DNA of 64,000 nt from an uncultured Clostridia bacterium (lineage in GTDB: Bacteria > Bacillota > Clostridia > Christensenellales > Aristaeellaceae). Within the stretch, counting starts at the first letter, position 1; each line of letters begins with the position of its first letter. Both the position numbers and the translations under genes were made by a program. Below, piece after piece: positions 1 through 64,000 of the stretch. Location of the stretch: the NCBI GenBank assembly GCA_946536315.1, contig CAMNEH010000001.1, positions 592 through 64,591 on the forward strand. Direction: 5' to 3'. The notes below the pieces were generated by a model that saw nothing but the letters and a program-made list of their open reading frames with translations, was not told where the DNA came from and searched no databases.

Positions 1-308
1 TCGCGCTGTTTCCGCTGATGTACTGGGGGCTGGGGGTGTGGACCGTTTCGCGGATCCGCGGGCGGTTTACCCGGCTGCAGCGCGAGAAGGGCTACGGCCG
101 GATGCTGCGCAGCAGCCTGGGCTGTGTGATCTTCCTGGGCGTCGCCGCGCTGGCGGACCTGGTGCGCATGGTGACAGCGGGCGGGCCTGAGCAGGACCTG
201 CCCGGATGGCTGGCGCTGCTCGGCGCGTTTCTGGCCGCGCTGCTCGCGTTCAGCCGCCAGCGGCGGCTGGAGCGGCATATTGTGGAAACGGGCGGTGAAA
301 AGACGTGA
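1..308 (+). CDS. hypothetical membrane protein, 3' fragment (reading frame stays open to the window edge)
   Basis: Frame is open from base 3. Hydrophobic segments are present (VIFLGVAALADL, WLALLGAFLAALLAF). The stop overlaps the next gene's GTG start (GTGA at 305-308). Confidence 0.4.
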   Translation, partial: ALFPLMYWGLGVWTVSRIRGRFTRLQREKGYGRMLRSSLGCVIFLGVAALADLVRMVTAGGPEQDLPGWLALLGAFLAALLAFSRQRRLERHIVETGGEKT

Positions 309-823
309 AATGGTTGACCAGGGTGATGATCGGGCTGGCCGTCCTGCTGGTTGTTGCCGGCTGCTTCGGGATCTATTACGCGGTCCGCGCGCGGATGCAG
401 GCCTCGGAGTACCAGTTCCAGGTGGACGCGGTGCTCGCGGCCGCCACGGTCGCCAATGGCGGCGAACTGACCGGGGACCCGGACAAAGCGGTGATCGCCC
501 GGTATCAGGACCGCAGCGCCGCCGTCGCGCCGGGCAACTACCGCGCGCTGTCCTATTACCTGCGCATGGACGCGATGATGCCGCCCTGGGGCAGGGTGAA
601 CGAGGACCAATGCCTGACCGTCACGGTCTGCGGGGAGGCGGTCTTTTCGGTCATGCCGCTGAATGAAAGCGGGGACAGCGTCCTCATCCGGCTGACCACG
701 CAGGGCCAAACCTTCCTGATGCGCGCCAGGGGCGGCAACCTGTGGCAAAACCTGCTCGAATGCGCTCTGAACGGCACCTATCATGACCAGAACCTGATCC
801 TGAGCGGGGAGGAGCTATCGTAG
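305..823 (+). CDS. hypothetical membrane-anchored protein
   Basis: 172-aa ORF with an N-terminal signal-anchor (MKWLTRVMIGLAVLLVVAGCFG). It is translationally coupled to the upstream ORF. I recognised no family motif. Confidence 0.5.
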   Translation: MKWLTRVMIGLAVLLVVAGCFGIYYAVRARMQASEYQFQVDAVLAAATVANGGELTGDPDKAVIARYQDRSAAVAPGNYRALSYYLRMDAMMPPWGRVNEDQCLTVTVCGEAVFSVMPLNESGDSVLIRLTTQGQTFLMRARGGNLWQNLLECALNGTYHDQNLILSGEELS

Positions 824-881
824 TTCCTCCCCCTTTTGATATGCCTTCAGGCGAAATTGGCGCATCGTCCTCAGACCGCCC

Positions 882-3389
882 TCACAAAAAACTTCCGGTC
901 ACGCTCTTGGGGCTTTGGGCGACCGCTTCAGGCGTGCCGGAGGCGACGATGCGCCCGCCGTCCTTACCGCCGCCGGGCCCCATGTCGACGATGTAGTCCG
1001 CGCTGCGGATGACGTCCAGATCGTGCTCGATCACGATCACGGTCGCGCCGAGGTCGATCAGCCGCTGAAACACCGCGAGCAGCGTGCGCACGTCCAGGGG
1101 ATGCAGGCCGATGGTCGGTTCGTCGAACACAAAAACGGCGTCGGACTGTCCGCGGCCCATCTCGCTGGCGAGCTTCAGCCGCTGCGCCTCGCCGCCGGAC
1201 AGGCTGGGCGTTTCCTCGCCCAGGGTCAGGTAGCCCAGCCCCAGGTCGTGCAGCACCTGCAGCCGGCTGCGTACCGTGCTCAGGTCCGCGCACTCCCTGA
1301 GCGCCTCGTCCACGCTGAGCGCCATCAGCTCCGGCAGGGAGCGGCCCTCACCGCTCTTTTTGCTGCGGGGAATGGCGTAGGCCGCGCGCGCGTAGCGCGA
1401 GCCGTGGCAGTCCGGGCAGGGGATGTCCACGTCGGGCAGGAACTGCACGTCCAGACTGATGGTGCCGGTGCCGTCGCAGGTCGGGCAGCGCAGAGCGCCG
1501 GTGTTGTAGGAAAAATCGCCCGCCTTGACGCCCTGCTCACGCGCGGCGCGGCTGCGGGCGTACACCTTGCGCAGCTCGTCGTGCACGTTGGCGTAGGTGG
1601 CGACGGTCGAACGGACGTTGATACCGATGGGGGTCGCGTCGATCAGCTTGACCTGACGGATGCCGTCGGCGTCCACGCTGCGCACGTGGTCGGGCAGCGG
1701 ACGCCGGGCCAGTTGCGCTTCCAGCGCGGGCAGCAGGCTTTCCAGGATCATGGTCGTCTTGCCGGAGCCGGATACGCCGGTGACCACGGACAGCCTGCCC
1801 CTGGGAAAGCGCACGCTGAGCGGACGCACCGTGTGGATCGCGTCCGTCTCCAGCCGAAGCTCGCCGAGCGCGAACAGCTCGCCCTCCGGCGTGCGTGGGC
1901 GCAGCGCCGTCCGTGCGTCGGGGCGCAGGAAGGGCCCGATCATGGACGCGGGGTGATGCGCGAGCGCGTCGGGCGCGCCCTCCGCGATGACGTTGCCGCC
2001 GCCGGCGCCGGCTTCCGGACCGAGCTCGATCAGCCAGTCCGCGTGGCGCAGCACCTGTGTGTCGTGATCCACGAGGACAATGGAATTGCCGTCGGCGACC
2101 AGGTCGTCCATCACGCCGGTCAGTCCCTCCAGATTGGACGGGTGCAGGCCGATGGACGGCTCGTCCAGCACGTAGAGGACGCCGGTGGTGCGGTTGCGCA
2201 CGGCGCGCGCGAGCTGTGTGCGCTGGCGCTCGCCCGTGGAGAGCGTGGACGCCGCGCGGTCCAGCGACAGGTAGGACAGCCCCAGGTCCACCAGGCGCCT
2301 GGCGGTGTGGTGGAAGGCCTCGCAGATGCTGACGGCCATCGGCCGCATTTCCCCGGGCAGCGAGGCGGGCACGCCGTCGACCCAGTGGATGAGCTCCGAC
2401 AGGGGCAGGGCGCAGACCTGGTCCAGCGATACACCGCGCAGGCGCAGCGAACGCGCGCGCGGGGACAGCCGGGTGCCGCCGCAGGCGGGGCAGGGGGCCT
2501 GCTTCAGGAACTTCTCCACCCGCTTCATGCCCTTTTCGTCCTTGACCTTGGACAGCGCGTTTTCCACGGTATACCGGGCGCTGTAGTAGGTAAAATCCAT
2601 TTCCGCGGCGACGTTGGTCTTCTCGTTGGTGTAGATGAAATGCCGCTTCTCGGCGGGGCCGTGCAGCACGATCTCGCGCTCGCGCGGCGTCAGCTCGGAA
2701 AACGGGACGTCGGTGCGGACGCCCATCTGGCGGACGATGTCCTTCATCAGCGACCACATCAGCGACTGCCACGGCGCGACCGCCCCCTGGTCGATGGACA
2801 GGGATTCGTCCGGCACGAGGGTCGATTCGTCCACGGTGCGCACGACGCCGGTCCCGTCGCAGTCGGGGCAGGCGCCGGCGCTGTTGAACGCGAGCTCCTC
2901 CGCGCCGATCGGCTGAACGACGACGCCGCAGACGGGGCAGCGGCATTCCTTCTCCGCCGCGAAGTCCATCGTGGGCGGCACCTCGTGCCCGTTGTCGCAG
3001 CGGTAGCAGGACAGGCGGGAAAACATCAGCCGCAGGCTGTTGAGCAGCTCGGTGGAGGTGCCGAAGGTGCTGCGGATGCCCGGTACGCCGGGCCGCTGGC
3101 GCAGCGCGAGCGCGGCGGGCACGTAGCGCACATCGTCCACCTCCGCGCGCGCGGCCTGGGTCATGCGCCGGCGCGTATAGGTGGAAAGGGATTCCAGGTA
3201 CCGCCGGGAGCCTTCCGCGTACAGGACGCCCAGCGCCAGGGACGATTTGCCGGAGCCGGAGACCCCGGCGACGCCGACGATGCGGTTCAGCGGGACGTCG
3301 ACGTCGACTGCCTTCAGGTTATGTACGCGCGCGCCGCGGATTTCGATGTGGTCGGGCGTGGAACGGGTGGTCAGGGGTTCGTTGTGCAT
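882..3389 (-). CDS. UvrA-like ABC ATPase, class II type lacking the UvrB-binding domain
   Basis: 835 aa. N-terminus reads HIEIRGARVHNLK...GVSGSGKSSLA. A second Walker A is GVSGSGKTT. Two signature motifs are present (LSTGERQR, LSGGEAQR), plus Cys-rich zinc modules. Only about 45 aa separate CYRC from ACPDCDGTG, where canonical UvrA carries a roughly 150-aa insertion. Confidence 0.85.
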   Translation of the reverse strand: MHNEPLTTRSTPDHIEIRGARVHNLKAVDVDVPLNRIVGVAGVSGSGKSSLALGVLYAEGSRRYLESLSTYTRRRMTQAARAEVDDVRYVPAALALRQRPGVPGIRSTFGTSTELLNSLRLMFSRLSCYRCDNGHEVPPTMDFAAEKECRCPVCGVVVQPIGAEELAFNSAGACPDCDGTGVVRTVDESTLVPDESLSIDQGAVAPWQSLMWSLMKDIVRQMGVRTDVPFSELTPREREIVLHGPAEKRHFIYTNEKTNVAAEMDFTYYSARYTVENALSKVKDEKGMKRVEKFLKQAPCPACGGTRLSPRARSLRLRGVSLDQVCALPLSELIHWVDGVPASLPGEMRPMAVSICEAFHHTARRLVDLGLSYLSLDRAASTLSTGERQRTQLARAVRNRTTGVLYVLDEPSIGLHPSNLEGLTGVMDDLVADGNSIVLVDHDTQVLRHADWLIELGPEAGAGGGNVIAEGAPDALAHHPASMIGPFLRPDARTALRPRTPEGELFALGELRLETDAIHTVRPLSVRFPRGRLSVVTGVSGSGKTTMILESLLPALEAQLARRPLPDHVRSVDADGIRQVKLIDATPIGINVRSTVATYANVHDELRKVYARSRAAREQGVKAGDFSYNTGALRCPTCDGTGTISLDVQFLPDVDIPCPDCHGSRYARAAYAIPRSKKSGEGRSLPELMALSVDEALRECADLSTVRSRLQVLHDLGLGYLTLGEETPSLSGGEAQRLKLASEMGRGQSDAVFVFDEPTIGLHPLDVRTLLAVFQRLIDLGATVIVIEHDLDVIRSADYIVDMGPGGGKDGGRIVASGTPEAVAQSPKSVTGSFL

Positions 3390-3421
3390 AGCGTATGGTG
3401 CGGCGCCAGAGCGCCATCTCC

Positions 3422-4531
3422 TTATTCTTTGATCAGCGGCATGAGCGGGTTGCCGCTTTCGTCCGATATATGGATGTCCGAGTTGTTGCGCTTGGCGGTG
3501 ATCCAGAGGGGATCGCCGGGGGTCAGCTGCCGCCAGTCGCTTTCAGCCATCCGGTAGGTAGTGACGCTGTTGTCGCGGGTATTGGTGACGCGGATGCGGT
3601 AGGCTTCCGCGCGGTCGCCCTCGCGCTCGTCATTGGCCAGCTGCGGATCTGGCCAGTAGGGCTGCTGGTCCGTCCCGGACGCGGACGCGGTGCGCGTGGG
3701 CGTCCAGCGCATGATGTCGTAATCGTATCTGGTCTGGTATCTGGCGACCTGCTTGTATACCGGCCGCCGCTCTGTATCGGTATAGTATTCCGTTTTGTAA
3801 ACCGGATTCTCGTGCGGCACCTGCTCAAACAGGCCGTTGCCCAGGTCGTTGTAGGTGTAGGTGGTTTCGTAATGATCGATCACGCGCCGCGAGCGCTGGA
3901 CCTCAACGTTCTCATAGTGGTCCACGACGTTGTCGTAATGGTGGACCTCGCTGCGCTGACCGGTGATGGTGCCGCCGGCGGGCACGGACCAGCCGGATTC
4001 ATGATACAGGATGTGCTGCTCCACCTGGATATGGCGTTCCCAACTGACGCCGCTCAGCAGGTAGTCCCCGCTGGTCGTGTTCCCGTTCAGGTAGGTGAAG
4101 AGCCCGACGATGGCGAGCGCCAGCACGGCCAGGATCAGGAGGAACGATTTGGAGGAGCGCCTGCCCGTGGCCGGGGTCGCCGTGGCCCTGGCCGCGTCGA
4201 GCTTGGCGCGCATCTGGAAATAGTTGGCCTCCGAGTCCGAGCGCGAAGCCCCGCAGCTGCGGCAGGTGTCCGCGTTGTCGCTGTTCAGCGTCTCGCAGAA
4301 GGAGCAGTACCAGTCCGGATTCCGGTTGACGTGGCGCGCGGTTTCCTCGTCGATGTACTCGATATCGGCGGTGTCATCCGCCCGGCGCGCCTGGTTCTGC
4401 GCCTGTCCCTTCATGTAAAACCGGACCTGTCCGCGCGGGCGTCCGCACGAGGGACAGACGGCCTGATCGCCGCGCACTCCCTTGGTGTCACAGTAGGGGC
4501 AGTCCCAATATCCCATGACGATCTTACTCAT
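3422..4531 (-). CDS. double zinc-ribbon membrane protein (hypothetical)
   Basis: 369 aa. Two CxxC...CxxC ribbons (CPYCDT..CPSCG and CSFCET..CRSCG) precede one TM helix (FLLILAVLALAIVGLF). The C-terminal domain of about 220 aa is rich in Y, H, D and T. Confidence 0.6.
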   Translation of the reverse strand: MSKIVMGYWDCPYCDTKGVRGDQAVCPSCGRPRGQVRFYMKGQAQNQARRADDTADIEYIDEETARHVNRNPDWYCSFCETLNSDNADTCRSCGASRSDSEANYFQMRAKLDAARATATPATGRRSSKSFLLILAVLALAIVGLFTYLNGNTTSGDYLLSGVSWERHIQVEQHILYHESGWSVPAGGTITGQRSEVHHYDNVVDHYENVEVQRSRRVIDHYETTYTYNDLGNGLFEQVPHENPVYKTEYYTDTERRPVYKQVARYQTRYDYDIMRWTPTRTASASGTDQQPYWPDPQLANDEREGDRAEAYRIRVTNTRDNSVTTYRMAESDWRQLTPGDPLWITAKRNNSDIHISDESGNPLMPLIKE

Positions 4532-4712
4532 AGGCTGATGTCCTTTCTCACGCTTGTCGGCTGACGTTTCTGCGGCACCATTGTAGCAGAACCGGCGGCA
4601 AAAGGCAACAGATTTCCCGGCGATGGGCGGCCAGAGCGTCCCGCTGGACGGCCTGCCGGAAAAAGTGGGAAAAGCCCGAAATCCGGACGTGAAAAAAAAG
4701 TTTCACCGGCCC

Positions 4713-4740
4713 TTGACATCCGGGCAAAAAAGAGTATAAT
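4713..4740 (+). promoter_or_regulatory. SigA-type promoter of clpB
   Basis: TTGACA (4713-4718), 16-nt spacer, TATAAT (4735-4740), about 70 nt upstream of the clpB ATG. Confidence 0.75.
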
Positions 4741-4748
4741 GCTATACG

Positions 4749-4805
4749 AAGGTCAAAGAAAGTCAGGAGTGTTGACCTTCCAATCTTGACGAAAGGCAGG
4801 TCAAC
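4749..4805 (+). promoter_or_regulatory. CtsR-like operator / GTCAA half-site cluster
   Basis: GGTCAAAgaaAGTCAGG (4751-4767) resembles the CtsR direct repeat (A/G)GTCAAA-NAN-(A/G)GTCAAA. AAGGTCAA (4749-4756) and TTGACCTT (4772-4779) form a perfect 8-bp inverted repeat. A further TTGAC lies at 4786-4790 and a GGTCAAC at 4799-4805. Confidence 0.45.
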
Positions 4806-4808
4806 CCT

Positions 4809-7430
4809 ATGGCAGATAATAAATATACACAGAAGAGCATGGAAGCCATCAACGGCGCGCAGGCGCTGGCGACGGAGTACAGCCATCAGCAGCTGGAGCA
4901 GGCGCATCTGCTGTCCGCCCTCCTGCAGGACGACAACGCCCTGATCCCGCAGCTGCTCAAGAAAATGGGCAAGGATGTCCCTCAGATCACGGCGCAGGTG
5001 AAGGAGCTGGTGGAAAAGTGCCCGCGCGTGAGCGGGGCGGCGCGTGAGCAGGGAAAAATCTATATCTCCCAGGACCTGGACCGCGCGATCAACGCGGCCG
5101 CGCAGATCAGCCAGCGCATGAAGGACGAATACATCTCGGTGGAGCACCTCTTCCTGGCGCTGCTGGAAAACCCGGACCGCGACCTGGCGAAGCTGTTCAA
5201 GAGCCACGATATCCGCAAGGAGGGCTTTTTGCAGGTGCTGTCCACGGTGCGCGGCGCGGCGCAGGTGACCAGCGACAATCCGGAGGACACCTACAACGCC
5301 CTGCAGAAGTACGGCACCGACCTGGTGGAGCGCGCGCGGCAGAACAAGCTGGACCCGGTGATCGGCCGTGACAAGGAGATCCGCGACGTCATCCGCATCC
5401 TCTCCAGAAAAACCAAGAACAACCCGGTGCTGATCGGCGAGCCCGGCGTCGGCAAGACCGCCATCGCCGAGGGCCTGGCGCTCAGGATCGTTCGCGGCGA
5501 CGTGCCGGATACGCTGAAGGACCGCACGATCTTTTCGCTGGACATGGGCGCGCTGATCGCCGGCGCCAAGTTCCGCGGCGAGTTTGAGGAGCGCCTCAAG
5601 GCGGTGCTCAACGAGATCAGGAAGTCCGAGGGCCGCATCATCCTGTTCATCGACGAGCTGCACCTGATCGTGGGCGCGGGCAAAACGGAAGGCTCGATGG
5701 ACGCGGGCAACCTGCTCAAGCCGATGCTGGCCCGCGGCGAGCTGCACTGCATCGGCGCGACCACGCTGGACGAGTACCGCAAGTATGTGGAGAAGGACGC
5801 CGCTTTGGAGCGCCGCTTCCAGCCCGTGATGGTGAATGAGCCCACGGTGGAGGATACCATCTCCATCCTGCGCGGACTCAAGGAGCGCTACGAGGTGTTC
5901 CATGGCGTCAAAATCCAGGACGCGGCGCTGATCGCCGCAGCGACGCTGTCGAACCGCTATATTCAGGACCGCTTCCTGCCGGACAAGGCGATCGACCTGG
6001 TGGACGAGGCCTGCGCGATGATCCGGACCGAAATGGATTCCATGCCGGCCGAGCTGGATGAGGTCCGCCGCAAGATCATGCAGCTGGAAATCGAGGAGGC
6101 CGCCCTGCAGAAGGAGACCGACACCATGAGCGCGGAGCGCCTGCAGCGCCTGCGCAAGGAGCTGTCGGAGGAGCGGGAAAGCTATCAGGCAATGAAATCC
6201 CGCTGGGAAAACGAAAAGGCGGATATCGGCAAGGTGCAGCGCCTGCGTGAGGAGATCGAAAAGACGAACGCCGATATCGCGCAGGCCGAGCGCAAGTATG
6301 ACCTGAACAGGGCCGCCGAACTGAAGTACGGCACGCTGCCGCGCCTGCAGGAGGAGCTGCGTCAGGCCGAGCAGACCGAAAAGCCGGATAACGTGCTCCT
6401 GCGCGACAAGGTGACGGAGGAGGAAATCGCCCGGATCGTCGCGCGCTGGACGGGCATTCCCGTCAGCAAACTGATGGAGACCGAGCGCGAAAAGCTGCTG
6501 CGCCTGCCGGAGGAGCTGCACCGGCGCGTCATCGGGCAGGACGAGGCGGTGCAGGCCGTCGCGGACGCCATCCTGCGTTCCCGCGCCGGCATCGCGGACG
6601 AAAACCGCCCGATCGGCTCTTTCCTGTTCCTCGGCCCGACCGGCGTGGGCAAGACCGAGCTGGCGAAGACGCTGGCGCAGGCCCTGTTCGATGATGAGAA
6701 GAGTCTGATCAGGATCGACATGTCGGAGTATATGGAAAAGTTCTCCGTCACCCGCCTGATCGGAGCGCCTCCGGGATACGTGGGCTACGACGAGGGCGGT
6801 CAGCTGACCGAGGCCGTGCGCCGCAAGCCGTACGCGGTCGTCCTGTTCGACGAAATGGAAAAGGCGCATCCGGACGTATTCAACGTGCTGCTGCAGATCC
6901 TGGATGACGGCCGCCTGACCGACGGCCAGGGCAGGGTGGTGGACTTCAAAAACACGATCCTGATCATGACCAGCAACCTGGGCTCTCAGCAGATCCTGGA
7001 AGGCATCGATGACAGCGGAGCGCTGAGCGACACTGCGCGCGAGCAGGTGATGAGGCTGTTGAAGACGTCTTTCCGTCCTGAGTTCCTGAACCGCATTGAC
7101 GATACGGTCATCTTCACCTCGCTGACCAAGGGCCAGGTGGAGCAGATCGTGGAGCTGCTGCTCAACCGTCTGCGTTCGCGTCTGGCCGCGCAGCAGCTGA
7201 ACCTGGAACTGACCCAGGCCGCCAAGGACAAGCTGCTGGACCTGGGCTATGACCCGGTCTATGGCGCGCGCCCGATGAAGCGCGTGCTGCAGGCGAAGAT
7301 CGAGACGCTGGTCGCGCGGAAGCTGATCGAAGGCGCGGCCCTCCCCGGCAGCACGCTGGTGGCGGACGCCGCGGACAACGAGGACGGATTCGTGATCTCG
7401 GTGGTCGAGGAAAAGCCGAAGCTCGACTGA
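4809..7430 (+). CDS. clpB: ATP-dependent chaperone ClpB
   Basis: 873 aa. Has a Clp N-domain, two AAA+ modules ([20 protein letters not shown]), a long coiled-coil middle domain between them, and GARPMKR near the C-terminus. Confidence 0.95.
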
Positions 7431-7466
7431 CGGAATACCCTCACCGGAAACGGTGAGGGTATTCCG
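7431..7466 (+). terminator. perfect 16-bp hairpin after clpB
   Basis: CGGAATACCCTCACCG-GAAA-CGGTGAGGGTATTCCG sits immediately after the stop. No U-tract follows, so it may act as a terminator or a stabiliser. Confidence 0.55.
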
Positions 7467-7486
7467 CGTCACAAACAGATGAAAGG

Positions 7487-8569
7487 ATGCGCATGAACGA
7501 TTTGGAAATCCGACGGACCCTGGCCGAAGGGCTGCGCGCGCAGCGGGAACGGTATCCGGCCATGGAGGACGGCGACGCGGTCAAGTATGTGTTCCAGGCG
7601 ATGCTCGGCGTGGGGCATCTGCTGGGAGAACGCGATACGGTGGCGGCGCGCGCGGCCGATGAGATGGCCGGGCTCAGCCCGGATCCTGCCGAGCCGCTGA
7701 CGGAGCCGGTGGGTCCGGCCTGGGCCAGGCTGAACCTGCGCCGCGCGAAGGCGGAGGGACTCACGCCGCAGGCGGTCGCCGGGCTGATGCTGAGTTCAGG
7801 CGCGGCGCTGGCATACACGCGGCAGCAGGTGGCCGACGCCTGCGCGGGGCTGGGGATCGCCCCGGAAGCGCTTTCCAATGTGCTGGACGAACGGTGGCTG
7901 CCGTCGCATTCGCCGGCCTACCGCGCACAGTACGCGCCCGCTTACCGGCTGATCGCGGCGGACTGGACGCCGCTGCTCAAGGCCGTGGCGGCCATTTCGC
8001 GAAGGCAGGCGGACGCGCAGCGCGTGCTGGTGACGCTGGACGGCCCCTGCGCGACCGGCAAAACCACGCTGGCCGCGCGGCTGGCGGAGGTGTTCCGCGC
8101 CGGGGTCCTGCATACGGACGATTTCGTGATTCCGCACGCGCAAAAAACGCCGGAGCGGCTGGCGATCCCGGGCGGAAACTGCGACGCGGAGCGGCTGGCG
8201 CAGGAAGCGGTCGCGCCGTGGAAGCGCGGCGGGAGCGCCCGGTTCCGCCGCTATGACTGGACGCTGCGCGCGCTTCTGCCGGCCGAGGTCCTGCCGCCGT
8301 GTGACACGCTGATCCTGGAGGGCAGCTACTGCAACCTGCCGGCGCTCAGGGCATACGCGGACGTCAGGCTGTTCCTGACGGCGCCGTGGCCGCTGCGCGA
8401 GGCGCGGCTGCGCCGCCGCGAAAGCCCGGCGTCCTTCCGCCGCTTCCTGGACCTGTGGATCCCGCTGGAGGACGCCTATTTTGACGCGTACCGCCTCCCG
8501 GACGAGGGCTGCGTGGTGATCGGCGCGGAACCCGGCGGGCCTGACGGAAACGTAGAGCGGGTCCCCTGA
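7487..8569 (+). CDS. P-loop kinase (uridine-kinase-like C-terminal half) fused to an unassigned N-terminal domain
   Basis: 360 aa. Walker A reads LDGPCATGKTTLA, followed by HTDDF. The N-terminal ~170 aa show no motif I recognise. Confidence 0.55.
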   Translation: MRMNDLEIRRTLAEGLRAQRERYPAMEDGDAVKYVFQAMLGVGHLLGERDTVAARAADEMAGLSPDPAEPLTEPVGPAWARLNLRRAKAEGLTPQAVAGLMLSSGAALAYTRQQVADACAGLGIAPEALSNVLDERWLPSHSPAYRAQYAPAYRLIAADWTPLLKAVAAISRRQADAQRVLVTLDGPCATGKTTLAARLAEVFRAGVLHTDDFVIPHAQKTPERLAIPGGNCDAERLAQEAVAPWKRGGSARFRRYDWTLRALLPAEVLPPCDTLILEGSYCNLPALRAYADVRLFLTAPWPLREARLRRRESPASFRRFLDLWIPLEDAYFDAYRLPDEGCVVIGAEPGGPDGNVERVP

Positions 8570-8624
8570 ACCGTGGCCGGTCTGGCAGAAGCGCGTCCTC
8601 CTTCGTATGCTGCCGCTGAAACCC

Positions 8625-8653
8625 TTGCCAAACTGTATGAAATCATGTAAAAT
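8625..8653 (+). promoter_or_regulatory. putative metG promoter
   Basis: TTGCCA (8625-8630), 17-nt spacer, TAAAAT (8648-8653). Two short GC hairpins lie in the ~85-nt leader. Confidence 0.5.
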
Positions 8654-8737
8654 ACAGGCAGAGGGGCGGCGGGATATCCGGCGCCGTCCCGGCGTGCGCG
8701 CGGGAAGCGCGCAAACACAGAAAGGACGCGATGTGCC

Positions 8738-10741
8738 ATGCAGGACAGGAAGACCTTTTATATCACGACGCCGATCTATTACCCGAGCGGGAATATGACC
8801 ATCGGGCATACCTATACCACCGTGGCTGCCGACACCATGACGCGCTTCAAAAAGCTGACGGGGTACGACACGTACTTCCTGACCGGTACGGACGAGCACG
8901 GGCAGAAGATCGAGAAGAAGGCCGCCGAGGCGGGCGTGACGCCGATCGAGTATGTGGATAAGATCGTGGCCGAAACCAAGGAGCTGTGGAAGCTGATGGA
9001 CATCGAATATGACGATTTCATCCGCACCACGGAGGAACGGCATACCCGCATCGTGCAGAAAATCTTCCGTCAGTTTTACGACCAGGGCGACATCTACAAG
9101 TCCGAGTACGAGGGCATGTACTGCACGCCCTGCGAGAGCTTCTGGACCCCGACCCAGCTGAAGGACAAGGACGGCGAAAAAGTCTGCCCGGACTGCGGGC
9201 GTCCCTGTCAGCCCATGAAGGAGGAGAGCTACTTCTTCCGCATGAGCAAATATCAGGACTGGATGATCGACTATATCGAGCAGCATCCGGATTTTATCCA
9301 GCCCGCGTCCCGCGCCAACGAGATGATCAACAACTTCCTGAAGCCCGGCCTGCAGGACCTGTGCGTCAGCCGTACCAGCGTCAAGTGGGGCATCCCGGTG
9401 GACTTCGATCCCAAGCATACGGTGTACGTCTGGATCGACGCGCTGAGCAACTATATTACCGCGCTGGGCTACGGCACGGCGCATGACGAGCTGTACCAGA
9501 AGTACTGGCCTGCCGACGTTCACCTGGTCGGCAAGGAGATCGTACGCTTCCACACCATCTACTGGCCGATCATGCTGCACGCGCTCGGCCTGCCCCTGCC
9601 CAAACAGGTGTTCGGGCACGGCTGGCTGCTGTTCGGCACGGACAAAATGAGCAAGTCCAAGGGCAACGTGGTGTACCCGGGGCCGATCGTGGCCCGCTAC
9701 GGCGTGGACGCGCTGCGCTATTACCTGATGCGTGAAATGCCCTTCGGCTCGGACGGCAACTATACCAACGAATCCTTCCTGACCCGCGTGAACGCCGACC
9801 TGGCCAACGACCTGGGCAACCTGGTCAGCCGTACGGTCGCGATGATCGAAAAATACTTCGACGGCGCGCTGCCCGCCTGGACCGACGAGGGCTTTGTGGA
9901 GGCGGAGGACGCGCCGCTGCGCGACCACTGCGCCGCGCTGCCGGCGCTGGTGGAGGCGCAGATGGACAAGCTGCAGTTCTCCCAGGCGCTGACGGAAATC
10001 TGGAAGGTGATCGGCGAGTGCAACAAGTACATCGACCTGACGCAGCCCTGGATCCTGGGCAAGGACCCGGACAAAAAGGCGCGGCTGGCCAACGTGCTGC
10101 TGAACCTGGCGGAATGCGTCCGCTTTGTGGGCGTGCTGGTGGGCCCGTTCATGCCCAAGACGCCCGCGCGCATCTTTGAGCAGCTCGGCCTTTCGGACGA
10201 CAGCCTGAAGTCCTGGGACAGCCTGGGCAACTTCGGCCGGCTCCCCGAGGGGCTCAGGGTGAAGAAGGGCGAGGCGCTGTTCCCGCGCATCGACATCAAG
10301 AAGGACCTCGAGCTGCTGAGCGGCAGCACGACGGCTCCCGCGAAAGCGCCGGCGCAGCCGGCGGCGCCGAAGGCCCCGGAGGGAGACAAACCGCAGCCCG
10401 CGGGCGAAATCGGCATTGAGGATTTTGAGCGGATCCAGCTCCGCGCCGCGAAGGTCCTGACCTGCGAGAAGGTCAAAAAGAGCGAAAAGCTGCTGCGCTT
10501 CACGCTCGACCTGGGCACAGAGACGCGCACGGTGTTTTCCGGCATCGCGAAGTCCTACCCCGAGCCCGAAGCGCTGGTGGGCAGGACGCTGATCCTGCTG
10601 TCCAACCTGAAGCCCCGCAAAATGATGGGGGAGATGTCCCAGGGCATGCTGCTGTCCGCGCTGGACGAGGCCAGCGGCGCGCTGCGCCTGCTGACGGTCG
10701 ACCGCGCGGAGGATGTCGCGCCGGGCAGCGAGGTCGGCTGA
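8738..10741 (+). CDS. metG: methionine--tRNA ligase with C-terminal tRNA-binding domain
   Basis: 667 aa. Has a HIGH-region equivalent (PSGNMTIGH), KMSKS (DKMSKSKGN), a zinc knuckle (CTPC...CPDCG), and a C-terminal EMAP/Trbp111-like domain (IEDFERIQLRAAKVL...). Confidence 0.95.
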   Translation: MQDRKTFYITTPIYYPSGNMTIGHTYTTVAADTMTRFKKLTGYDTYFLTGTDEHGQKIEKKAAEAGVTPIEYVDKIVAETKELWKLMDIEYDDFIRTTEERHTRIVQKIFRQFYDQGDIYKSEYEGMYCTPCESFWTPTQLKDKDGEKVCPDCGRPCQPMKEESYFFRMSKYQDWMIDYIEQHPDFIQPASRANEMINNFLKPGLQDLCVSRTSVKWGIPVDFDPKHTVYVWIDALSNYITALGYGTAHDELYQKYWPADVHLVGKEIVRFHTIYWPIMLHALGLPLPKQVFGHGWLLFGTDKMSKSKGNVVYPGPIVARYGVDALRYYLMREMPFGSDGNYTNESFLTRVNADLANDLGNLVSRTVAMIEKYFDGALPAWTDEGFVEAEDAPLRDHCAALPALVEAQMDKLQFSQALTEIWKVIGECNKYIDLTQPWILGKDPDKKARLANVLLNLAECVRFVGVLVGPFMPKTPARIFEQLGLSDDSLKSWDSLGNFGRLPEGLRVKKGEALFPRIDIKKDLELLSGSTTAPAKAPAQPAAPKAPEGDKPQPAGEIGIEDFERIQLRAAKVLTCEKVKKSEKLLRFTLDLGTETRTVFSGIAKSYPEPEALVGRTLILLSNLKPRKMMGEMSQGMLLSALDEASGALRLLTVDRAEDVAPGSEVG

Positions 10742-10742
10742 T

Positions 10743-11717
10743 ATGAGCGAAGGGGCAGGGGAACACGAGCGGCTGAGAAAACGGATCCGGATCCTCCGGG
10801 TATGCAGGAGGGTGATTCTCCTGCTGACCATCGCATGGCCGTTCCTGGCCATGCTGCTGCGTCCTGACCGACTGCTGGTCACTTACCCGATCAAAAAAGG
10901 CGATACCGGCCAGATGCTGCTTGTGGTGGCGAGTCTGCTGCTGCCGTGGGCGCTGCTGGCCGCAGGCATGCTGATCGTCATGCTGAAAGAGAACGCGTTG
11001 TGGAAACGCTTTGCGCAGGTCACAGCCGCCCAGGCGGACCTGCCGGCGCTGCTGCGCAGCCATATGGACGTTGAGATCGAGGACCTGGGGGATTGTCTCA
11101 CGATCCAGCAGCTGATCTCAGCGGGACTCATCCATGAAGGCGAACGCATGACCATCACGGGAAGAAATCGCTTTTCGGGGTTCTACGCAGGACGTTTCCC
11201 TCTCTGCTCTTCGTGGCTGCGTATCGATTGGAGAGTCACGAGCAGCCCCATCACCCTGTACACCGGACAGGTCGCGCTGCTGGAAACGCCGGTCTCCTTC
11301 ACAGGCAAGCTGCTCCTGTACAGGCCATCCGTCCATGCCAGGCTGATCAACAGTGTATTTGGCGGGGGGGACTTCGGACGGAAGTCGCAGGCGGTCACCG
11401 GTGTGCGCCTGCCGCTGGGCTGGGCCGTGGAAAGCGATGTACCGGACGCCGCGCGGGCGGCGCTGGCGGACAACCCGGCATTCCTGGACAAACTGAGGGA
11501 CGCGGAGCAGCTGGACTTTATGCTGGTCCATGACAGGCATCTTGTGCTGGGCGGCCATTTCGATTTCACGCCGCAGGACTTGAACGACGCCGCGCCGGCC
11601 GATACCTGCCGCCGGGCGGTCCGCGACCTGTTCGAGCGCGGGATCGACGTCGCGCTGGCCTTCATCCCGTCGGACGGATCCGCGGGTTCTGTGAGCATTT
11701 CAAAGCGGGATTCATGA
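10743..11717 (+). CDS. hypothetical membrane protein
   Basis: I chose the ATG at 10743, 1 nt after the metG stop, over the track start at 10713, which overlaps metG. Two N-terminal TM helices are present. No family motif recognised. Confidence 0.5.
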   Translation: MSEGAGEHERLRKRIRILRVCRRVILLLTIAWPFLAMLLRPDRLLVTYPIKKGDTGQMLLVVASLLLPWALLAAGMLIVMLKENALWKRFAQVTAAQADLPALLRSHMDVEIEDLGDCLTIQQLISAGLIHEGERMTITGRNRFSGFYAGRFPLCSSWLRIDWRVTSSPITLYTGQVALLETPVSFTGKLLLYRPSVHARLINSVFGGGDFGRKSQAVTGVRLPLGWAVESDVPDAARAALADNPAFLDKLRDAEQLDFMLVHDRHLVLGGHFDFTPQDLNDAAPADTCRRAVRDLFERGIDVALAFIPSDGSAGSVSISKRDS

Positions 11718-11741
11718 CATGAATAGGAGGAGGTATCACCC

Positions 11742-12614
11742 ATGAAAAAAATCACCGCGCTGTTGCTGCTGCTGGCGCTGTTCGCCTCGATGGCGGCCGT
11801 CGCGTCGGCGGAAAACCTGGACTATTATTTCGTCGCGACCTTCAACACATCGCCCAAATTCTATACCGGGCCCGGCACCAACTACCTGCGCGCGAACAAC
11901 GGCAAGGCGCAGTACGGTGGCGGTGGCGCCGCGCGCGTGTACGGGTACGAGGGCCGGTGGCTGATGCTGGGCTATGAGACCAAAGACGGCTTGTACCGTA
12001 TCGGCTATTTCCAGGATACGTACCTGCAGAACATGTCCTCTTCCAGCGGCCAGAAGCCGCGCAAGCTGAACTTTGAGTACCGCTCGGCCTGGCTCAACCG
12101 GAAGGTGGACATCACGGATGATCCGGTGATCATGAACGTGCCTTTTGCCACGCTGGCCTCCGGCACCGCGTGCAGCTATCTGGCGAGCTACGACGACCGC
12201 TGGGCCTACATCGAGGTGACCGTTCCCAAGGAAAACCGCAAGGCTCGCGGCTTTGTCCCGATGGAGGCGGTCAGCTTCGGCACGCACACCGTGACGGCGG
12301 TACCCTATACGTTCACCACACCGGTTCCGCAGACGGGGACCCCTGACTATTCGACGGGCTTCTTCGGCAACGGGACCTGGGCGACCGCGAGCACGCCGCT
12401 GAGCACCTACTCCGGCCCCGGGGCGTATTACACCTTCACCGGCACCTTCTATGTGCAGAACCAGCCGATCTATTGCCTGTCCAAGCACTATGACGGCTCG
12501 GGCTGGTGGATCCTCTGCCGCATTTCGGACGGCAGCGGCGCGCAGTACGTATGGGCGAACGCCGGCTGCTTCTTCAATTCTGACTGGCTGCTGAACCGGC
12601 TGCCTCAGGAGTAA
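11742..12614 (+). CDS. secreted protein with SH3b-like repeats (hypothetical)
   Basis: Signal peptide MKKITALLLLLALFASMAAVASA. Three segments of the type YTGPGTNY...RWLMLGY / SYDDRWAYIEV / YSGPGAYY...GWWILCRI are reminiscent of bacterial SH3 domains. Confidence 0.5.
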   Translation: MKKITALLLLLALFASMAAVASAENLDYYFVATFNTSPKFYTGPGTNYLRANNGKAQYGGGGAARVYGYEGRWLMLGYETKDGLYRIGYFQDTYLQNMSSSSGQKPRKLNFEYRSAWLNRKVDITDDPVIMNVPFATLASGTACSYLASYDDRWAYIEVTVPKENRKARGFVPMEAVSFGTHTVTAVPYTFTTPVPQTGTPDYSTGFFGNGTWATASTPLSTYSGPGAYYTFTGTFYVQNQPIYCLSKHYDGSGWWILCRISDGSGAQYVWANAGCFFNSDWLLNRLPQE

Positions 12615-12627
12615 TCCGCAAACTACG

Positions 12628-12679
12628 GCTGCGGCAGGCGCGTTCAAACTATGCTGGACGGCCTGCCGCAGCTTTTATT
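12628..12679 (+). terminator. intrinsic terminator
   Basis: GCTGCGGCAGGC (12628-12639) pairs perfectly with GCCTGCCGCAGC (12661-12672), followed by TTTTATT. It overlaps the ORF-track start at 12651, which argues for a downstream start of the next gene. Confidence 0.65.
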
Positions 12680-12704
12680 GAATGGGAACGATGAGGAGCT
12701 TCGC

Positions 12705-14429
12705 TTGAAATCACTGCTCGTTTATCTGAAAAAATACCGCCTGGAATGCGTGCTGGCGCCGCTGTTCAAGCTGACGGAGGCGCTCTTGGAGCTGCTGGTG
12801 CCGCTGGTGATGGCGGAACTGATCGACCGCGGCATCGCGGGACAGAACGCGCCGCTGATCTGGCGCATGGGGCTCAGGCTCGCGCTGCTGGCAGCGGTGG
12901 GACTGGGCTTTTCAGTCGTCGCGCAGTACTTCAGCGCGAAGGCGGCCACAGGGTTCACGTTCGAGCTGAAGGCGGCGCTCATGCGGCACATCCAGCGCCT
13001 GTCCTACCGGCAGATCGACGAGCAGAGCGTCCCGACCCTGATCACCCGCATGACCGGCGACATGAACCAGGTGCAGACCGGGGTCAACCTGACCTTGCGG
13101 CTGCTGCTGCGCTCGCCCCTGGTCGTGTTCGGGGCCATGGTGATGGCGTTCCGCGTGGACGCGCCGTCCGCGGTGGTGTTCGCCGTGCTGATCCCCGCGT
13201 TGGGGCTGGCGGTGTACGGCATCATGCGCGTGACGCTGCCGGGGTACCGCCGCGTCCAGCGCGCCAGTGACGAAACGCTCGCGCGTGTGCGCGAGAGCCT
13301 GACGGGCGTCCGCGTGATCCGCGCGTTTTCACGCCAGGCGTACGAGGAGGAGCGCTTCGCGGACACACACGCGCGGCTCAGCGGCCTGCAGCTCAGGGTA
13401 CAGCGCGTGTCCGCGGCGCTGAATCCGCTGACGCTCGTCATGGTCAACGCGGGGCTGGCGGTGCTGCTGTATACGGGCGGGGTGCGCGTGAATATCGGGC
13501 AGCTGACCCAGGGCCAGGTGGTCGCGCTCGCGAATTATATGAGCCAGATCCTGGTGGAGCTGCTGAAGCTGGCCAATCTGCTGACGACCATCTCACGCTC
13601 GCTGGCCTGCGCGGACCGCATCGCGGAGGTCCTGCGGGTGACGCCCGATATGCCGGACGGCGAGGCCGAACCGGACCTGGGCGCGTCGCCCCTCATCGAG
13701 TTCAGGAACGCGGGGCTATCCTATACCGGCAAGGGCAAGGAGGCGGTCCGCCATCTGAACCTCAGCCTGAAGCCGGGGGAGAGCCTGGGCATCATTGGCG
13801 GCACGGGCTCGGGCAAGTCCAGCGCGGCCGCCCTGATCGCCCGGCTGTACGACGCGACAGAAGGCGCGGTGCTCGTCGGCGGACAGGACGTGCGCCGCCT
13901 GCGCCTGAGCGCGCTGCGCGGCGCCGTCGGCTACGTGCCGCAAAAGGCGCAGCTGTTTTCGGGCACCGTGCGGGACAACCTGACCCTGGGCCGGAGCGTC
14001 TCGGACGAAGCGCTGTGGGAGGCGCTGGACACGGCCCAGGCGGCCGATTTTGTACGCGCGCTTCCGGAGGGGCTGGATGCGCCCGTACAGCAGGATGGAC
14101 GCAATTTTTCGGGCGGACAGCGTCAGCGCCTGACGATCGCGCGCGCGCTGGTCGGCCGCACGCCGATCCTCATCCTGGATGACAGCGCGTCCGCGCTGGA
14201 CGCGCAGACGGACGCCCGGCTGCGGCGCGCGCTGGACGCGCGGCTGCCCGGCACGGCGAAGGTGATCATTTCTCAGCGCGCCTCCAGCGTCATGCGCCTG
14301 GACCGCATCCTGGTGCTTGAAAACGGCGAGCCGGTGGGGCTAGGCACGCACGAACAGCTGATGCGGACGTGTCCGGTCTATATCGAAACCTATCGCGCGC
14401 AGTTCCCGGAGGAGGTGAGCGCAGAATGA
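12705..14429 (+). CDS. ABC exporter, fused permease/ATPase (heterodimer partner 1)
   Basis: TTG start at 12705 with a GAGGAG RBS 6 nt upstream. Six-TM domain, then Walker A GGTGSGKSS, signature FSGGQRQRL and Walker B ILILDD. Confidence 0.85.
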   Translation: MKSLLVYLKKYRLECVLAPLFKLTEALLELLVPLVMAELIDRGIAGQNAPLIWRMGLRLALLAAVGLGFSVVAQYFSAKAATGFTFELKAALMRHIQRLSYRQIDEQSVPTLITRMTGDMNQVQTGVNLTLRLLLRSPLVVFGAMVMAFRVDAPSAVVFAVLIPALGLAVYGIMRVTLPGYRRVQRASDETLARVRESLTGVRVIRAFSRQAYEEERFADTHARLSGLQLRVQRVSAALNPLTLVMVNAGLAVLLYTGGVRVNIGQLTQGQVVALANYMSQILVELLKLANLLTTISRSLACADRIAEVLRVTPDMPDGEAEPDLGASPLIEFRNAGLSYTGKGKEAVRHLNLSLKPGESLGIIGGTGSGKSSAAALIARLYDATEGAVLVGGQDVRRLRLSALRGAVGYVPQKAQLFSGTVRDNLTLGRSVSDEALWEALDTAQAADFVRALPEGLDAPVQQDGRNFSGGQRQRLTIARALVGRTPILILDDSASALDAQTDARLRRALDARLPGTAKVIISQRASSVMRLDRILVLENGEPVGLGTHEQLMRTCPVYIETYRAQFPEEVSAE

Positions 14430-16162
14430 AGACCTCTCTGCGCCAGCAGCGGCCGGTCATGCGCCGGTTGTTCAGGGAACTGGGACGAAGCCGCGGGCTG
14501 CTGGCTCTGTGTGTCCTGTTTTCCGTGCTGCAGGCCGTAGCGCAGCTGCTGATTCCCGTGTTTTCGGGGCGCGCGATCGACCTGATGCTCGGCCCGGATG
14601 CGGTGGATCTGCGCGCGCTTGCGGGCATTCTGACCGGCATGGCGGTGCTCGCCGCCGCCGCGGGGCTGTGCCAGTACCTGCTCGGTCTGGCCAACAGCCG
14701 ACTGACCGTACGCGCGGTGGAAGGGCTGCGGCGGCGGGCGTTCGAGCGCCTGTCCCGCGTTCCGCTTGCGCAGCTCGACCGCCGGCCGACCGGCGAGACG
14801 GTCAGCCGCGTGATGACGGATGTGGACACGCTGGCGGACGGCCTGCTGATCGGGCTCACACAGCTGTTGGGCGGCGTGACCGCGATCGTGGGAACGCTGG
14901 TCATGATGCTCATCACCCAGCCGTGCATCGCGCTGCTGGTGGTGCTGGTGACGCCGCTGTCCCTGTTCGCCGCGACGTTCATCGCCCGCAGGACGCACCG
15001 GCTGTTCACGCGGCAGTCCGAGGCGCGCGCGGGGCAGACCGTTCAGATTGACGAAATGCTGAACGGCGGCAAGCTGATCGCCGCGTTTCAGGCGGGGGAC
15101 TGGTTTATCGGCAAGTTCGACGCGCAGAACGAACGCCTGCGCGACGCCTCGCTGAAGGCGACCTTTTACTCCTCGCTGACCAATCCGGTGACACGGTTTG
15201 TCAATGCCGTCATTTACGCGGCGGTCGGGCTCTCCGGGGCGCTGACGGTGCTGTCGGGCGGGATGACGGTCGGCGCGCTCTCGGCGTTTTTGTCCTATGC
15301 GAGCCAGTATACGCGTCCGTTCAACGAGATCTCCGGCGTCATGACGGAAATGAGCAACGCGCTGGTCTGCGCGGCCAGGGTGTTCGAGGTGATCGACCTG
15401 CCCGTCGAAAGCGACGGGGACGCGCCGGCGCTGCCGGTGCCGGAGGGCCGCGTGGGGATGTCGGACGTCGCCTTCTCCTACACGCCGCAGCGGCCGCTCA
15501 TCGAGGGCCTGACGCTGGACGTGCGCCCGGGGGAACGCGTCGCGATTGTCGGTCCGACGGGCTGCGGCAAGACGACGCTGATCAACCTGCTGATGCGCTT
15601 CTACGATGTCAACGGCGGGGCCGTGACCGTCGACGGGACTGACGTCCGGTCGGTCACGCGGGAAAGCCTGCGCCGCGCCTATGGCATGGTGCTGCAGGAT
15701 ACCTGGCTGCAGTCCGGGACCATCCGCGACAACATCCGATACGGACGGCCCGATGCGACGGAGGACGAGATCCGCCGCGCCGCCCGCGCCGCGCATGCGG
15801 AGCAGTTCATCCTGCGGCTGCCACAGGACTACGATACCGTGATCGGTGAAAACGGCGGCAGCCTTTCTGTGGGGCAGAAGCAACTGCTGTGCATCGCGCG
15901 GGTCATGCTGACGCACCCGCAGATGCTGATCCTGGACGAAGCGACCAGCAGCATCGACACGCGCACCGAGCAGCTGATTCAGAGCGCTTTTCATACGATG
16001 ATGGAGGGACACACCAGCTTTATCGTCGCGCACAGGCTGTCTACCATCCGCACCGCCGACCTGATCCTGGTCATGCGGGACGGCCATGTCGTCGAGCAGG
16101 GAACGCACGAAGCGCTGCTCGCGCAAAAGGGGTTCTACTATGAACTGTATACAAGCCAGTAG
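14426..16162 (+). CDS. ABC exporter, fused permease/ATPase (heterodimer partner 2)
   Basis: The ATG at 14426 overlaps the upstream stop (ATGA). Walker A GPTGCGKTT, signature LSVGQKQLL, Walker B MLILDEATS. Confidence 0.85.
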   Translation: MKTSLRQQRPVMRRLFRELGRSRGLLALCVLFSVLQAVAQLLIPVFSGRAIDLMLGPDAVDLRALAGILTGMAVLAAAAGLCQYLLGLANSRLTVRAVEGLRRRAFERLSRVPLAQLDRRPTGETVSRVMTDVDTLADGLLIGLTQLLGGVTAIVGTLVMMLITQPCIALLVVLVTPLSLFAATFIARRTHRLFTRQSEARAGQTVQIDEMLNGGKLIAAFQAGDWFIGKFDAQNERLRDASLKATFYSSLTNPVTRFVNAVIYAAVGLSGALTVLSGGMTVGALSAFLSYASQYTRPFNEISGVMTEMSNALVCAARVFEVIDLPVESDGDAPALPVPEGRVGMSDVAFSYTPQRPLIEGLTLDVRPGERVAIVGPTGCGKTTLINLLMRFYDVNGGAVTVDGTDVRSVTRESLRRAYGMVLQDTWLQSGTIRDNIRYGRPDATEDEIRRAARAAHAEQFILRLPQDYDTVIGENGGSLSVGQKQLLCIARVMLTHPQMLILDEATSSIDTRTEQLIQSAFHTMMEGHTSFIVAHRLSTIRTADLILVMRDGHVVEQGTHEALLAQKGFYYELYTSQ

Positions 16163-16179
16163 TTCCTCTGCTCCCCTGT

Positions 16180-16260
16180 GGCCGGCGCGCCGCGCCAGCC
16201 GGACGGAGCCGTATGAAAACTTTCGTGAATTCAGGCGTTTTCATTTCAGTTTGTATTCTT
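16180..16260 (+). terminator. two candidate terminator hairpins after the ABC pair
   Basis: A GC hairpin at 16180-16200 has one mismatch and no U-tract. ATGAAAAC (16213-16220) pairs with GTTTTCAT (16237-16244), followed by T-rich sequence. Confidence 0.4.
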
Positions 16261-16315
16261 GAGGTATTTTGGTCGCGTTCGGGGAAAATATAACCTAAAT
16301 GTAACCGATATATAA

Positions 16316-16344
16316 CTTAAATATTTTTATTTTTCTGCTATACT
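16316..16344 (+). promoter_or_regulatory. candidate promoter of the glycopolymer locus
   Basis: Extended -10 TGcTATACT (TATACT at 16339-16344) lies in a conspicuously AT-rich ~150-nt patch. The -35 is weak (TTAAAT-like). About 115 nt of leader precede the start at 16462. Confidence 0.35.
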
Positions 16345-16461
16345 AACAAATGGGTTTTTCTAACCATTCGCACTGATGGAGACCATGCGTCTGGGACGGA
16401 AAGGCGCAACCCTGGAAAGGAGAAACACGCTTCCCTGGCAGACCAATGCCGCGCGGAAACG

Positions 16462-18015
16462 TTGACGGGTATGACGAACAAGAGTGTGAAGATTGACCTG
16501 GTCAAACTCGCATTATACATCATGAAACGGTTCTGGCTGGTCGTGCTGTGCGGCGTGATCGGCTTTACCGCCTTCTACTGGCGCGCGAACGCCCAGAAGG
16601 TGGATACCTATACGGCCAACGGCACCATGTACGTATACAACGGCAACCCCAACGTGGTCAACTATCAGTATACCAACACTGCCGATCTGAACAGCGCCGT
16701 ACAGCTGCTGGACACCTATATCGTGGTGGTCAAGAGCAACAAGGTGCTCGAGGCGGTGGCCGACCGCCTGATCCCGGATTATCCGGGCATCACGCCCTCG
16801 TATATCGCGAGCACGGTGTACATGGGTTCCATCGCGGAAACGGGCGTGGTACGGGTCAGCTGCACCACGGACCAGGCCCAGAAATCCGCCGATATCTGCA
16901 ACGCGGTCCTGAATGTGGCGCCCGCGGAAATCATCCGCGTCGTGAGCGCCGGCAATATTGAGATCATCGACTACGCGACGCCGCCGCTCAAGCCCGACAG
17001 CTGGTCGCCACTGCGCAGCAGCCTGATCGGCGCAGCCATCGGCGTGGTCGGCGCGTGCCTGGTCCTTTTCCTGATTTTCCTGATCAACCAGAGCATCGCC
17101 AATTCCCGTGAACTGACCGAGGACTACATCCCCCCGGTGCTGGCGTCCATCCAGCGCGAAAAAAGCAAGAGCAAGGATCCTTCCAAGTTCGTGCTGACGA
17201 CGGAAAGCCCGCTGGATTTGATCGAGAGCTACGCCAAGCTGCGCATGAACCTGCTGTATACCCTGGTGGGCAAGGAAAGCCACGCCGTGGTGGTGACCAG
17301 CTCATTCTCTGGCGAGGGCAAAACGACCATCGCGGCCAACCTGGCGATCTCCAGCGCGATGGGCGGCAAGCACGTGCTGCTGATCGACGCGGACATGCGG
17401 CGTTCCAGCCAGCGGGAAATGTTCCACTTTCCGCAGCATGTGCCAGGCCTGTCCAACGTGCTGATCGGGGAATGCACCTGGCAGGAAGCCCTCATCAAGC
17501 CGAAGCAGGACGGCCTGGATATCCTGCCCTCCGGTCAGAAGCCGCCGAACCCTGCGGAGCTGCTGGAGTCCAGCGTCATGCACGAGCTCCTCAGCACGCT
17601 CAATCCGCTGTATGACCTGATCATCATCGACGCGCCGCCCGTGAACATCGTATCCGACCCGTTGGCGCTTTCGGATCAGACGGCCGGCAGCCTCTTCGTA
17701 GTGCGTCAGAATTTCTCGGATCACAAGGAGCTGCGAAAGGCGCTGAATTCCGCCGAGCTGACAGGCATGAATGTGCTGGGCTTCGTCTTCTACGGCGAAA
17801 AAGTCAACCGTAAGAATTACTACTATCATAAGTATTACCGCAATTACTACAACAAGTATGACCCGCGCGTGATCGAGACCGCGAACTTGAAGGCCGCCGC
17901 CATGGCGGCGAAGGAGGCTGAGCATGACAGACAAAAGGCCAAGGACGGTTCTCAGGGTGCTGGCCGTGACGCTGCTGGCGGCAGCCATGCTGACGGCGGG
18001 AGTCGCCGCGGCTGA
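16462..18015 (+). CDS. fused Wzz-type chain-length regulator / BY-kinase (polysaccharide tyrosine autokinase)
   Basis: 517 aa. N-terminal Wzz-like domain flanked by two TM helices. Walker A SFSGEGKTTIAANLA, A' LLIDADMR, B LIIIDAPP. C-terminal tyrosine cluster YYYHKYYRNYYNKY. Confidence 0.85.
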   Translation: MTGMTNKSVKIDLVKLALYIMKRFWLVVLCGVIGFTAFYWRANAQKVDTYTANGTMYVYNGNPNVVNYQYTNTADLNSAVQLLDTYIVVVKSNKVLEAVADRLIPDYPGITPSYIASTVYMGSIAETGVVRVSCTTDQAQKSADICNAVLNVAPAEIIRVVSAGNIEIIDYATPPLKPDSWSPLRSSLIGAAIGVVGACLVLFLIFLINQSIANSRELTEDYIPPVLASIQREKSKSKDPSKFVLTTESPLDLIESYAKLRMNLLYTLVGKESHAVVVTSSFSGEGKTTIAANLAISSAMGGKHVLLIDADMRRSSQREMFHFPQHVPGLSNVLIGECTWQEALIKPKQDGLDILPSGQKPPNPAELLESSVMHELLSTLNPLYDLIIIDAPPVNIVSDPLALSDQTAGSLFVVRQNFSDHKELRKALNSAELTGMNVLGFVFYGEKVNRKNYYYHKYYRNYYNKYDPRVIETANLKAAAMAAKEAEHDRQKAKDGSQGAGRDAAGGSHADGGSRRG

Positions 18016-21000
18016 GGACGCGCTCAGTCTGCCTGACTTCACGGAAACGGAATGTGTCTGGGATTCCGCGGGCAACCTGTATCTGGAAATTTCCAATGAC
18101 CTGTCCGGTCAGCCTGCGCTCAACCGGCGTGGCTTTGCGCGCGCCGTGTACGCCCTGGACGACTACGGCAACATTATCACTGAAATGTACTTCGGCACAG
18201 ACCTGTCGCTGGTCGATATCGACACGGGCTACGCCAGGGCGGAGTACACCTATGAGGTGGACGAAGAGGGTACCGCGCACCTGCTGACCGAGGACCGGTA
18301 CACCGCGGATGGAAAGCGCGCCGACATTCCCGGCGGCTACAGCTACCGCAGGGACGTCTGGCAGGGCAATCAGCGCCTGTCCAGCCGCTACTACAATGCG
18401 AATGGCGAGCTGACGCGCCCCACCGGCGGATACGCGGAGATCCTGTACGATATCGACTATGACGAGTCGGAGATGACCATCCTCAAGCGCTACCTGGATG
18501 CGGACGGCTCCCCCCTGATCGGCACGGAGGGCGGCGCGACCGCGCTGTTCAAATACCACTTCAGGACGTATTCCGCTGACGAGGATCAGCTGGAGCTGCT
18601 GGAGGAGATGAAGCGCGGCCTGTCGCTGGACGATTACCGGCTGCTGGATGAAAACTGGCGCCTCCTGGATTCCGTTGAGATTTTCGGAGCGGACGGGAGC
18701 CGCACGCTGGGCGCGGACCGCTACCACCGCCAGGTCAATACCTATGATGATCACGATAACCTGCTTCGCACGGACTATTATGATCAGGACGGCGACCGGA
18801 TTTCCGCCGGCACCGGCTACGCTTCGCTGGAAAACGAATACGATTCGCTGAACCGCCTGGTCAAGGTGAGCTATCTGGGCACCGAAGGACAGCTGATCAA
18901 GATGGTGAACGGCTATGCCCGGGTGACCTACGAATATTATGGCGGTACGGACGTCATTCATTACGAGCGCTATTTCGGCACCGACGGCCAGCGGACCATG
19001 ACCTCCGCCGGTTTTTCCATGATCGAGTACGAGTACAACGGCCCGAACTACGACTACCGTATCACGTACTACGATATCAAGGATGACTACAGCATGTTCA
19101 ACGCGGGCTACGCCCGGATCGAAAAGATCTACGGCGGCGCGCTCGCGTGGAACCGCAACGAGATCAACCAGCGCGTCGTCGTGACTTCGATGGCGGACAT
19201 CGAGCGCTATTACGGCACGGACATGAAGCTCATCGAGCTGAAGTCCGGCATCGCCGGGTACGTCAACGAGCGCAACCAGCACGGCCAGGTTTCGCGCACC
19301 ACCTATATGGACAGCAACTGGCAGCCCACCCGCAACGATGAAATGCAATACGCCTACATCGAGTACCTTTATGGCAGGGACACTGTGGACGCCCCGCCAG
19401 TGCAGGAAGCGTATTTCGACAAGGACGGGAAGCCCTGCGAGGGCCTGACCGGCACGTATATCCGGACGATGGCCTACGGCGGTCCGAACCAGAGTCTGCT
19501 GGTCGCCGAGGCGTATTACGACGCTTCCGGACGCCCGGATACCTGCGTGACGCACGGCGCGTACCGCGTGGAATACGGATTCAACGCGGAATACCGTCAG
19601 ACCTCGGTCCGGTTTTTCGATGTCAATCGTCAGCCGGTCAACAGCAATTACGGCTATGCGACGCTGCTGAGGGAGTACAGCGAAGGCAGCCGCTTGCTGT
19701 GGGAGGCCGCGTTTGACCAGAATGGCGCGCTCACGATCCTGGACGGACGGTACGCCGTCAGGGTCAACAGCTATGATTTTACCGGTCACCAGACCGGAAC
19801 ACGGTTCTACGACGAGCGCGGCGACGTCATGACCCAGGCGGAGGGCTACGCGACTGCGCTGTACACCTATGACCTGGACGGAAATGTCACCAGCACCACG
19901 TACTATAACGCAGCAGGAGAGCCGACGCTGATCAACGGCCGCGCGCGCGTCGTCCGCGAATTCGACGCGGATCACAATGTCGTTTACGAGGCATACTTTG
20001 GCACTGATTTTCAGCCGATCCGGCTCGGCGCGGGGTACGCGGCGTTCCGCTCCTCCTATGATCCGATGACCGGCGTGCTGGAGAAGATCGTGTATCTGGA
20101 TACCGACGGCCAGCCGGTGCTGCTGGCGCAGGGCTTTGCGTCATACGAGCTGAAATATGACACGAACGGGAACCTGCTCAGGCGCGCCTATTTCGATGAG
20201 GACGGTCAGCCGGTGGCCCCGGTCTCCGAGGGCTACGCCTGGTTCGAGCGCAAGTGCGACGCCTCCGGCCATGTGCTGGAGGAGGCCTACTATCAGGCGG
20301 ACGGATCACTGCTGGTCAATCGTGACAAGTACGCGGTGGTCGCCTGGACCTATGATGCGGCGGGCAACCAGACCTCGGTCACCTACCTCGGCGCCGACCG
20401 CCGGCCGGTGGATACCGCCCTGGGCTATGCCCGGATGGAGCTGTCCAGCGACTATATGGGCAATAAGACCAGCGAGGCGTACTATGACGCCGCGCTCAAA
20501 CCGACCAATATTTCCGACGGCTACCATCGCGCGGTCTTCACATGGGACGAGAGCGGACATATGCTGTCCGAGGCGTATTATGACGCGTCCGGCCGCGCGG
20601 CGGAATGCCCGTCTGGCTACGCTTCCTTTGTCAGGGAGTACGACGTGCGCGGCAACCTGACCCGCGAGGTGTACTATGACAAGGACGGCAAAATCACGAA
20701 CGTCAGCGCTGGCGCGGCCAGGATCGAGCGGGAATACGACATTTACAGCCGACTGATCAGCGAGCGTTACTATGACGAAGCCGGCCAGCCGTATATGCTG
20801 CGCGGCGACTATGCCGCCGTGGAGTACGCCTATAACCAGCAGGGGCTGATCCTGTTTGAAAAATACCTGGGCGTCGACGGCGAGCCGGTGGTATCCTCCA
20901 AGGGCTACGCGCTGATGGAGCGCGAGTATGACGCGACCGGCCATCTGCTGCATGAGCGCTTCACGGACGGCAAGGGGACGCTGATCGTTCAAAGCAACGG

Positions 21001-23785
21001 CTACGCGCATCGCGCGCAGACGTGGAACGAGCAGGGCTATCTGACCAGCGTCGCTTATTTCGGCGAGGATGACTTCTTCGTCCTTCAATCCGGGCGTTAC
21101 AGCTATATCACCTACAAGCGCGACGCGAACGGCAACTGCACCGAGCAGGCGTGGTATGTCTACGAAGGGCTGCCGACCACGATGCCGGGCGGCTACAACC
21201 GCGTGACCAATGAGTACGACAACGCTGATCACTGCGTCAAAACCACCTACTGGTACGACGACAAGACGGTCATGCTTGAGGATGGCTATGCCGCGGTCGC
21301 GTACACCTATGACGCGCGCGGACGCTTGACGCAGGAAAGCTATCTGGATCAGCGCGACCGCCGCGTGACGACAGAAAAGGGCTTCTCGGCCATCGCCTAT
21401 GTGTATGACAATTCCGGCAATACGTTGGAAGTGCGCTATATGGATACGAAGGACAAGCTGGTCCGCCTGCCCGAGGGCTTCAGCGTATGGCAGCGCGAGT
21501 ATGACCAGTACAACCACGTCATCCGTGAGCAGTACCTGGATGAGCAGGGCCGCATCGCCTCGCTGACGGACCGCGTGTCCGTGATCCGGCGGTACTTTGA
21601 CGCCCGCGGCAACCTGATCCGCCTCGAAAACCTGAGCGCCGCGCTGCAGCCGGTCGAAACCGCGCTGGGCTTCTCCACGGTCCTGTACAGCTATGACGAC
21701 CAGGACCGCCTCCTGGCGGAGGACTTCCTGAACACGCGCGGTACCAGTACGCTGATTTCTGCCGGCTACGCCGGGGTACGCTATGAGTACGGCGCTCAGG
21801 GGCGCGTCTGGCGTGTCACCTATGTGGATACCTCCGGCCAGGCGACCCTGTTCAGGGACGGCTACGCCATGGCGGAGTACTATTACGACAGCAATCTGTA
21901 CCTGACGCAGATCTACTATTTCGACGACAAATACAGCCGCGCTTATATCAGCGACGGATATTCCGCGGTGCTGCGCACGGTCAACAAAAACGGCAACATC
22001 CTGACGGAAACCTACCTGGACAACAACAACGTGCCGGTGGTCAACGCCAACGGATATGCCGCGATGCGGAATACCTGGGACGAGCGCCAGCGGATCGTCA
22101 AACGGGAGTATCTGGACGCCGAGGGCCAGCCCACGCAGCTGAGCGGCGGTTACAGCGCCATCGGCTACGCGTATGATAACATGAACAACCTCATCCGCCG
22201 TTCCTATTATAATAAGAAGGGCGCGCTGACCTGGAACGAACAGGGCTACTGCGAGATCGTATATACCTATGACGACCGCAACCACTGCGTGGAGGAAAAG
22301 CTGCTCAACGCGCAGGGAAAGCCCGCGATCCACACGCTGGGCCAGTTCTCCTCCCTGACCAGGGAGGTGGACATCGACGGCCATGTGATGTCGGTCAAGT
22401 ATTTCAGCGTCAACGGCAACCCGACTTCGTATCAGAACGAGTATGCCGAGGTCCGCTACACCTACGACCTCGCGGGCCGCGAAACGTCCGCCAGCTATTA
22501 CGACCGCTACGGTCAGCTGACCAAGGGCACCCGCGGGTATGCGAGCGTGTCCACCGCATACAACGACCTGGGCAACGTGACCGAGATCTCCTATTACGAC
22601 GAGAACGGCTCGCTGGCGAATACCAGCAAAGGCTACGCGAGGGTGGTCTATACGTACGACGCGCTGGGCAATATGACCTCGGAACGGTATTATGATACCT
22701 GGGCGCTGGGCGTCACGCCCGAGGACGCGCTCTACGCCTTCTGCCTGATGGACCATGACAGCGAAGGCCGGCTGCTCAACGAGGAGTACTATGATGAGAA
22801 TGGATGGTACGTGCTCAACAAGGACGGCTATGCGGCCCATTTCATCACGTATTCGGAAAGCGGCCACATTGCTGAGGAATACTACCTGGACGAGATGCGC
22901 GACGGCGTAGCGATCGGGGGCTTCAGCCACCGCTGGCTCATTTCTGAGGACGAAGAGCAGCGTACCTATGTCATGCAGGAAACCATCGAAAATCCGGACG
23001 AGGATGACGGGTATGTCACCCGGATCCAGACCTATGACCGCTATGACCGCCCGATCCGTACGCGTTATTATGACGCGGAGGGGAGGACGGCGCTCGGCCC
23101 GGAGGGCTGCGCGGAGGTCGTGCGCGAATACACCAGCCGCGGCGAGGTGTCCCTGCTGCTCTATTACGACGGCAACGGCAAGCCTGTGGCGATCAACGGC
23201 GCGTATGGCGTCAGCCGGACGTATAACGCGTACGAGAATCTTGAAATGGAGACCTGGCTGGACGCGTCCGGTCACCCGACCGTCTCCAGCGAAGGATATG
23301 CCTCCGCGTATTACGATTACGACCTGAGCAATTCTGCGCGCGTGGAAAAGTATTACAAGTATTATCGGGATGCGAACGGGCAGCCGACCGCCGCGAGCAA
23401 CGGCGCGTGGGGCGTGAGCACCGTCTATTATCCGACGACGCGCGTGCACGAGGTCACCTTCCTCAACGAGAACGGCCAGCCGGTGACCACCCTTGAAGGG
23501 TACGCCATCCTGGAGTATGAAGAGGATGAGTGGGGCCACCGCACATGGGAAGGCTACTACGACGACCGTCACGCGCAGGCCAACTGCGAGGCCGGCTATT
23601 CCAGCGTGGAGCGCACCTATGACAGCCAGGGCCGCCTGATTGCCGAGCGCTACCTGGACCGTTACAACAAACTGACCAACAACGTGGACGGCGTGGCGGG
23701 CTGGAACGGGTATTATGACGGCCAGGGCAATCTGGTCATCAACAACCGCTACGACGCCAACCGGCAGCCGGTGTCCGCGCGGTAA
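17924..23785 (+). CDS. giant secreted YD-repeat (RHS-repeat-like) protein without recognisable toxin tip
   Basis: 1953 aa. AGGAGG RBS (17912-17917) lies 6 nt before the ATG. Signal peptide RVLAVTLLAAAMLTAGVAAAED. The rest is almost entirely ~38-aa units of the form GYA-x5-Y-x-YD-x2-GN-x6-YYD-x2-G-x-P. Confidence 0.8.
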   Translation: MTDKRPRTVLRVLAVTLLAAAMLTAGVAAAEDALSLPDFTETECVWDSAGNLYLEISNDLSGQPALNRRGFARAVYALDDYGNIITEMYFGTDLSLVDIDTGYARAEYTYEVDEEGTAHLLTEDRYTADGKRADIPGGYSYRRDVWQGNQRLSSRYYNANGELTRPTGGYAEILYDIDYDESEMTILKRYLDADGSPLIGTEGGATALFKYHFRTYSADEDQLELLEEMKRGLSLDDYRLLDENWRLLDSVEIFGADGSRTLGADRYHRQVNTYDDHDNLLRTDYYDQDGDRISAGTGYASLENEYDSLNRLVKVSYLGTEGQLIKMVNGYARVTYEYYGGTDVIHYERYFGTDGQRTMTSAGFSMIEYEYNGPNYDYRITYYDIKDDYSMFNAGYARIEKIYGGALAWNRNEINQRVVVTSMADIERYYGTDMKLIELKSGIAGYVNERNQHGQVSRTTYMDSNWQPTRNDEMQYAYIEYLYGRDTVDAPPVQEAYFDKDGKPCEGLTGTYIRTMAYGGPNQSLLVAEAYYDASGRPDTCVTHGAYRVEYGFNAEYRQTSVRFFDVNRQPVNSNYGYATLLREYSEGSRLLWEAAFDQNGALTILDGRYAVRVNSYDFTGHQTGTRFYDERGDVMTQAEGYATALYTYDLDGNVTSTTYYNAAGEPTLINGRARVVREFDADHNVVYEAYFGTDFQPIRLGAGYAAFRSSYDPMTGVLEKIVYLDTDGQPVLLAQGFASYELKYDTNGNLLRRAYFDEDGQPVAPVSEGYAWFERKCDASGHVLEEAYYQADGSLLVNRDKYAVVAWTYDAAGNQTSVTYLGADRRPVDTALGYARMELSSDYMGNKTSEAYYDAALKPTNISDGYHRAVFTWDESGHMLSEAYYDASGRAAECPSGYASFVREYDVRGNLTREVYYDKDGKITNVSAGAARIEREYDIYSRLISERYYDEAGQPYMLRGDYAAVEYAYNQQGLILFEKYLGVDGEPVVSSKGYALMEREYDATGHLLHERFTDGKGTLIVQSNGYAHRAQTWNEQGYLTSVAYFGEDDFFVLQSGRYSYITYKRDANGNCTEQAWYVYEGLPTTMPGGYNRVTNEYDNADHCVKTTYWYDDKTVMLEDGYAAVAYTYDARGRLTQESYLDQRDRRVTTEKGFSAIAYVYDNSGNTLEVRYMDTKDKLVRLPEGFSVWQREYDQYNHVIREQYLDEQGRIASLTDRVSVIRRYFDARGNLIRLENLSAALQPVETALGFSTVLYSYDDQDRLLAEDFLNTRGTSTLISAGYAGVRYEYGAQGRVWRVTYVDTSGQATLFRDGYAMAEYYYDSNLYLTQIYYFDDKYSRAYISDGYSAVLRTVNKNGNILTETYLDNNNVPVVNANGYAAMRNTWDERQRIVKREYLDAEGQPTQLSGGYSAIGYAYDNMNNLIRRSYYNKKGALTWNEQGYCEIVYTYDDRNHCVEEKLLNAQGKPAIHTLGQFSSLTREVDIDGHVMSVKYFSVNGNPTSYQNEYAEVRYTYDLAGRETSASYYDRYGQLTKGTRGYASVSTAYNDLGNVTEISYYDENGSLANTSKGYARVVYTYDALGNMTSERYYDTWALGVTPEDALYAFCLMDHDSEGRLLNEEYYDENGWYVLNKDGYAAHFITYSESGHIAEEYYLDEMRDGVAIGGFSHRWLISEDEEQRTYVMQETIENPDEDDGYVTRIQTYDRYDRPIRTRYYDAEGRTALGPEGCAEVVREYTSRGEVSLLLYYDGNGKPVAINGAYGVSRTYNAYENLEMETWLDASGHPTVSSEGYASAYYDYDLSNSARVEKYYKYYRDANGQPTAASNGAWGVSTVYYPTTRVHEVTFLNENGQPVTTLEGYAILEYEEDEWGHRTWEGYYDDRHAQANCEAGYSSVERTYDSQGRLIAERYLDRYNKLTNNVDGVAGWNGYYDGQGNLVINNRYDANRQPVSAR
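18150..23782 (+). repeat. degenerate coding repeat array (~114-nt / ~38-aa YD double units, roughly 45-50 copies by eye)
   Basis: Recurrent GY(A/S)...Y.YD..GN...(Y/F)YD..G.P blocks are read directly from the translation. The DNA copies are diverged, not identical. Confidence 0.7.
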
Positions 23786-23803
23786 CCGGAAGGGAGGAAG
23801 AAG

Positions 23804-24874
23804 ATGAAGCTGATCAATACCCTCAGGTCCGGGAAGTGCCGCCGCCTGCTGGCGTGCGCCGCCGCGCTGATGATGCTGGCCGTATCGGCCCTGCCCGCGC
23901 GCGCGGCCGCGCCGGCGGACGACTGGGTCACCTTCCTGCTGATCTGCAACGAAGGCATGAACAATGACAAGGGCAATGCCGGCAGCACCATGATGGTGGT
24001 CAGCATGCACCCGGTGCAGGGAAAAATCCGGCTGATGATGTTCACGTGGGACACCTTCATCGATTATGAGGGATACGACATGCCACAGCTGCTGAATATG
24101 CCTTACCGCAACAACGGCCCGGAGGAGACGGTCAAGGTATTCAACCAGAATTTCGGTACGAACATCCAGCTGTTCATGTCCCTGAACTACCTGAACCTGG
24201 CCTCGCTGATCGACAGCTACGGCGGTGTGCGGGTGGATATCACGCGGGCGGAGCGCAACGCCCTGAACGGTATGGTCGCCTCCAAAAAGCAGCAGCTGCT
24301 CGAACAGGCAAATGCCGGGCTGATCAGCCAGGTGCTGATCGACAGGCTCGCGCAGGATTACTATCTGGACAGCTTCGGGCCGGAAACGCAGCTGAACGGC
24401 CTGCAGGCGGTCGGCTTCGGCTGGCTGCAGTATGACTCGGTATACAATTGCTGCCTGCGCGATGTCAAGGTCATCGCCGGACTGTTTCACAGCGCGGCGC
24501 AGGTGGTTTCCGAGCGCATCGCCTTCTACACCGACGAGACGGGCTACCCGGATTATACCGAGGGACGCCGCGCGATCAACCTGGACGGGATCACTGAGGA
24601 GGATTACGAATTCTTCCGCCAGCAGATGGGGCCCATTTTCCAGATGTCCTACAATAACCTGACGGAGGACGATATTACCGGCATTTCCACGGCCCTGGCG
24701 CGCATTGCCTACTATGCCGCCCGGCAGGGCGTCAACATCTTTGACCACCTGGACTATGTGGTGCTGCCGCTGGAAGCGACCAACGAATACGACATCGTGG
24801 CCGGCGCGAAGGGGCATATCATCGACAAGGCCGCCAATGCCGCCGCCATTCAGGAGTTCCTGTACGGAGACTGA
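23804..24874 (+). CDS. LCP (LytR-CpsA-Psr) family protein, divergent
   Basis: 356 aa. N-terminal signal-anchor. Segments TMMVVSMHPVQGKIRLMMFTWDTFI and LNYLNLASLIDSYGGVRVDI resemble the LCP core. The typical Arg-rich motifs are not obvious. Confidence 0.6.
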   Translation: MKLINTLRSGKCRRLLACAAALMMLAVSALPARAAAPADDWVTFLLICNEGMNNDKGNAGSTMMVVSMHPVQGKIRLMMFTWDTFIDYEGYDMPQLLNMPYRNNGPEETVKVFNQNFGTNIQLFMSLNYLNLASLIDSYGGVRVDITRAERNALNGMVASKKQQLLEQANAGLISQVLIDRLAQDYYLDSFGPETQLNGLQAVGFGWLQYDSVYNCCLRDVKVIAGLFHSAAQVVSERIAFYTDETGYPDYTEGRRAINLDGITEEDYEFFRQQMGPIFQMSYNNLTEDDITGISTALARIAYYAARQGVNIFDHLDYVVLPLEATNEYDIVAGAKGHIIDKAANAAAIQEFLYGD

Positions 24875-25061
24875 GGGATTTGTCAATCCTGCGGCCACGG
24901 GTCTGACGGGTCCGGCGCTGGCAGCGCTTCGGAATTCCTGAGGGATCATGACGGAGCTCAACCTGCACTGATCGGATTGACAGGCGGGGGAGCTCCCGAA
25001 ACACGCATTTGCCTGACGGGTCCGGCATTCTGGGAGTTTTCCAGGATTGACCGGCGGGCGG
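24871..25061. repeat. intergenic short direct repeats
   Basis: CTGACGGGTCCGGC occurs at 24903-24916 and 25013-25026. GGATTGAC(A/C)GGCGGG occurs at 24974-24990 and 25044-25061. CTGAGGGAT occurs at 24871-24879 and 24938-24946. Confidence 0.5.
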
Positions 25062-25100
25062 AGCAATGGGTATGGGAAAGGAGGCGGAGTACGGAAGACA

Positions 25101-26108
25101 ATGAGCGAAAGCGCACAGTCAAGAATTGACTCTATTGATTTTCTGAAGGTCGTCGGCCTGACGGGCATCGTCATTGCCCATACGTCGCCGCCTGGCTGGC
25201 TGCTGATGCTGCGCTGCTTTGATGTGCCGCTGATGGTCATTCTTTCGGCGATCTTAGTGACGCAGTCCTATCGGCGCAGGCGCGCCTCGCCCAACGGGAC
25301 GCGCGGGTATTACGTGGGCAGGTTCAAGCGCATCGTCTTCCCTACCTGGATTTTTCTGGTCATCTATTTCACGTATGACCTCCTGGCGGGCGGCGGCCTG
25401 AAGCCCTTCAGGTACTACCTGGATTCGTTTCTCCTGACCCGGTACGGCATCGATTATGTCTGGGTCATGCTGATTTACCTGTACAGCGCGGCGCTGGTCC
25501 CGCTGCTGGACAGCCGTCCGCTGTCGTGGAAAAGCTTTCTCCCCGTGGCGGCGGCATACCTGGTGTACGAGGTCGCCTATTACCTGAAGCTTGGGACCGA
25601 TGTCCGCTTCATCGACACGACGTTCTATTATATCGTGCCGTACGGCGCGCTGACATGGCTGGGCGTGCACTACAGGGAAATGGGCAAGGGTCTCCGGCGC
25701 GCGATCCCGGTGGCGGCCTTAGCGGTCTTCATCGCGATGGCGCTCGTGTACCGCGCAAGGACCGGCGCGTTCTACAGCGCGCAGAACGTCAAGTACCCGC
25801 CGCGGATCTATTTTCTGTCCTACGGCGTGATGTGCACGTTCGCGCTGCTCTGGTTCTGCGAAAAATTCAGGCTGCGGCTGTATTCCGCGCCGCTGGTGCG
25901 ATGGATCGCTTCGCATTCGATGTGGATTTATCTGTGGCATATCCTGGCGCTGTCCGTGGTTGACAGGCTGGGCCTGCCGCAAATCTGGTGGCTGAAGCTG
26001 GCCATTGTTTATCCCGCGGCGGCGCTGTTCACGCTGGCGGTCAACCGCTGCCTGGACGCGGTCGGACGGAAGCGCTGTCCCGCATTTTTCAAATATCTTC
26101 GAAATTAA
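25101..26108 (+). CDS. acyltransferase-3 family membrane O-acyltransferase
   Basis: ATG at 25101 is preceded by GGAAAGGAGG. Polytopic protein with N-terminal IDFLKVVGLTGIVIAHT and about 10 hydrophobic helices. Confidence 0.75.
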   Translation: MSESAQSRIDSIDFLKVVGLTGIVIAHTSPPGWLLMLRCFDVPLMVILSAILVTQSYRRRRASPNGTRGYYVGRFKRIVFPTWIFLVIYFTYDLLAGGGLKPFRYYLDSFLLTRYGIDYVWVMLIYLYSAALVPLLDSRPLSWKSFLPVAAAYLVYEVAYYLKLGTDVRFIDTTFYYIVPYGALTWLGVHYREMGKGLRRAIPVAALAVFIAMALVYRARTGAFYSAQNVKYPPRIYFLSYGVMCTFALLWFCEKFRLRLYSAPLVRWIASHSMWIYLWHILALSVVDRLGLPQIWWLKLAIVYPAAALFTLAVNRCLDAVGRKRCPAFFKYLRN

Positions 26109-26121
26109 TCGCGCGGAAGTG

Positions 26122-26150
26122 TTTTCAGCGGAGAAAAAACGTGGTATACT
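26122..26150 (+). promoter_or_regulatory. candidate promoter of the esterase gene
   Basis: TTTTCA (26122-26127), 17-nt spacer, extended -10 TGgTATACT (TATACT at 26145-26150). Confidence 0.4.
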
Positions 26151-26246
26151 GCTCACAGGGCAGCAGCCTGCGACGTTTTTGATCACGCTGGTTCATCAAA
26201 GGATATCTGTTGCTGTTTGCCCAACTGTTGTTAATGGAGGTTCACC

Positions 26247-28451
26247 ATGCGTAGTCATTCCAAGCCGAGTCTGTTGCGCCATCTGATGGCGGCGGTGATC
26301 TGCCTGGCCATGCTCATGACGGCCGTGGCCGTGCCAGCCCTCGCCGAGGAAGCCGTTTCTGACGAAAATCTCTTCAATAAGAACGATCCGGACTTTGTCG
26401 AAGGATATAACTATGTCCAGTCGACCAGTGAAATTACTGAGGAGAGCAGCAGTTTCATGACTGGATATATCGCCGTGCAGTCGGGCGATATCATCAGCGT
26501 GAACCTCCACAGCACGCGGGACGCGGATTTTGTCAAATACGCCCTGTTCGACACGAATATGAACTGGATCGACACGATCAAGACGAATTACGTGTCTGAA
26601 CTGACCATCCGCATCTTCCAGGACGGGTTCGTGCGCATTACCGTGTTTGGCCTGGAATATGAAGAGACCATCACCATCTTCAAGAGCGCTCAGGGGGCCG
26701 CCAGCGCGGCGGACATCCCCGAGTCCCTGCTGATGTCCTCCAATAACACCAACATCGTGGTCAAAACGACGGAGGAGGATCCTGAGGTCTTCAACAAGGA
26801 CTGGTTTGACCGCTCTGACCCCGACTTCCTCGATATGCACAACTACGTTCAGTATACCAGCAGCATCGTGGAGGAGAGCGACAGCTTCATCACCGGTTAC
26901 ATTCCGGTGGGCAAGGGCGACGCGGTCACGGTATCGCTGAACCTCGACGAGCGGACCTCCCCGTTCATCAAATGCGCGTATTATAATAAGAACAAGGAAT
27001 GGCTCCGCAACGAACGCTTCAATTATGTGACGACCGTGACCCTGACGATGGAGGAGGCCGGGTATCTCCGCTTCTCGATCAACGGCCGGCTCTTCAAGAA
27101 TACGGCGTCGATCTACATCCATCCGTCCACCAAGCTCTTCTCCGATCAGCAGATCGAGGACGTCATCCTGCCGTCCATCGCGAACACCGACCGCTATATG
27201 GAAACCTTCAACCAGGTTTACCTGTCGGGCGAGACGGTGGATCTGTTCAACCGCAACGACGACAGCTTCGAGATGGATAAGGGCTACAGCCAGCTGACCG
27301 GCGACGTCATCGACGACGAAGGCTCCTTCCTGACCGGCTACATCCCGGTGGCCGCCGGACAGGTGATCGTCGTCAGCTTCTCCCAGGCGAGCGAGTTTGC
27401 GAAGTACGCGCTGTATGACAGCGACCGCCAGTGGCTGACGACATCGCGTGTCAACAATCCGACCGCGCTGATCGTTCCCATCGAACAGGCCGGCTACTTC
27501 CGCCTCCATGGCCATGACAACGCCATCAACGGCACCACGATCACCATCCCCACTGTCCGGAAGCTCGATATCAGCGCAGTGTCCGGCGATATCGGCGCCC
27601 GACTGGAGCGCCTGGAATCCACGGTGTCCGTCATCGACCAGGTCGACCTGATCGTCTTTATGGGCCAGTCCAATATGGCCGGCCGCGGCATCGTCACCGA
27701 AGAGTTCCCCGAGGACGCGCCGGCTGTCACCGAAGGCGCCGGGTGGGAATTCCGCGCCGTCTCCGACCCGACCAAGCTCTATCCGATCGACAAGTATTTC
27801 GGCCTGTATGAAAACGTCGAGGGCGCTATCAATGACGGCAACAGCAAGACCGGCGGTCTGGTGCCCGCGTTTGTGAACGCCTACTATGAGAAAAACGGCC
27901 ATGTGCCCGTGGTCGGCGTTTCCGCCAGCGAAGGCGGTACGTCCCTGGTCGACTGGCAGCCCGGCACCGAGCGGTTTGACGACCTGCTCAACCGCCTGAC
28001 CACCAGCGTCGCCTGGCTTCAGGACAACGGCTATCACATCCGCCACCAGTACATCGTATGGTGCCAGGGCGAGACCGACGACATCGAGATGGAGGAGTGG
28101 TACATCACCAACTTCAACGCGATCCTGAACACGCTGAAGGAAGCGGGCATTGAAAAATGCTTCATGATCCGTGTGGGCAACAGCAACCCTGCGACCCAGG
28201 ACAAGATCACGCTGATGGAGACGCAGAACCGCATCTGCCAGAACGACAAGGACGTGATCATGATTTCCACCGACCTGGCCGGCATGCTGGAACGCGGACT
28301 GATGAAGGACGATCTGCACTACTATCAGCAGGCCTATAACGAGACAGGCGAACACGCCGGCGTGAACATGGCCTTCTACGTGATGAACGGGAAAGAGCCC
28401 TTCATGTATGACCCGCAGTTCGGCGATCTCTATTACTCCATCGTGAACTGA
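26247..28451 (+). CDS. secreted carbohydrate esterase (SASA/sialate-O-acetylesterase-like SGNH domain) with three N-terminal tandem domains
   Basis: Has a signal peptide. Three ~130-aa repeats each begin (L/V)FN(K/R)(N/D)...DF and contain SF(M/I/L)TGYI(A/P)V..G(D/Q). The C-terminal domain carries GQSNMAGRG and DDLHYY motifs. Confidence 0.75.
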   Translation: MRSHSKPSLLRHLMAAVICLAMLMTAVAVPALAEEAVSDENLFNKNDPDFVEGYNYVQSTSEITEESSSFMTGYIAVQSGDIISVNLHSTRDADFVKYALFDTNMNWIDTIKTNYVSELTIRIFQDGFVRITVFGLEYEETITIFKSAQGAASAADIPESLLMSSNNTNIVVKTTEEDPEVFNKDWFDRSDPDFLDMHNYVQYTSSIVEESDSFITGYIPVGKGDAVTVSLNLDERTSPFIKCAYYNKNKEWLRNERFNYVTTVTLTMEEAGYLRFSINGRLFKNTASIYIHPSTKLFSDQQIEDVILPSIANTDRYMETFNQVYLSGETVDLFNRNDDSFEMDKGYSQLTGDVIDDEGSFLTGYIPVAAGQVIVVSFSQASEFAKYALYDSDRQWLTTSRVNNPTALIVPIEQAGYFRLHGHDNAINGTTITIPTVRKLDISAVSGDIGARLERLESTVSVIDQVDLIVFMGQSNMAGRGIVTEEFPEDAPAVTEGAGWEFRAVSDPTKLYPIDKYFGLYENVEGAINDGNSKTGGLVPAFVNAYYEKNGHVPVVGVSASEGGTSLVDWQPGTERFDDLLNRLTTSVAWLQDNGYHIRHQYIVWCQGETDDIEMEEWYITNFNAILNTLKEAGIEKCFMIRVGNSNPATQDKITLMETQNRICQNDKDVIMISTDLAGMLERGLMKDDLHYYQQAYNETGEHAGVNMAFYVMNGKEPFMYDPQFGDLYYSIVN

Positions 28452-28490
28452 CGTTCGCGCCACTGCGGCTGCACCACTTTCGTATTGACG

Positions 28491-28528
28491 CTCACCTTCT
28501 CCGGCACGACCGGGGAAGGTGAGTTTAT
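28491..28528 (+). terminator. intrinsic terminator after the esterase gene
   Basis: CTCACCTTCTCCGG-cacga-CCGGGGAAGGTGAG forms a 14-bp stem with one G-U pair, followed by TTTAT. Confidence 0.7.
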
Positions 28529-28566
28529 ACTGACTGACGATCATCCATGGCCGGAGCGGGAAAGGT

Positions 28567-29439
28567 ATGCAGGAATACGATCAGGCGCTGTTAAAAAGAG
28601 TCCAGAAGGTCGATCTGGAGATGGCGAAGTACTTTGTCCGGTTTTGTCAGGAAAACGGGCTGCTGTGCTACTTCTGCGGCGGCGGTTGCATCGGCGCCGT
28701 GCGCCATCACGGCTTTATCCCCTGGGACGACGACCTGGACTTTTTCATGCCCAGAAAAGACTATGAGCGGCTGAAGACGCTGTGGAAGGATGACGGCCGC
28801 TATGCGCTCAGGTACCCGACGGCGGAAAACCAGGACCATAATATGTTCATGACCGTGCGTGACCGCCAGACGACCATGATCAAACCGACCCAGCAGGACC
28901 TGGACATCGTTCACGGCATCGCGCTGGATGTTTTCCCGCTCGACGGCTATCCCAACAGTGCGCTCCAGCGTGCGGCGCAGGTCTTCTGGGGCCTGACGTA
29001 TCAGCTGTTCTGCGCGCAGGTCGTGCCGGAGAATCACGGCCGCCTGGTGACCGCCTTTGGCAAGCTGCTCCTGGCGATCGTCCGGCGTCCGGCCGCACGC
29101 TACCGGATCTGGAAGCACGCGGAAGCCAGAATGTCACGCTATCCCATCTCACAATGCGAAGCGATCACGGAAATCTGCGCCGGACCGCACTACATGCGTA
29201 ACCGTTACCCGAAGGAGATTTTTGCCGACGCGCTGTTTCTGGACTTTGAGGACACGAAGATGCCGGTGCCGGTGGGGTATGACCGGTATCTGCGTATCGC
29301 CTTCGGCGACTATATGCAGCTCCCGCCCAGGGAGAAGCAGGTGCCGGCCCACGACGCGGTCCTGCTGGATCCGGACCACCCCTATACCCAGTATAAGGGC
29401 CGGTACTATTGCGTAACGCGCAGGGAGGCGAACCGATGA
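28567..29439 (+). CDS. LicD-family phosphotransferase (phosphocholine / alditol-phosphate transferase type)
   Basis: CYFCGGGCIGAVRHHGFIPWDDDLDFFMPRKDY is the LicD nucleotidyltransferase-fold DxD region. Confidence 0.85.
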   Translation: MQEYDQALLKRVQKVDLEMAKYFVRFCQENGLLCYFCGGGCIGAVRHHGFIPWDDDLDFFMPRKDYERLKTLWKDDGRYALRYPTAENQDHNMFMTVRDRQTTMIKPTQQDLDIVHGIALDVFPLDGYPNSALQRAAQVFWGLTYQLFCAQVVPENHGRLVTAFGKLLLAIVRRPAARYRIWKHAEARMSRYPISQCEAITEICAGPHYMRNRYPKEIFADALFLDFEDTKMPVPVGYDRYLRIAFGDYMQLPPREKQVPAHDAVLLDPDHPYTQYKGRYYCVTRREANR

Positions 29440-30413
29440 AGCCGCTGATTTCGGTCGTCGTGCCCGTATACAACGTCGCGTCCTATCTGGAAAAATGTCT
29501 GGACTCCATCCTGGCGCAGACGTTTCAGGACATGGAGGTGATCGTGGTCGACGACGGCGCCACGGACGGAAGCGGCGCGATCTGCGACCGCTATGCCCGG
29601 CAGGATCCCCGTGTGCGTGTGATCCATCAGGCCAACGGCGGGCTCAGCGCCGCGCGCAATTGCGGCATTGAGCACGCCTCGGGAACATACATCGGCTTTG
29701 TCGACAGTGACGACTATATCGCCCCGGATATGTATGAAACGCTCCTCGGACTGCTCACGTCGCAGCGGGCGGATATCGCCATGTGCGCCCTGTATGATAT
29801 GTACGACGGGCAGCCGGTCAAGGTGAACACGACGGAGCAGGTGATGACCGTCGGCCGCGAGGAGGCCATGAAAATCGTCCTGGAGGCGGAAATCGTATCC
29901 GTGACGGCGGTCAACAAGCTTTATCGACGTTCACTGTTCGATACGGTCAGGTACCCCGTCGGCAAGACCGCGGAGGACGCGTTCGTCATCATCGAGCTGC
30001 TCGACCTGTGCGATACCGTGGTCATTACGTCCGCGCAGAAGTATTATTATATCCACCGCGGCAACAGCATCACGTCCCGAAGCTTCAATCCGCATACCCT
30101 GGACACGATCGAGGCGTACCGCAAAAACGCGGCGCTGATCGAACGGAAATATCCGCAGCTGCGGGATACGGCGGAAATGCGCCTGTGCTGGGCGTACTTT
30201 TACGTACTGGACCGACTGGTCTATGATACATCCCCGGAATACGTTCAGACCAGGCAGGAGGTCGTCGCCTTTTTGCGGCGCCGCTTCGCCTTTATCATGA
30301 AGGACCGGCGGTTCACACCCGCCAGGAAGCTGAGCGAGCTCATGCTGATGGTCAGTGTCAGGGCTTACCGGGCCTGCGTCGACCTGCAGAACCGCCGCTA
30401 CAGAATCACCTGA
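29436..30413 (+). CDS. glycosyltransferase family 2
   Basis: The ATG overlaps the licD-like stop (ATGA). Motifs: VVVPVYNVASYLEKCLDSILAQT, VVDDGATDGS, GFVDSDD. Confidence 0.85.
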   Translation: MKPLISVVVPVYNVASYLEKCLDSILAQTFQDMEVIVVDDGATDGSGAICDRYARQDPRVRVIHQANGGLSAARNCGIEHASGTYIGFVDSDDYIAPDMYETLLGLLTSQRADIAMCALYDMYDGQPVKVNTTEQVMTVGREEAMKIVLEAEIVSVTAVNKLYRRSLFDTVRYPVGKTAEDAFVIIELLDLCDTVVITSAQKYYYIHRGNSITSRSFNPHTLDTIEAYRKNAALIERKYPQLRDTAEMRLCWAYFYVLDRLVYDTSPEYVQTRQEVVAFLRRRFAFIMKDRRFTPARKLSELMLMVSVRAYRACVDLQNRRYRIT

Positions 30414-30432
30414 AGAAACAGAGGATGAACCT

Positions 30433-31149
30433 ATGACGACAGCGATTGTGATCGCCGGCGGCGCCGGCAGCCGGATGGGGCAGGATATCCCCAAGCAGTT
30501 TATTCACGTATACGACAAGCCGGTGCTGATCTATACGCTGGAGGGCTTTCAGAAGCATCCGCAGATCGACGCGATCGAGCTGGTCTGCATCGACGGCTGG
30601 CACGACGTGGCCCTGGCGTACGCGAAGCAGTACAACATCACCAAGCTGCAGTGGATCGTATCCGGCGGCGCCAGCGGACAGGAATCGATCCGCAACGGCG
30701 TGTTCCATCTCGAGGGCAAGGCCGCGCCCGATGACATCATCATCATTCACGACGGCATCCGGCCGCTGGTGGATGAGTCGGTCCTCAGCGACGTGATCCT
30801 CAAATGCAGGCGGTATGGGAACGCCGTCACGTCCATGCCGTATAACGAGCAGATATTCGTGGCGGACGACGACATCAGCACCACGCGGTTTATCCCCCGT
30901 GAAACGCTGCGCAGGGTCGCGACCCCGCAGGCGTATCGTTTTGATCTGCTCGATGAAAAGTATCACGAGGCGTTTGAAAAGGGCATCGGCATCCACGGCT
31001 CGCATTACACCAACACCATGATGGTCGAGCTGGGCGTACGGCTGTACTTTGCCGCCGGCTCGGACAAGAACATCAAGCTCACCACCAAGGACGACCTGGA
31101 AATGTTTAAGGCCTACCTGAAGTCGGACAAGCAGAACTGGCTGAAATAA
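30433..31149 (+). CDS. IspD/TarI-like cytidylyltransferase (CDP-alditol synthesis)
   Basis: MTTAIVIAGGAGSRMGQDIPKQFIHVYDKPVLIYTLEGF matches the IspD-family N-terminal P-loop-like motif. The track start at 30355 was rejected because it overlaps the GT2 gene. Confidence 0.85.
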   Translation: MTTAIVIAGGAGSRMGQDIPKQFIHVYDKPVLIYTLEGFQKHPQIDAIELVCIDGWHDVALAYAKQYNITKLQWIVSGGASGQESIRNGVFHLEGKAAPDDIIIIHDGIRPLVDESVLSDVILKCRRYGNAVTSMPYNEQIFVADDDISTTRFIPRETLRRVATPQAYRFDLLDEKYHEAFEKGIGIHGSHYTNTMMVELGVRLYFAAGSDKNIKLTTKDDLEMFKAYLKSDKQNWLK

Positions 31150-31160
31150 AGGGGCGACAG

Positions 31161-32222
31161 ATGAGTCTGTATCAGAATGCGTTATATCTCGAGGACGTTC
31201 GCAAAACGGCCGCTGAGGCGCTGCCGTGGGACATGCTTGCGCAAAAGCGTGTGATGCTGTCCGGCGCGACCGGCATGATCGGCAGCTTCCTGGTGGACGT
31301 CCTGATGGAAAAGAACCGGGAGGGGCTGGATTGCACCGTGTACGCGCTCGGGCGCAGCGAGGCGCGGGCCAGGGCGCGGTTTGACGCGCACGCCGGGGAC
31401 CCCCGGCTGATCTTTGTCCCGTATGACGCGCAGCGCCCGTTTTCCGGCGAAGGGGTCGAAGCGGTGGATTACGTGCTGCACCTGGCGTCCAACACGCACC
31501 CGATGCAGTATTCGCTGGACCCGATCGGCACCATCCTGACCAATCTCCTCGGCGCGCAGAGCCTGCTGGAGTATGCCGCTTCGCACGGCGCGTCGCGGTT
31601 CGCGTTTGCCTCATCCAACGAGGTCTACGGCGAAAACCGGGGCGATACGGAGCTGTTTGATGAGCGCTACTGCGGGTATCTGAACCCGAACACCCTGCGC
31701 GCCGGCTACCCTGAAAGCAAGCGCTGCGGCGAGGCGCTCTGCCAGGCCTACCGGGCCCAGAGGGGGCTGGATGTCGTGATTCCCCGGCTGACGCGCACCT
31801 ACGGCCCGACCATGCTGATGTCCGATACCAAGGCGGTCAGCCAGTTCATCCGCAAGGGCGTGGCCGGGGAGGACATCGTCCTCAAGTCGGCCGGCGCGCA
31901 GTACTACAGCTTTCAGTACATGGCGGACTCGGTCAGCGGCCTGCTCACGGTGCTGCTGAAGGGCGAAAGCGGCGAAGCCTATAATATCGCCGAAGCGGGG
32001 TCCGACATCACCCTTCGGGACCTGGCCGCCCTGATCGCCCGCGTGAGCGGCACGCAGGTCGTATTTGAAATCCCTGACGCGGTCGAGGCGGCGGGCTACA
32101 GCACGGCCACCAAGGCCCGGCTGGACGGCCGCAAGCTGGCGGCGCTGGGCTGGCGCCCGCGGTACGATATTGCCGCCGGCATCGAGCGCACGGTGGCGAT
32201 CCTTCGGGAGGTGCGGCCGTGA
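31161..32222 (+). CDS. extended SDR NAD(P)-dependent reductase/epimerase
   Basis: Rossmann motif LSGATGMIGSFL and catalytic YxxxK (YPESK). 353 aa, directly downstream of the cytidylyltransferase. Confidence 0.8.
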   Translation: MSLYQNALYLEDVRKTAAEALPWDMLAQKRVMLSGATGMIGSFLVDVLMEKNREGLDCTVYALGRSEARARARFDAHAGDPRLIFVPYDAQRPFSGEGVEAVDYVLHLASNTHPMQYSLDPIGTILTNLLGAQSLLEYAASHGASRFAFASSNEVYGENRGDTELFDERYCGYLNPNTLRAGYPESKRCGEALCQAYRAQRGLDVVIPRLTRTYGPTMLMSDTKAVSQFIRKGVAGEDIVLKSAGAQYYSFQYMADSVSGLLTVLLKGESGEAYNIAEAGSDITLRDLAALIARVSGTQVVFEIPDAVEAAGYSTATKARLDGRKLAALGWRPRYDIAAGIERTVAILREVRP

Positions 32223-32264
32223 CGCGCTTTCCTGTGACAGATCATCCGTAAATGGGGCCGCAGT

Positions 32265-33467
32265 ATGGAAAAACAACAATCAAAGTATATCCGGCAGAAC
32301 GCGCCGGGCATGCGGGATGTGACCCTGATCGAGCTGCTGTTTGACGGCATGATTATCGTCAACCTGGCGATCATGCTGTCCTATCCGGTCTACGCGGCGA
32401 TCAACGATTACTTTCACCGCTACATTTTTGCCTTCGTCGTGCTGATGATCGTGGCCGGGACGAAGTTTGAGTTTTCGCTCATGCGCATCATCGGCCTGGT
32501 CGTGTTTTTGGGGCTCGGCCTGCTGATCCTGAAGCTCAATCATTCCTCGCTCGGCGCGGTGTTCCAGTTCGTGTGGCCGCTGTCGATCATCTATGCGATC
32601 AAAAACCTCGACCTCTCGGAGTATTACGCGGAGCGGATCAACATCATCATGTCCGTCGCCTGGGTGCTCGCGATCTTTGAGGCCTACCGCAATACGTCCA
32701 CGTATTTCTATGAGACGGACCTGGGCAATCACGCCGGCATGATCAATCCCAACACAACGGCGATCGTGATTGCCGGCACCTGCCTGTTCATCGGGTTTTA
32801 CGCGGAGAAGATCACCGATTCCGTATGGATCAAGCTGTTCATTTACGCGGTCAGCCTGGTGGGCATCCACCTGACCAAGTCGCGTGGCTCGCTGCTGGCG
32901 CTGGCGGTCGTCATCGTGGTCGAGTTTGTCTTCCGCAACGCCATCATCCGCTCCAGACGCTTCGCGGTCACGCTGCTGACGCTGGCGATATTTGGCGGCA
33001 TCGCGTTCCCGTTCATCTATATCGCGCTGTATAACACGGGCATCCTGACGCTCAGCACCACCTTCCTGGGCAAGCGCGTATTCACCGGCCGTCAGTACAT
33101 ATGGAACAACGTGGTGGAATACATGCTCGCCAACAAGCAGGCGCTGCTCATCGGCACGGGATATAATGAGGAATTGTACTATGCCGGTACGTTCAACCTC
33201 CACAACGGCTATATTCAGCTGTTCGCGCAGTTCGGCCTGCCGGTGCTGCTGGTGTACATGATCTATCTGATCTGTGTGGTAAGCGGCATGTTCGGCGAGA
33301 AGAAGTATCTGACGCATCACCAGTTCATGTGCTACCAGATCATCCTGCTCACTGTGTGCATCGGCTATGGCGAGACCATTTTTTCCTATATTCAGTGCAT
33401 GCTGTTCTATGTGATCGCGCTGGGAATCGGCTGCCGGGAAACGAACGGAGGAGGGCGCTTGACGTGA
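32265..33467 (+). CDS. O-antigen polymerase/ligase-like (Wzy-type) membrane protein
   Basis: 400 aa with 10 or more hydrophobic helices. Has HLTKSRGSLLAL and HNGYIQLFAQFG segments typical of the O-antigen ligase domain. AT content is visibly higher than in neighbouring genes. Confidence 0.6.
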   Translation: MEKQQSKYIRQNAPGMRDVTLIELLFDGMIIVNLAIMLSYPVYAAINDYFHRYIFAFVVLMIVAGTKFEFSLMRIIGLVVFLGLGLLILKLNHSSLGAVFQFVWPLSIIYAIKNLDLSEYYAERINIIMSVAWVLAIFEAYRNTSTYFYETDLGNHAGMINPNTTAIVIAGTCLFIGFYAEKITDSVWIKLFIYAVSLVGIHLTKSRGSLLALAVVIVVEFVFRNAIIRSRRFAVTLLTLAIFGGIAFPFIYIALYNTGILTLSTTFLGKRVFTGRQYIWNNVVEYMLANKQALLIGTGYNEELYYAGTFNLHNGYIQLFAQFGLPVLLVYMIYLICVVSGMFGEKKYLTHHQFMCYQIILLTVCIGYGETIFSYIQCMLFYVIALGIGCRETNGGGRLT

Positions 33468-34255
33468 TACCCAGGGTGATCCACTACTGCTGGTTCGGAG
33501 GCGCGGAGAAGAGCGAAATGATCCGCCGCTGCGTCGCCAGCTGGCAAAAATACTGCCCGGATTACGAGATCATCGAATGGAACGAGTCCAATTACGACGT
33601 CACGGCCCAGCCGTTCGTCCGCCGCGCTTACGAGGCCAAAAAGTGGGCGTTCGTGTCGGATTACGCGCGCATCGACATCCTGAACCGTCAGGGCGGCGTG
33701 TATCTGGATACGGACGTGGAGCTGCTCAAGCCGCTGGACCCGTTCCTGGCCTATGATTTCTTTGCCGGCTTCGAAAGCCGGGACTACGTCGCCTTCGGTC
33801 TGGGGTTCGGCGCGGTCGCCGGTCATCCGGTGCTCCGTGACATCCTGAATACCTATGCCGCCATCGATTTTACGGACGATCCGCTGGCGCTGGAAAAGAC
33901 CTCCTGCCCCAAAATCCAGACGGAAGCGCTGAAGAAGGTCGGCCTGATCTGCGATAACCGGAACCAGACGCCGGGCGGCTGCCATATTTTCAGCACCGAA
34001 TACTTCTGCCCGATGTCCTTTGAAACGGGACAGACGGTCATCACGGAAAACACGGTCAGCATCCATCACTATGATATGTCCTGGTTCATGGACGCCTACA
34101 GGAAGGCCAAGCAGCAGGAATGGCGGATGGTCCGCCGCTTCGGCCCGCGCTGGGGGAAGCGCGTCGCCTCACTGCTCAGCTTCCCCGCCAAGCTGGCGGC
34201 GCACGCTCAAAAGGGAACGCTGTTTTCGTACCTCCGCAGCCTGCTGCGCCATTAA
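33464..34255 (+). CDS. GT32-like glycosyltransferase (DXD sugar-binding region)
   Basis: The GTG at 33464 overlaps the wzy-like stop (GTGA). Motifs: IHYCWFG and DYARIDILNRQGGVYLDTDVE. Confidence 0.75.
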   Translation: MIPRVIHYCWFGGAEKSEMIRRCVASWQKYCPDYEIIEWNESNYDVTAQPFVRRAYEAKKWAFVSDYARIDILNRQGGVYLDTDVELLKPLDPFLAYDFFAGFESRDYVAFGLGFGAVAGHPVLRDILNTYAAIDFTDDPLALEKTSCPKIQTEALKKVGLICDNRNQTPGGCHIFSTEYFCPMSFETGQTVITENTVSIHHYDMSWFMDAYRKAKQQEWRMVRRFGPRWGKRVASLLSFPAKLAAHAQKGTLFSYLRSLLRH

Positions 34256-34266
34256 AGGAAATCAGT

Positions 34267-35163
34267 ATGAGTGAAACATTGGTCAGCGTGGTTATCCCGA
34301 CCTATTCCCGGCCCCGGGTGCTGAAACGCGCGCTGGACAGCGTGCTGAATCAGACCTACCGGAACCTGGACATCATCGTGGTGGACGACAACGCCGACAG
34401 CGCGGAAAACCGCGCCGAGGTCGCCCGCATCGTGAACGCGGCGAACGACCCGCGCGTGACGCTGATCCAGAATGAGAAAAACCTGGGCGGCTCGCTCACG
34501 CGCAACGCGGGCATCGCACGCGCGAAGGGCGAGTACATCGCGTTTCTGGACGATGACGACGAATACCTGCCGGAACGGATCGCCCGGCAGCTGGAACGCT
34601 TCCGGCAGACGGAGCTGCCGAACGTCGCGCTGGTCTACTGCCATACGGTGACGATGCTGAGCAGTACGGAATCCGCGGAGGAATACCGCTATACCTTCCG
34701 GGGGAACTGTGTGTTCGACGGCATGTGCGACTGCATCGCGGCCACATCGCAGTGGATGTGCAGAAAGGATGCCCTGCTGGCGGTCGGCTGTTTTTCCGAC
34801 GTGCCCTGCAAGCAGGATTCCACAGTGATCGTGAAGCTGCTCGTCCATGGCTACGCGGTGGACTATGTGCCGGAAATCCTCTCCAGGTATTACCGCGACG
34901 CCGGCGCGGGGATCAGCACCCAGGGTCACCGCAAGCGCGTGGCGGGTGAGGAGGCGCTGCGCGCGCTGTGCCGGGCGCATTACGCGCTGATCACGCCCGC
35001 TCAGCAGAAGGAGGTCGAGTATCACGCGGCCTGCCGCCTGCTGGAGCACTACCGCGCGCTGGGCATGCGCCGCGAGGCGGCACAGGCGTGGCGGACGATT
35101 CTCCGGTTCCCGCTGAAGCGCAAAACCCTGAGCGTGGTCAAAAGAAATCTGTTGAACAGGTGA
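34267..35163 (+). CDS. glycosyltransferase family 2
   Basis: VVIPTYSRPRVLKRALDSVLNQTY, IVVDDNADS, AFLDDDDE. The track start at 34120 was rejected because it overlaps the previous gene. Confidence 0.85.
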   Translation: MSETLVSVVIPTYSRPRVLKRALDSVLNQTYRNLDIIVVDDNADSAENRAEVARIVNAANDPRVTLIQNEKNLGGSLTRNAGIARAKGEYIAFLDDDDEYLPERIARQLERFRQTELPNVALVYCHTVTMLSSTESAEEYRYTFRGNCVFDGMCDCIAATSQWMCRKDALLAVGCFSDVPCKQDSTVIVKLLVHGYAVDYVPEILSRYYRDAGAGISTQGHRKRVAGEEALRALCRAHYALITPAQQKEVEYHAACRLLEHYRALGMRREAAQAWRTILRFPLKRKTLSVVKRNLLNR

Positions 35164-35170
35164 GACGGAC

Positions 35171-36688
35171 GTGCGAATCGATATCGTCAGCAACGCGAAA
35201 AAAAATATCTCATTCGGCATCATGAACCGGGTGATCGTGCTGATCTGCCCGTTCATTGAGCGTATCGCTATCCACCATGTGCTCGGCGCCCAGTACCTGG
35301 GCCTGGGCAGCCTCTTTTCGTCCATCATCACGGTGCTCAGTCTGACGGAAATGGGCTTCAGCGCCGCGATGGTGTACAACATGTACAAGCCGGCGGGAGA
35401 GAACGATATTCCCCGGATGAACGCCCTGCTGAACTACTACCGGCGGGTTTACCGCGTGATCGGGACGACCATTCTCCTGATCGGCGTTCTCCTGATCCCG
35501 TTCCTTCCTCGGCTGATCAAGGGCACCTATCCTGAAGGCGTCGACCTGACGAAGCTCTACCTGATCTACCTGGGCAACACGGGCATCAGCTATTTCATGT
35601 ACGCGTACATGACGTCCATCATCGTGGTGCATCAGCGCGACGATGTCAAGAGCCTGGTCAACAGCCTGGTGAAGCTTTCACTGACCGCTGCGCAGATCGC
35701 GGTGCTGTACAGTACGCGCGATTATTACCTGTTCACCCTGCTGATGCCGCTGTTCACTGTCATCAACAACCTCTGGATGGGCTGGCGTGTTCATCGGCTG
35801 TTTCCGCAGTACAGGCCGGAGGGCGAGCTGAGCGAAAAGGACAGGAAGGGCATCCGCAGGCTGGTCGCCGGCACGTTCATTCAGGAAGCCTGTACCGTGA
35901 CCAGAAACTCCCTGGACAGCATCTGCATCTCCGCGTTCATCGGCCTGACGGTCACGGGCATCTACAACAACTACTATCTGATCCTCAATGGCATCACCAT
36001 GTTTACCGGCCTGGTCACCACCGCCTTTACGGGCGGCGTGGGCAACCATGTGGCCACCAGGCGTCCGGAGGACAATTATGCCGAAATGAAGCGGCTGGAC
36101 TTCGTTTACCTCTGGCTGGGCGGCTGGTGCGGCATTTGCCTGATGTGCCTGTATCAGCCGTTTATGACGCTGTGGATGGGGGAGGACATGCTGCTGCCCG
36201 TTTCGGCGGTGGCGCTGCTGTCGGTGTATTTTTACCTGCTGAAGCTGGGTGACATGCGTTCGATGTACACGTCCGCCAGCGGCCTTTGGTGGGAGCAGCG
36301 GTACCGCGCGATCGGGGAAACGCTGATGAATGTCGTGCTGAATATCGTATTGGGCAAGTGGCTGGGCATTCACGGCATCATCCTGGCGACCATGATTTCG
36401 CTGTTCCTGTGCAATTACCTGTGGGCGGCGAACATTACCTTCCGGCACTATTTTTCACTGACCAGACTGAATGATTATTATCTGTACCAGGGCCGGCAAA
36501 GCGCGCTGGCGGTAGCTGCGGGCGGCGTCACCTATGGACTGTGCATGCTGCTGCCGATGCAGAGCATGCTGGCGCAGTTCCTGCTGCGCGCGGTTCTGTG
36601 CGTGGTGGTGCCCAACCTGATCTTCTGGCTGGTATACCGGAAAACCGACGCCTTCGCCTATGCCCGAAAAGTGATTTTCAAACGCTGA
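35171..36688 (+). CDS. Wzx-type flippase (MOP superfamily polysaccharide biosynthesis protein)
   Basis: 505 aa with about 12-14 TM helices. The N-terminal region NISFGIMNRVIVLICPFIERIAIHHVLGAQYLGLGSLF is typical of PST-family flippases. Confidence 0.8.
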   Translation: MRIDIVSNAKKNISFGIMNRVIVLICPFIERIAIHHVLGAQYLGLGSLFSSIITVLSLTEMGFSAAMVYNMYKPAGENDIPRMNALLNYYRRVYRVIGTTILLIGVLLIPFLPRLIKGTYPEGVDLTKLYLIYLGNTGISYFMYAYMTSIIVVHQRDDVKSLVNSLVKLSLTAAQIAVLYSTRDYYLFTLLMPLFTVINNLWMGWRVHRLFPQYRPEGELSEKDRKGIRRLVAGTFIQEACTVTRNSLDSICISAFIGLTVTGIYNNYYLILNGITMFTGLVTTAFTGGVGNHVATRRPEDNYAEMKRLDFVYLWLGGWCGICLMCLYQPFMTLWMGEDMLLPVSAVALLSVYFYLLKLGDMRSMYTSASGLWWEQRYRAIGETLMNVVLNIVLGKWLGIHGIILATMISLFLCNYLWAANITFRHYFSLTRLNDYYLYQGRQSALAVAAGGVTYGLCMLLPMQSMLAQFLLRAVLCVVVPNLIFWLVYRKTDAFAYARKVIFKR

Positions 36689-36712
36689 TCGGCGCTCGAA
36701 TCTGAAGAAAGC

Positions 36713-37627
36713 GTGAACAAACGGATGATCAAAGTGACGGTGTTTACCCCGACGTACAACCGCGCGGAGCATATCCCCAACCTGTACCGCTCGCTGTGCG
36801 CGCAGACGGTCAAGGATTTCGAGTGGCTCGTGATCGATCAGGGGACGGACGGGACAGAAGCGCTGGTCCGCGGGTTTCAGGCGGAGGCGCCGTTCCCTGT
36901 CGTCTATCACCGTCTGGAGGGAGAGCGCGGCATCAGCCGCGCCATCAATCGGATGACGGACCTGGCGCATGGCGCGCTGGTATTCCGGGCCGACGATGAC
37001 GATCAGCTGACGCCCGACGCGGTCGAAGCGGTGCTCGGGATGGCCTCCACGCTGACGGACCGCACGGACTATGCGGGCGTCAGCGGCGTCAAGATGTACC
37101 CGGATGGCCGCGCGATCGGCGGCGAGTGGCAGCTGGCGTCCGACTGGATCGACTGCACGAACCTGGAGCGGGAAAAGTACGGCCTGATGGGCGACAAGGC
37201 GGAAGCGTATTTCCTGGACGTGCTGCGGGAATTCGGGCCGATGCCGACGGTGCCGGGAGAGTACTATACCTGGGAAGGAATTCTCTGGGACCGTATCGCC
37301 CACGCAGGCAGGAAGATCCGCTGGTTCAACCAAAAAATATACATCGCGGAATATCTCCCGGGCGGCGCGACGGACACGAGCGCCGCGGCCAAGCTGAGCA
37401 ACCTGCGGACCTACACGCTGTTTGTGTCTGAGAGGATGGTCTATCGCGAGCTGCCGCTTCTCACCCGCTTCAAGCTCTGCTGCCGGTATTTTGAACTGGT
37501 GCGGCAGAAGGGCTGGCGCTACGCGGACGTAAAGGACGCCTTTTCACGGTGCCGGCTGATGGCATGGACGGCGTACCTGGCGAGCGCGGTGACCCGGCAC
37601 ATCGGGCAGGAACCGGTGAAGCCATGA
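36713..37627 (+). CDS. glycosyltransferase family 2
   Basis: VFTPTYNRAEHIPNLYRSLCAQT, VIDQGTDGT, FRADDDD. Confidence 0.8.
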   Translation: MNKRMIKVTVFTPTYNRAEHIPNLYRSLCAQTVKDFEWLVIDQGTDGTEALVRGFQAEAPFPVVYHRLEGERGISRAINRMTDLAHGALVFRADDDDQLTPDAVEAVLGMASTLTDRTDYAGVSGVKMYPDGRAIGGEWQLASDWIDCTNLEREKYGLMGDKAEAYFLDVLREFGPMPTVPGEYYTWEGILWDRIAHAGRKIRWFNQKIYIAEYLPGGATDTSAAAKLSNLRTYTLFVSERMVYRELPLLTRFKLCCRYFELVRQKGWRYADVKDAFSRCRLMAWTAYLASAVTRHIGQEPVKP

Positions 37628-38748
37628 ACGCGGACACGCCATTTTTCGGGCTTCTCCGCTGCGCGCTGTGGGGCGGGGAGGCGCCGGCGGCGGACGAAAC
37701 GGTGTTCGAACTGTTCAAACGACAGACGCTGATTGCGCTTCCCGCGCCGGTGCTTTCGCGCGTCCCCATGCCGGAAGCCCTGCGCGGCGGGTGGGAAAAA
37801 GCCGTCTATGCCCAGGTTTCCCGCAATGTGTATTACAGCCGGGCGGAAGCGGCGCTGCCCGTGACCGTGCCGTACGCGGTGCTGAAGGGCTCATCCGCCG
37901 CGAAATATTATCGTTTTCCCGAGTACCGCGCGGTGGGCGATATTGATATCATGCCCCGCCAGGACGATTTCGAAGCGGCCTGCGAGGCGCTGCTGGCGGC
38001 GGGCTATACCGAAAACACCGTGCATTTCCCCAATGAGCCGCTGCGCCATCGCCGCTTTCTCCGGCACCGGGTCGAGGTGGAGGTCCATGCGCGCTTCGCG
38101 CAGCTGAAGGATGAACAAAAATCGCGTCAGCTGGACCGTCTGATCATCGACAGCGCCGGTCCTAACCACAGCCTGCCGGATCCGGTGAATGGCCTCGTGC
38201 TGCTGGAGCATATCCGACAGCACCTGCAGGAAGGCGTGGGACTCCGGCAGATCATCGACTGGATGATGTTCGCGCATCGCTGCCTGGACGATCCGCAGTG
38301 GCCGGCGTTCCGGCCCAACGCGGAGACGTTTGGCCTGGTCCGGCTTGCGCAGGTCTGCACGCAGATGTGCGTCCTGTATCTGGGTCTGCCGGCGCGCGCG
38401 TGGTGCGCCGGGGTGGACGCATCCCTGTGTGATCGTCTGATGGACGATATTCTGACCGGCGGGAATTTCGGACACGAATACGGGCGCGACAGCCGGGTCA
38501 GCCAGAAGGTGCTTGCTGCCGCCGGGTCGCCGCGGGCCGTGTTTCACCTGCTGCAGAGCCGGGGACTGGATAACTGGCCGGCTTCCCGGACGACACCGCT
38601 GCTTCGTCCCTTCGCCTGGCTGTACCAGCTGGGACGTTACCTGAAAAAAGGCGCGCTGCGCCCGGCCGCGCTTCGCCGTCTGAGAAACGAAGCCGCGACC
38701 GTCAGGCGGCGCGGCGCGCTGCTGAAAGCGCTTGGAGCAGATCAGTAA
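37624..38748 (+). CDS. uncharacterised nucleotidyltransferase-like protein (NTP_transf_5-like)
   Basis: The ATG overlaps the upstream stop (ATGA). LKGSSAAKYYRFPEYRAVGDIDIM resembles the minimal nucleotidyltransferase GS...D.D signature. Confidence 0.55.
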   Translation: MNADTPFFGLLRCALWGGEAPAADETVFELFKRQTLIALPAPVLSRVPMPEALRGGWEKAVYAQVSRNVYYSRAEAALPVTVPYAVLKGSSAAKYYRFPEYRAVGDIDIMPRQDDFEAACEALLAAGYTENTVHFPNEPLRHRRFLRHRVEVEVHARFAQLKDEQKSRQLDRLIIDSAGPNHSLPDPVNGLVLLEHIRQHLQEGVGLRQIIDWMMFAHRCLDDPQWPAFRPNAETFGLVRLAQVCTQMCVLYLGLPARAWCAGVDASLCDRLMDDILTGGNFGHEYGRDSRVSQKVLAAAGSPRAVFHLLQSRGLDNWPASRTTPLLRPFAWLYQLGRYLKKGALRPAALRRLRNEAATVRRRGALLKALGADQ

Positions 38749-39755
38749 TGGAAGACATCATTACGGTTTCAGTCATCATTCCGGTGCTGAACGAGGAAAA
38801 ATACATCGATCAGTGCATCGACGCCTTCCTGGGGCAGACGTACCCGCAGGAGCGCATGGAATGCCTGATTGTCGACGGTCATTCCGCGGACCGGACGGCG
38901 GACATGGTCAGGGAGCGCATCGCGCGCGGCGCGGGCAGTCTGAGACTGCTGACCAATGAGCGCCGGACGCAGGCCTGCGCCATGAACATCGGCATCCGTC
39001 ACGCGCGCGGGAAGTACATCGTCCGCTGGGACGCCCACGCGGATTACGCGCCGGACTATATCGCGGTGTGCGTCGAATTGCTGGAGACGGGCAAATACGA
39101 CAACGTCGGCGGCGTGGCGGACACCCGGGGCCGCACGCCGTTTGGGCGGACGGTGGCACGGATGATGTCGTCCCCGTTTGGGGTCGGCAATTCCACCTTC
39201 CGGACCGAGGTCACCAGCGCGGAGGTCGATACCGTGCCCTTCGGCGCGTTCAAAAAGACCCTGTTCGACCGGATCGGCGGCTTTGATGAGCGTCTGGACC
39301 GGAACGAGGACAACGAGATCAATTTCCGGATCCGGAAGAAGGGCGGCGTTGTCTATCTGTCCGACCGCATCCGGTTCACCTATTATTGCCGGGATACCCT
39401 GCGAGGTATACTGAACATGGCCTTCCAGAACGGCAAGTGGACGGTGCTCGCGTCCAGGCTTTGTCCGGGCGCCATGCGGGTCAGGCATTTTGTACCGTTT
39501 GCTTTCCTGCTTTCAGTCATCGCCGGTATCCTGCTTTCGCCGCTGGCCGACTGGATCCGCGGGCTGTTTCTGCTGGAGCTGCTGGCCTATCTGGCGCTGG
39601 ACCTCTTTTTTTCCGCGAGGGCGGCGTCCGGACCGAGGCAATTCGCCGTTTTGCTGTGCCTGTTTCCCGCCTTTCACCTGAGCTATGGCGCGGGGTCTCT
39701 GGCGGGACTGCTGCGCATGGGCGGTATCACCACCGCGCGGCAGGAGGTGAAATGA
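38748..39755 (+). CDS. glycosyltransferase family 2 with C-terminal TM helices
   Basis: VIIPVLNEEKYIDQCIDAFLGQTY, LIVDGHSADRT, NEDNE. Three to four C-terminal hydrophobic helices. Confidence 0.8.
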   Translation: MEDIITVSVIIPVLNEEKYIDQCIDAFLGQTYPQERMECLIVDGHSADRTADMVRERIARGAGSLRLLTNERRTQACAMNIGIRHARGKYIVRWDAHADYAPDYIAVCVELLETGKYDNVGGVADTRGRTPFGRTVARMMSSPFGVGNSTFRTEVTSAEVDTVPFGAFKKTLFDRIGGFDERLDRNEDNEINFRIRKKGGVVYLSDRIRFTYYCRDTLRGILNMAFQNGKWTVLASRLCPGAMRVRHFVPFAFLLSVIAGILLSPLADWIRGLFLLELLAYLALDLFFSARAASGPRQFAVLLCLFPAFHLSYGAGSLAGLLRMGGITTARQEVK

Positions 39756-41335
39756 TGATTTCTGGAGCCCTTCACCGGGCCATACGGCTGGCGGTGATGG
39801 CGTGCTTTGTGACGGCACTGGTAGTCGCTGCGTATCACAATGCGCAGCTGGTGATTGAACCCGCAGGCCAATACCTGTCTGGGAACGCCACATTCGATGA
39901 AACGACGAAGGCGATCGCGTCCGGCTACCTGTCGGACGGCCTGTGGGCCAAACGCAGCTTTGTCGAGCTGAACGGCCTGTTCTCGAGATGGACCGCGCGA
40001 AAAAAGGTGAACGGAGTCATCCGGCTGAATAACGGCATGCTGAGCAATACGGAGGACGCGAAAATGGCGCTGCTCGATCTGAGCGACGCAGTGGAAAGCA
40101 TGTCGGCTTTTTCCGAATACCTCGCGAGCCTGGGCACCCGGTTCATCTACGTCCTGCGGCCTGAGAAAATGGACGTCCGGCAGGAGCTCCTGCCCGCGGG
40201 GCTGCAGAACCATACAGATGAAAATGACACCGCGTTGCTCAGTCAGCTGTCGGAGCGCGGGGTTCGGACCATCGACCTTCGCCCGGAGACCATGTCCTCC
40301 GTCGAGGCGATCGACCGCAGTTTTTACCGGACAGATCACCATTGGACGCCGGACGGCGCGATGCTGGCCTACGGCGTCATCATGAATGCCCTGCATGAGC
40401 TGGACGAGACCATCCAGCCTGCCTATACAGATCCGGCCATGTGGCAGCGGCACAGCAAGGACCACTGGTTCCTGGGCAGTGCGGGCAAGCGCGTGGGCAC
40501 GCTGTACGCCGGAACGGACCCCCTGATCTGGTTCACGCCGGCGTTCGAGACAGAGATGTCCTGTGTCATACCGCGCCACCGGCAGATCTTCAAAGGCGAT
40601 TTCGTGCAGGTGAATATCCGGGATGTGTATATAGAACGCGCGGATTATTATCATGATAATCCGTACTGCGTCTATATCGGCGGACACTATCCGCTGGTCG
40701 TGCACAGAAACGCGCTCGCGAAAAATCATCAGCGTATCCTTTTGGTCAATGACAGCTTCATGCTTCCGCTGCAAGCCTTCCTGTCAACGGAATTCGCGGA
40801 GATGGACGTGATCGACCCACGCATGTACAAGGATTTCAGCATCGCGGAATACTGCGCGATGACGAGGCCGGATGTTGTGCTGATGATGACTTCGCCACAG
40901 CTCCTGGTGACGAACGACTATTCAGAATACGGGGTAGCGGAAGCGCGCGCGTCCCACGACGCCCAGAAGTGGACGAATCTGCTGGAAGATTATGAGGTGC
41001 GCCTCCCCGCCAAAGCGGACAATTACAACTTCGCGCAGATCCCGGTCACGCTGGAGCGCGGAAGAACTTACCGGTTCAATTTTGAAAGCGCGGAGATAAC
41101 AGACGGACAGACAGACGGTATCGGTGTGGTGCTGTTCCGCTGGGACGATAATGGCATCGTCCAGAATAACATCTACGATGTCGGATTTTGCGCGCAAAAC
41201 GGCGGTGAACCGTGGCATTTCAGAGTACCCAATGACCAGTACAGATATGCGCTGCTGGTGTATGCGGGCCTGCTGGGAAAGACAGCGGGCAACGGCATGA
41301 GGATGGACGGCATCTCCGTCCTGCAGATGGAATAA
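39752..41335 (+). CDS. DHHW-motif / AlgX-AlgJ-like SGNH O-acetyltransferase candidate (paralog 1, motifs intact)
   Basis: The ATG overlaps the upstream stop. N-terminal TM anchor. FYRTDHHWTPDGAMLAY and LLVNDSFM motifs are present. The C-terminal ~130 aa form an extra domain. Confidence 0.7.
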   Translation: MMISGALHRAIRLAVMACFVTALVVAAYHNAQLVIEPAGQYLSGNATFDETTKAIASGYLSDGLWAKRSFVELNGLFSRWTARKKVNGVIRLNNGMLSNTEDAKMALLDLSDAVESMSAFSEYLASLGTRFIYVLRPEKMDVRQELLPAGLQNHTDENDTALLSQLSERGVRTIDLRPETMSSVEAIDRSFYRTDHHWTPDGAMLAYGVIMNALHELDETIQPAYTDPAMWQRHSKDHWFLGSAGKRVGTLYAGTDPLIWFTPAFETEMSCVIPRHRQIFKGDFVQVNIRDVYIERADYYHDNPYCVYIGGHYPLVVHRNALAKNHQRILLVNDSFMLPLQAFLSTEFAEMDVIDPRMYKDFSIAEYCAMTRPDVVLMMTSPQLLVTNDYSEYGVAEARASHDAQKWTNLLEDYEVRLPAKADNYNFAQIPVTLERGRTYRFNFESAEITDGQTDGIGVVLFRWDDNGIVQNNIYDVGFCAQNGGEPWHFRVPNDQYRYALLVYAGLLGKTAGNGMRMDGISVLQME

Positions 41336-41347
41336 GCCGGAGAGCAG

Positions 41348-42937
41348 ATGAAAATGAAAAAACAACTGTTACACAAAATCATCCGCTGCATGGTCGTAGC
41401 GGGTACGGTGATTTGCGTGATGATCGCCACGGTCACCAACGCGCAGATCTTTTTGACGCCTGCGGGGCAGTTTCTGTCGGGCGATATTTCCTTCGATCAG
41501 ATGTCGGACAGGATCACGACGGGGTATGAGTCCGACGCGCTGTGGGAAAAAGAACGCTTTGCCGAGCTGAATGGCCTGTTTCTGCGCATGGCGGCGCGCC
41601 GCGTCGTGAACGGCGTCACACGGCTGAACAACGGAATGCTGACCTTTTCCTACGAAGCGCAGCGGATCAAGATGCCGGTGGACCGTGCCGCGCCGAAGAT
41701 CGCCCGGTTTTCCGATTATCTCAGCACGCAGGGGATTCCCTTTGTGTACGTGCTGCAGCCGGAGAAAATGGACGTCAACCATGCGCTGCTGCCCCTGGGA
41801 CTGCAGAACCACATGATTGAAAACGGGACCGACCTGCTGAGCCGCCTGTCCGAGGCCGGTGTTTTCACCGTGGACCTCCGTCAGGAGCTGGTCGGATCTG
41901 CTGAGGTTGTGGCCCGCCATTTTTACCGGACAGATCAAAGCTGGAACCCGGACGGCGCTTTCGCGGCTTACCGCGTCATCATGAACGCGCTGCAGGAGCT
42001 GGACGCGTCCGTACGGCCGGGCTTTACGGACGCCGCGCTATGGGAACGCCACTGTCAGGAGGACTGGTTCCTGGGCAATCAGGGCCAGCGCACAGGCGCG
42101 CTTTATGCGGGGCTTGATCCGATGATCTGGTATACCCCTTTGTTCGACACGGACATGCGCTGCATCATCCATGAGAATCAACAGGATTTCAGCGGGAATT
42201 ACGTACAGGCCAATCTGCGCGCCCGGTATCTCGCTCAGCGTGAATTCGGGGAAGACAGCCCCTGCTATGTGTATGTGGGCGGCGATTATTCGCATGTGCA
42301 GCATCAGAATGCGCAAGCGCCGAATCAGAAGCGGATCCTGCTGATCAAGAACACCCAAATGCTGCCGCTGCAGACCTTCCTTGCGACCGAATTCGCGGAG
42401 GTGGACGTCATCGATCCCAGGTATTACGGCGCTTCCGGTATTGCCAGATACTGCGCGATGACCCGCCCGGACTGCGTGATCATGATGGCCACTCCGGAAA
42501 ACTGCCTGACCAGCGATTATTCCGACTTTGGGGTGGACAGGGCGCAGGCGGAAAAGGCGGGCGAAAACTGGACCTCTGTGCTGGATGGATACGAGGTGAG
42601 CCTGAGCGCGGAGGATAACAATTATCATTTCGCGCAAATCCCCGTTTCACTGGCGGCAGGAAAAACGTACCGCTTCGCGTTTGACGGGCTTGAGCTGACA
42701 GCGGGTGATACCGCGGCTATCAACGCGGTGCTGTTCAGATGGAACGGCAACCGGATAATCCGGAACCATATTTACGATATCAGCTTCAGCGCCTCCGGCG
42801 GCGAACCGTGGTATTTTACGGTGCCGGAGGAGGATGAAGAGTATGCCCTGCTGGTCTATGCGGGCATCAACGGACAGACTGCCGGGAACGGCCTGCAGAT
42901 GACCGGCATCTCGGTCGCCAGAATGGAGACACCGTAA
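41348..42937 (+). CDS. DHHW-family paralog 2 with degenerate catalytic motifs
   Basis: Collinear with paralog 1 over the full length by eye. The motifs read FYRTDQSWNPDGAFAAY and LLIKNTQM instead. Confidence 0.7.
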   Translation: MKMKKQLLHKIIRCMVVAGTVICVMIATVTNAQIFLTPAGQFLSGDISFDQMSDRITTGYESDALWEKERFAELNGLFLRMAARRVVNGVTRLNNGMLTFSYEAQRIKMPVDRAAPKIARFSDYLSTQGIPFVYVLQPEKMDVNHALLPLGLQNHMIENGTDLLSRLSEAGVFTVDLRQELVGSAEVVARHFYRTDQSWNPDGAFAAYRVIMNALQELDASVRPGFTDAALWERHCQEDWFLGNQGQRTGALYAGLDPMIWYTPLFDTDMRCIIHENQQDFSGNYVQANLRARYLAQREFGEDSPCYVYVGGDYSHVQHQNAQAPNQKRILLIKNTQMLPLQTFLATEFAEVDVIDPRYYGASGIARYCAMTRPDCVIMMATPENCLTSDYSDFGVDRAQAEKAGENWTSVLDGYEVSLSAEDNNYHFAQIPVSLAAGKTYRFAFDGLELTAGDTAAINAVLFRWNGNRIIRNHIYDISFSASGGEPWYFTVPEEDEEYALLVYAGINGQTAGNGLQMTGISVARMETP

Positions 42938-42998
42938 AGCCGGCCGGTCAGGACGGGGCTGAGATGGCCATCCTGATTCTTCTCAGAGAGGATCGACA

Positions 42999-44486
42999 AT
43001 GAAAAAAAGCAAGAAGCAAAAAGCTGCTCCTCCTGCTGCTCCGTCTCCGGTGACGGCGCTTCCGGCCGCTGCGCCGGACCTGCGGGCTGACCGCCCCGCT
43101 GGTCAGCTGATATCGTGGCGGAAGGTCGCGCTGTTCATCGCCATATGCTGGCTTCCCTTTTTTGTCTACACCATGCCGGGCAATATCGCCTGGGATACGG
43201 GCGCAGGGATCGGCCAGTTTATGAAGATCGGAGCTGAGAATCCGAACAACCCGTATTTCCAGAATTATCTGATGGGCGCGTTCTGCTACTTCGGGCGGTT
43301 GGCCGGCAATACCAATCTCATGGTGCTGCTGTACTGTCTGCTGCAGACTGTCGCAGAAATTCTGGTGCTCTCCCGCATCATCGCGCGCGTGGGGGAGCAC
43401 AGCCGCGTCGCGGGCTACATCCTGCTGGCGTTTTACTGCTTCGTGCCGACCGTGCCGATCTACGCGATGACGATGGGCAAGGATTCCAACCTCGCGGTCG
43501 CGGTGCTGTTGTACCTGGCCTGCGCGCTGCAGGCGATGCGCGATGACGCGTACTGGAAAGAGGAACGCCATGAAACGCTGTTTGCATCCAGCATCCTGCT
43601 GATGACGCTGTTCAGGAATCATGCGGGCTGGGTACCGGCCGTGGCGTTTGTCCTCTACACGATCTTTGCGGTCCGGCAAAAGCGGCTGGTGCTTCACTCC
43701 CTGGCAGTGCTGGGCGCGGTGGCCATGCTGTCCGTGGGGCTTCCTGCGCTGCTGGATATCCCGAAAGTGGAGATCAAGGAAAGCCTGACGGTGCCGATGC
43801 AGACGATGGCGTACTTCATCAAGACGCGGCCGGAAGACCTGACCGATGAGGAACGTGGGATCATCACGCAGGTCATCGACATCGACCGGATGATGCGGCA
43901 TTATGATCCGAACATCGTCGATTCCATGAAGAAGCGCATGGTCCTGGACGAAAAGACGACCGGGCCGTTTCTCCGCCTGTGGCTGCGCAAATGTTTCCAG
44001 CATCCCCTGACTATGCTGCAGGGCATGTATCAGAGCACGTATATCTATTTGATCCCGACGGAGCGAAGCGCCAACAAGGGACAGGCGACGGTGGGCTATG
44101 ACATCAGCGAGGAGGTGAAGGAAAAAATGAACATGTACAATGACAACCCGAACGTCGTCCGGATTAAAAACTATCTGAAGCGCTGGATCAACGCGCCCGT
44201 CCTGGGCCTGCTGGTGAGGATCGGGCTGTTTTCCTGGCTGCTTGCGCTGCTGGTGATTCTGATCTTCGTGTTCCGCCGGCCGCGGTACCTGTTATGCGCC
44301 GCGCCGCTTCTGACGATCTTCATTGGCTGTCTGCTTTCGCCCCTTAACGGCTACTACCGCTACGCCCTGTCCATGATCGTCGGCGTGCCCGTCGTGCTGG
44401 CTGACCTGCTCAGCACGGTGACGGCCAACCTGCGCTTCCCGCCGATCAGGCGGCGCGTCAGGAACACGAGCCCCGCCGGGAGGTGA
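42999..44486 (+). CDS. polytopic membrane protein, possible GT-C-like glycosyltransferase (function unassigned)
   Basis: 495 aa. Lys/Pro/Ala-rich N-terminus followed by 10 or more hydrophobic helices. Loop motifs include NIAWDTGAG and YAMTMGKDSN. Confidence 0.45.
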   Translation: MKKSKKQKAAPPAAPSPVTALPAAAPDLRADRPAGQLISWRKVALFIAICWLPFFVYTMPGNIAWDTGAGIGQFMKIGAENPNNPYFQNYLMGAFCYFGRLAGNTNLMVLLYCLLQTVAEILVLSRIIARVGEHSRVAGYILLAFYCFVPTVPIYAMTMGKDSNLAVAVLLYLACALQAMRDDAYWKEERHETLFASSILLMTLFRNHAGWVPAVAFVLYTIFAVRQKRLVLHSLAVLGAVAMLSVGLPALLDIPKVEIKESLTVPMQTMAYFIKTRPEDLTDEERGIITQVIDIDRMMRHYDPNIVDSMKKRMVLDEKTTGPFLRLWLRKCFQHPLTMLQGMYQSTYIYLIPTERSANKGQATVGYDISEEVKEKMNMYNDNPNVVRIKNYLKRWINAPVLGLLVRIGLFSWLLALLVILIFVFRRPRYLLCAAPLLTIFIGCLLSPLNGYYRYALSMIVGVPVVLADLLSTVTANLRFPPIRRRVRNTSPAGR

Positions 44487-45037
44487 ATGCGCTGCGTATC
44501 TGGAAGGATATCCTGGCACAGGGACAGTACCTGTTCCGGGCTGGATTGGTCACGGCACTGATTCTTCTGGCCTCCGTGCTTTATCCGGACGGGCGGAGCG
44601 GCGCGGGGCAGCGCCTCAGGCGCCTGTTGAAGCGGCCGTGGCGGATCGCGTTCGCGTTTTATTGCGTGTTCATTCTGACCAGCACGGTCCTGGGCCGTTC
44701 GTTTGTCAATCCGACCGAGCACGTGCTCACCCATTTCGGATTCACACATCAGGGCGCGTTCAACGACCAGCTGGTGGAAAACATCCTGTTCTTCATTCCA
44801 CTGACGTTTTTTTACCTGAACGCGTTCCCGGTCCGGCACCCGTTCAGAAACGCGCTGCAGCTGTCCGTGGGTATGACGCTGCTGGTGGAAATGTGCCAGC
44901 TGCTGGGCAGGCTGGGGGAATTCCAGCTGGCGGACATGGCGCAGAATATCGTTGGCGGGCTGCTCGGCTGGGCGCTGTGGCGCCTCACCCGGATCCTGTT
45001 TCCGTCAGGTCGTTCCTCACGCGAAAACGGTTTGTAA
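44483..45037 (+). CDS. VanZ-like family membrane protein
   Basis: The GTG overlaps the upstream stop (GTGA). ENILFFIPLTFF and EMCQLL...LADMAQNIVGGLLGW resemble VanZ-family helices. Confidence 0.65.
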   Translation: MNALRIWKDILAQGQYLFRAGLVTALILLASVLYPDGRSGAGQRLRRLLKRPWRIAFAFYCVFILTSTVLGRSFVNPTEHVLTHFGFTHQGAFNDQLVENILFFIPLTFFYLNAFPVRHPFRNALQLSVGMTLLVEMCQLLGRLGEFQLADMAQNIVGGLLGWALWRLTRILFPSGRSSRENGL

Positions 45038-45064
45038 ATGTGGCCGCCGCGCAGACGGATTTTC

Positions 45065-45093
45065 TTGACAGACCGGAGGATTCTTAATATAAT
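45065..45093 (+). promoter_or_regulatory. consensus SigA promoter of the RiPP operon
   Basis: TTGACA (45065-45070), exactly 17 nt, TATAAT (45088-45093). GGAGGG RBS at 45107-45112 lies before the TTG start at 45123. Confidence 0.8.
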
Positions 45094-45122
45094 TTGACTG
45101 TGAGCCGGAGGGATGAGGAAGC

Positions 45123-45599
45123 TTGCGCGATTACGCAACCGTGCGCACGATGCCTGCAGCGCAGTACTTTGCGCTGGTCAGGCAGTCGCTTCAGGATACG
45201 GGGCAGGCCTATGTCCGCGTGACGGGCGCCAGCATGCGCCCGCTGCTCAGGCACAGGCGGGACGGGGTCATCCTCGGACGGCCGGAAACGCTCCGCCGGG
45301 GCGATATCGTGCTGTTTGACCGCGGTGACGGCCGCTACGCGCTGCACCGCGTGATCCGTCTGCGGCCGACCGGGTTTGATATGGCCGGCGATCATCAGCG
45401 CAATGTCGAAACCGACCTGCCGTATGCGCAGGTCGTCGGTGTCGTGACCGCCGTTGATCGGGGCGGACGCCGTATCTCCCGTTCAAACTTTTTTTTTCAA
45501 TTATTGGCGTTTTTACTGCCACGTCTCGCGGAGCTGCGTATCAATGTACGGAAGGCGCTGACGGCAGGCCGGAGCCTTCTGAAGCGCGGACGGGCATGA
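45123..45599 (+). CDS. S26-family peptidase of the Ser-His (SipW/Sec11-like) type
   Basis: 158 aa. GASMRP carries the nucleophile Ser. GDIVLFDRGDGRYALHRVIRL matches the GDI..F...HR(V/I) box of ER/archaeal-type signal peptidases. No clear N-terminal TM anchor. Confidence 0.65.
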   Translation: MRDYATVRTMPAAQYFALVRQSLQDTGQAYVRVTGASMRPLLRHRRDGVILGRPETLRRGDIVLFDRGDGRYALHRVIRLRPTGFDMAGDHQRNVETDLPYAQVVGVVTAVDRGGRRISRSNFFFQLLAFLLPRLAELRINVRKALTAGRSLLKRGRA

Positions 45600-45606
45600 A
45601 AGGATC

Positions 45607-45879
45607 GTGCGCATGCGAATTCGACCGGGATATGTTCTGCGTCAGGTCATGGACATGTATGTTGTCGTGGGCGTGGGGAGCGAAACATACCGCCCAAACC
45701 AGATCATGAGTCTCAATGAGACCGGCGCGGCGCTCTGGCGTAAGCTGGAGCAGGGGGCTGACACGCAGACGCTCATCCGCAGCCTGACAGAGGAATTTGA
45801 AGTGGACCCTGTCACAGCCGGGAACGATCTGAACGCCTTCCTCACCCAGCTGCGCGAGCACGCGCTGATCGACGAATGA
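45607..45879 (+). CDS. PqqD-like RiPP recognition element protein
   Basis: 90 aa. LNETGAALWRKLEQGADTQTLIRSLTEEFEVDPVTAGNDLNAFLTQL is typical PqqD-family sequence. The stop overlaps the rSAM start (ATGA). Confidence 0.8.
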   Translation: MRMRIRPGYVLRQVMDMYVVVGVGSETYRPNQIMSLNETGAALWRKLEQGADTQTLIRSLTEEFEVDPVTAGNDLNAFLTQLREHALIDE

Positions 45880-47024
45880 GGGAAAAGGTCTGGCAGCCGG
45901 ACCGGATTGCCGACCAGCTTCAGATGCGGGCGATCCGCCTGCGCCGTCCGCTGAGCTGTACGCTGGAGCTGACCTGCCACTGCAACTTTCACTGCGTGAT
46001 GTGCTACATCCGCATGAATGAAGCGCAGGCGGCGGCCCATGGCCGGATGAGGACGCCGGAGGAGTGGCTGGACATGGCCCGGCAGCTCAGGGAAGCGGGC
46101 GTACTGTACCTGCACCTGACCGGCGGGGAGTGCACCCTGTACCCGGGGTTTGAGCGCCTGTACGCGAGGCTTTCGGAGATGGGCTTCAGACTGAGCGTGA
46201 TGAGCAACGCGGGAGCCTATACGGACAGCGTGCGCCGGGTGTTCACCCAGTATCCGCCGCTCAGCGTGGCGGTCACGCTGTATGGCGGCTGCGCGGCGAC
46301 CTACGGCCGGGTGACCGGCGACGCCGGAGGCTTTGACAGGGTCGTGGACAATATCCGCTTCCTGCAGTCCGCCGGGATCCCGGTGACCGTCAACTTTACC
46401 ATGATCCGGCAGAACGCGCAGGATTATCCAAAGGTGGCTGAACTGTGCCGTACGCTGGGCATCGCGTTCACGCTGAACACGGACATCACGCCCCATCGGT
46501 ATGACGCCTCGTATTCCGATGCGATGCGCTGCTCTCTGACCCCGGCGGAACGGGCGTGTGTCGCATGCCACTCCCCTTCTGAGGTGGACATTGCCCTGAA
46601 CGCGGCCAAGACGCTCGAACAGGAGCTGTCGCATTTCACGCCTCCGCAAGGGCCCGCGGGCGTCCTGCCCGAGCAGGAGGCCTGCATCGCCGGCTCCGCA
46701 GGCTGCGCGATCGCCTGGAATGGCGACATGCAGACCTGCGTCTCCCTGAACGCATGGCAGAGCGTGAAGCCGTTTGAAATCGGCTTTGAGGCCGCCTGGG
46801 CGCAGCTCAAAGCCGCGCAGGACAGGACGTTTGCGCGCCCGAGCGTATGCGCTCAGTGCGAAATGCGGACAGACTGCGATCACAACTGCCCCGGCAGGCG
46901 GTTCGAAGGCACGGGGAATATCCACACCCCCGACCCGCGGGTATGTCAGTACACGTACCTGCTGAGGCTGTACCGCGCCAGGCGCGGCACGGTGTCCACG
47001 CCAGGCACGCCCGGCTGCGTCTGA
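45876..47024 (+). CDS. radical SAM enzyme with C-terminal SPASM domain (peptide maturase)
   Basis: CNFHCVMC (Cx3Cx2C) lies near the N-terminus and is followed by a GGE motif (LTGGECTL). The C-terminal SPASM pattern is CIAGSAGCAIAWNGDMQTC ... CAQCEMRTDCDHNC ... VC. Confidence 0.9.
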   Translation: MREKVWQPDRIADQLQMRAIRLRRPLSCTLELTCHCNFHCVMCYIRMNEAQAAAHGRMRTPEEWLDMARQLREAGVLYLHLTGGECTLYPGFERLYARLSEMGFRLSVMSNAGAYTDSVRRVFTQYPPLSVAVTLYGGCAATYGRVTGDAGGFDRVVDNIRFLQSAGIPVTVNFTMIRQNAQDYPKVAELCRTLGIAFTLNTDITPHRYDASYSDAMRCSLTPAERACVACHSPSEVDIALNAAKTLEQELSHFTPPQGPAGVLPEQEACIAGSAGCAIAWNGDMQTCVSLNAWQSVKPFEIGFEAAWAQLKAAQDRTFARPSVCAQCEMRTDCDHNCPGRRFEGTGNIHTPDPRVCQYTYLLRLYRARRGTVSTPGTPGCV

Positions 47025-47079
47025 GCGTCCCGCCGCTGCCCTGATCCGGATGAAGACCGTACCACAGGAGGAATCATCC

Positions 47080-47262
47080 ATGAGAAAAAAGTATGTCGCG
47101 CCGAAACTGTTTGTCGATGTATACGCTGCGGACACCATGATCGCTTCGGACGACCCCACCCCGGTGTTTGAAGCCAAGGAAGGCAATCCGAACAATCAGA
47201 ACTGCTATGGCTATAAGGACATTCCCGGGGCGTTCGTAGACGGCAACATCTGCATCATGTGA
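47080..47262 (+). CDS. candidate RiPP precursor peptide A (60 aa, no GG site)
   Basis: AGGAGG (47066-47071) lies 8 nt before the ATG. Sequence: MRKKYVAPKLFVDVYAADTMIASDDPTPVFEAKEGNPNNQNCYGYKDIPGAFVDGNICIM. It has two Cys (C42, C58) and sits directly after the rSAM gene. Confidence 0.55.
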   Translation: MRKKYVAPKLFVDVYAADTMIASDDPTPVFEAKEGNPNNQNCYGYKDIPGAFVDGNICIM

Positions 47263-47266
47263 CGGG

Positions 47267-48103
47267 ATGACCTGTACGTTTGGCCGCTATGCGCTCGACA
47301 TCGGAGGTTTTCCGGAAGCGCTTCACTCCATCTCCGCGTCATGGAAGGACTACGTGGGTCAGACGGGAGTATCGCCGCCTGACGCTCGGCTCACGCTGCT
47401 GACCGCGCCGACAGCCCCGGATGAACGGACGGACGGATGGTATGCGTCAGCGGGAGAAGCGGAAGAGCTGGAAGTGACCTGCGTACGGGCCGGCCAGCGC
47501 CTGTTCACGCTGCGTTATGGCGGCGAGAGGGGCAAAGTGACGCTGATCGCCGACGAAGCGCGGCCAGGGAGCGTTCGCCTGGGCCTGCGGTACGGCATGC
47601 TGCTGGCCCTGCGAAAGACCTGTCTGGGCCTGCACGGTGTCACCCTGCTGTGCGGGAATGAGGTGGTGATCCTCTCCGCGCCCAGTGGGACCGGCAAAAC
47701 GACGCTGGCTTCGCTCCTGGAGCGGTATGAGGACGCCATTGTGATCAACGGCGATTTCGCGCTGCTTACGCCGGCGGAGGATGGTCTCTGGTTTGAACCC
47801 ACGCCCTTCTGCGGTACGTCACACAGGTGTCTGAACGTTCGTACGCGGGTGCACCGGATCGTTTTCCTGGGCCAGTCGCCTGTGAACGTCTGGCGGACCC
47901 TGGACGCGCGGGAAGCCGCCCTCTGTCTGCTGAGCAACGCATTCGTCCCCGAGTGGGACTTGTCCGCACAGCAGACGCTGCAGGAGCACGCGCTGCGCTG
48001 CATATCCCTTGCGCGCATGGACCGGTTTGACTTCGCGCCGACCCGTGAGGCGGCCGGGATCGTGATTCATCAGCAACTGCATGAAGAGCAATCTTCTCAG
48101 TAA
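47267..48103 (+). CDS. HprK C-terminal-domain-like P-loop protein (putative peptide kinase)
   Basis: 278 aa. LHGVTLLCGNEVVILSAPSGTGKTTLASLL resembles the HPr kinase/phosphorylase catalytic P-loop region. Confidence 0.65.
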   Translation: MTCTFGRYALDIGGFPEALHSISASWKDYVGQTGVSPPDARLTLLTAPTAPDERTDGWYASAGEAEELEVTCVRAGQRLFTLRYGGERGKVTLIADEARPGSVRLGLRYGMLLALRKTCLGLHGVTLLCGNEVVILSAPSGTGKTTLASLLERYEDAIVINGDFALLTPAEDGLWFEPTPFCGTSHRCLNVRTRVHRIVFLGQSPVNVWRTLDAREAALCLLSNAFVPEWDLSAQQTLQEHALRCISLARMDRFDFAPTREAAGIVIHQQLHEEQSSQ

Positions 48104-48123
48104 TAAAACATGGAGGTGTCAAC

Positions 48124-48360
48124 ATGGAGTTCAAACAACCGACCAGCCAGGCTGAAATGGATGCCCTGCGCAAGAGCCTGCGCCAGAAGCTCGACGATGC
48201 TGACCTCGAAAACGTGGTCGGCGGCAATGACGACGTCAAGGGCAAGGGGAATCCCACCCCCTGGACCTGCCTGTGGTGCGGCCAGACGTTCATGCTGAAA
48301 AAGCTGCAGGACGCCGCCAAGCACTGCGCGCATGACTGCCCGAAGAATCCGTACAAGTAA
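48124..48360 (+). CDS. double-glycine-leader precursor peptide B (78 aa; 44-aa Cys4 core)
   Basis: GGAGG lies 7 nt upstream. The leader ends LDDADLENVVGG, with hydrophobics at -4, -7 and -12. Core: NDDVKGKGNPTPWTCLWCGQTFMLKKLQDAAKHCAHDCPKNPYK. Confidence 0.75.
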   Translation: MEFKQPTSQAEMDALRKSLRQKLDDADLENVVGGNDDVKGKGNPTPWTCLWCGQTFMLKKLQDAAKHCAHDCPKNPYK

Positions 48361-48375
48361 TCGACCGGAGGTCTT

Positions 48376-48399
48376 GCCTGGCAGTTTGTTCTGCCAGGC
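48376..48399 (+). terminator. hairpin (attenuator-like) after precursor B
   Basis: GCCTGGCAG-TTTGTT-CTGCCAGGC is a perfect 9-bp stem followed by a weak T-tract (tgcctttc). Confidence 0.45.
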
Positions 48400-48429
48400 T
48401 GCCTTTCATGTGAAGTTGCTCTCAGACCG

Positions 48430-50139
48430 ATGTCAATGATAAACTATCTGGCGAAAATCAAGTCCATCCTCAAAGGCCGCACGCTGCCGGATATCGTCCG
48501 CTGGACCAGGCCGGTCCATGCGATGCTGCTGTGGCTGAGCGTTCTCAACGTGGTGAGCTCGCTGCTCTCGCTGGGCGTGACGCTGGTGACACGGGAGCTG
48601 ATCGACGGCGCAGTCAGCGCGAACGCGAATGCGCTCACACGCTACGGTGTGATGCTGGCAGCGCTGATCATCGTCATGCGCGTGCTCGATGTATTGTATT
48701 CCGGCCTGCGCAGCCGCGCCTCTGTCCGGCTGCAGCGGGAAATGCAGCGCATGATCACACAGGCGGTGCTTTCCAGGGAATATGCTTCGCTGAAATCCTA
48801 CCACAGCGGCGACCTGATCAACCGAATCTTTTCGGATGCGGAGGTGGTCAAGAACGGCGTCATCAACACGCTGGCGGGCATCATCAATACCCTGGTCAGC
48901 TTTATCGGCGCCGCGATCATCCTGATTTCCATGGACTGGCGCTTTGTGCCCGTGCTGATCCTGGGCGGACTGATCGGCGTCGTGATCACGCTGCTGTTCC
49001 GAAATCCCATGAAGCGCCGTCACACGCGCATGCAGGAGGCGGAGAGCGCGCTGCGCGCAGGCACGCAGGAAACGCTGGAAAGCCTGCGCGTCGTCAAGGC
49101 CAGCCTCTCAGAAGCGCGCGTAATGCGTCAGCTGGAGGACAGCCGTGAGCGCCTGAGCCTGGAACAGCTGCGCAACGCCCGCCTGAGCATCGCCATGAAC
49201 AACGGAATGGGTGTCCTGTTTGACGTGTCCTGGCTGGTGTGCAATCTATGGGGCTGCGTCAAGATTTACCGCGGTGAGTTCACCTACGGCGGCCTGGCCG
49301 CCATGATCCAGCTGATCGGCCGGATTCAGGCGCCGATCGCGTCAGCAGTCCAGATGGCCAGCCAGATCTACGGTGTGCTGGCGTCGGCAGAGCGTCTGCA
49401 GGAGGTCATTGGCCTGCCTGAGGAGCCGAACACGGGCAAAATCAGTTCGTTTGACCGGATCGCGCTCGAGAATGTTTCGTTCCAGTATGAGGATGGTACG
49501 GATGAGGTTCTGCTCAACGTCACCGCAAGCATCCGGCGCGGAGATTTTATCGCCCTGACCGGGCGGTCCGGCGGTGGAAAAACCAGCCTGTTCCACCTGC
49601 TGCTGGGCCTTTACCGCCCGACGCACGGCGCGGTGGTCTTTGAATCCGGCGCCGAGCGGATACTCGCCGGTCGGGGCACCCGGGCACTGTTCGCCTATGT
49701 GCCGCAGGGCAACACGCTGTTTTCCGGTACGCTTCGCGAAAACCTGACGCGTTTTACCGACAGCGCGTCGGATACGGAGGTCATTGCCGCGGCGAAGGCT
49801 GCCTGCATCGACGACCTCGTTGCGGAAATAGGGCTGGACGCCGTTCTGGGAGAACATGGTGTCGGTCTGTCAGAGGGCCAGGCGCAGCGGGTGGCGGTGG
49901 CGCGCGCCTTGCTCAGCCGGGCGCCGATCCTGCTGCTGGACGAAGCGACCTCCGCGCTGGATGAGGCGACGGAAGCGAACATGCTGACCAATATCGGCCG
50001 CATGCGCGATAAAACGGTCCTGATTGTGACGCATCGCCGCGCGGCACTTGACATTTGCGACGTTCGGTGGCATATTGAGGAGGGACGGATGTCCGTCACG
50101 CGCCTTGCGCGGCATTCTGACGATGGGGGAAGCATGTGA
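48430..50139 (+). CDS. ABC exporter, fused permease/ATPase (no peptidase domain)
   Basis: 569 aa. Six-TM domain, Walker A GRSGGGKTS, signature LSEGQAQRV, Walker B ILLLDEATS. Confidence 0.85.
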   Translation: MSMINYLAKIKSILKGRTLPDIVRWTRPVHAMLLWLSVLNVVSSLLSLGVTLVTRELIDGAVSANANALTRYGVMLAALIIVMRVLDVLYSGLRSRASVRLQREMQRMITQAVLSREYASLKSYHSGDLINRIFSDAEVVKNGVINTLAGIINTLVSFIGAAIILISMDWRFVPVLILGGLIGVVITLLFRNPMKRRHTRMQEAESALRAGTQETLESLRVVKASLSEARVMRQLEDSRERLSLEQLRNARLSIAMNNGMGVLFDVSWLVCNLWGCVKIYRGEFTYGGLAAMIQLIGRIQAPIASAVQMASQIYGVLASAERLQEVIGLPEEPNTGKISSFDRIALENVSFQYEDGTDEVLLNVTASIRRGDFIALTGRSGGGKTSLFHLLLGLYRPTHGAVVFESGAERILAGRGTRALFAYVPQGNTLFSGTLRENLTRFTDSASDTEVIAAAKAACIDDLVAEIGLDAVLGEHGVGLSEGQAQRVAVARALLSRAPILLLDEATSALDEATEANMLTNIGRMRDKTVLIVTHRRAALDICDVRWHIEEGRMSVTRLARHSDDGGSM

Positions 50140-50846
50140 GGACGTTTATCATCGGCGATATTCACGGCTGTGATAAGGCGCTGAACCGGCTGCTGATCCG
50201 GCTCAGACCGCATGAGGACCGTGATCAGCTGATTCTGCTGGGCGATTTGTTTGACCGCGGCCCGGACGCCTGGGAAGTGTTCCGGACCGTCAGACAGCTG
50301 GCGGACGCGTACGGCGAGCGCTTTGTCCTGATCCTGGGCAATCATGAGGATTTCCTGATGAGGGAGAAGCTCTCGCTGATGGAGCGCATGACGTGGAATC
50401 GCGTCGGCCGCCTGACGACGGTGCGCTCGTTCAAAGCGCACGGCGATGATCCGGCGTCTGCGATTCCCTGGCTGAAAGCGCACGCGCAGCTGACCTACCG
50501 CGACGAGCGCGTACAGTGCGCTCACGCGGCCGTCCGCGTCGAGCCTGTCGAGGCGAATGATCGTCAGACGCTGGTGCACGACCATCATACGCTCGTCGAA
50601 AACAGCTACGCGGGGCGGTTGACCGTCACCGGACATATGGCGCTGGAGGCGCCGACCTGGTTCGCCGGTGATCGCGAGACGGCGGAACAGATTCCGTACG
50701 GCGAATGGCGGCCCCTGCCGCAGCGGGGCGTGCTGTGCATAGATACCGGTTGCGGCAAGGGCGGGCGATTGACCGGGATGCAGCTGGAAGAGGACCCGGA
50801 CAGCGGCGCGCTGCGTTACCGGCTGGAGCGGGCGAAAGAAGAATAA
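50136..50846 (+). CDS. PPP-family metallophosphoesterase (Ser/Thr phosphatase / ApaH-like)
   Basis: The GTG overlaps the ABC stop (GTGA). Motifs: GDIHGC, GDLFDRGP, GNHE. Confidence 0.85.
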   Translation: MRTFIIGDIHGCDKALNRLLIRLRPHEDRDQLILLGDLFDRGPDAWEVFRTVRQLADAYGERFVLILGNHEDFLMREKLSLMERMTWNRVGRLTTVRSFKAHGDDPASAIPWLKAHAQLTYRDERVQCAHAAVRVEPVEANDRQTLVHDHHTLVENSYAGRLTVTGHMALEAPTWFAGDRETAEQIPYGEWRPLPQRGVLCIDTGCGKGGRLTGMQLEEDPDSGALRYRLERAKEE

Positions 50847-50864
50847 AAAAATCTTTCGGTTTTT
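50833..50864 (+). terminator. weak AT-rich terminator candidate
   Basis: CGAAAGA (50833-50839) pairs with TCTTTCG (50852-50858), followed by GTTTTT. It overlaps the stop codon. Confidence 0.35.
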
Positions 50865-51026
50865 CCTGCCATCCTGCCCCGGGGCGCGTATATAGTATTG
50901 GAATGAGTCCATCGGACATTCCACCGAGCGGAACAAAACGCCGCAGGACGGCTGTTCCGTGCCGATGGCGCTCTGCTCCGGAACAATGTTTGCAAAGTCC
51001 AACATCTTTTAAAGGAGGATTTGACC

Positions 51027-51251
51027 ATGGCACGCGTACAGCTCAACGACAATCAGCTGGAACAGGTTTCCGGCGGCGCTTTCAACTTCTACAAGAAGGA
51101 TGACCAGAACCAGTGCTACGTGGACGGTATGGGCACCTTCAACTGCAGCGCGGATGCGTCCAACTGGGTGCTCCAGCGCATGGCGACCACCGGCGCGCCG
51201 GTGTCCACCGTGATCGCGGAAGCGGTGGAAAAGGGACTGTTCTGGAAGTAA
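51027..51251 (+). CDS. double-glycine-leader bacteriocin precursor C (74 aa; 57-aa core)
   Basis: AGGAGG (51013-51018) lies 8 nt before the ATG. Leader: MARVQLNDNQLEQVSGG. Core: AFNFYKKDDQNQCYVDGMGTFNCSADASNWVLQRMATTGAPVSTVIAEAVEKGLFWK (C13-x9-C23). Confidence 0.8.
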   Translation: MARVQLNDNQLEQVSGGAFNFYKKDDQNQCYVDGMGTFNCSADASNWVLQRMATTGAPVSTVIAEAVEKGLFWK

Positions 51252-51330
51252 TCCGACGCTGATGCCCGCCTGACGCGGACACACCGTTCAGGCCGCATCG
51301 TATTCATGCCACAGTTAAAGACGCGTCTCA

Positions 51331-51382
51331 CCTCTCAGCCTTTCGGGGTTTCCCGCGAAGGCTGGGAGGTTGTACTGTTTTC
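51331..51382 (+). terminator. long imperfect hairpin plus T-rich tail after precursor C
   Basis: CCTCTCAGCCTTTCGGGG...CCCGCGAAGGCTGGGAGG pairs over about 17 bp with bulges, followed by TTGTACTGTTTTC. Confidence 0.6.
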
Positions 51383-51405
51383 GGCCAATCAAAAAGGAGC
51401 TTTCT

Positions 51406-51894
51406 ATGCAGGATCAGCAGAAACCCAAACTGTTTCGAGAAAAAAGCCTCGAGGCGATTGAGTCGCCTGAGGCGCTGAATGATTACCTTCGCGTCACTTC
51501 CCCCGGGGTCTGGCTGGTGATGGCCGCTGTGATCACGCTGCTGGTCGGGCTGCTTCTGTGGAGCATCCTGGGACGCATCGACACCACGATGCGCGTGGCG
51601 GTCGAGGCAGACAATGAGCGCACGGTTTGCTATGTGCCATACGACGCGCTGCAAAAGATGAAGGATGAAGGCAAGCTGACCATTGACGGGAAGGAGTATT
51701 CCCTGCAGCTCGGCGGTGAAGCCAGCGTGGTCATCGTCTCGGAGGAAACAAATCCCTATCTTCGCGTGGCGGGCGGCCTGCAGCTGGGGGATGTGACCGT
51801 GCAGGTGCCGGTCGCGGCGTCCCTGGCCGAGGGCGTATACTCAGGTACGATCGTGACGGACCGCCTTCAGCCGATCACGCTGCTGATACAGTGA
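51406..51894 (+). CDS. short HlyD-like secretion adaptor (NHLM-system type N-terminus)
   Basis: RBS AAGGAG is present. LFREKSLEAIESPEALNDYLRVTSPGVWLVMAAVITLLVGLLLW matches the N-terminus plus TM of bacteriocin-system HlyD adaptors, but the protein is only 162 aa. Confidence 0.6.
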   Translation: MQDQQKPKLFREKSLEAIESPEALNDYLRVTSPGVWLVMAAVITLLVGLLLWSILGRIDTTMRVAVEADNERTVCYVPYDALQKMKDEGKLTIDGKEYSLQLGGEASVVIVSEETNPYLRVAGGLQLGDVTVQVPVAASLAEGVYSGTIVTDRLQPITLLIQ

Positions 51895-54086
51895 GGGAGG
51901 GGAAACGCGTGGCTCGAAAACCAAATATTCCCCGTCCGGTTGAAAAAGGGTTTGTCCGGGTGCCGGTGGTCATGCAGCTGGAGACGCTGGAGTGCGGCGC
52001 CGCTTCGCTGACAATGGTCATGCATTACTACCGCAAGTGGATCCCCCTGGAACAGGCGCGCGTGGACTGCGGCGTGTCCATGAACGGCGCGAACGCGAAA
52101 AACATCCTCGCCGCCGCGCGAAGCTACGGCATGAAGGCAGACGCCTGGGGCCTGGAGGCGGAAGACCTGCCGGACCAGGGGCCGTTTCCGTGCATCATCC
52201 ACTGGGGATTCAATCATTTTGTGGTCCTCTGCGGCTTTCAGGGCAAGAAGGCGGTCATCAACGATCCGGCGCGGGGGAACGTGGTGGTCGACTGGGAAGA
52301 GTTTGACAGGGAGTTCACCGGCGTCTGCATCACGCTTGAGCCGGGGCCGGATTTCGTGCCCTCCGGAAAACCGAAGACCGTCATGGATTACGCGCGCGAG
52401 CGCCTGAAAGGGTCCGGCGCGGCGGTGACGTTCGTCGTTCTGACGACGACCATTTCGTCACTGATCGGCATCATTCAGCCGGCCTTTGCGCGGACCTTCC
52501 TGGACCGGCTGCTCACCGGACGGAATCCGGAGTGGCTCCGCCCGTTCATGCTGCTCTTTTCACTGCTGATTCTGGTCAGCATTGTCACGTCCTGGATTTC
52601 CGCGGTCTATTCCCTGCGTATTCAGGGCAAAATGGCATCCTATGGCAGCGCGTCGTACCTGTGGAAGGTGCTCAGGCTGCCGATGCAATTTTTCAGCCAG
52701 CGCATGTCGGCGGACATTGCGGACCGGCAGGCGACCAACGCGTCCATCGCCGGCACGATGGTCGAAACCTTCGCGCCGCTGGCGCTTCAGGCGCTGATGA
52801 TGGTGTTTTACCTGGTCGTCATGGTCAGCTACAGCCCGCTTCTGTCGGCGGTCGGCATCGGCGCGATCGCGCTGAACCTGCTGGTCTCTGCCATGGTGAC
52901 CAGGCGCCGCGTCAATATCACGCGCGTCCAGCAGCGTGACGCCGCCAAGCTCTCGTCAACCACCATGTCCGGCATCAGCATGATCGAGACCATCAAGTCC
53001 AGCGGCGCGGAAAACGGCTTTTTTGAGCGCTGGGCGGGATATCAGGCGAGCGTCAACACGCAGTCGGTCCGGTTCACCCGGCTGAATCTGTTTTTAGGTT
53101 CCCTGCCGCAGGCCATCACGACCATCGCCAATCTGGCCGTGCTCGGTCTGGGTGTGCTGCTCGTCCTGCGCGGCGAGTTCACTGTCGGTATGGTGATGGC
53201 CTTCCAGACCTTCCTTTCTTCGTTCATGTCCCCGGCGACGTCGCTGATCACCGCGGGCCAGTCGATGCAGGAAATGATCACGCAGATGGAGCGTGTGGAC
53301 GACGTGATGAGCTATCAGGAGGATCCCACGTTCGCCCCGCGCCCCAAGACCGGCGAATACCAGAAGCTGTCCGGCGCGGTCGAGCTGAAGAACGTGACGT
53401 TCGGCTATTCCCGGCTGGATAAGCCGCTCATCACTGACTTTTCCATGACGCTCAAGCCGGGACAGAAGGTTGCCTTTGTCGGCAGGACGGGCTGCGGCAA
53501 GTCCACCCTGGCCAAGCTGATCTCCGGATTGTACCAGCCCTGGAGCGGTACCGTCACATTTGACGGCGTCCCCCTGCAGGAAATAGACCGGAACGTGTTT
53601 ACAGGCTCCGTTTCCGTCATCGATCAGGACATTACGCTGTTCGAGGACACGATTTCCGAAAACATCCGGATGTGGGACGGTTCCATTGAAGACTTCGAAG
53701 TAACGCTGGCGGCGCGCGACGCGGGCATCTATGACGATATCGTGACCCGCGACGGCGGGTTTACGCACCGGCTGCTGGACGGCGGACGCGACCTGTCCGG
53801 CGGGCAGCGGCAGCGCCTGGAAATCGCGCGCGCCCTTGCGCAGGATCCGACCATCTGCATCATGGACGAGGCGACCTCGGCGCTCGACGCCAGGACGGAG
53901 CATGAGGTCATCCGCTCCATCAACGACCGCGGCATTACCTGTGTGATCATCGCGCACCGCCTGTCCACGATCCGCGACTGCGACGAGATCATCGTGCTGG
54001 ACAAGGGCAAAATCGTCGAACGCGGGACGCATGAGGAACTGTACGCCAAGGGCGGGCTGTATGCCAGCCTGGTGAGCAACGAGTAA
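51891..54086 (+). CDS. bacteriocin ABC exporter with N-terminal C39 peptidase domain
   Basis: The GTG overlaps the upstream stop. QLETLECGAASLTMVMHYY carries the C39 catalytic Cys region. Also has a six-TM domain, Walker A GRTGCGKST, signature LSGGQRQRL and ICIMDEATS. Confidence 0.9.
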   Translation: MREGKRVARKPNIPRPVEKGFVRVPVVMQLETLECGAASLTMVMHYYRKWIPLEQARVDCGVSMNGANAKNILAAARSYGMKADAWGLEAEDLPDQGPFPCIIHWGFNHFVVLCGFQGKKAVINDPARGNVVVDWEEFDREFTGVCITLEPGPDFVPSGKPKTVMDYARERLKGSGAAVTFVVLTTTISSLIGIIQPAFARTFLDRLLTGRNPEWLRPFMLLFSLLILVSIVTSWISAVYSLRIQGKMASYGSASYLWKVLRLPMQFFSQRMSADIADRQATNASIAGTMVETFAPLALQALMMVFYLVVMVSYSPLLSAVGIGAIALNLLVSAMVTRRRVNITRVQQRDAAKLSSTTMSGISMIETIKSSGAENGFFERWAGYQASVNTQSVRFTRLNLFLGSLPQAITTIANLAVLGLGVLLVLRGEFTVGMVMAFQTFLSSFMSPATSLITAGQSMQEMITQMERVDDVMSYQEDPTFAPRPKTGEYQKLSGAVELKNVTFGYSRLDKPLITDFSMTLKPGQKVAFVGRTGCGKSTLAKLISGLYQPWSGTVTFDGVPLQEIDRNVFTGSVSVIDQDITLFEDTISENIRMWDGSIEDFEVTLAARDAGIYDDIVTRDGGFTHRLLDGGRDLSGGQRQRLEIARALAQDPTICIMDEATSALDARTEHEVIRSINDRGITCVIIAHRLSTIRDCDEIIVLDKGKIVERGTHEELYAKGGLYASLVSNE

Positions 54087-54101
54087 AGGGGGGAGAAGTT
54101 C

Positions 54102-56282
54102 TTGGGGTGGTTTGACGAACAAATTGAATACAGAAAGAAGTATGAACGGGAGCTTCTCAGCGATTCCCTGGAGAATATCGCCCGGTCTGTCACCGGCCGC
54201 CGCATCGTCAGCGCGTTCAGGGATGACGCGGACGTCAGCGACGCAGTCTCCGCGCTGCTCAAGCATCTCGGCGTGAAGGAGAAGGAAGTCCCCGCCAACA
54301 TCAGCGGGCTGCAGGATAAGCTGGATTATCTGCTCTCCTCCACGGGCATCCTGTACCGTGAGGTCAAGCTGACCAAAGGCTGGCACGCGGACGCGATGGG
54401 CGCCATGATCGCGACGCTCAATGACGGCGCTGTCATCGCGGTGCTGCCCTCCGACCTGGGCGGCTATGAGTATACCGATCCCAAAACCGGCCAGCGCGTC
54501 CGTGTGAATGCCAAGCAGGAGGACAATATCAGCCGTGAAGCGCTGTGCTTCTACCGCCCGCTGCCTTTGCGCGCGCTGACGATCCGGGATCTGCTCAAAT
54601 ACATGTACAGCTGCCTGACGGTCCGCGACCTGGTCAGCTTTGCGCTGGCCGCCCTGGCGATCACGCTGGTCGGCATGCTGATGCCCAAGCTGAACCAGAT
54701 CCTGATCGGGCCGGTGATCTCCTCGGGCAGCGAACGGCTGCTGCTGGCGGTCATGCTGTTCATGCTGTTCGCTTCGATCGGCAGCATTCTGATCGCCATC
54801 ATCCGCGCCCTGCTGCTCAACCGCATCCGCTACAAAATGAATGTGGATGTGAGCGCGGCGACCATGATGCGCATCCTTTCGCTGCCGACGTCGTTCTTCA
54901 AGCTGTATTCCGCCGGCGAGCTGAACCAGTACATCAGCTACATGGACAGCCTCTGCACGACCATTGTGAATTCCGTGTTTTCCACGGCGGTGACCGGCGT
55001 GTTCTCACTGGTGTATCTCGGCCAGATCTCCGCGTTCGCGCCGAGCCTGGTATGGCCCAGCCTGCTGGTCACGCTGCTGACGCTGGGGGTCAGTCTGCTC
55101 TCCGCTTCGGTGCAGATGCGCATCGATTCGGAAAAAATGGTATACAGCGCGAAGGAGCGCGGCTTGGTTTACTCGCTGATCACGGGCATACAGAAAATCC
55201 GCCTGAGCGGCGCAGAAAACCGCGCCTTCAGCAAGTGGTCCCAGACGTATGTCCGCAGCTCTGAGCTGACGTACAATCCGCCGGCCATCATCCGTCTGTC
55301 AGCGGTCATCACCACGGCCATCTCGATGATCGGGACGGCGGTGGTCTATTATGTGTCTGTCCGAAACGGCGTGAGCGTGGCGGATTATTATGCGTTCAAC
55401 TCCGCGTACGCGTATATCTCCTCCGCATTCTCGTCGCTGGCCGCCATGGCGCTGTCCGCGGCGTCCATCCGACCGATCATTAAAATCATCGGGCCGTTCC
55501 TGGCCGCCGTTCCTGAAACCGCGGATGCCCGGGAAACGGTGACGCGTCTGTCCGGCAGCATCGAGCTGTCGCACGTGACCTTCGGGTACGATCCGGAGAG
55601 CAAGCCGCTGTTCGAGGACTTCTGCCTCACCATCCCGGCGCGTCAGTACGTGGCCATCGTCGGCCGGAGCGGCTGCGGCAAGTCCACGCTGGTGCGCCTG
55701 CTGCTGGGCTTTGAAAAACCCTCGCGCGGCGTCATCAACTATGACCGCAAGGACCTGCAGCGCCTGGACCTGCGCTCGCTGCGCCGCCAGATCGGCACGG
55801 TGATGCAGGATGGCCGGCTCTTCTCCGGCAGCATCTTTGACAATATCGTCATCTCCGCGCCGACGCTAAAGCTGGAGGACGCATGGAAGGCGGCGGAAAT
55901 CGCCGGGATCGCGGACGACATCCGCGACATGCCCATGGGCATGAACACCATCCTCCAGGAAGGCGGCGGCACGATCTCCGGCGGTCAGCGCCAGCGGCTG
56001 ATGATCGCCCGCGCGATCGCGCCTAAGCCGAAAATCCTGATTTTCGACGAGGCGACCTCAGCGCTGGACAACATCACGCAGAAGAAGGTCTCAGAGGCGC
56101 TGGACACCATGAAGTGCACCCGCATCATCATTGCGCACCGCCTCTCCACGATCAAAAACTGCGACCGGATCCTGGTGATCGACGGCGGAAAGATCGCGGA
56201 GGATGGCACCTACGAACAGCTGATGGCCAGGAACGGCATCTTTGCTGAGCTGGTCGAGCGTCAGCAGCTGGGTAACAAGTAA
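54102..56282 (+). CDS. partner ABC exporter with degenerate (Cys-less) C39-like N-domain
   Basis: 726 aa. The N-terminal ~150 aa lack the QxxxxCG motif. Walker A GRSGCGKST, signature ISGGQRQRL, ILIFDEATS. Confidence 0.85.
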   Translation: MGWFDEQIEYRKKYERELLSDSLENIARSVTGRRIVSAFRDDADVSDAVSALLKHLGVKEKEVPANISGLQDKLDYLLSSTGILYREVKLTKGWHADAMGAMIATLNDGAVIAVLPSDLGGYEYTDPKTGQRVRVNAKQEDNISREALCFYRPLPLRALTIRDLLKYMYSCLTVRDLVSFALAALAITLVGMLMPKLNQILIGPVISSGSERLLLAVMLFMLFASIGSILIAIIRALLLNRIRYKMNVDVSAATMMRILSLPTSFFKLYSAGELNQYISYMDSLCTTIVNSVFSTAVTGVFSLVYLGQISAFAPSLVWPSLLVTLLTLGVSLLSASVQMRIDSEKMVYSAKERGLVYSLITGIQKIRLSGAENRAFSKWSQTYVRSSELTYNPPAIIRLSAVITTAISMIGTAVVYYVSVRNGVSVADYYAFNSAYAYISSAFSSLAAMALSAASIRPIIKIIGPFLAAVPETADARETVTRLSGSIELSHVTFGYDPESKPLFEDFCLTIPARQYVAIVGRSGCGKSTLVRLLLGFEKPSRGVINYDRKDLQRLDLRSLRRQIGTVMQDGRLFSGSIFDNIVISAPTLKLEDAWKAAEIAGIADDIRDMPMGMNTILQEGGGTISGGQRQRLMIARAIAPKPKILIFDEATSALDNITQKKVSEALDTMKCTRIIIAHRLSTIKNCDRILVIDGGKIAEDGTYEQLMARNGIFAELVERQQLGNK

Positions 56283-56322
56283 CTGGCTGTCCCTTTTGTC
56301 CGAAGTTTTACGATTTCGGGTA

Positions 56323-56352
56323 TTGCATTTCACAGTGTACGCAAGGTATAAT
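56323..56352 (+). promoter_or_regulatory. candidate degV promoter
   Basis: TTGCAT (56323-56328), 18-nt spacer, TATAAT (56347-56352). Confidence 0.55.
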
Positions 56353-56377
56353 AGGCCAGTATGGAGGGAAAAGAGAG

Positions 56378-57241
56378 ATGGCCTTTGCAGTATTTGCGGA
56401 CGGCAGCGCGAATCTGCCGAAGAAGTTTCTGGACGGGATCAGCCTCCTGCCCTGCAGTTTCAGCGTCAACGGGAAAGAAGAAGCCTATGCGGGCGACATC
56501 GACCGGTTTGACGCGCACGCATATTATGAATCCCTGCGCCATGGCACGATCGTGCGCACCAGCCTGCTCAATACGCAGCTCTTTCTTTCGCAGTTCATGC
56601 CCAAGCTGAAGCAGGGGCTGGACGTGATCTATATTTCGATGAGCTCAGGCATCAGCGGGACCTACCACGCGGCGACTGTCGCCGCGCAGGAGCTGATGGA
56701 ACAGTTTCGGAGCCGTTTTGTCCACATCGTGGATTCCAAGGGCTGCGGCTTCGGCAACGGCCTGCTCGCGATTCGCGCCGCGCAGCTCAGCCGGGAGGGG
56801 ATGGACGCGAAGGCGGCCGCGCGCGTGCTGGACGAGGACGTTCCCCATACCTGCCAGTACTTCACCGTGGATGACCTGAATTACCTGAAGAAGACGGGCA
56901 GGGTCAACGGCGTGACCGCCGCCATGGCCACGGTGCTCAATATCAAGCCCATTCTGTATGGCAACAAGGAAGGGCATATCGTTTCCTGCGGGAAGGTGCG
57001 CGGACGGCGCAAGGCCATTGAAAGCCTTGTGCAGAAATACCGGGAAAAGCGTCTGGAGGTGCCCTCTCCGACGGTCTTTATTTCCCACGGCGATTGCCTG
57101 GACGACGCTGAAACCCTCGCGGAGCTGGTCCGCGGTGTGACGCCGGATGCCAATATTCAGATCTGCCAGCATGAGCCGTTCTCCGGCGCGCACGTCGGTC
57201 CCGGCATGCTCGGACTGTTCTTCCACGGAAAAGAAAGATAA
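56378..57241 (+). CDS. DegV family fatty-acid-binding protein
   Basis: 287 aa. ADGSANLP and YISMSSGISGTY are typical DegV motifs. Confidence 0.9.
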   Translation: MAFAVFADGSANLPKKFLDGISLLPCSFSVNGKEEAYAGDIDRFDAHAYYESLRHGTIVRTSLLNTQLFLSQFMPKLKQGLDVIYISMSSGISGTYHAATVAAQELMEQFRSRFVHIVDSKGCGFGNGLLAIRAAQLSREGMDAKAAARVLDEDVPHTCQYFTVDDLNYLKKTGRVNGVTAAMATVLNIKPILYGNKEGHIVSCGKVRGRRKAIESLVQKYREKRLEVPSPTVFISHGDCLDDAETLAELVRGVTPDANIQICQHEPFSGAHVGPGMLGLFFHGKER

Positions 57242-57252
57242 ATTGTTGCCCA

Positions 57253-57299
57253 AACGCCGCAGCCTTTAGCTTGGTTTAAGGTTGCGGCGTTATTCTTTT
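57253..57299 (+). terminator. intrinsic terminator after degV
   Basis: AACGCCGCAGCC (57253-57264) pairs with GGTTGCGGCGTT (57280-57291), with one G-U pair, followed by ATTCTTTT. Confidence 0.65.
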
Positions 57300-57344
57300 G
57301 CCTGGGAAGCGTGAGCGCTTCCGTGCAAAGGAGGGCATTCAACC

Positions 57345-58478
57345 ATGAGCAAAGCAGAAAAGCACCCAGTGCTGCGCCGTTTGTGTATTGATGTGGTCTG
57401 CACGGTGATCGCACTGATCGTCTTCGCACTGTTTCACCACGTGCTGCCCCGGCAGCAGACGTCCATGGGCATCGTCATCGAGAACCCATATAAAACGCCG
57501 TCCGGTACCCACTGGCTGGATAGCTCGCTGGTGCTGGCGGCTTCCGGAAGCAGCGATGTCTCTGCGACCTATACCCAGTCCGCCAGGAGCGGCGGCCGGA
57601 ACAGCGGTGGCCGGAACGGCGGGCGGAATGGCAGCGAAAACGGCAGCAAGGGCGGCAGCGCGCTGACGGAGGAGACGGTGGTCAGCGAAACGGCCGACGA
57701 TACGCCCATCGCGGATAAATTTGCCGACCGGTATACGGACACTGTACAGGTCACGGACAACAGCTACACCAGTCCGGACATCTCGGTCACCGTGACGGAG
57801 GAGACGACCGCTGACGGACGCATCACGTACTACCTGGCGGATATCTATGTCCGGGACATCACCTGCTTCCAGTCCGCCATGGCGAACAATACTTACGGCA
57901 CGGGCTACCGCGACAGCATCAGCCATATGGCGCTGATCAACAACGCGCTGCTGGCCATCAACGGCGATTATTATGGCAATACCAACGAGGGCGTGGTGAT
58001 CCGCAACGGCGTCATCTACCGGGCCAACCGCACCAATTGCGATGTGTGCGTCCTGTACTATGACGGCACGATGCGCGTGATGCCCGGCTCGTCGTTTTCC
58101 GTGGAGGACGCTGTGCGCGACGGCGCCTGGCAGGCATGGACCTTCGGCCCGGCGCTGCTGGACGCGGACGGGAGCGCGCTGTCGGCCTTTTCGAGCACCA
58201 GCCGCATCATTTCCGCGAACCCGCGCACAGCGATCGGGTACTATGAGTCGGGGCATTACTGCATGATCGTGGTGGACGGGCGCGGTGAGTCGGCGGGCAT
58301 CAGCCTGCCTGATCTGAGCCGGCTGTTTGAGGACCTCGGCTGCGTGGCGGCCTATAACCTGGATGGCGGCAACAGCTCCATCATGGTGTGGCAGGACGCG
58401 GTCATCAACAACCCGTCCGGCGGAGGCCGGACCAGCAGCGACGCGCTGCTGATCGCGGAGGTGAACGAGCATGAGTAA
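57345..58478 (+). CDS. phosphodiester glycosidase (NAGPA-like) family protein
   Basis: Has an N-terminal TM anchor and a Gly/Arg/Asn linker. Motifs: AINGDYYG, PRTAIGY, AYNLDGGNSS. Confidence 0.75.
   Translation: MSKAEKHPVLRRLCIDVVCTVIALIVFALFHHVLPRQQTSMGIVIENPYKTPSGTHWLDSSLVLAASGSSDVSATYTQSARSGGRNSGGRNGGRNGSENGSKGGSALTEETVVSETADDTPIADKFADRYTDTVQVTDNSYTSPDISVTVTEETTADGRITYYLADIYVRDITCFQSAMANNTYGTGYRDSISHMALINNALLAINGDYYGNTNEGVVIRNGVIYRANRTNCDVCVLYYDGTMRVMPGSSFSVEDAVRDGAWQAWTFGPALLDADGSALSAFSSTSRIISANPRTAIGYYESGHYCMIVVDGRGESAGISLPDLSRLFEDLGCVAAYNLDGGNSSIMVWQDAVINNPSGGGRTSSDALLIAEVNEHE
57591..57659 (+). repeat. short in-frame low-complexity repeat (GGRN units)
   Basis: Encodes GGRNSGGRNGGRNGSENGSKGGS within the linker of the glycosidase-like protein. 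Confidence 0.6.
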
Positions 58479-58665
58479 GCTGAAAGCGCTGCTGAGCCAC
58501 CTGACAGTCATCCTGTCGCTGATGTTTCTGACCTTTCTGGTGCTGGACCAGTTCAACCCAATGATGAATTTTGTCGATCACCCGATTTCCTGCGGCCTGC
58601 TCACGGCGCTGTGCGTATGCGGCATCGCCCGGAGCGTGATACTGTATCAGGAGAAAAAAGAATGA
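58471..58665 (+). CDS. small membrane protein (hypothetical)
   Basis: 64 aa with two hydrophobic helices. Start and stop both overlap neighbouring genes (ATGA junctions), consistent with translational coupling. Confidence 0.4.
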   Translation: MSKLKALLSHLTVILSLMFLTFLVLDQFNPMMNFVDHPISCGLLTALCVCGIARSVILYQEKKE

Positions 58666-60326
58666 GGAAACATCATTTCGGGCGGGCGGTTGCCCTGCTG
58701 GTGTCGCTGGCCATTCTGTCGGCGTTCCCCGCGCGGCCGGCAGCCGCGACCGCGGAGACAGTCGACGTGACGACTCTCTACAAGGCCAGGGACGTGGACG
58801 CGTCCTGGAGCCCTGCCAAGGCGGAAGTCATTGACCTGAGCGCGCTGTCCCCGACGACGCTGACCATCTCAGCCGCGGGAGACTATGTTCTCTCCGGCGT
58901 ATGGCAGGGCCAGGTGATCATCGAAGCGGGGAAGGATGACAAGGTCAGGCTGATCCTGAACGGCGTTTCCATCACCAGTCCGCAGGGGCCGGCGATCTAT
59001 GAAAAACAGGCGGACAAGCTGATCGTCACCCTCGCCGAGGGGACCTCGAACACGCTGACCGACGGCGCAAAGGTGCAGGACGGCGACGATGAGATCGGCG
59101 CCGCGCTGTACGCGGAGGATGACCTGTCCATCAACGGCGCCGGCGAGCTGACCGCGCACGGCACGGCGAAGCACGGCATACAGAGCAAGGCCGATTTGGT
59201 CCTTGCGGGCGGCCGTGTGACCATCGACGCGGTAAACGACGGGCTGCGCGGACGGAATTCGGTGCTTGTCCTGGACGGGGAGCTGCGCGTGACGGCCGGT
59301 GGGGATGGCATTGTCAGTACCCGAGAGGACGCGGAAGGGAAAGGCTGGGTGGTCATCAGCGGCGGGAACGTGACAGTGCAGACGGGCGACGGCGCGGGGG
59401 AAATGCAGGCGCGTTCCTCCGGTAAGAACGGCGGCTGGGGCCGCGGCTGGACGGAACCTGTCCGCCAGACCGGCGACAATGCTGTCTCACAGAAGGGCAT
59501 CAAGGCGGCGACGGACCTGACGGTGCTGGACGGTACGCTGGCGCTCGACTGCGCCGACGACGGCCTGCACGCGGCGAATGTCACCGTCAGCGGCGGCAGC
59601 CTGAGCGTCCGCAGCGGTGACGATGGACTGCACGCGGACGCGTCGATGCGGGTAGACGGCGGCGTGATCGATATTTCGCAGTGCTATGAGGGTGTCGAGG
59701 GCACGGATGTGACCATCGCCGGGGGCAGCCTGCGGATCGTCGCGTCAGACGACGCGGTGAACGCTGCGGGTGGCAATGATCAGTCTGGCTTCGGCGGACG
59801 CGGCAACGATCGTTTCTCGCGGGGCGACAGCGCCATGCTGGCCATTTCAGGCGGCACGCTCACGGCCATCGCGGGCGGGGACGCGCTGGACAGCAACGGC
59901 AGCATCCTGATCACCGGCGGCGTCACCGGGGTATGGGCGGCGAGCCGGACCGGCGAGGGCGCGATCGATTTCAACGGGTCGGGGACGGTCAGCGGCGGCA
60001 CGCTGCTGGTCGCCAGCACGGGCGGCGTGATGCAGGATACGGCGCAGCTGACCGGCCAGAGCATACTGAGCGTATCCGTTCAGGGGGAGCAGGGGCCGAT
60101 CACGCTGCTGAACGGCGACGGTGACACGCTCGCTGTCTTTGATCCTGAAAACGCGTATGATACGGTGCTGATCTCATCGGACCGGCTGGCGGATGGCGAC
60201 GCGCTGACGCTCCTCTCGGGCGAAGCGCAGGTCTTCGCAGGCACAATGAGCCACTCATTGAGCGGCGGGGGGAACCAGGGCTTTGGCAATCAGGGGTTTG
60301 GCGGAGGCGGCCGCCGGCGCAGGTGA
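58662..60326 (+). CDS. secreted beta-helix carbohydrate-binding protein (Cthe_2159-like, from memory)
   Basis: ATG at 58662 with a signal peptide (AVALLVSLAILSAFPARPAAA). Has repetitive G/D/A-rich beta-helix-like turns (DDGLHA, GDDGLHAD, SDDAVNA) and a Gly-rich tail ending GGGGRRRR. Confidence 0.6.
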   Translation: MRKHHFGRAVALLVSLAILSAFPARPAAATAETVDVTTLYKARDVDASWSPAKAEVIDLSALSPTTLTISAAGDYVLSGVWQGQVIIEAGKDDKVRLILNGVSITSPQGPAIYEKQADKLIVTLAEGTSNTLTDGAKVQDGDDEIGAALYAEDDLSINGAGELTAHGTAKHGIQSKADLVLAGGRVTIDAVNDGLRGRNSVLVLDGELRVTAGGDGIVSTREDAEGKGWVVISGGNVTVQTGDGAGEMQARSSGKNGGWGRGWTEPVRQTGDNAVSQKGIKAATDLTVLDGTLALDCADDGLHAANVTVSGGSLSVRSGDDGLHADASMRVDGGVIDISQCYEGVEGTDVTIAGGSLRIVASDDAVNAAGGNDQSGFGGRGNDRFSRGDSAMLAISGGTLTAIAGGDALDSNGSILITGGVTGVWAASRTGEGAIDFNGSGTVSGGTLLVASTGGVMQDTAQLTGQSILSVSVQGEQGPITLLNGDGDTLAVFDPENAYDTVLISSDRLADGDALTLLSGEAQVFAGTMSHSLSGGGNQGFGNQGFGGGGRRRR

Positions 60327-60344
60327 GCGGAGGAGGATGCACGG

Positions 60345-61019
60345 ATGAAGCTGCTGTTTGCGGAAGACGACCGGGACCTTGCAGCGGCAGTGACCGCTTT
60401 GCTGGAGCGGTCCGGGTATGCCGTGGATACGGTCGGGGACGGCCAGAGCGCGGTGAACTATGCGGAGGACGGTCACTATGACGGCATCATCCTGGACTGG
60501 ATGATGCCGGAAATGGACGGCGTCACCGCCCTGCGGACGCTTCGCGCCCGGGGCGTCGCCGTGCCCTGCATGCTGCTGACCGCGCGGGACGCGGTGGAGG
60601 ACAGGGTGTCCGGGCTGGACGCGGGGGCGGATGATTATCTGCCCAAGCCATTCAATGCCAGCGAGCTCCTCGCCCGCGTCCGGGCCATGCTCCGGCGGCG
60701 GGAGGCCTATGTACCGGACGTAGTGACCTTTGAAGACCTCAGTCTGGACAAGGGCAGCTGCGAACTGAGCTGTGACGGAAAGACGATGCGTCTGACCGGG
60801 AAAAGCTATCAGCTGCTGGCGCTGATGATGGAGAATCCGCATTTGCTGTTTTCCGTTCAGCAGCTGATGGAACGCGTGTGGGGCTGGGATTCTGAAGCGG
60901 AAATCAATGTGGTCTGGGTCAATATATCGCAGCTGCGCAAGCGGCTGGCAGAGCTCGGTACACGGGCGGAAATCCGGGTACACCGCGGCAGCGGTTACTC
61001 GCTGGAGAAAAAGGAATGA
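60345..61019 (+). CDS. OmpR-family response regulator
   Basis: Receiver domain (LFAEDD, IILDWMMPEMDG, LPKPF) plus a winged-helix output domain (RVHRGSGYSL). Confidence 0.9.
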   Translation: MKLLFAEDDRDLAAAVTALLERSGYAVDTVGDGQSAVNYAEDGHYDGIILDWMMPEMDGVTALRTLRARGVAVPCMLLTARDAVEDRVSGLDAGADDYLPKPFNASELLARVRAMLRRREAYVPDVVTFEDLSLDKGSCELSCDGKTMRLTGKSYQLLALMMENPHLLFSVQQLMERVWGWDSEAEINVVWVNISQLRKRLAELGTRAEIRVHRGSGYSLEKKE

Positions 61020-62260
61020 TCAGGAAGCTGAAACGCCGCTTTATCCGGATCGCCGTGATCGCGCTCTCGGTGGCGATGGTGCTGGTGACCGGCATCGTGA
61101 ATCTGGTCAACTGGCTCAGTGTGCGCGCGGAGCTTCAGGGTACGGCTGAGTTCCTGGCTGAATCGTCGCAGGCGGATATGAAGGCGGGCCTGGGTCTCCG
61201 GCTGAAAGGAAAGAGCAAGCACACCCGCAACCTGATCAGCCAATCGAGCTGGTTCGGCGCGTATGTCAGCCCCGGCGGTGAGGTGCAGCTGTATGACCTG
61301 GAGGAAGCCGTGGATCCCGATGAAGAGGCCGCTGCCGTCCTGGTGGGTCAGGCGGTGAGCGCAGGCCGGGACAGCGGCTTTCTGCCGGATTACCTGTATA
61401 TCGTGCAGTACCAGAAGTCGGGCGGAAGAACCGTCACCCTGCTGAACGTCGAAACGTCGATGGCGGCTGTGCGATCGCTGGCGCTGATCTCAGCGGCCGC
61501 GTGCCTGGGCGGCATCGCGCTGGCCTGCCTGATCATGACGCTGGCCAGCCGGAAGGCCATCGCTCCGACGCTGCGGAATATGGAGCAGCAGAAACGCTTT
61601 ATCACCGACGCGAGTCACGAGCTCAAGACGCCGCTGACGGTGATCTCTACCAATATGGAGCTGCTGCAGATGGAGTCGCCGGGCAATCAGTGGGTCGCGA
61701 GCACACAAAAACAGGCCGCCATGATGCGGCGGCTGGTGGATGAGCTGGTCTATCTTTCACGGATGGAGGAGGAGGGAGCCCCCCTGCGGATGGAGACGCT
61801 TTCCCTCGGCGCGCTGCTCAGGGAGACAGCGGAGCCGTTCGAAGCGATGGCCGAGTTTTCCGGCCGCGAGCTGACCGTGCGCGCGGACGATACGGTCAAA
61901 ATCACCGGCGACCGCGCGTCCGTGCAGCGTCTGATCTCTGTGCTGTGTGACAATGCCATGAAGTACGCGGCAGGGGACGGCGCGGTCATCGCTGAAGCGA
62001 AGGCGGAAGGCCGTTACGCGCTGCTGACCGTTTCCAACGAGGTGGCTGAGCCATTGACCAGGGAGCAGTGCGATCAGCTGTTCCATCGCTTTTACCGCGC
62101 GGACGCTTCGCGCAGCAAGGACAAACGGTCCGGCTTTGGGATCGGGCTGGCCATCGCGTCGGCCATCATCGAAAAGCATGGCGCTGCGATCTCCGCGCGG
62201 ATGGCGGACGATGGCCGCCTGGTGTTTACCTGCCGCTTTGCCCGCGCGGCCGACAGGTAA
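61016..62260 (+). CDS. sensor histidine kinase
   Basis: Two TM helices, HisKA H-box ITDASHELKTPLTVI, N-box CDNAMKY, G-box GFGIGLAI. The start overlaps the response-regulator stop. Confidence 0.9.
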   Translation: MIRKLKRRFIRIAVIALSVAMVLVTGIVNLVNWLSVRAELQGTAEFLAESSQADMKAGLGLRLKGKSKHTRNLISQSSWFGAYVSPGGEVQLYDLEEAVDPDEEAAAVLVGQAVSAGRDSGFLPDYLYIVQYQKSGGRTVTLLNVETSMAAVRSLALISAAACLGGIALACLIMTLASRKAIAPTLRNMEQQKRFITDASHELKTPLTVISTNMELLQMESPGNQWVASTQKQAAMMRRLVDELVYLSRMEEEGAPLRMETLSLGALLRETAEPFEAMAEFSGRELTVRADDTVKITGDRASVQRLISVLCDNAMKYAAGDGAVIAEAKAEGRYALLTVSNEVAEPLTREQCDQLFHRFYRADASRSKDKRSGFGIGLAIASAIIEKHGAAISARMADDGRLVFTCRFARAADR

Positions 62261-62317
62261 ACCGAATATTTGATGGGTAAACCGGATCAATTGGGCGGAC
62301 ATTGTCTCCGGCAGAGG

Positions 62318-63256
62318 TTACTGAAGCGCCTTTCGCCAGGCTTCAAGCTCTTCCCTACTGGCCAGCACGCTGTGTCCGGGCTCCACCTCGGTCAGCTGCG
62401 GCTGTTCCTGGCCGTAATGGTGTACTGATGGATCGTAGGGAGTGGTCACGCGGTCGCGCTCCGTGAGCGGGTCCGGCTGAGGAATGGCCGAAATCAGGGC
62501 CTTCGTATACGGGTGCAGCGGATGGCGGAAGATGGTTTCCGTATCGCCCAGCTCAACGATCTGGCCCTTGTAGATGACCCCGAGACGGTTGGTAATGAAT
62601 CGCATGATGGACAAGTCGTGCGCGATGAACAGATAGGTCAGCCCGTACTGCTGCTGCAGCGACATCAGCAGGTTGAGCACCTGGGCCCGGATGGAAACAT
62701 CCAGCGCGGAAATGGGTTCATCCGCGATGACCAGCTCAGGGTTCATGATGAGCGTGCGCGCAATGCCGATCCGCTGGCGCTGGCCGCCGGAAAACTCGTG
62801 CGGAAACCGGCTGGCAAATTCCGGGGGAAGGCCCACGTCCAGCATGGCTTTGCGGACCTTTTCACGGCGCTCCTCCTCCGTGGAGAAGCCTTTGATGTTG
62901 TACAGCCCTTCGGATACGATGTAATCGACCTTCGCGCGCTCGTTGAGCGAGGCCATCGGGTCCTGGAAGATCATCTGAATATTCCGGATGACCTTTCGCT
63001 GGGTCTCCGGGCGGATACGCCCGCTGATCTTTTCTCCGCGGTAAAGGATTTCGCCCTGGCTGACCGGATTGATGCGGATGATGGCGCGGCCGATGGTCGT
63101 TTTACCGGATCCGGATTCTCCGACCAGGCCAAACGTTTCACCCTGATAAATATCGAAGCTGACGCCGCGAATGGCTTCAAACCGTTTGCGGCCCTTGCCG
63201 AATACAACGTGTATATCCCGGACCTCCAGCAGCTTTTCCCTTGATTGTTCAGACAC
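62318..63256 (-). CDS. oligopeptide/dipeptide ABC transporter ATP-binding protein (OppF/DppF type)
   Basis: Walker A GESGSGKTT, signature FSGGQRQRIGIA, ADEPISALD, and the C-terminal Opp-type extension. Confidence 0.85.
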   Translation of the reverse strand: MSEQSREKLLEVRDIHVVFGKGRKRFEAIRGVSFDIYQGETFGLVGESGSGKTTIGRAIIRINPVSQGEILYRGEKISGRIRPETQRKVIRNIQMIFQDPMASLNERAKVDYIVSEGLYNIKGFSTEEERREKVRKAMLDVGLPPEFASRFPHEFSGGQRQRIGIARTLIMNPELVIADEPISALDVSIRAQVLNLLMSLQQQYGLTYLFIAHDLSIMRFITNRLGVIYKGQIVELGDTETIFRHPLHPYTKALISAIPQPDPLTERDRVTTPYDPSVHHYGQEQPQLTEVEPGHSVLASREELEAWRKALQ

Positions 63257-64000
63257 GGTCGGCGGCCTCCCTTCCTCTCGCCATCATGCGCTGGACAGTG
63301 TCCGGCGGCGCGGTTTCCGGCGCGCGCGGGTCCTCCAGCCAGCTGCGCACCTTGTGGGTCGGTGACAGCTCAAAATACGGGGGCCGGATCAGGTAATCGA
63401 TTTTCAGCGCATACGGATTGCGCGGCGCGAACGCGTCGCCCTCGATGGCCTTGAACAGGTTGGGCGGCGTGCCCTGAATGGAGAACAGCGGCTCTCCCTT
63501 GACCCCCAGCTGTGGCAGGGAGGAGAGCAGCGCCCAGGTATATGGATGCCGGGCGTGATAGAAAATTTCATAGCTGGTGCCGATCTCGATGATGTCGCCG
63601 GCATACATGACCGCCACCCGATCCGCGACCTTGGCGACGACGCCCAGGTCATGCGTGATGTAGATGATCGTGAGGTGGTATTTTTTTTGCATGTCGCGCA
63701 GCAACTCGATGATTTGCGCCTGAATCGTGACGTCCAGCGCGGTCGTCGGCTCGTCGCAGATGAGGATTTCGGGATTGCAGGCCATCGCGGTCGCGATCAC
63801 GGCGCGCTGGCGCATTCCGCCGGAAAACTCGTGCGGGTACTGCCTGTAGCGCTTCTCGGGCGCGGGAATGCCCACGTCTGTCAGGTATTCGATGGTTTTC
63901 TGCCGGGCAGCCCTGCCCTTGAGACCCTGGTGCAGCTCTACCGCCTCCTGAATCTGCCGTCCCACGGTCTTCAGCGGGTTCAGCGAGGTCATGGGGTCCT
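63249..64000 (-). CDS. oligopeptide/dipeptide ABC transporter ATP-binding protein (OppD/DppD type), N-terminus outside window
   Basis: Signature FSGGMRQRA and Walker [13 protein letters not shown] are present. Walker A is not seen and the frame is open to the window edge. Confidence 0.8.

Follow-up and report, generated by a model that had tools for sequence, protein, structure and literature searches.

Gene organization of the operon

The window, meaning the whole 64,000-nucleotide stretch of DNA analysed here, carries the genes described below between 45.1 and 50.8 kb, and all features named are on the forward strand. A sigma-70-type promoter-like site (TTGACA-17-TATAAT, 12/12) at 45065-45093, just 5' of the first gene, is the probable start of the operon; it is a consensus match only, and the scan found 3 such sites against 1.8 expected in shuffles. 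The first gene (45123-45599) encodes a signal-peptidase-I-like protease (S24/S26, archaeal/SipW type) with sub-cut-off matches to Pfam Peptidase_S24 (1.2e-4, 22.2 bits, cut-off 23.3) and TIGR02228 sigpep_I_arch (2.6e-5, 24.2 bits, cut-off 51.85). In the study of linear polyphosphorylated peptide (LPP) gene clusters from Bacillota (Popov et al., Nat Commun 2026; PMC13381572), LppS-type peptidases are defined by TIGR02228. The protease gene is the conserved first gene in all orthologous cassettes, and its product is the probable leader peptidase. It is followed by a discrete PqqD-type RiPP recognition element (45607-45879; Pfam PqqD, 2.6e-17), whose top NCBIfam matches are the lasso-peptide PqqD chaperones NF033530 and NF033536, and by a radical SAM/SPASM peptide maturase (45876-47024; Pfam Radical_SAM, 1.8e-20). 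The top NCBIfam matches of the maturase are ScmE, SkfB and PqqE, all below cut-off, with ScmE the best (73.8 bits against an equivalog cut-off of 400), and its translation has a CxxCx5Cx3C motif at the C-terminus, CAQCEMRTDCDHNC.

The gene call for precursor peptide A (47080-47262) gives 60 residues, with the leader MRKKYVAPKLFVDVYAADTMIAS followed by a core that contains NNQNC. The open reading frame originally listed starts at 47050, but the most likely start is the ATG at 47080, 9 nt past AGGAGG (47065-47070), so that the peptide would have 60 rather than 70 residues. Directly downstream are the genes for a 278-residue P-loop protein (47267-48103) and for peptide B (48124-48360, 78 residues). 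Peptide B has a double-glycine leader (…VVGG before NDD…) and then a conserved CxxC…KH…CP.NP.K segment; its alignment (A3) has a mean column identity of 70%, and it has no match in Pfam or NCBIfam. A terminator-like hairpin 3' of peptide B (48380-48403; 9-pair stem, poor T tail, consensus match only) is possibly a leaky terminator. The next gene (48430-50139) encodes an MsbA-like ABC exporter that lacks a C39 peptidase domain (Pfam ABC_membrane and ABC_tran; MsbA-type models TIGR02203 and TIGR02204). An exporter orthologue (at least 680 bits) is found at 8/9 orthologous cassettes, and the L008/L009 contigs stop short of its expected position. The last gene (50136-50846) encodes a PPP-fold phosphatase, so the kinase-like and phosphatase genes bracket peptide B and the exporter, as originally described.

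Directly 5' of the operon, as a context gene, lies a VanZ-like membrane protein gene (44483-45037; PF04892), which is also found upstream in L095. VanZ is a frequent accessory of LPP clusters, present in 31/126 SpI neighbourhoods (PMC13381572, Supplementary Data 2). An NTP_transf_5 nucleotidyltransferase gene (37549-38748; Pfam PF14907, 4.2e-25) with an LppN-type domain is located in the upstream polysaccharide locus, outside the operon; no such gene was found near the other orthologous cassettes. On the 3' side is a neighbouring export module of four genes (51021-56282), assigned from translations, NCBIfam and gene calls: a GG-leader peptide (51021-51251), a small HlyD-N-terminal-like protein (51370-51894), a C39-peptidase ABC transporter (51891-54086) and a second ABC transporter (54102-56282). 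The same block minus the GG peptide stands 3' of the phosphatase orthologue at L073/L074, where the cassette is absent nearby.

The P-loop protein and its candidate substrate

The P-loop protein carries the HPr-kinase-like motif of the original prediction, LHGVTLLCGNEVVILSAPSGTGKTTLA, at residues 122-148. Its AlphaFold model (pLDDT 92.8) matches ATP-PEPCK and HprK/P structures in Foldseek (E ~1e-5, probability 1.0). At the sequence level, Pfam, NCBIfam and a phmmer search of PDB returned Walker-A matches only and no significant HprK or ScmC match. Its homologues give weak or faint matches to PF27840 ScmC, and distant relatives match TIGR04249 (ScmC) and TIGR04352 and TIGR04355 (HprK-related kinases A and B), far under the curated cut-offs (ScmC at most 38.6 against 125 bits). 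Membership in the ScmC/HprK-related group is thus supported by fold and by these family bridges, and the claim of HprK-likeness stands at that level, whereas the sequence tools by themselves would not have given it. Across 46 sequences, H123, G124, S140-T146 and N161-G162-D163 are invariant. Such His-Gly, Walker A and Asn-Gly-Asp residues are expected of a catalytic phosphotransfer site. The C-terminal domain is conserved and of the PEPCK/HprK nucleotide-binding type; substrate specificity probably resides in the N-terminal domain (about residues 1-119), which is variable.

Peptide A and peptide B had both been proposed as substrates. A comparison of two nearly identical loci, L002 and L011, favours peptide A. 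The radical SAM enzymes are 99% identical, the exporters 99% and the phosphatases 96%, whereas the P-loop proteins are only 63% identical. The DNA that cannot be aligned between them coincides exactly with the 3' half of the core of peptide A and with P-loop residues 1-119; the N-domain has 27/115 identical residues, and the C-domain is about 94% identical. Because the peptide A core and the kinase N-domain are the only places at which L002 and L011 diverge, the comparison argues that peptide A is the kinase substrate, and peptide A appears likelier in this role than peptide B.

In the peptide A alignment (A2), Y..AP.L..D....DTMIAS in the leader and NNQNC.G are invariant. The leader pattern YxxPxL…DTMIAS resembles both the LPP consensus YxxPxVLxHQxIxFETxxS and the LPP/lasso motif [Y/W]xxPx[L/V]. 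Our best candidate for the phosphate acceptor is the invariant DTMIAS Ser at the leader-core junction. Among distant precursors linked to radical SAM genes, the Ser after 'IA' is not constant: Asp, Glu, Gly or Thr can take its position, in the case of Asp, Glu or Gly with the P-loop gene kept.

The phosphatase and its conservation

The 236-residue phosphatase is intact (Pfam Metallophos, 2.4e-17) and has the predicted PPP signature, GDIHGC, GDLFDRGP and GNHE, within a PPP fold. Further along, the metallophosphoesterase histidines H130 and H167 do not vary among 40 homologues. In common with the bacterial PPP phosphatases (ApaH, PrpA/PrpB, PrpE, lambda phosphatase and the PnkP domain), it has GDxHG, GDxxDRG, GNHE, the later His and IDTG(C)xxGG. 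The AlphaFold model (pLDDT 93.9) matches lambda phosphatase, ApaH, SapH, PnkP, PP2A and calcineurin in Foldseek, including the PPP structures 1g5b, 9ojd, 3qfn and 4j6o. ApaH is the best sequence match, well below the family cut-offs (NF001204, 87.7 bits against 176; TIGR00668, 60.4 against 222.85), and these models cover the N-terminal half only. The match to ApaH in PDB (1e-13) likewise spans residues 1-133, to which the alignment of the 236-residue protein with the 280-residue ApaH is mainly limited, and no equivalog cut-off of a curated PPP family is reached. Its closest relatives by sequence and structure include nucleotide hydrolases (ApaH, SapH), an RNA-end phosphatase (PnkP) and protein phosphatases; the protein is a PPP-fold phosphatase whose sequence and fold do not point to one substrate class, and ApaH-type nucleotide hydrolysis, which the original prediction named as evidence against it, is possible. 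To our knowledge, no member of the ApaH, PrpA/PrpB, PrpE, lambda phosphatase or PnkP families acts on a RiPP intermediate. No signal peptide or membrane segment was found, and the catalytic motif begins at residue 7, so any dephosphorylation would be cytoplasmic.

The predicted coupling of the phosphatase to the exporter is present: the GTG start (50136-50138) overlaps the TGA stop of the exporter (50137-50139), preceded by a ribosome-binding-like stretch, GGGGGAAG, at 50125-50132. The phosphatase gene lies directly 3' of the exporter in 6/9 orthologous cassettes. The 4-nt stop/start overlap is found in the window and in L002, L003, L004/5, L011 and L075, with GTG or TTG as the phosphatase start among those checked. 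It is kept even where the P-loop proteins share only 44-59% identity. In L003 the exporter-phosphatase pair is relocated upstream as a unit with the overlap retained. Metallophos genes are also present in 27/126 (21%) of the LPP-type neighbourhoods of Bacilli (PMC13381572).

The association is not obligate. The phosphatase is absent from some orthologous cassette loci and from all distant ScmC-like loci (0/56), and its family is larger than that of the kinase (at least 836 matches against 258). Among relatives 57-65% identical to the window's enzyme, 3/5 locus groups reached have no cassette within 10 kb (L071/72, L073/74 and L097-99, with phosphatases 57-63% identical). At L071/72 the phosphatase gene has no companions other than a response regulator and an S24-like gene; it is accompanied at L073/74 by C39-ABC and ABC transporter genes and one for a protein of 170 aa, and at L097-99 by an orthologous ABC gene and SpoIIE-type sensor phosphatases. 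In Aristaeella hokkaidonensis, the orthologue adjoins a different ScmC-like/PqqD/radical SAM cassette. The proposed co-occurrence thus holds for most orthologous cassettes and fails at the cassette-free loci.

Comparison with known systems

Beyond what was originally proposed, the whole operon is LPP-like. Of the five LPP core genes it contains four, arranged as signal-peptidase-like protease, PqqD, kinase and MsbA-like exporter; the extras are the radical SAM/SPASM enzyme, the second GG-leader peptide and the phosphatase. Common to both systems are the archaeal-type signal-peptidase-I-like peptidase, the discrete lasso-type PqqD element, the HprK/ScmC-type kinase, the exporter, a leader in which Y..P.[L/V] precedes a Thr and, a few residues later, a Ser, a VanZ neighbour, placement within a polysaccharide biosynthesis locus and a Metallophos gene, the last in a minority of LPP neighbourhoods (PMC13381572). 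The 'HprK kinase' class of LPP clusters comprises TIGR04249 ScmC and the HprK-related models TIGR04352/TIGR04355 (PMC13381572), whereas the window's kinase is too divergent for any curated HprK/ScmC threshold. The window further differs from LPP clusters by the added maturase and Cys/His peptide, by the NTP_transf_5 gene lying 7 kb upstream and by the 4-nt joining of phosphatase and exporter genes. The part of the LPP domain table consulted contains no 'Radical_SAM' entry (PMC13381572). LPP clusters are from Bacilli, whereas window-type cassettes belong to uncultured Clostridia; those with a named source come from rumen and gut metagenomes.

In paeninodin-type lasso clusters, a gene for an HprK/PEPCK-fold P-loop kinase (PadeK/ThcoK) likewise lies beside a discrete PqqD element and an ABC exporter and serves a ribosomal peptide. 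In those systems the lasso precursor is phosphorylated on its C-terminal Ser. The window, however, lacks the lasso cyclase and B2 cysteine protease, and its kinase has a hypervariable N-terminal domain that co-varies with the core. The lasso kinases are reported to polyphosphorylate a single Ser (cited in PMC13381572). The SynChlorMet (SCM) cassette (NCBIfam TIGR04249-TIGR04251; ScmC, PqqD-family protein, ScmE/ScmF) shares the PqqD, radical SAM/SPASM and ScmC-like trio with the window. We know of no protease, exporter or phosphatase in the SCM definition.

Proposed pathway and alternatives

All substrates and catalytic steps given here are inferred from what was observed: protein folds and motifs, the order and co-conservation of the genes, and the way in which the kinase N-domain and the core of peptide A vary together. 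The PqqD protein would bind the peptide A leader at YxAPxL. The ScmC/HprK-like protein may dock on the core through its variable N-terminal domain, and its conserved P-loop domain would use ATP to place at least one phosphate on a hydroxyl where leader and core meet, with the DTMIAS Ser as the best candidate. The radical SAM/SPASM enzyme would cross-link the Cys-containing core. The signal-peptidase-like protease would then remove the leader, probably favouring the phosphorylated form: LppK adds 1-4 phosphates to core Ser3, and LppS cleaves the unphosphorylated precursor poorly (PMC13381572). The product would leave through the MsbA-like pump. In the weakest step, the phosphatase, co-translated with the pump, most likely trims or removes (poly)phosphate in the cytoplasm after use. 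Reversible peptide phosphorylation in this operon is plausible, and, if the phosphatase acts on the peptide, phosphorylation may be only temporary. Taken whole, a single LPP-type RiPP operon with an added radical SAM/SPASM maturase and the phosphatase as a facultative accessory, likeliest acting on (poly)phosphate in the cytoplasm, is a reading that we hold with evenly divided confidence.

A possible, more tentative account retains the kinase and places the phosphatase outside peptide maturation. It would be a PPP/ApaH-like enzyme of the cytoplasm, conserved in the lineage, that either serves in signalling as a Ser/Thr/Tyr/His phosphatase or hydrolyses dinucleoside polyphosphates or RNA ends; it would happen to lie at a peptide-export locus with cassette turnover, and its co-transcription with the exporter would be regulatory or purely syntenic. 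The orthologues that stand alone or with other modules, the larger phosphatase family and ApaH as the best sequence model are consistent with this, as are the sigma/anti-sigma, SpoIIE or STAS genes beside several loci and the 96% phosphatase identity between L002 and L011 despite their different peptide A cores. In addition, a promoter-like site at 50048-50076 (consensus match) could drive the phosphatase independently. However, the exporter coupling persists across divergent P-loop proteins and in the pair moved as a unit, the gene recurs beside a different ScmC-like cassette and in LPP neighbourhoods of Bacilli, and the ApaH models score well under their cut-offs and cover only the N-terminal half of the protein.

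The original prediction had phosphorylation holding the peptide inactive in the producer, with the phosphatase stripping the phosphate upon export. Streptomycin provides a precedent, its inactive phosphorylated intermediates losing the phosphate on export, and the shared operon and translational coupling to the exporter agree with it. The cytoplasmic phosphatase would nevertheless regenerate the active form inside the cell, the candidate acceptor is at the leader-core junction and not in the variable core that would carry the activity, and the phosphatase is missing from some cassettes and all distant relatives. In LPP clusters, the closest characterised system, the leader is cleaved more readily once the precursor is phosphorylated, with no immunity role known (PMC13381572). 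Self-protection is thus weakened to an unlikely explanation, and gating of leader cleavage fits better.

It is very improbable that the P-loop protein is an ATP-driven scaffold or chaperone for the radical SAM enzyme or protease, or phosphorylates Ser/Thr only so that the residue can be converted by elimination into a dehydro-amino acid, in the manner of lanthipeptide kinases: the sub-threshold HprK-type scores, the family name of ScmC, which defines it as a conserved hypothetical protein that accompanies PqqD and radical SAM/SPASM proteins, the Asp, Glu or Gly at the Ser position and the Cys residues of the peptide A core would suit such roles, but the catalytic residues are invariant, the operon has no lyase-like gene, and ScmC-type proteins form the majority of the 'HprK kinase' class of LPP clusters, in which LppK activity was demonstrated (PMC13381572).

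Operon organization and genomic context

The operon begins with a gene for a signal-peptidase-like S24/S26 protease (45123-45599), ahead of which lies a promoter-like site matching the sigma-70 consensus TTGACA-17-TATAAT at 12 of 12 positions (45065-45093). The best NCBIfam match of the protease is TIGR02228, the archaeal-type signal peptidase I, at 2.6e-5 and 24.2 bits, which is below the cut-off of 51.85; its match to Peptidase_S24 (1.2e-4) is also below cut-off. The second gene, directly 3' of the protease ORF, encodes a PqqD RRE (PqqD, 2.6e-17) whose nearest relatives are lasso-peptide B1 proteins. The third gene encodes an rSAM/SPASM enzyme and is followed by the fourth, for the 60-aa precursor peptide A (probable ATG at 47080, with AGGAGG upstream). 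The fifth and eighth genes are the candidate kinase, a P-loop protein of 278 aa containing LHGVTLLCGNEVVILSAPSGTGKTTLA (47267-48103), and a metallophosphatase (MPE) of 236 aa with the motifs GDIHGC, GDLFDRGP, and GNHE (50136-50846). As the original prediction described, peptide B (48124-48360, sixth gene) and an MsbA-like ABC exporter (48430-50139, seventh gene; TIGR02203 and TIGR02204 matches of about 1e-65) lie between the two enzymes, and the GTG start of the phosphatase overlaps the TGA stop of the exporter at 50136-50139, with a GGGGGAAG stretch upstream. A second promoter-like site (10 of 12 positions, with an extended -10 TG; 50048-50076) falls within the exporter gene near its 3' end, 60 nt ahead of the MPE start.

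Upstream of the operon is a polysaccharide/teichoic-acid-type locus of about 20 kb, containing LytR_cpsA_psr, LicD, Wzy_C, GT2s, NTP_transf_5, ALGX, and VanZ. In the window this locus (25-45 kb) separates the cassette, which runs from the protease gene to peptide B and the exporter, from a gene for a ~1950-aa protein and a LytR_cpsA_psr gene (17924-24874). These two genes are directly 5' of the cassette in four homologous loci from other genomes (L002, L003, L004, and L011), which suggests that the polysaccharide locus was inserted or expanded in the window.

The P-loop protein has a PEPCK/HprK-like fold

At least 258 homologues of the P-loop protein were found, from uncultured Clostridia wherever the source names the organism, and the nearest among the matches listed is 51% identical. 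In an alignment of 46 homologues, the C-terminal 160 residues are highly conserved and the N-terminal 115 poorly conserved. The invariant residues include H123-G124, S140-G141-x-G143-K144-T145-T146, N161-G162-D163, and an EPTPFCG loop; the residues around H123 and D163 presumably correspond to the catalytic His and Asp of HprK. Sequence searches for HprK (Pfam, NCBIfam, phmmer against the PDB, and a 46-sequence profile against the PDB) gave only generic Walker A matches; none of them, the profile search included, matched Hpr_kinase_C or TIGR00679.

The likeness to HprK was detected by fold comparison and by transitive matches through distant relatives. The AlphaFold model is confident (pLDDT 92.8), and Foldseek against the PDB matched this predicted structure to ATP-dependent PEP carboxykinases and HPr kinase/phosphorylases (E 5e-6 to 1e-4, probability 1.0), the HprK/P structures being 1knx, 1ko7, 1kkl, 1jb1, and 3tqf (E 2e-5 to 1e-4). 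The protein has the PEPCK-like P-loop fold with a Walker A motif, an upstream His, and a downstream Asp. Because Foldseek returned both PEPCK and HprK/P structures, the earlier description of the protein as HprK-like is correct at the level of the fold; the sequence libraries give the Walker A only.

With respect to family, some orthologues have precomputed weak or faint matches to PF27840 (ScmC). Relatives at 25-34% identity match TIGR04249 (ScmC) best, at 1e-4 to 8e-10 and below its 125-bit cut-off, followed by TIGR04352 and TIGR04355 (HprK-related kinases A and B), also below their cut-offs. The window protein itself has no significant NCBIfam match to TIGR04249, TIGR04352, TIGR04355, or TIGR00679.

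The operon resembles LPP clusters with an added radical SAM enzyme

Linear polyphosphorylated peptide (LPP) clusters are defined by five core genes, among them those for a signal peptidase, a discrete RRE, an HprK-type kinase, and an MsbA-like exporter (Popov et al., Nat Commun 2026, PMC13381572). Their kinase LppK puts 1-4 phosphates on Ser3 of the core, and their leader peptidase LppS cuts after Thr-1, the unphosphorylated precursor being a poor LppS substrate (PMC13381572). The 'HprK kinase' group in Supplementary Data 2 of that study consists of TIGR04249 (67), TIGR04352 (65), TIGR04355 (11), and TIGR00679 (8). The same table lists VanZ in 31 of 126 neighbourhoods and Metallophos or Metallophos_2 in 27 of 126, and many of the clusters lie within loci for capsular polysaccharide (PMC13381572).

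As in LPP clusters, a TIGR02228-type protease (here a sub-threshold match) and a discrete RRE are encoded side by side in the window, and the exporter is MsbA-like. The protease and PqqD pair is kept in all orthologous cassettes and also in many distant loci. The window differs from LPP clusters in that NTP_transf_5 lies outside the operon: the PF14907 gene (37549-38748) is in the polysaccharide locus, 6.4 kb 5' of the promoter-like site, and the flanks of the other orthologous cassettes contain no homologue of it.

LPP precursors carry the motif YxxPxVLxHQxIxFETxxS (PMC13381572). The nine orthologues of peptide A share an invariant Y..AP.L..D....DTMIAS followed by NNQNC.G, so both precursor types have an RRE-binding motif and, where leader meets core, a Thr/Ser pair. 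The match to the LPP motif is partial: it extends to Y..P.L, Thr, and Ser, whereas the HQ and FE residues are absent from peptide A and its Thr-to-Ser spacing is 4 instead of 3. An LPP is by definition a linear product with polyphosphorylation of a core Ser as its primary modification; the rSAM/SPASM gene in the window operon argues that its product is not simply linear.

Most distant ScmC-like loci found with the kinase profile have PqqD, an S24-like gene, or both next to the P-loop gene, and some also have an rSAM, exporter, or NTP_transf_5 gene. These loci also encode small peptides with the same leader type as peptide A. The window operon thus belongs to an LPP-like superfamily and has recruited an rSAM/SPASM enzyme. 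Its gene set also recalls the SynChlorMet cassette with its PqqD, rSAM/SPASM, and ScmC trio, but the equivalog level is not reached in the window for ScmE (73.8 bits against 400) or ScmF (60.9 against 400), and ScmC is matched by relatives alone, with at most 38.6 bits against 125.

In some distant rSAM-linked relatives that retain the ScmC-like gene, the Ser of DTMIAS is replaced by Asp, Glu, Gly, Ala, or Arg: …NIADVCWG (L014:9342-9665), …NVAEKCWG (L015:9239-9604), …RVADQCWG (L019:9449-9733), …RLARC (L017:9357-9545), and …RMAAC (L021:9371-9604). These peptides may have either a different acceptor or an acidic residue mimicking phosphate.

The LPPs were described only in 2026. The Clostridia variant ties the LPP logic of RRE-guided signal-peptidase-like cleavage, HprK/ScmC kinase, and MsbA-like export to the chemistry of radical SAM/SPASM enzymes, and also to the ScmC family, which has long been uncharacterised. 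Co-location of the kinase with Metallophos is already known from the table of Bacilli LPP neighbourhoods, where the phosphatase genes are listed without discussion in the text (PMC13381572). In the published literature searched, we found neither an rSAM-containing LPP-like cluster nor a role for the phosphatase.

The peptide A core and the kinase N-domain appear to be exchanged together

The proteins of loci L002 and L011 are nearly identical for the rSAM enzyme (99%), exporter (99%), phosphatase (96%), and protease (92%), whereas the P-loop proteins are only 63% identical. Their DNA cannot be aligned over L002:7903-8357 (L011:9904-10348), a stretch that starts in the middle of peptide A; identity is 97% before it and 95.6% after it. 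The unalignable stretch takes in the 3'-terminal half of the peptide A core together with the first 119 residues of the P-loop protein, whose N-domains share 27 of 115 residues and whose C-domains are about 94% identical. Because only these two parts are unalignable in otherwise 95-97% identical DNA, the core and the kinase N-domain look like a specificity module swapped as one unit, which is the outcome expected if the N-domain recognises the core. This joint swap offers a handle on substrate recognition. We rejected peptide B as the main kinase substrate, as the region co-varying with the N-domain is the peptide A core, although peptide B could still be phosphorylated. From the fold, the family, the LPP precedent, and this mosaic, we consider it likely that the P-loop protein phosphorylates peptide A.

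A separate observation concerns a thioredoxin-like membrane-anchored protein (YYFYKDYCPWC) encoded between peptide B and the exporter in L002 (9187-9744), with equivalents in L003, L004, L006, L008, L010, and L011 and none in the window (48360-48430) or L095. The gene is restricted to loci with a four-Cys peptide A core; the cores of the window and L095 have two Cys. This pattern points to an extracytoplasmic disulfide in products with four Cys.

The phosphatase is linked more tightly to the exporter than to the kinase

The MPE belongs to the PPP family: GDIHG, GDLFDRG, and GNHE are all intact on a metallophosphoesterase fold (predicted model, pLDDT 93.9), and D8, H10, D37, N69, H70, H130, and H167 are invariant among homologues. 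The nearest Foldseek matches of the model are an uncharacterised metallophosphoesterase, a trypanosome ApaH-like protein, lambda phosphatase, ApaH, SapH, and PnkP; PP2A, calcineurin, and PP1 rank after these. By sequence ApaH is nearest, and we rejected an assignment as ApaH itself since the scores are below cut-off (NF001204, 87.7 bits against 176; TIGR00668, 60.4 against 222.85), the best stretch covers residues 1-134 only, and the protein is shorter. Assignment to the PPP family is sound, and sequence and structure are compatible with several substrate classes.

We compared nine orthologous cassettes (the window, L095/96, L002, L011, L003, L004/5, L006/7, L008/9, and L010). All nine have the genes for protease, PqqD, rSAM, peptide A, P-loop protein, and peptide B in this order, and an orthologous exporter is present at eight, the L008/L009 contigs ending before its expected position. 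The MPE is directly 3' of the exporter in six of nine, with the 4-nt overlap in five of these six and also in L075; in L003 the exporter-MPE pair is relocated upstream with the overlap retained. The MPE of L008 is 5 kb upstream, and in L010 a second cassette, not the MPE, comes after the exporter; the L006/7 sequence ends 91 nt past the exporter gene, so the following position is not covered.

In the reverse direction, MPE relatives 57-65% identical to the window protein led to five locus groups. One (L095/96) has the full cassette, and in Aristaeella hokkaidonensis (L069/70) the relative is beside a different ScmC-like/PqqD/rSAM cassette. The remaining three lack a cassette within 10 kb. In L071/72 the MPE has nothing beside it but an S24-like gene and a response regulator; in L073/74 the accompanying genes are for a 170-aa protein, a C39-ABC, and an ABC; and in L097-99 an orthologous exporter is 1.2 kb away. 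A metagenome scan with the MPE added a single close relative (L075), so the reverse co-occurrence is based on a handful of loci. None of 56 distant ScmC-like loci contains an MPE.

From these distributions, the link is real but facultative and tighter to the exporter than to the kinase. Co-occurrence of phosphatase and kinase, which the original prediction proposed to survey, thus holds for most orthologous cassettes and is missing from most MPE groups and all the distant loci. The cassette-free relatives leave room for the main rival explanation, in which the phosphatase is a regulatory or nucleotide-directed enzyme merely residing at the export locus; the position directly after the exporter in most orthologous cassettes ties it to this operon.

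A possible role of phosphorylation in peptide maturation

Action of the phosphatase on the phosphopeptide is possible, though less likely than not. If it does act there, the LPP data favour a phosphate that would serve as a licence for leader cleavage and afterwards be removed or trimmed. The phosphoanhydride cleavage of ApaH-like enzymes would suit trimming of polyphospho-Ser. More speculative still is the complete scheme of a 'traceless phospho-handle'. A kinase with an exchangeable, core-matched N-domain would place mono- or polyphosphate at the leader-core junction; the mark would license leader cleavage by the signal-peptidase-like protease, and possibly rSAM cross-linking; and the PPP-family phosphatase, co-translated with the exporter, would erase or trim it before export. 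The system poses the question of whether a dedicated phosphatase completes a phosphorylation cycle, or trims polyphosphate, in peptide maturation. If the scheme is true, the biosynthesis of ribosomal peptides would have its first dedicated kinase/phosphatase cycle; if the phosphatase is unrelated, the operon is an ordinary but previously undescribed member of a new RiPP family.

The original prediction of reversible phosphorylation had offered self-protection until export as an example. This fits poorly because the phosphatase is cytoplasmic, having neither a signal peptide nor a membrane segment. Lanthipeptide-like dehydration is unlikely because the operon encodes no lyase.

Peptide B and neighbouring modules

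Peptide B is better conserved than peptide A (mean column identity 70% versus 60%). It has a double-glycine leader (…VVGG|NDD) and an invariant CxxC…D..KH…CP.NP.K segment, which looks like a C2HC zinc knuckle. In the NCBIfam search the operon exporter, of the TIGR02203/TIGR02204 type, has no C39 peptidase domain to cleave such a leader. A second export module is found 3' of the phosphatase (51021-56282; L095:8527-13808), with a GG-leader peptide, a small HlyD-N-terminal-like protein, a C39-ABC, and a second ABC. The same block without the GG peptide follows the MPE orthologue in L073/L074 (10001-15833), where no rSAM cassette is nearby. The phosphatase therefore sits where two peptide-export modules meet.

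Directly 5' of the main cassette, L006 (1887-5487) and L010 (1654-5611) carry a paralogous one. It encodes a 457-459-aa rSAM/SPASM enzyme (best match TIGR04463), two Cys-rich peptides with MKxFxxPxxxV leaders, a GG-leader peptide, PqqD, an S24-like protease, and a 241-aa ScmC-like protein. In L006 (10010-13723) and L007 (5859-9572), the main cassette is interrupted after the thioredoxin-like gene and ahead of the exporter by inserted genes that encode AAA_15/AAA_21 and TIR_2 domains and resemble genes for anti-phage defence.

Follow-up and report, generated by a model that had tools for sequence, protein, structure and literature searches.

A double-glycine-leader peptide with a predicted C2HC zinc-finger core in a two-peptide radical-SAM cassette

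Within the window (the whole stretch of 64,000 nucleotides analysed here), the ORF at 48124–48360 on the forward strand encodes a 78-aa product, hereafter peptide B (MEFKQPTSQAEMDALRKSLRQKLDDADLENVVGG, the leader, followed by NDDVKGKGNPTPWTCLWCGQTFMLKKLQDAAKHCAHDCPKNPYK, the core), which joins a 34-aa leader ending LENVVGG to a 44-aa Cys/His-rich core. The conserved pattern of the core is CxxC-x14/15-H-x3/4-C, and structure prediction gives it, with high confidence, the beta-beta-alpha fold of a C2HC zinc finger; from the modelled fold we infer that it binds Zn. We see about an even chance that B is cleaved at the double glycine (GG), exported and folded around Zn, paired with a second peptide, A, that is modified by the radical SAM (rSAM) enzyme of the cassette. 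By this mechanism, the linked C39 peptidase-ABC exporter would cut the prepeptide after G34 and export the 44-aa product, a Lys-rich tail plus a finger that would hold one Zn(II) via C49, C52, H67 and C72, and B would work extracellularly, forming with rSAM-modified A a bacteriocin-like or signalling pair in which B is the second component. The fullest form of the proposal, in which the exported B core truly binds Zn(II) as a C2HC finger and acts as the obligate extracellular partner of radical-SAM-modified A, is more tentative, and we think it possible rather than probable.

Conservation and predicted fold of the core

The ATG of the peptide B gene is preceded, 7 nt upstream, by a GGAGGTG Shine-Dalgarno sequence. 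B has 13 close homologues, and its wider family amounts to 44 representatives at E<=1e-3 in a search of 1.84 billion cluster representatives, so by this count the family is rare. Traced sources are mostly rumen metagenomes and MAGs, and a contig profile search with alignment A1 returned only two species-representative MAGs, RUG10690 and RGIG5986. Two long multi-repeat matches from the representative search, P0043 and P0055, are SPNGGE-W repeat proteins and were set aside as unrelated to B. The dN/dS of the B gene, 0.25 between the window and locus L005 and 0.13 between L010 and L016, indicates purifying selection. Together with the two homologue counts and with a stem-loop that recurs after the gene in 7 loci (see below), these low values place the gene above chance, and as far as sequence comparison goes, peptide B is a real, ribosomally made prepeptide, more than a chance ORF. 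Pfam and NCBIfam scans of B and 48 family members returned no family above its cut-off, and scanning the whole window against Rfam and for tRNAs gave no match. The core of B is conserved like a folded domain, unlike the diversifying core of a typical antimicrobial.

The core (48226–48360, 44 aa plus the stop codon) opens with NDD and a Lys-rich linker, after which comes the predicted finger. An earlier note, made from the letters of this DNA, had given its spacing as C49-x2-C52-x3-F56-x4-L61-x5-H67-C68-x-H70-x-C72, which is exact, and had described it as a Cys4/His2 core, a description that does not carry over to the family. In an alignment of 39 divergent sequences (mean column identity 37%), the only invariant columns are C49, C52, H67 and C72 (codons 48268–48270, 48277–48279, 48322–48324 and 48337–48339, respectively), whereas C68 and H70 are confined to the window's own subclade, M or L standing in for C68 in most members. 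The conserved site, with the family pattern given above, is thus C2HC and not Cys4/His2, and the latter was rejected as the functional pattern.

Since the commonest Cys count among B members is three, not all of these Cys can be in disulfides, and the family conserves no even number of Cys from which disulfide staples could be built. This bears on another suggestion of the earlier note, a hairpin closed by two disulfides; in the reading built on it, B would be an unmodified class II-type bacteriocin, a metal-free helical hairpin with C49/C52 bonded to C68/C72. The window copy does have the four Cys that this arrangement calls for (CxxC...CxxxC), and many loci have a membrane thioredoxin-like gene after B. 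That gene is nevertheless absent from the window, L005 and L040, although B has four Cys in the window and L005. Where it occurs together with a complete A, A has 4–5 Cys, against 2 in the three loci that lack it; the gene thus tracks the Cys count of A and not that of B, which argues that the Cys of B are not disulfide-dependent. With C68 missing from most of the family and H67 invariant, the hairpin is contradicted at the family level, and we consider it very unlikely.

The AF2 model of full-length B contains strands at residues 45–48 and 55–58 and a helix at 61–71 (pLDDT about 80). Structure prediction of the core by itself, a check proposed in the earlier note, yielded a metal-free beta-beta-alpha model at pLDDT 93.9, all five models being >92. 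In these models the strands flank the CxxC, H67 lies inside the helix and C72 just beyond it, and the four invariant ligand positions form a knuckle pair and a helix-end pair on the predicted beta-beta-alpha fold. The core model superposes in Foldseek on C2H2/C2HC zinc fingers at 1.4–2.3 A, best on RNF125 (TMq 0.61, 1.5 A over 31 residues), Cep104 (TMq 0.60, 1.6 A over 30 residues) and U1 snRNP chain 4pjo_L (1.4 A over 25 residues), with Sgf73 and MYST also matched, and we use these superpositions qualitatively because every E-value was >1 for the full-length and core models, as expected of a core query of only 37 residues.

Sequence profiles point in the same direction. In a profile search of the PDB, the core profile aligns 'tpWtCpfCGqti...qDaaKH' with the consensus finger 'KPYKCPECGKSF...SDLQKH', such matches being significant only when summed over repeated fingers, and a PDB sequence search with the full-length B profile gave nothing better than E 0.14. 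Sub-threshold Pfam matches of family members to the core belong nearly all to zinc-binding families. The canonical C-x2-4-C-x12-H-x3-5-H spacing is not present in the B core, nor did it match Pfam zf-C2H2 above cut-off. Among the three options first raised (zinc finger, disulfide hairpin and sactipeptide), the zinc finger is best supported, on the grounds of the invariant ligand positions, the pLDDT of the core model and the superpositions; its beta-beta-alpha fold stands, with the ligand set amended from C2H2 to C2HC.

The knuckle W-x-C-P-x-C-G is also that of rubredoxins, to which weak matches were found, and B could accordingly be pictured as an iron-binding mini-protein of rubredoxin type, an electron donor to the radical SAM enzyme. 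We judge this unlikely, indeed the least credible of the readings weighed here: the second half-site is H-x3/4-C and not CxxC, B carries a GG export leader, and it is absent from related cassettes with the same enzyme type.

Leader and export module

The leader of B (48124–48225, 34 aa) is bipartite, with an N-terminal hydrophobic-K-x-P-T-S box (F-K-x-P-T-S in the window) and a predicted helix at residues 9–19, followed by a canonical double-glycine box whose consensus positions are occupied by L23 (-12), D27 (-8), L28 (-7), V31 (-4), G33 and G34. In the 39-sequence alignment, L(-7) and GG are kept in at least 90% of B members and -12 and -4 are hydrophobic, which bears out the double-glycine leader ending LENVVGG of the earlier note. 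Its remark that the leader is longer than typical class II leaders is upheld too, the extra length lying in the conserved N-terminal box and helix; plain unmodified class II bacteriocins need no extra box of this kind. Against curated leader models (TIGR01847 bacteriocin_sig, PF10439 and others), the window B gave no match at E<=0.1. Seven family members match TIGR01847 (best 0.029) and five match PF10439 (best 0.042), weak matches that were taken as sub-threshold, and others at that level involve CTB bacteriocin, XyeA, TIGR04149 and type-A/II lantibiotic leaders. GG is missing in a few members (P0028, P0030, P0040), and the L030 copy reads VVGN.

Downstream of B, all on the forward strand, lie an ABC exporter (permease plus ATPase) without a C39 peptidase domain (48430–50139; orthologues in L005, L010 and L040), an ApaH/PrpE-like metallophosphoesterase (50136–50846; co-occurring in L005 and L010), a second, unrelated double-glycine-leader peptide (51021–51251, MTMARVQLNDNQLEQVSGG followed by AFNFYKK...; orthologue in L005), a HlyD-like adaptor of an NHLP-type export module (51370–51894; NCBIfam TIGR03794 at E 1.4e-8, below cut-off), a C39-peptidase ABC exporter (PCAT, 51891–54086) and a second ABC subunit of the export module (54102–56282; assigned from its sequence and by comparison with L005). 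The PCAT has the catalytic motifs ECGAASL and NHFVVL, its L005 orthologue (87% identical) matches PF03412 Peptidase_C39, and it is our candidate for the protein that cleaves the leader of B and exports the peptide. Genetic linkage of B to a C39 peptidase-domain ABC transporter is found in four gene arrangements (window, L005, L031 and L040): the module of PCAT and HlyD-like adaptor lies downstream in two of them (window, L005) and divergently upstream in the other two (L031, L040), where B is the only GG-leader ORF found. No C39 exporter was seen within the contig DNA examined for L001/L011, L008, L010, L016 and L017.

Several loci without a linked C39 exporter, together with the members that lack GG, would suit a B that stays in the cytoplasm as a zinc-finger accessory or regulator, its GG region being a linker and not a cleavage site. 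It might then serve as an adaptor for the ScmC-like protein or the peptidase of the cassette, or as a DNA/RNA-binding regulator that uses the Lys-rich linker. Domain-like conservation of the core, the Lys-rich segment before the finger and in-frame fusions or read-throughs of B with the ScmC-like protein (P0026, P0046, P0053, L040) and with the S24-like peptidase (P0032) lean the same way. We nonetheless find a cytoplasmic B improbable. The consensus at -12, -8, -7, -4, -2 and -1 is kept across very divergent members while the remaining leader is variable, and the PCAT is linked in all four arrangements, two of them with B as the sole GG-leader ORF. In P0041 (L013), one natural ORF directly after the rSAM gene, an A-leader and a GG box precede the B core and the A core, so that both cores stand behind the GG box, a joining that also speaks for a partnership of A and B. 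The L095/L097 lineage has acquired one Cys immediately behind GG and a further one at its C-terminal end, as would suit a peptide that is processed and exported. Cleavage at GG followed by export is the reading that we prefer.

The cassette, peptide A and transcription

In the window, the cassette reads, on the forward strand, SipW-like peptidase, PqqD, radical SAM/SPASM enzyme, peptide A, ScmC-like P-loop protein and peptide B. The S24/S26 (SipW/ER-type signal-peptidase-like) peptidase (45123–45599; motifs SM-x-P-x-L and H-R-V) matches Peptidase_S24 in Pfam (E 1.2e-4) and sigpep_I_arch in NCBIfam (E 2.6e-5), both below cut-off. Wherever the contig of a close (rumen) locus extends far enough, it opens the cassette, and its orthologues in L001–L040 are 45–60% identical. 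The PqqD-family peptide chaperone (RRE, 45607–45879) exceeds the Pfam cut-off (PqqD, E 2.6e-17), its best NCBIfam matches being lasso-peptide PqqD chaperones. The radical SAM/SPASM peptide maturase (45876–47024; Pfam Radical_SAM, E 1.8e-20) matches NCBIfam ScmE, SkfB, PqqE and MftC-type models, all far below their equivalog cut-offs, and it falls short of the sactisynthase/ranthipeptide-synthase models, at 69.8 bits against a cut-off of 300 for SkfB, 38.7 against 850 for AlbA and 42.4 against 625 for StsB. The ScmC/HPr-kinase-related P-loop protein (47267–48103; Walker A SAPSGTGKTT) has a weak NCBIfam HprK_rel_A match, and a fused homologue matches both ScmC and HprK_rel_A. It also resembles a stretch of L011 (tblastn E 6.7e-6) that corresponds to the PF27840:ScmC gene of L001, located upstream of the cassette there; in the PDB it gave P-loop matches only.

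Peptide A (47050–47262; probable start M11 at 47080, MRKKYVAPKLFVDVYAADTMIAS...) consists of a conserved KKY-x-x-P-x-L leader, an NNQNC(W/Y) motif and a hypervariable Cys-rich C-terminal core, and its 24 unique homologues always lie directly 3′ of the rSAM gene in close loci. Given this adjacency, the leader and the hypervariable core, A is most likely the rSAM substrate, and a better candidate than B.

B may still be a second rSAM substrate, an alternative that we consider doubtful though worth weighing with care. Its N-terminal box would dock on PqqD/rSAM before GG cleavage and export, C49, C52 and perhaps C72 would be converted to a sactionine, a non-alpha thioether or another Cys/His/Trp cross-link, and the fold would be at most a transient pre-organisation. 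The hydrophobic-K-x-P-T-S box of the 34-aa leader resembles the Y-x-x-P-x-L box of A, and the fusion P0041 has just one such box, of the A type, ahead of its two cores; this likeness to the aromatic-x-x-P of A, and the replacement of the B box by the A motif in P0041, suggest that some cassette enzyme docks on B too. Weak matches to the rSAM-target families XyeA (11 members) and TIGR04149 (10 members), the position of B ahead of the rSAM gene in L014 and L030 and the parallel occurrence of B and PqqD described below can be added, as can W-x-C-x2-C, which the earlier note likened to the N-terminus of thurincin H. Of that last likeness, the motif itself holds, with two of the four donor Cys conserved in B. 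Against this alternative, an invariant His at fixed spacing to three Cys is the signature of a metal site and not of a thioether, a thioether-like pattern is not seen on the acceptor side, and the beta-beta-alpha model is of high confidence. It is peptide A that has the classic precursor anatomy and position, and there is only one rSAM gene per cassette. Sactionine formation on B by the adjacent rSAM, the third option of the earlier note, is therefore not favoured, and we keep to a B that would bind metal beside a modified A.

B is present in every close locus whose contig extends past the ScmC-like gene and also in two divergent lineages, L014 and L095/L097, being upstream of the rSAM gene in L014 and L030. 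Across these loci it is always linked to the cassette and constitutes, judging from gene content, a fixed component of a two-peptide radical-SAM cassette whose occurrences come for the most part from rumen metagenomes and from Clostridia MAGs. In the distant cassettes of the human gut, the rSAM, ScmC-like, S24-like and ABC genes are retained, as is an A-like peptide in most of these cassettes, but B was not found, which makes B an add-on with a role that the core chemistry does not prescribe. The rumen clade has both B and a discrete PqqD; neither was detected in the distant human-gut clade.

After the B gene comes a perfect 9-bp stem with a 6-nt loop and a weak T tract (48376–48399, forward strand), its arms GCCTGGCAG (48376–48384) and CTGCCAGGC (48391–48399) forming 9 perfect pairs around the loop TTTGTT. 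The 76-nt intergenic RNA after B folds at -28.7 kcal/mol (z = -2.97; 0/200 shuffles fold as well), and a stem-loop with a different stem sequence stands at the matching position 3′ of the B stop codon across the 7 loci. The hairpin described earlier is real and conserved in position; the function then proposed, setting the precursor-to-enzyme stoichiometry, was discarded as an effect of termination alone, since B comes after the rSAM, PqqD and peptidase genes. A consensus scan of 44500–52000 found only one promoter-like site upstream of B, TTGACA-17-TATAAT with 12/12 matches (45065–45093, forward strand), just upstream of the first cassette gene; this is a consensus match of putative function. 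With the enzyme genes upstream and a single promoter-like site, termination at the hairpin would lower the transporter genes relative to the whole cassette. The element is probably a partial terminator or a 3′-end stabiliser, and in our proposal it would end or stabilise the biosynthetic transcript and so reduce read-through into the transporter genes.

Significance and comparison with known systems

In PMC and bioRxiv full text we found no description of the B family or of the cassette, and no report of a small exported bacterial peptide with a zinc-finger fold. The small exported peptides known from bacteria owe their stability to disulfides, thioethers, lasso folds or head-to-tail cyclisation, and zinc fingers are rare in bacteria. 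If true, a secreted, zinc-stapled B would add a structural principle to bacteriocin and RiPP biology: as a secreted prokaryotic zinc-finger peptide, it would be a bacteriocin or signal component stapled by metal and insensitive to redox conditions, fit for an anaerobic habitat such as the rumen, and it would provide a compact scaffold that is genetically encoded and redox-independent. Such a B would moreover make the cassette a two-peptide radical-SAM system, including an unexplored P-loop enzyme of the ScmC-like type. Should the rSAM instead cross-link the Cys/His site of B, the chemistry would probably be new. The cassette is compact enough for heterologous expression.

With GG-leader/C39-exported peptides (class II bacteriocins, XyeA triceptides and TIGR04149 rSAM targets), B shares the leader consensus, the linked PCAT/HlyD-like module and the setting in a peptide-maturation cassette. 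It differs from them in matching no model above cut-off, in the extra N-terminal leader box and in its C2HC-finger core; we know of no member of the GG-leader peptide families with a conserved core of that kind.

Sactipeptides (thurincin H, subtilosin A, thuricin CD, SKF) have in common with B an adjacent rSAM/SPASM enzyme with an RRE and a core starting W-T-C-x-x-C. ABC export genes and a thioredoxin-like gene are among the typical features of sactipeptide clusters (PMC8172795), and the cluster of B has the former, the latter occurring in some related loci. In thurincin H, the four donor Cys (positions 4, 7, 10 and 13) are bridged to residues 19–28 (PMC8172795), whereas B conserves two N-terminal Cys, a His and a C-terminal Cys, C49 and C52 being the only Cys conserved in the N-terminal half of its core.

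The SynChlorMet (ScmC/D/E/F), HPr-rel-A and GeoRSP systems of NCBIfam share with the cassette the triad of a SPASM rSAM, a discrete PqqD and an HPrK/ScmC-related P-loop protein, to which the present cassette adds the SipW-like peptidase and peptides A and B. Cassette proteins remain far below the equivalog cut-offs of these systems (ScmE 73.8 bits against 400, ScmD 14.5 against 100, HprK_rel_A 14.2 against 200).

Residues 56–80 of PDB 2JS3 ('Uncharacterized protein'), CKLCGASVPWLQTGDEIKHADDCP, have the CxxC-x14-H-x3-C spacing and the D..KH...CP of B, in a match at E 0.14–0.15 that is not significant, and 2JS3 is missing from the lists of 50 Foldseek matches for the full-length and core models. 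Eight B family members match DUF3222 weakly in Pfam, a family to which 2JS3 is presumably linked.

Classical zinc fingers (1MEY, RNF125 8GBQ, MYST 6CT2, U1 snRNP 4PJO_L) share with B the aromatic-x-C-x2-C-G-x-x-hydrophobic knuckle and a helix bearing the His, with the fourth ligand one turn on. B departs from them in the distance from its second Cys to the His, 14–15 residues and not 12, in a last ligand that is a Cys followed by a P-x-N-P cap, and in being a predicted single bacterial finger carried on an export leader.

Gene B and its family

In our reading, to which we give roughly an even chance, peptide B is a prepeptide with a double-glycine leader, its exported 44-aa core forms a C2HC zinc finger, and it is the second peptide of a two-peptide radical SAM (rSAM) cassette. 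Its ORF (48124-48360, + strand) has 78 codons, an ATG start and a GGAGGTG ribosome-binding site 7 nt 5′ of the ATG, and encodes MEFKQPTSQAEMDALRKSLRQKLDDADLENVVGG, then NDDVKGKGNPTPWTCLWCGQTFMLKKLQDAAKHCAHDCPKNPYK. Word-indexed searching among 5.8 billion proteins turned up 13 homologues at 55-100% identity, and HMMER, run exhaustively over 1.84 billion cluster representatives, gave 44 at E ≤ 1e-3, including 21 at E ≤ 1e-10, so the family is real, though rare. Traceable sources are mostly rumen or ruminant-gut metagenomes, and among GTDB species representatives only two MAGs carry B: RUG10690 (uncultured Clostridiales) and RGIG5986 (Clostridia, sheep omasum). The dN/dS of B is 0.25 between the window and L005 (L-numbers denote homologous loci on other contigs, P-numbers B-family proteins from our searches) and 0.13 between L010 and L016, low in leader and core alike.

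The residue spacing proposed in the earlier note for a Cys4/His2 core is exact on translation. Across homologues the pattern holds for C49, C52, H67 and C72, the sole invariant columns both in a 39-sequence alignment (37% mean column identity) and in a core-only alignment. It breaks at C68 and H70: among the 13 closest sequences the former is replaced by M and the latter falls inside a one-residue deletion, the invariant core residues there being W47, C49, C52, D63, K66, H67, C72, P73 and N75. Conservation extends over both leader and core, with L28, G33, G34 and D63 conserved at ≥90% in the 39-sequence alignment, and the signature reads aromatic-x-C-x2-C-G-x2-hydrophobic ... D-x2-K-H-x3/4-C-P-x-N-P. 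Most family members have three Cys, and a core closed by two disulfides, another option of the earlier note, is unlikely.

One subfamily (L095 1432-1698, L097 138-410; P0063-P0066, P0054, P0057, P0039, P0051) has a short leader with a Cys right after the double glycine (GG), a linker of 25-35 residues between that Cys and the CCHC finger (mostly Ser/Lys/Gly-rich, His/Gly/Lys-rich in P0039 and P0051) and one more Cys at the C-terminal end; the GG-adjacent and C-terminal Cys suggest that the two ends of the processed peptide are linked. Among the matches of the representative search, P0048 (308 aa) is Asn-rich and of low complexity and matched no Pfam family; it holds three tandem QWVC-x2-C-x13-H-x3-C-P-x-N-P modules similar to the B finger, which suggests that this type of finger may also occur outside the cassette.

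The cassette, peptide A and the fusions

Downstream of a promoter-like site (45065-45093, 12/12 consensus positions), the cassette encodes a SipW/ER-type signal-peptidase-like S24/S26 protein, PqqD, an rSAM/SPASM enzyme, peptide A, a ScmC/HPrK-related P-loop protein and B, an order found again in L001-L011. After B and its hairpin come an ABC exporter without a peptidase domain, a metallophosphoesterase, and a second GG-leader peptide with an NHLP-type HlyD/PCAT/ABC export module (PCAT, C39 peptidase-domain ABC exporter).

A VanZ-like membrane protein gene, which could have an immunity function, adjoins the cassette in three locus types (window 44483-45037, L005 1895-2452, L013 1121-1678). Upstream in the window, a tandem pair of large paralogous ORFs, each with an N-terminal membrane helix (39386-41335 and 41348-42937; a similarly placed 527-aa gene of L005 has ALGX and DHHW Pfam matches) and a glycosyltransferase-like ORF (38748-39755) appear to be cell-envelope genes that have nothing to do with the cassette. 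The variant recovered most frequently (24 contigs), seen in L001 (7453-7983) and likewise in L002-L004 and L011, has between A and B a ScmC-like gene that is interrupted by an in-frame stop codon and whose N-terminal third is not recognisable; a second PF27840:ScmC gene lies about 7 kb upstream.

Peptide A (47050-47262, probable start 47080; MRKKYVAPKLFVDVYAADTMIAS..NNQNCYGY..ICIM) matched no family model and directly follows the rSAM gene in close loci. The 24 unique A peptides share the leader MKKY-x-A-P-x-L-F-V-D-x-F-A-x-D-T-M-I-A-S and an NNQNCW motif (NNQNC(W/Y) with the window copy); towards the C-terminus they are hypervariable and rich in Cys. Such a layout is classic for a RiPP precursor, and the rSAM enzyme probably has A as its true substrate. 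A membrane-anchored thioredoxin-like gene (CPxC; YYFYKDYCP-x-C) lies 3′ of B in most loci (e.g. L001 8318-8926, L010 10301-10858, L097 474-1019), where complete A peptides have 4-5 Cys; it is missing in the window, in L005 and in L040, where A has 2. Its presence goes with the Cys count of A, not with that of B.

The main rival holds that the rSAM enzyme modifies B itself, as in the sactionine option of the earlier note; an extra box in the B leader and the co-distribution of PqqD and B speak for it, and we consider it rather unlikely. Scanning JGI metagenomes with the rSAM query returned 80 loci. The B HMM matches all close loci (rSAM 53-72% identical) whose contig extends beyond the ScmC-like gene and not one of the roughly 50 distant human-gut loci (31-33% identical), most of which still have an A-like peptide besides ScmC-like, S24-like and ABC genes, with neither B nor PqqD detectable. 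This distant cassette, on human-gut contigs L044-L094 (e.g. L051 3778-11347; A-like peptide MKKQYRKPEIAIEDF...), comprises a ScmC-like protein, an S24-like peptidase, an ABC exporter and a PHP-like protein. Two further divergent lineages carry B alongside rSAM: L014 (B, rSAM, A, A, ScmC-like; cassette partly duplicated) and L095/L097 (rSAM, A, ScmC-like, B, thioredoxin-like).

Several proteins join B to its neighbours. P0041 (L013 656-1033, on one 1.8-kb contig) combines in a single ORF an A-type leader box (YEAPTL), a GG box, the B core and the A core (NQNCW...C), and lies directly after an rSAM gene and before a VanZ-like gene, without an intervening ScmC-like gene. The ScmC-like protein continues in frame into B in P0026, P0046, P0053 and L040 (7307-8437), and in P0032 an S24-like peptidase is fused to B. 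These fusions, of which those of P0041, P0032 and L040 each come from a single contig or representative, argue for a functional tie of B with A and with the enzymes of the cassette. In the ScmC-like and S24-like joined proteins the B part is preceded by an internal Met, suggesting that B may also be translated separately.

Proposed export and the hairpin after B

The B leader matches the C39 consensus, and both the Cys and the His motif of the window PCAT are intact. An orthologous PCAT/HlyD-like module is located downstream in the window and in L005; in L031 and L040 it lies upstream in divergent orientation, and no ORF with a GG leader other than B was found there; no PCAT was seen on the contig stretches examined at several other loci. 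This linkage, surviving rearrangement, suggests that B is a cargo. That B is instead a cytoplasmic accessory we hold to be quite improbable, less likely than its modification by rSAM. The second GG-leader peptide (51021-51251; core AFNFYKKDDQNQCYVDGMGTFNC...) is unrelated to B and has a HlyD-like, C39-ABC and ABC export module of its own (51370-56282); both are kept with the cassette in L005, and L031 and L040 retain the exporter and lack this peptide.

The hairpin (48376-48399) has the arms GCCTGGCAG and CTGCCAGGC around a TTTGTT loop, and the intergenic RNA 3′ of B folds at -28.7 kcal/mol (z = -2.97 versus shuffles). Seven loci have a strong stem-loop directly 3′ of the B stop codon, with weak T tracts and stems that differ or are extended (L005 GCCTGACAG/CTGTCAGGC; L014 TCAGACCGCCA/TGGCGGTCTGA). 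It had been proposed that this element sets precursor-to-enzyme stoichiometry. Given that the enzyme genes lie upstream and that only one promoter-like site precedes B in the region scanned, termination at the hairpin would not set that ratio; the hairpin would lower expression of the transporter genes downstream or stabilise a 3′ end.

Predicted fold and likeness to zinc fingers

AlphaFold2 models of full-length B have a leader helix (9-19), disorder (22-41) and a core with strands 45-48 and 55-58 and a helix 61-71 (pLDDT ~80); the core alone (36 sequences) reaches a mean pLDDT of 93.9, with 5/5 models >92. No Pfam or NCBIfam model scored above cut-off for the family; sub-threshold matches point to zinc-binding families for the core and to GG-leader families for the leader. 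Zinc fingers predominate among Foldseek matches to the PDB, every E-value being >1, unavoidably for a query of only 37 residues, and the best superpositions (RNF125, Cep104, U1 snRNP chain 4pjo_L, Sgf73 and MYST fingers) lie at 1.4-2.3 Å across 25-34 residues. A rubredoxin-like core is unlikely.

We found neither a peptide nor a cassette of this kind described in the searchable literature. Among known structures, the B core profile aligns with the consensus C2H2 finger over its knuckle and helix start, significantly only when summed over repeats, and the top PDB match of the full-length profile, 2JS3 (E 0.14), has the identical CxxC-x14-H-x3-C spacing.
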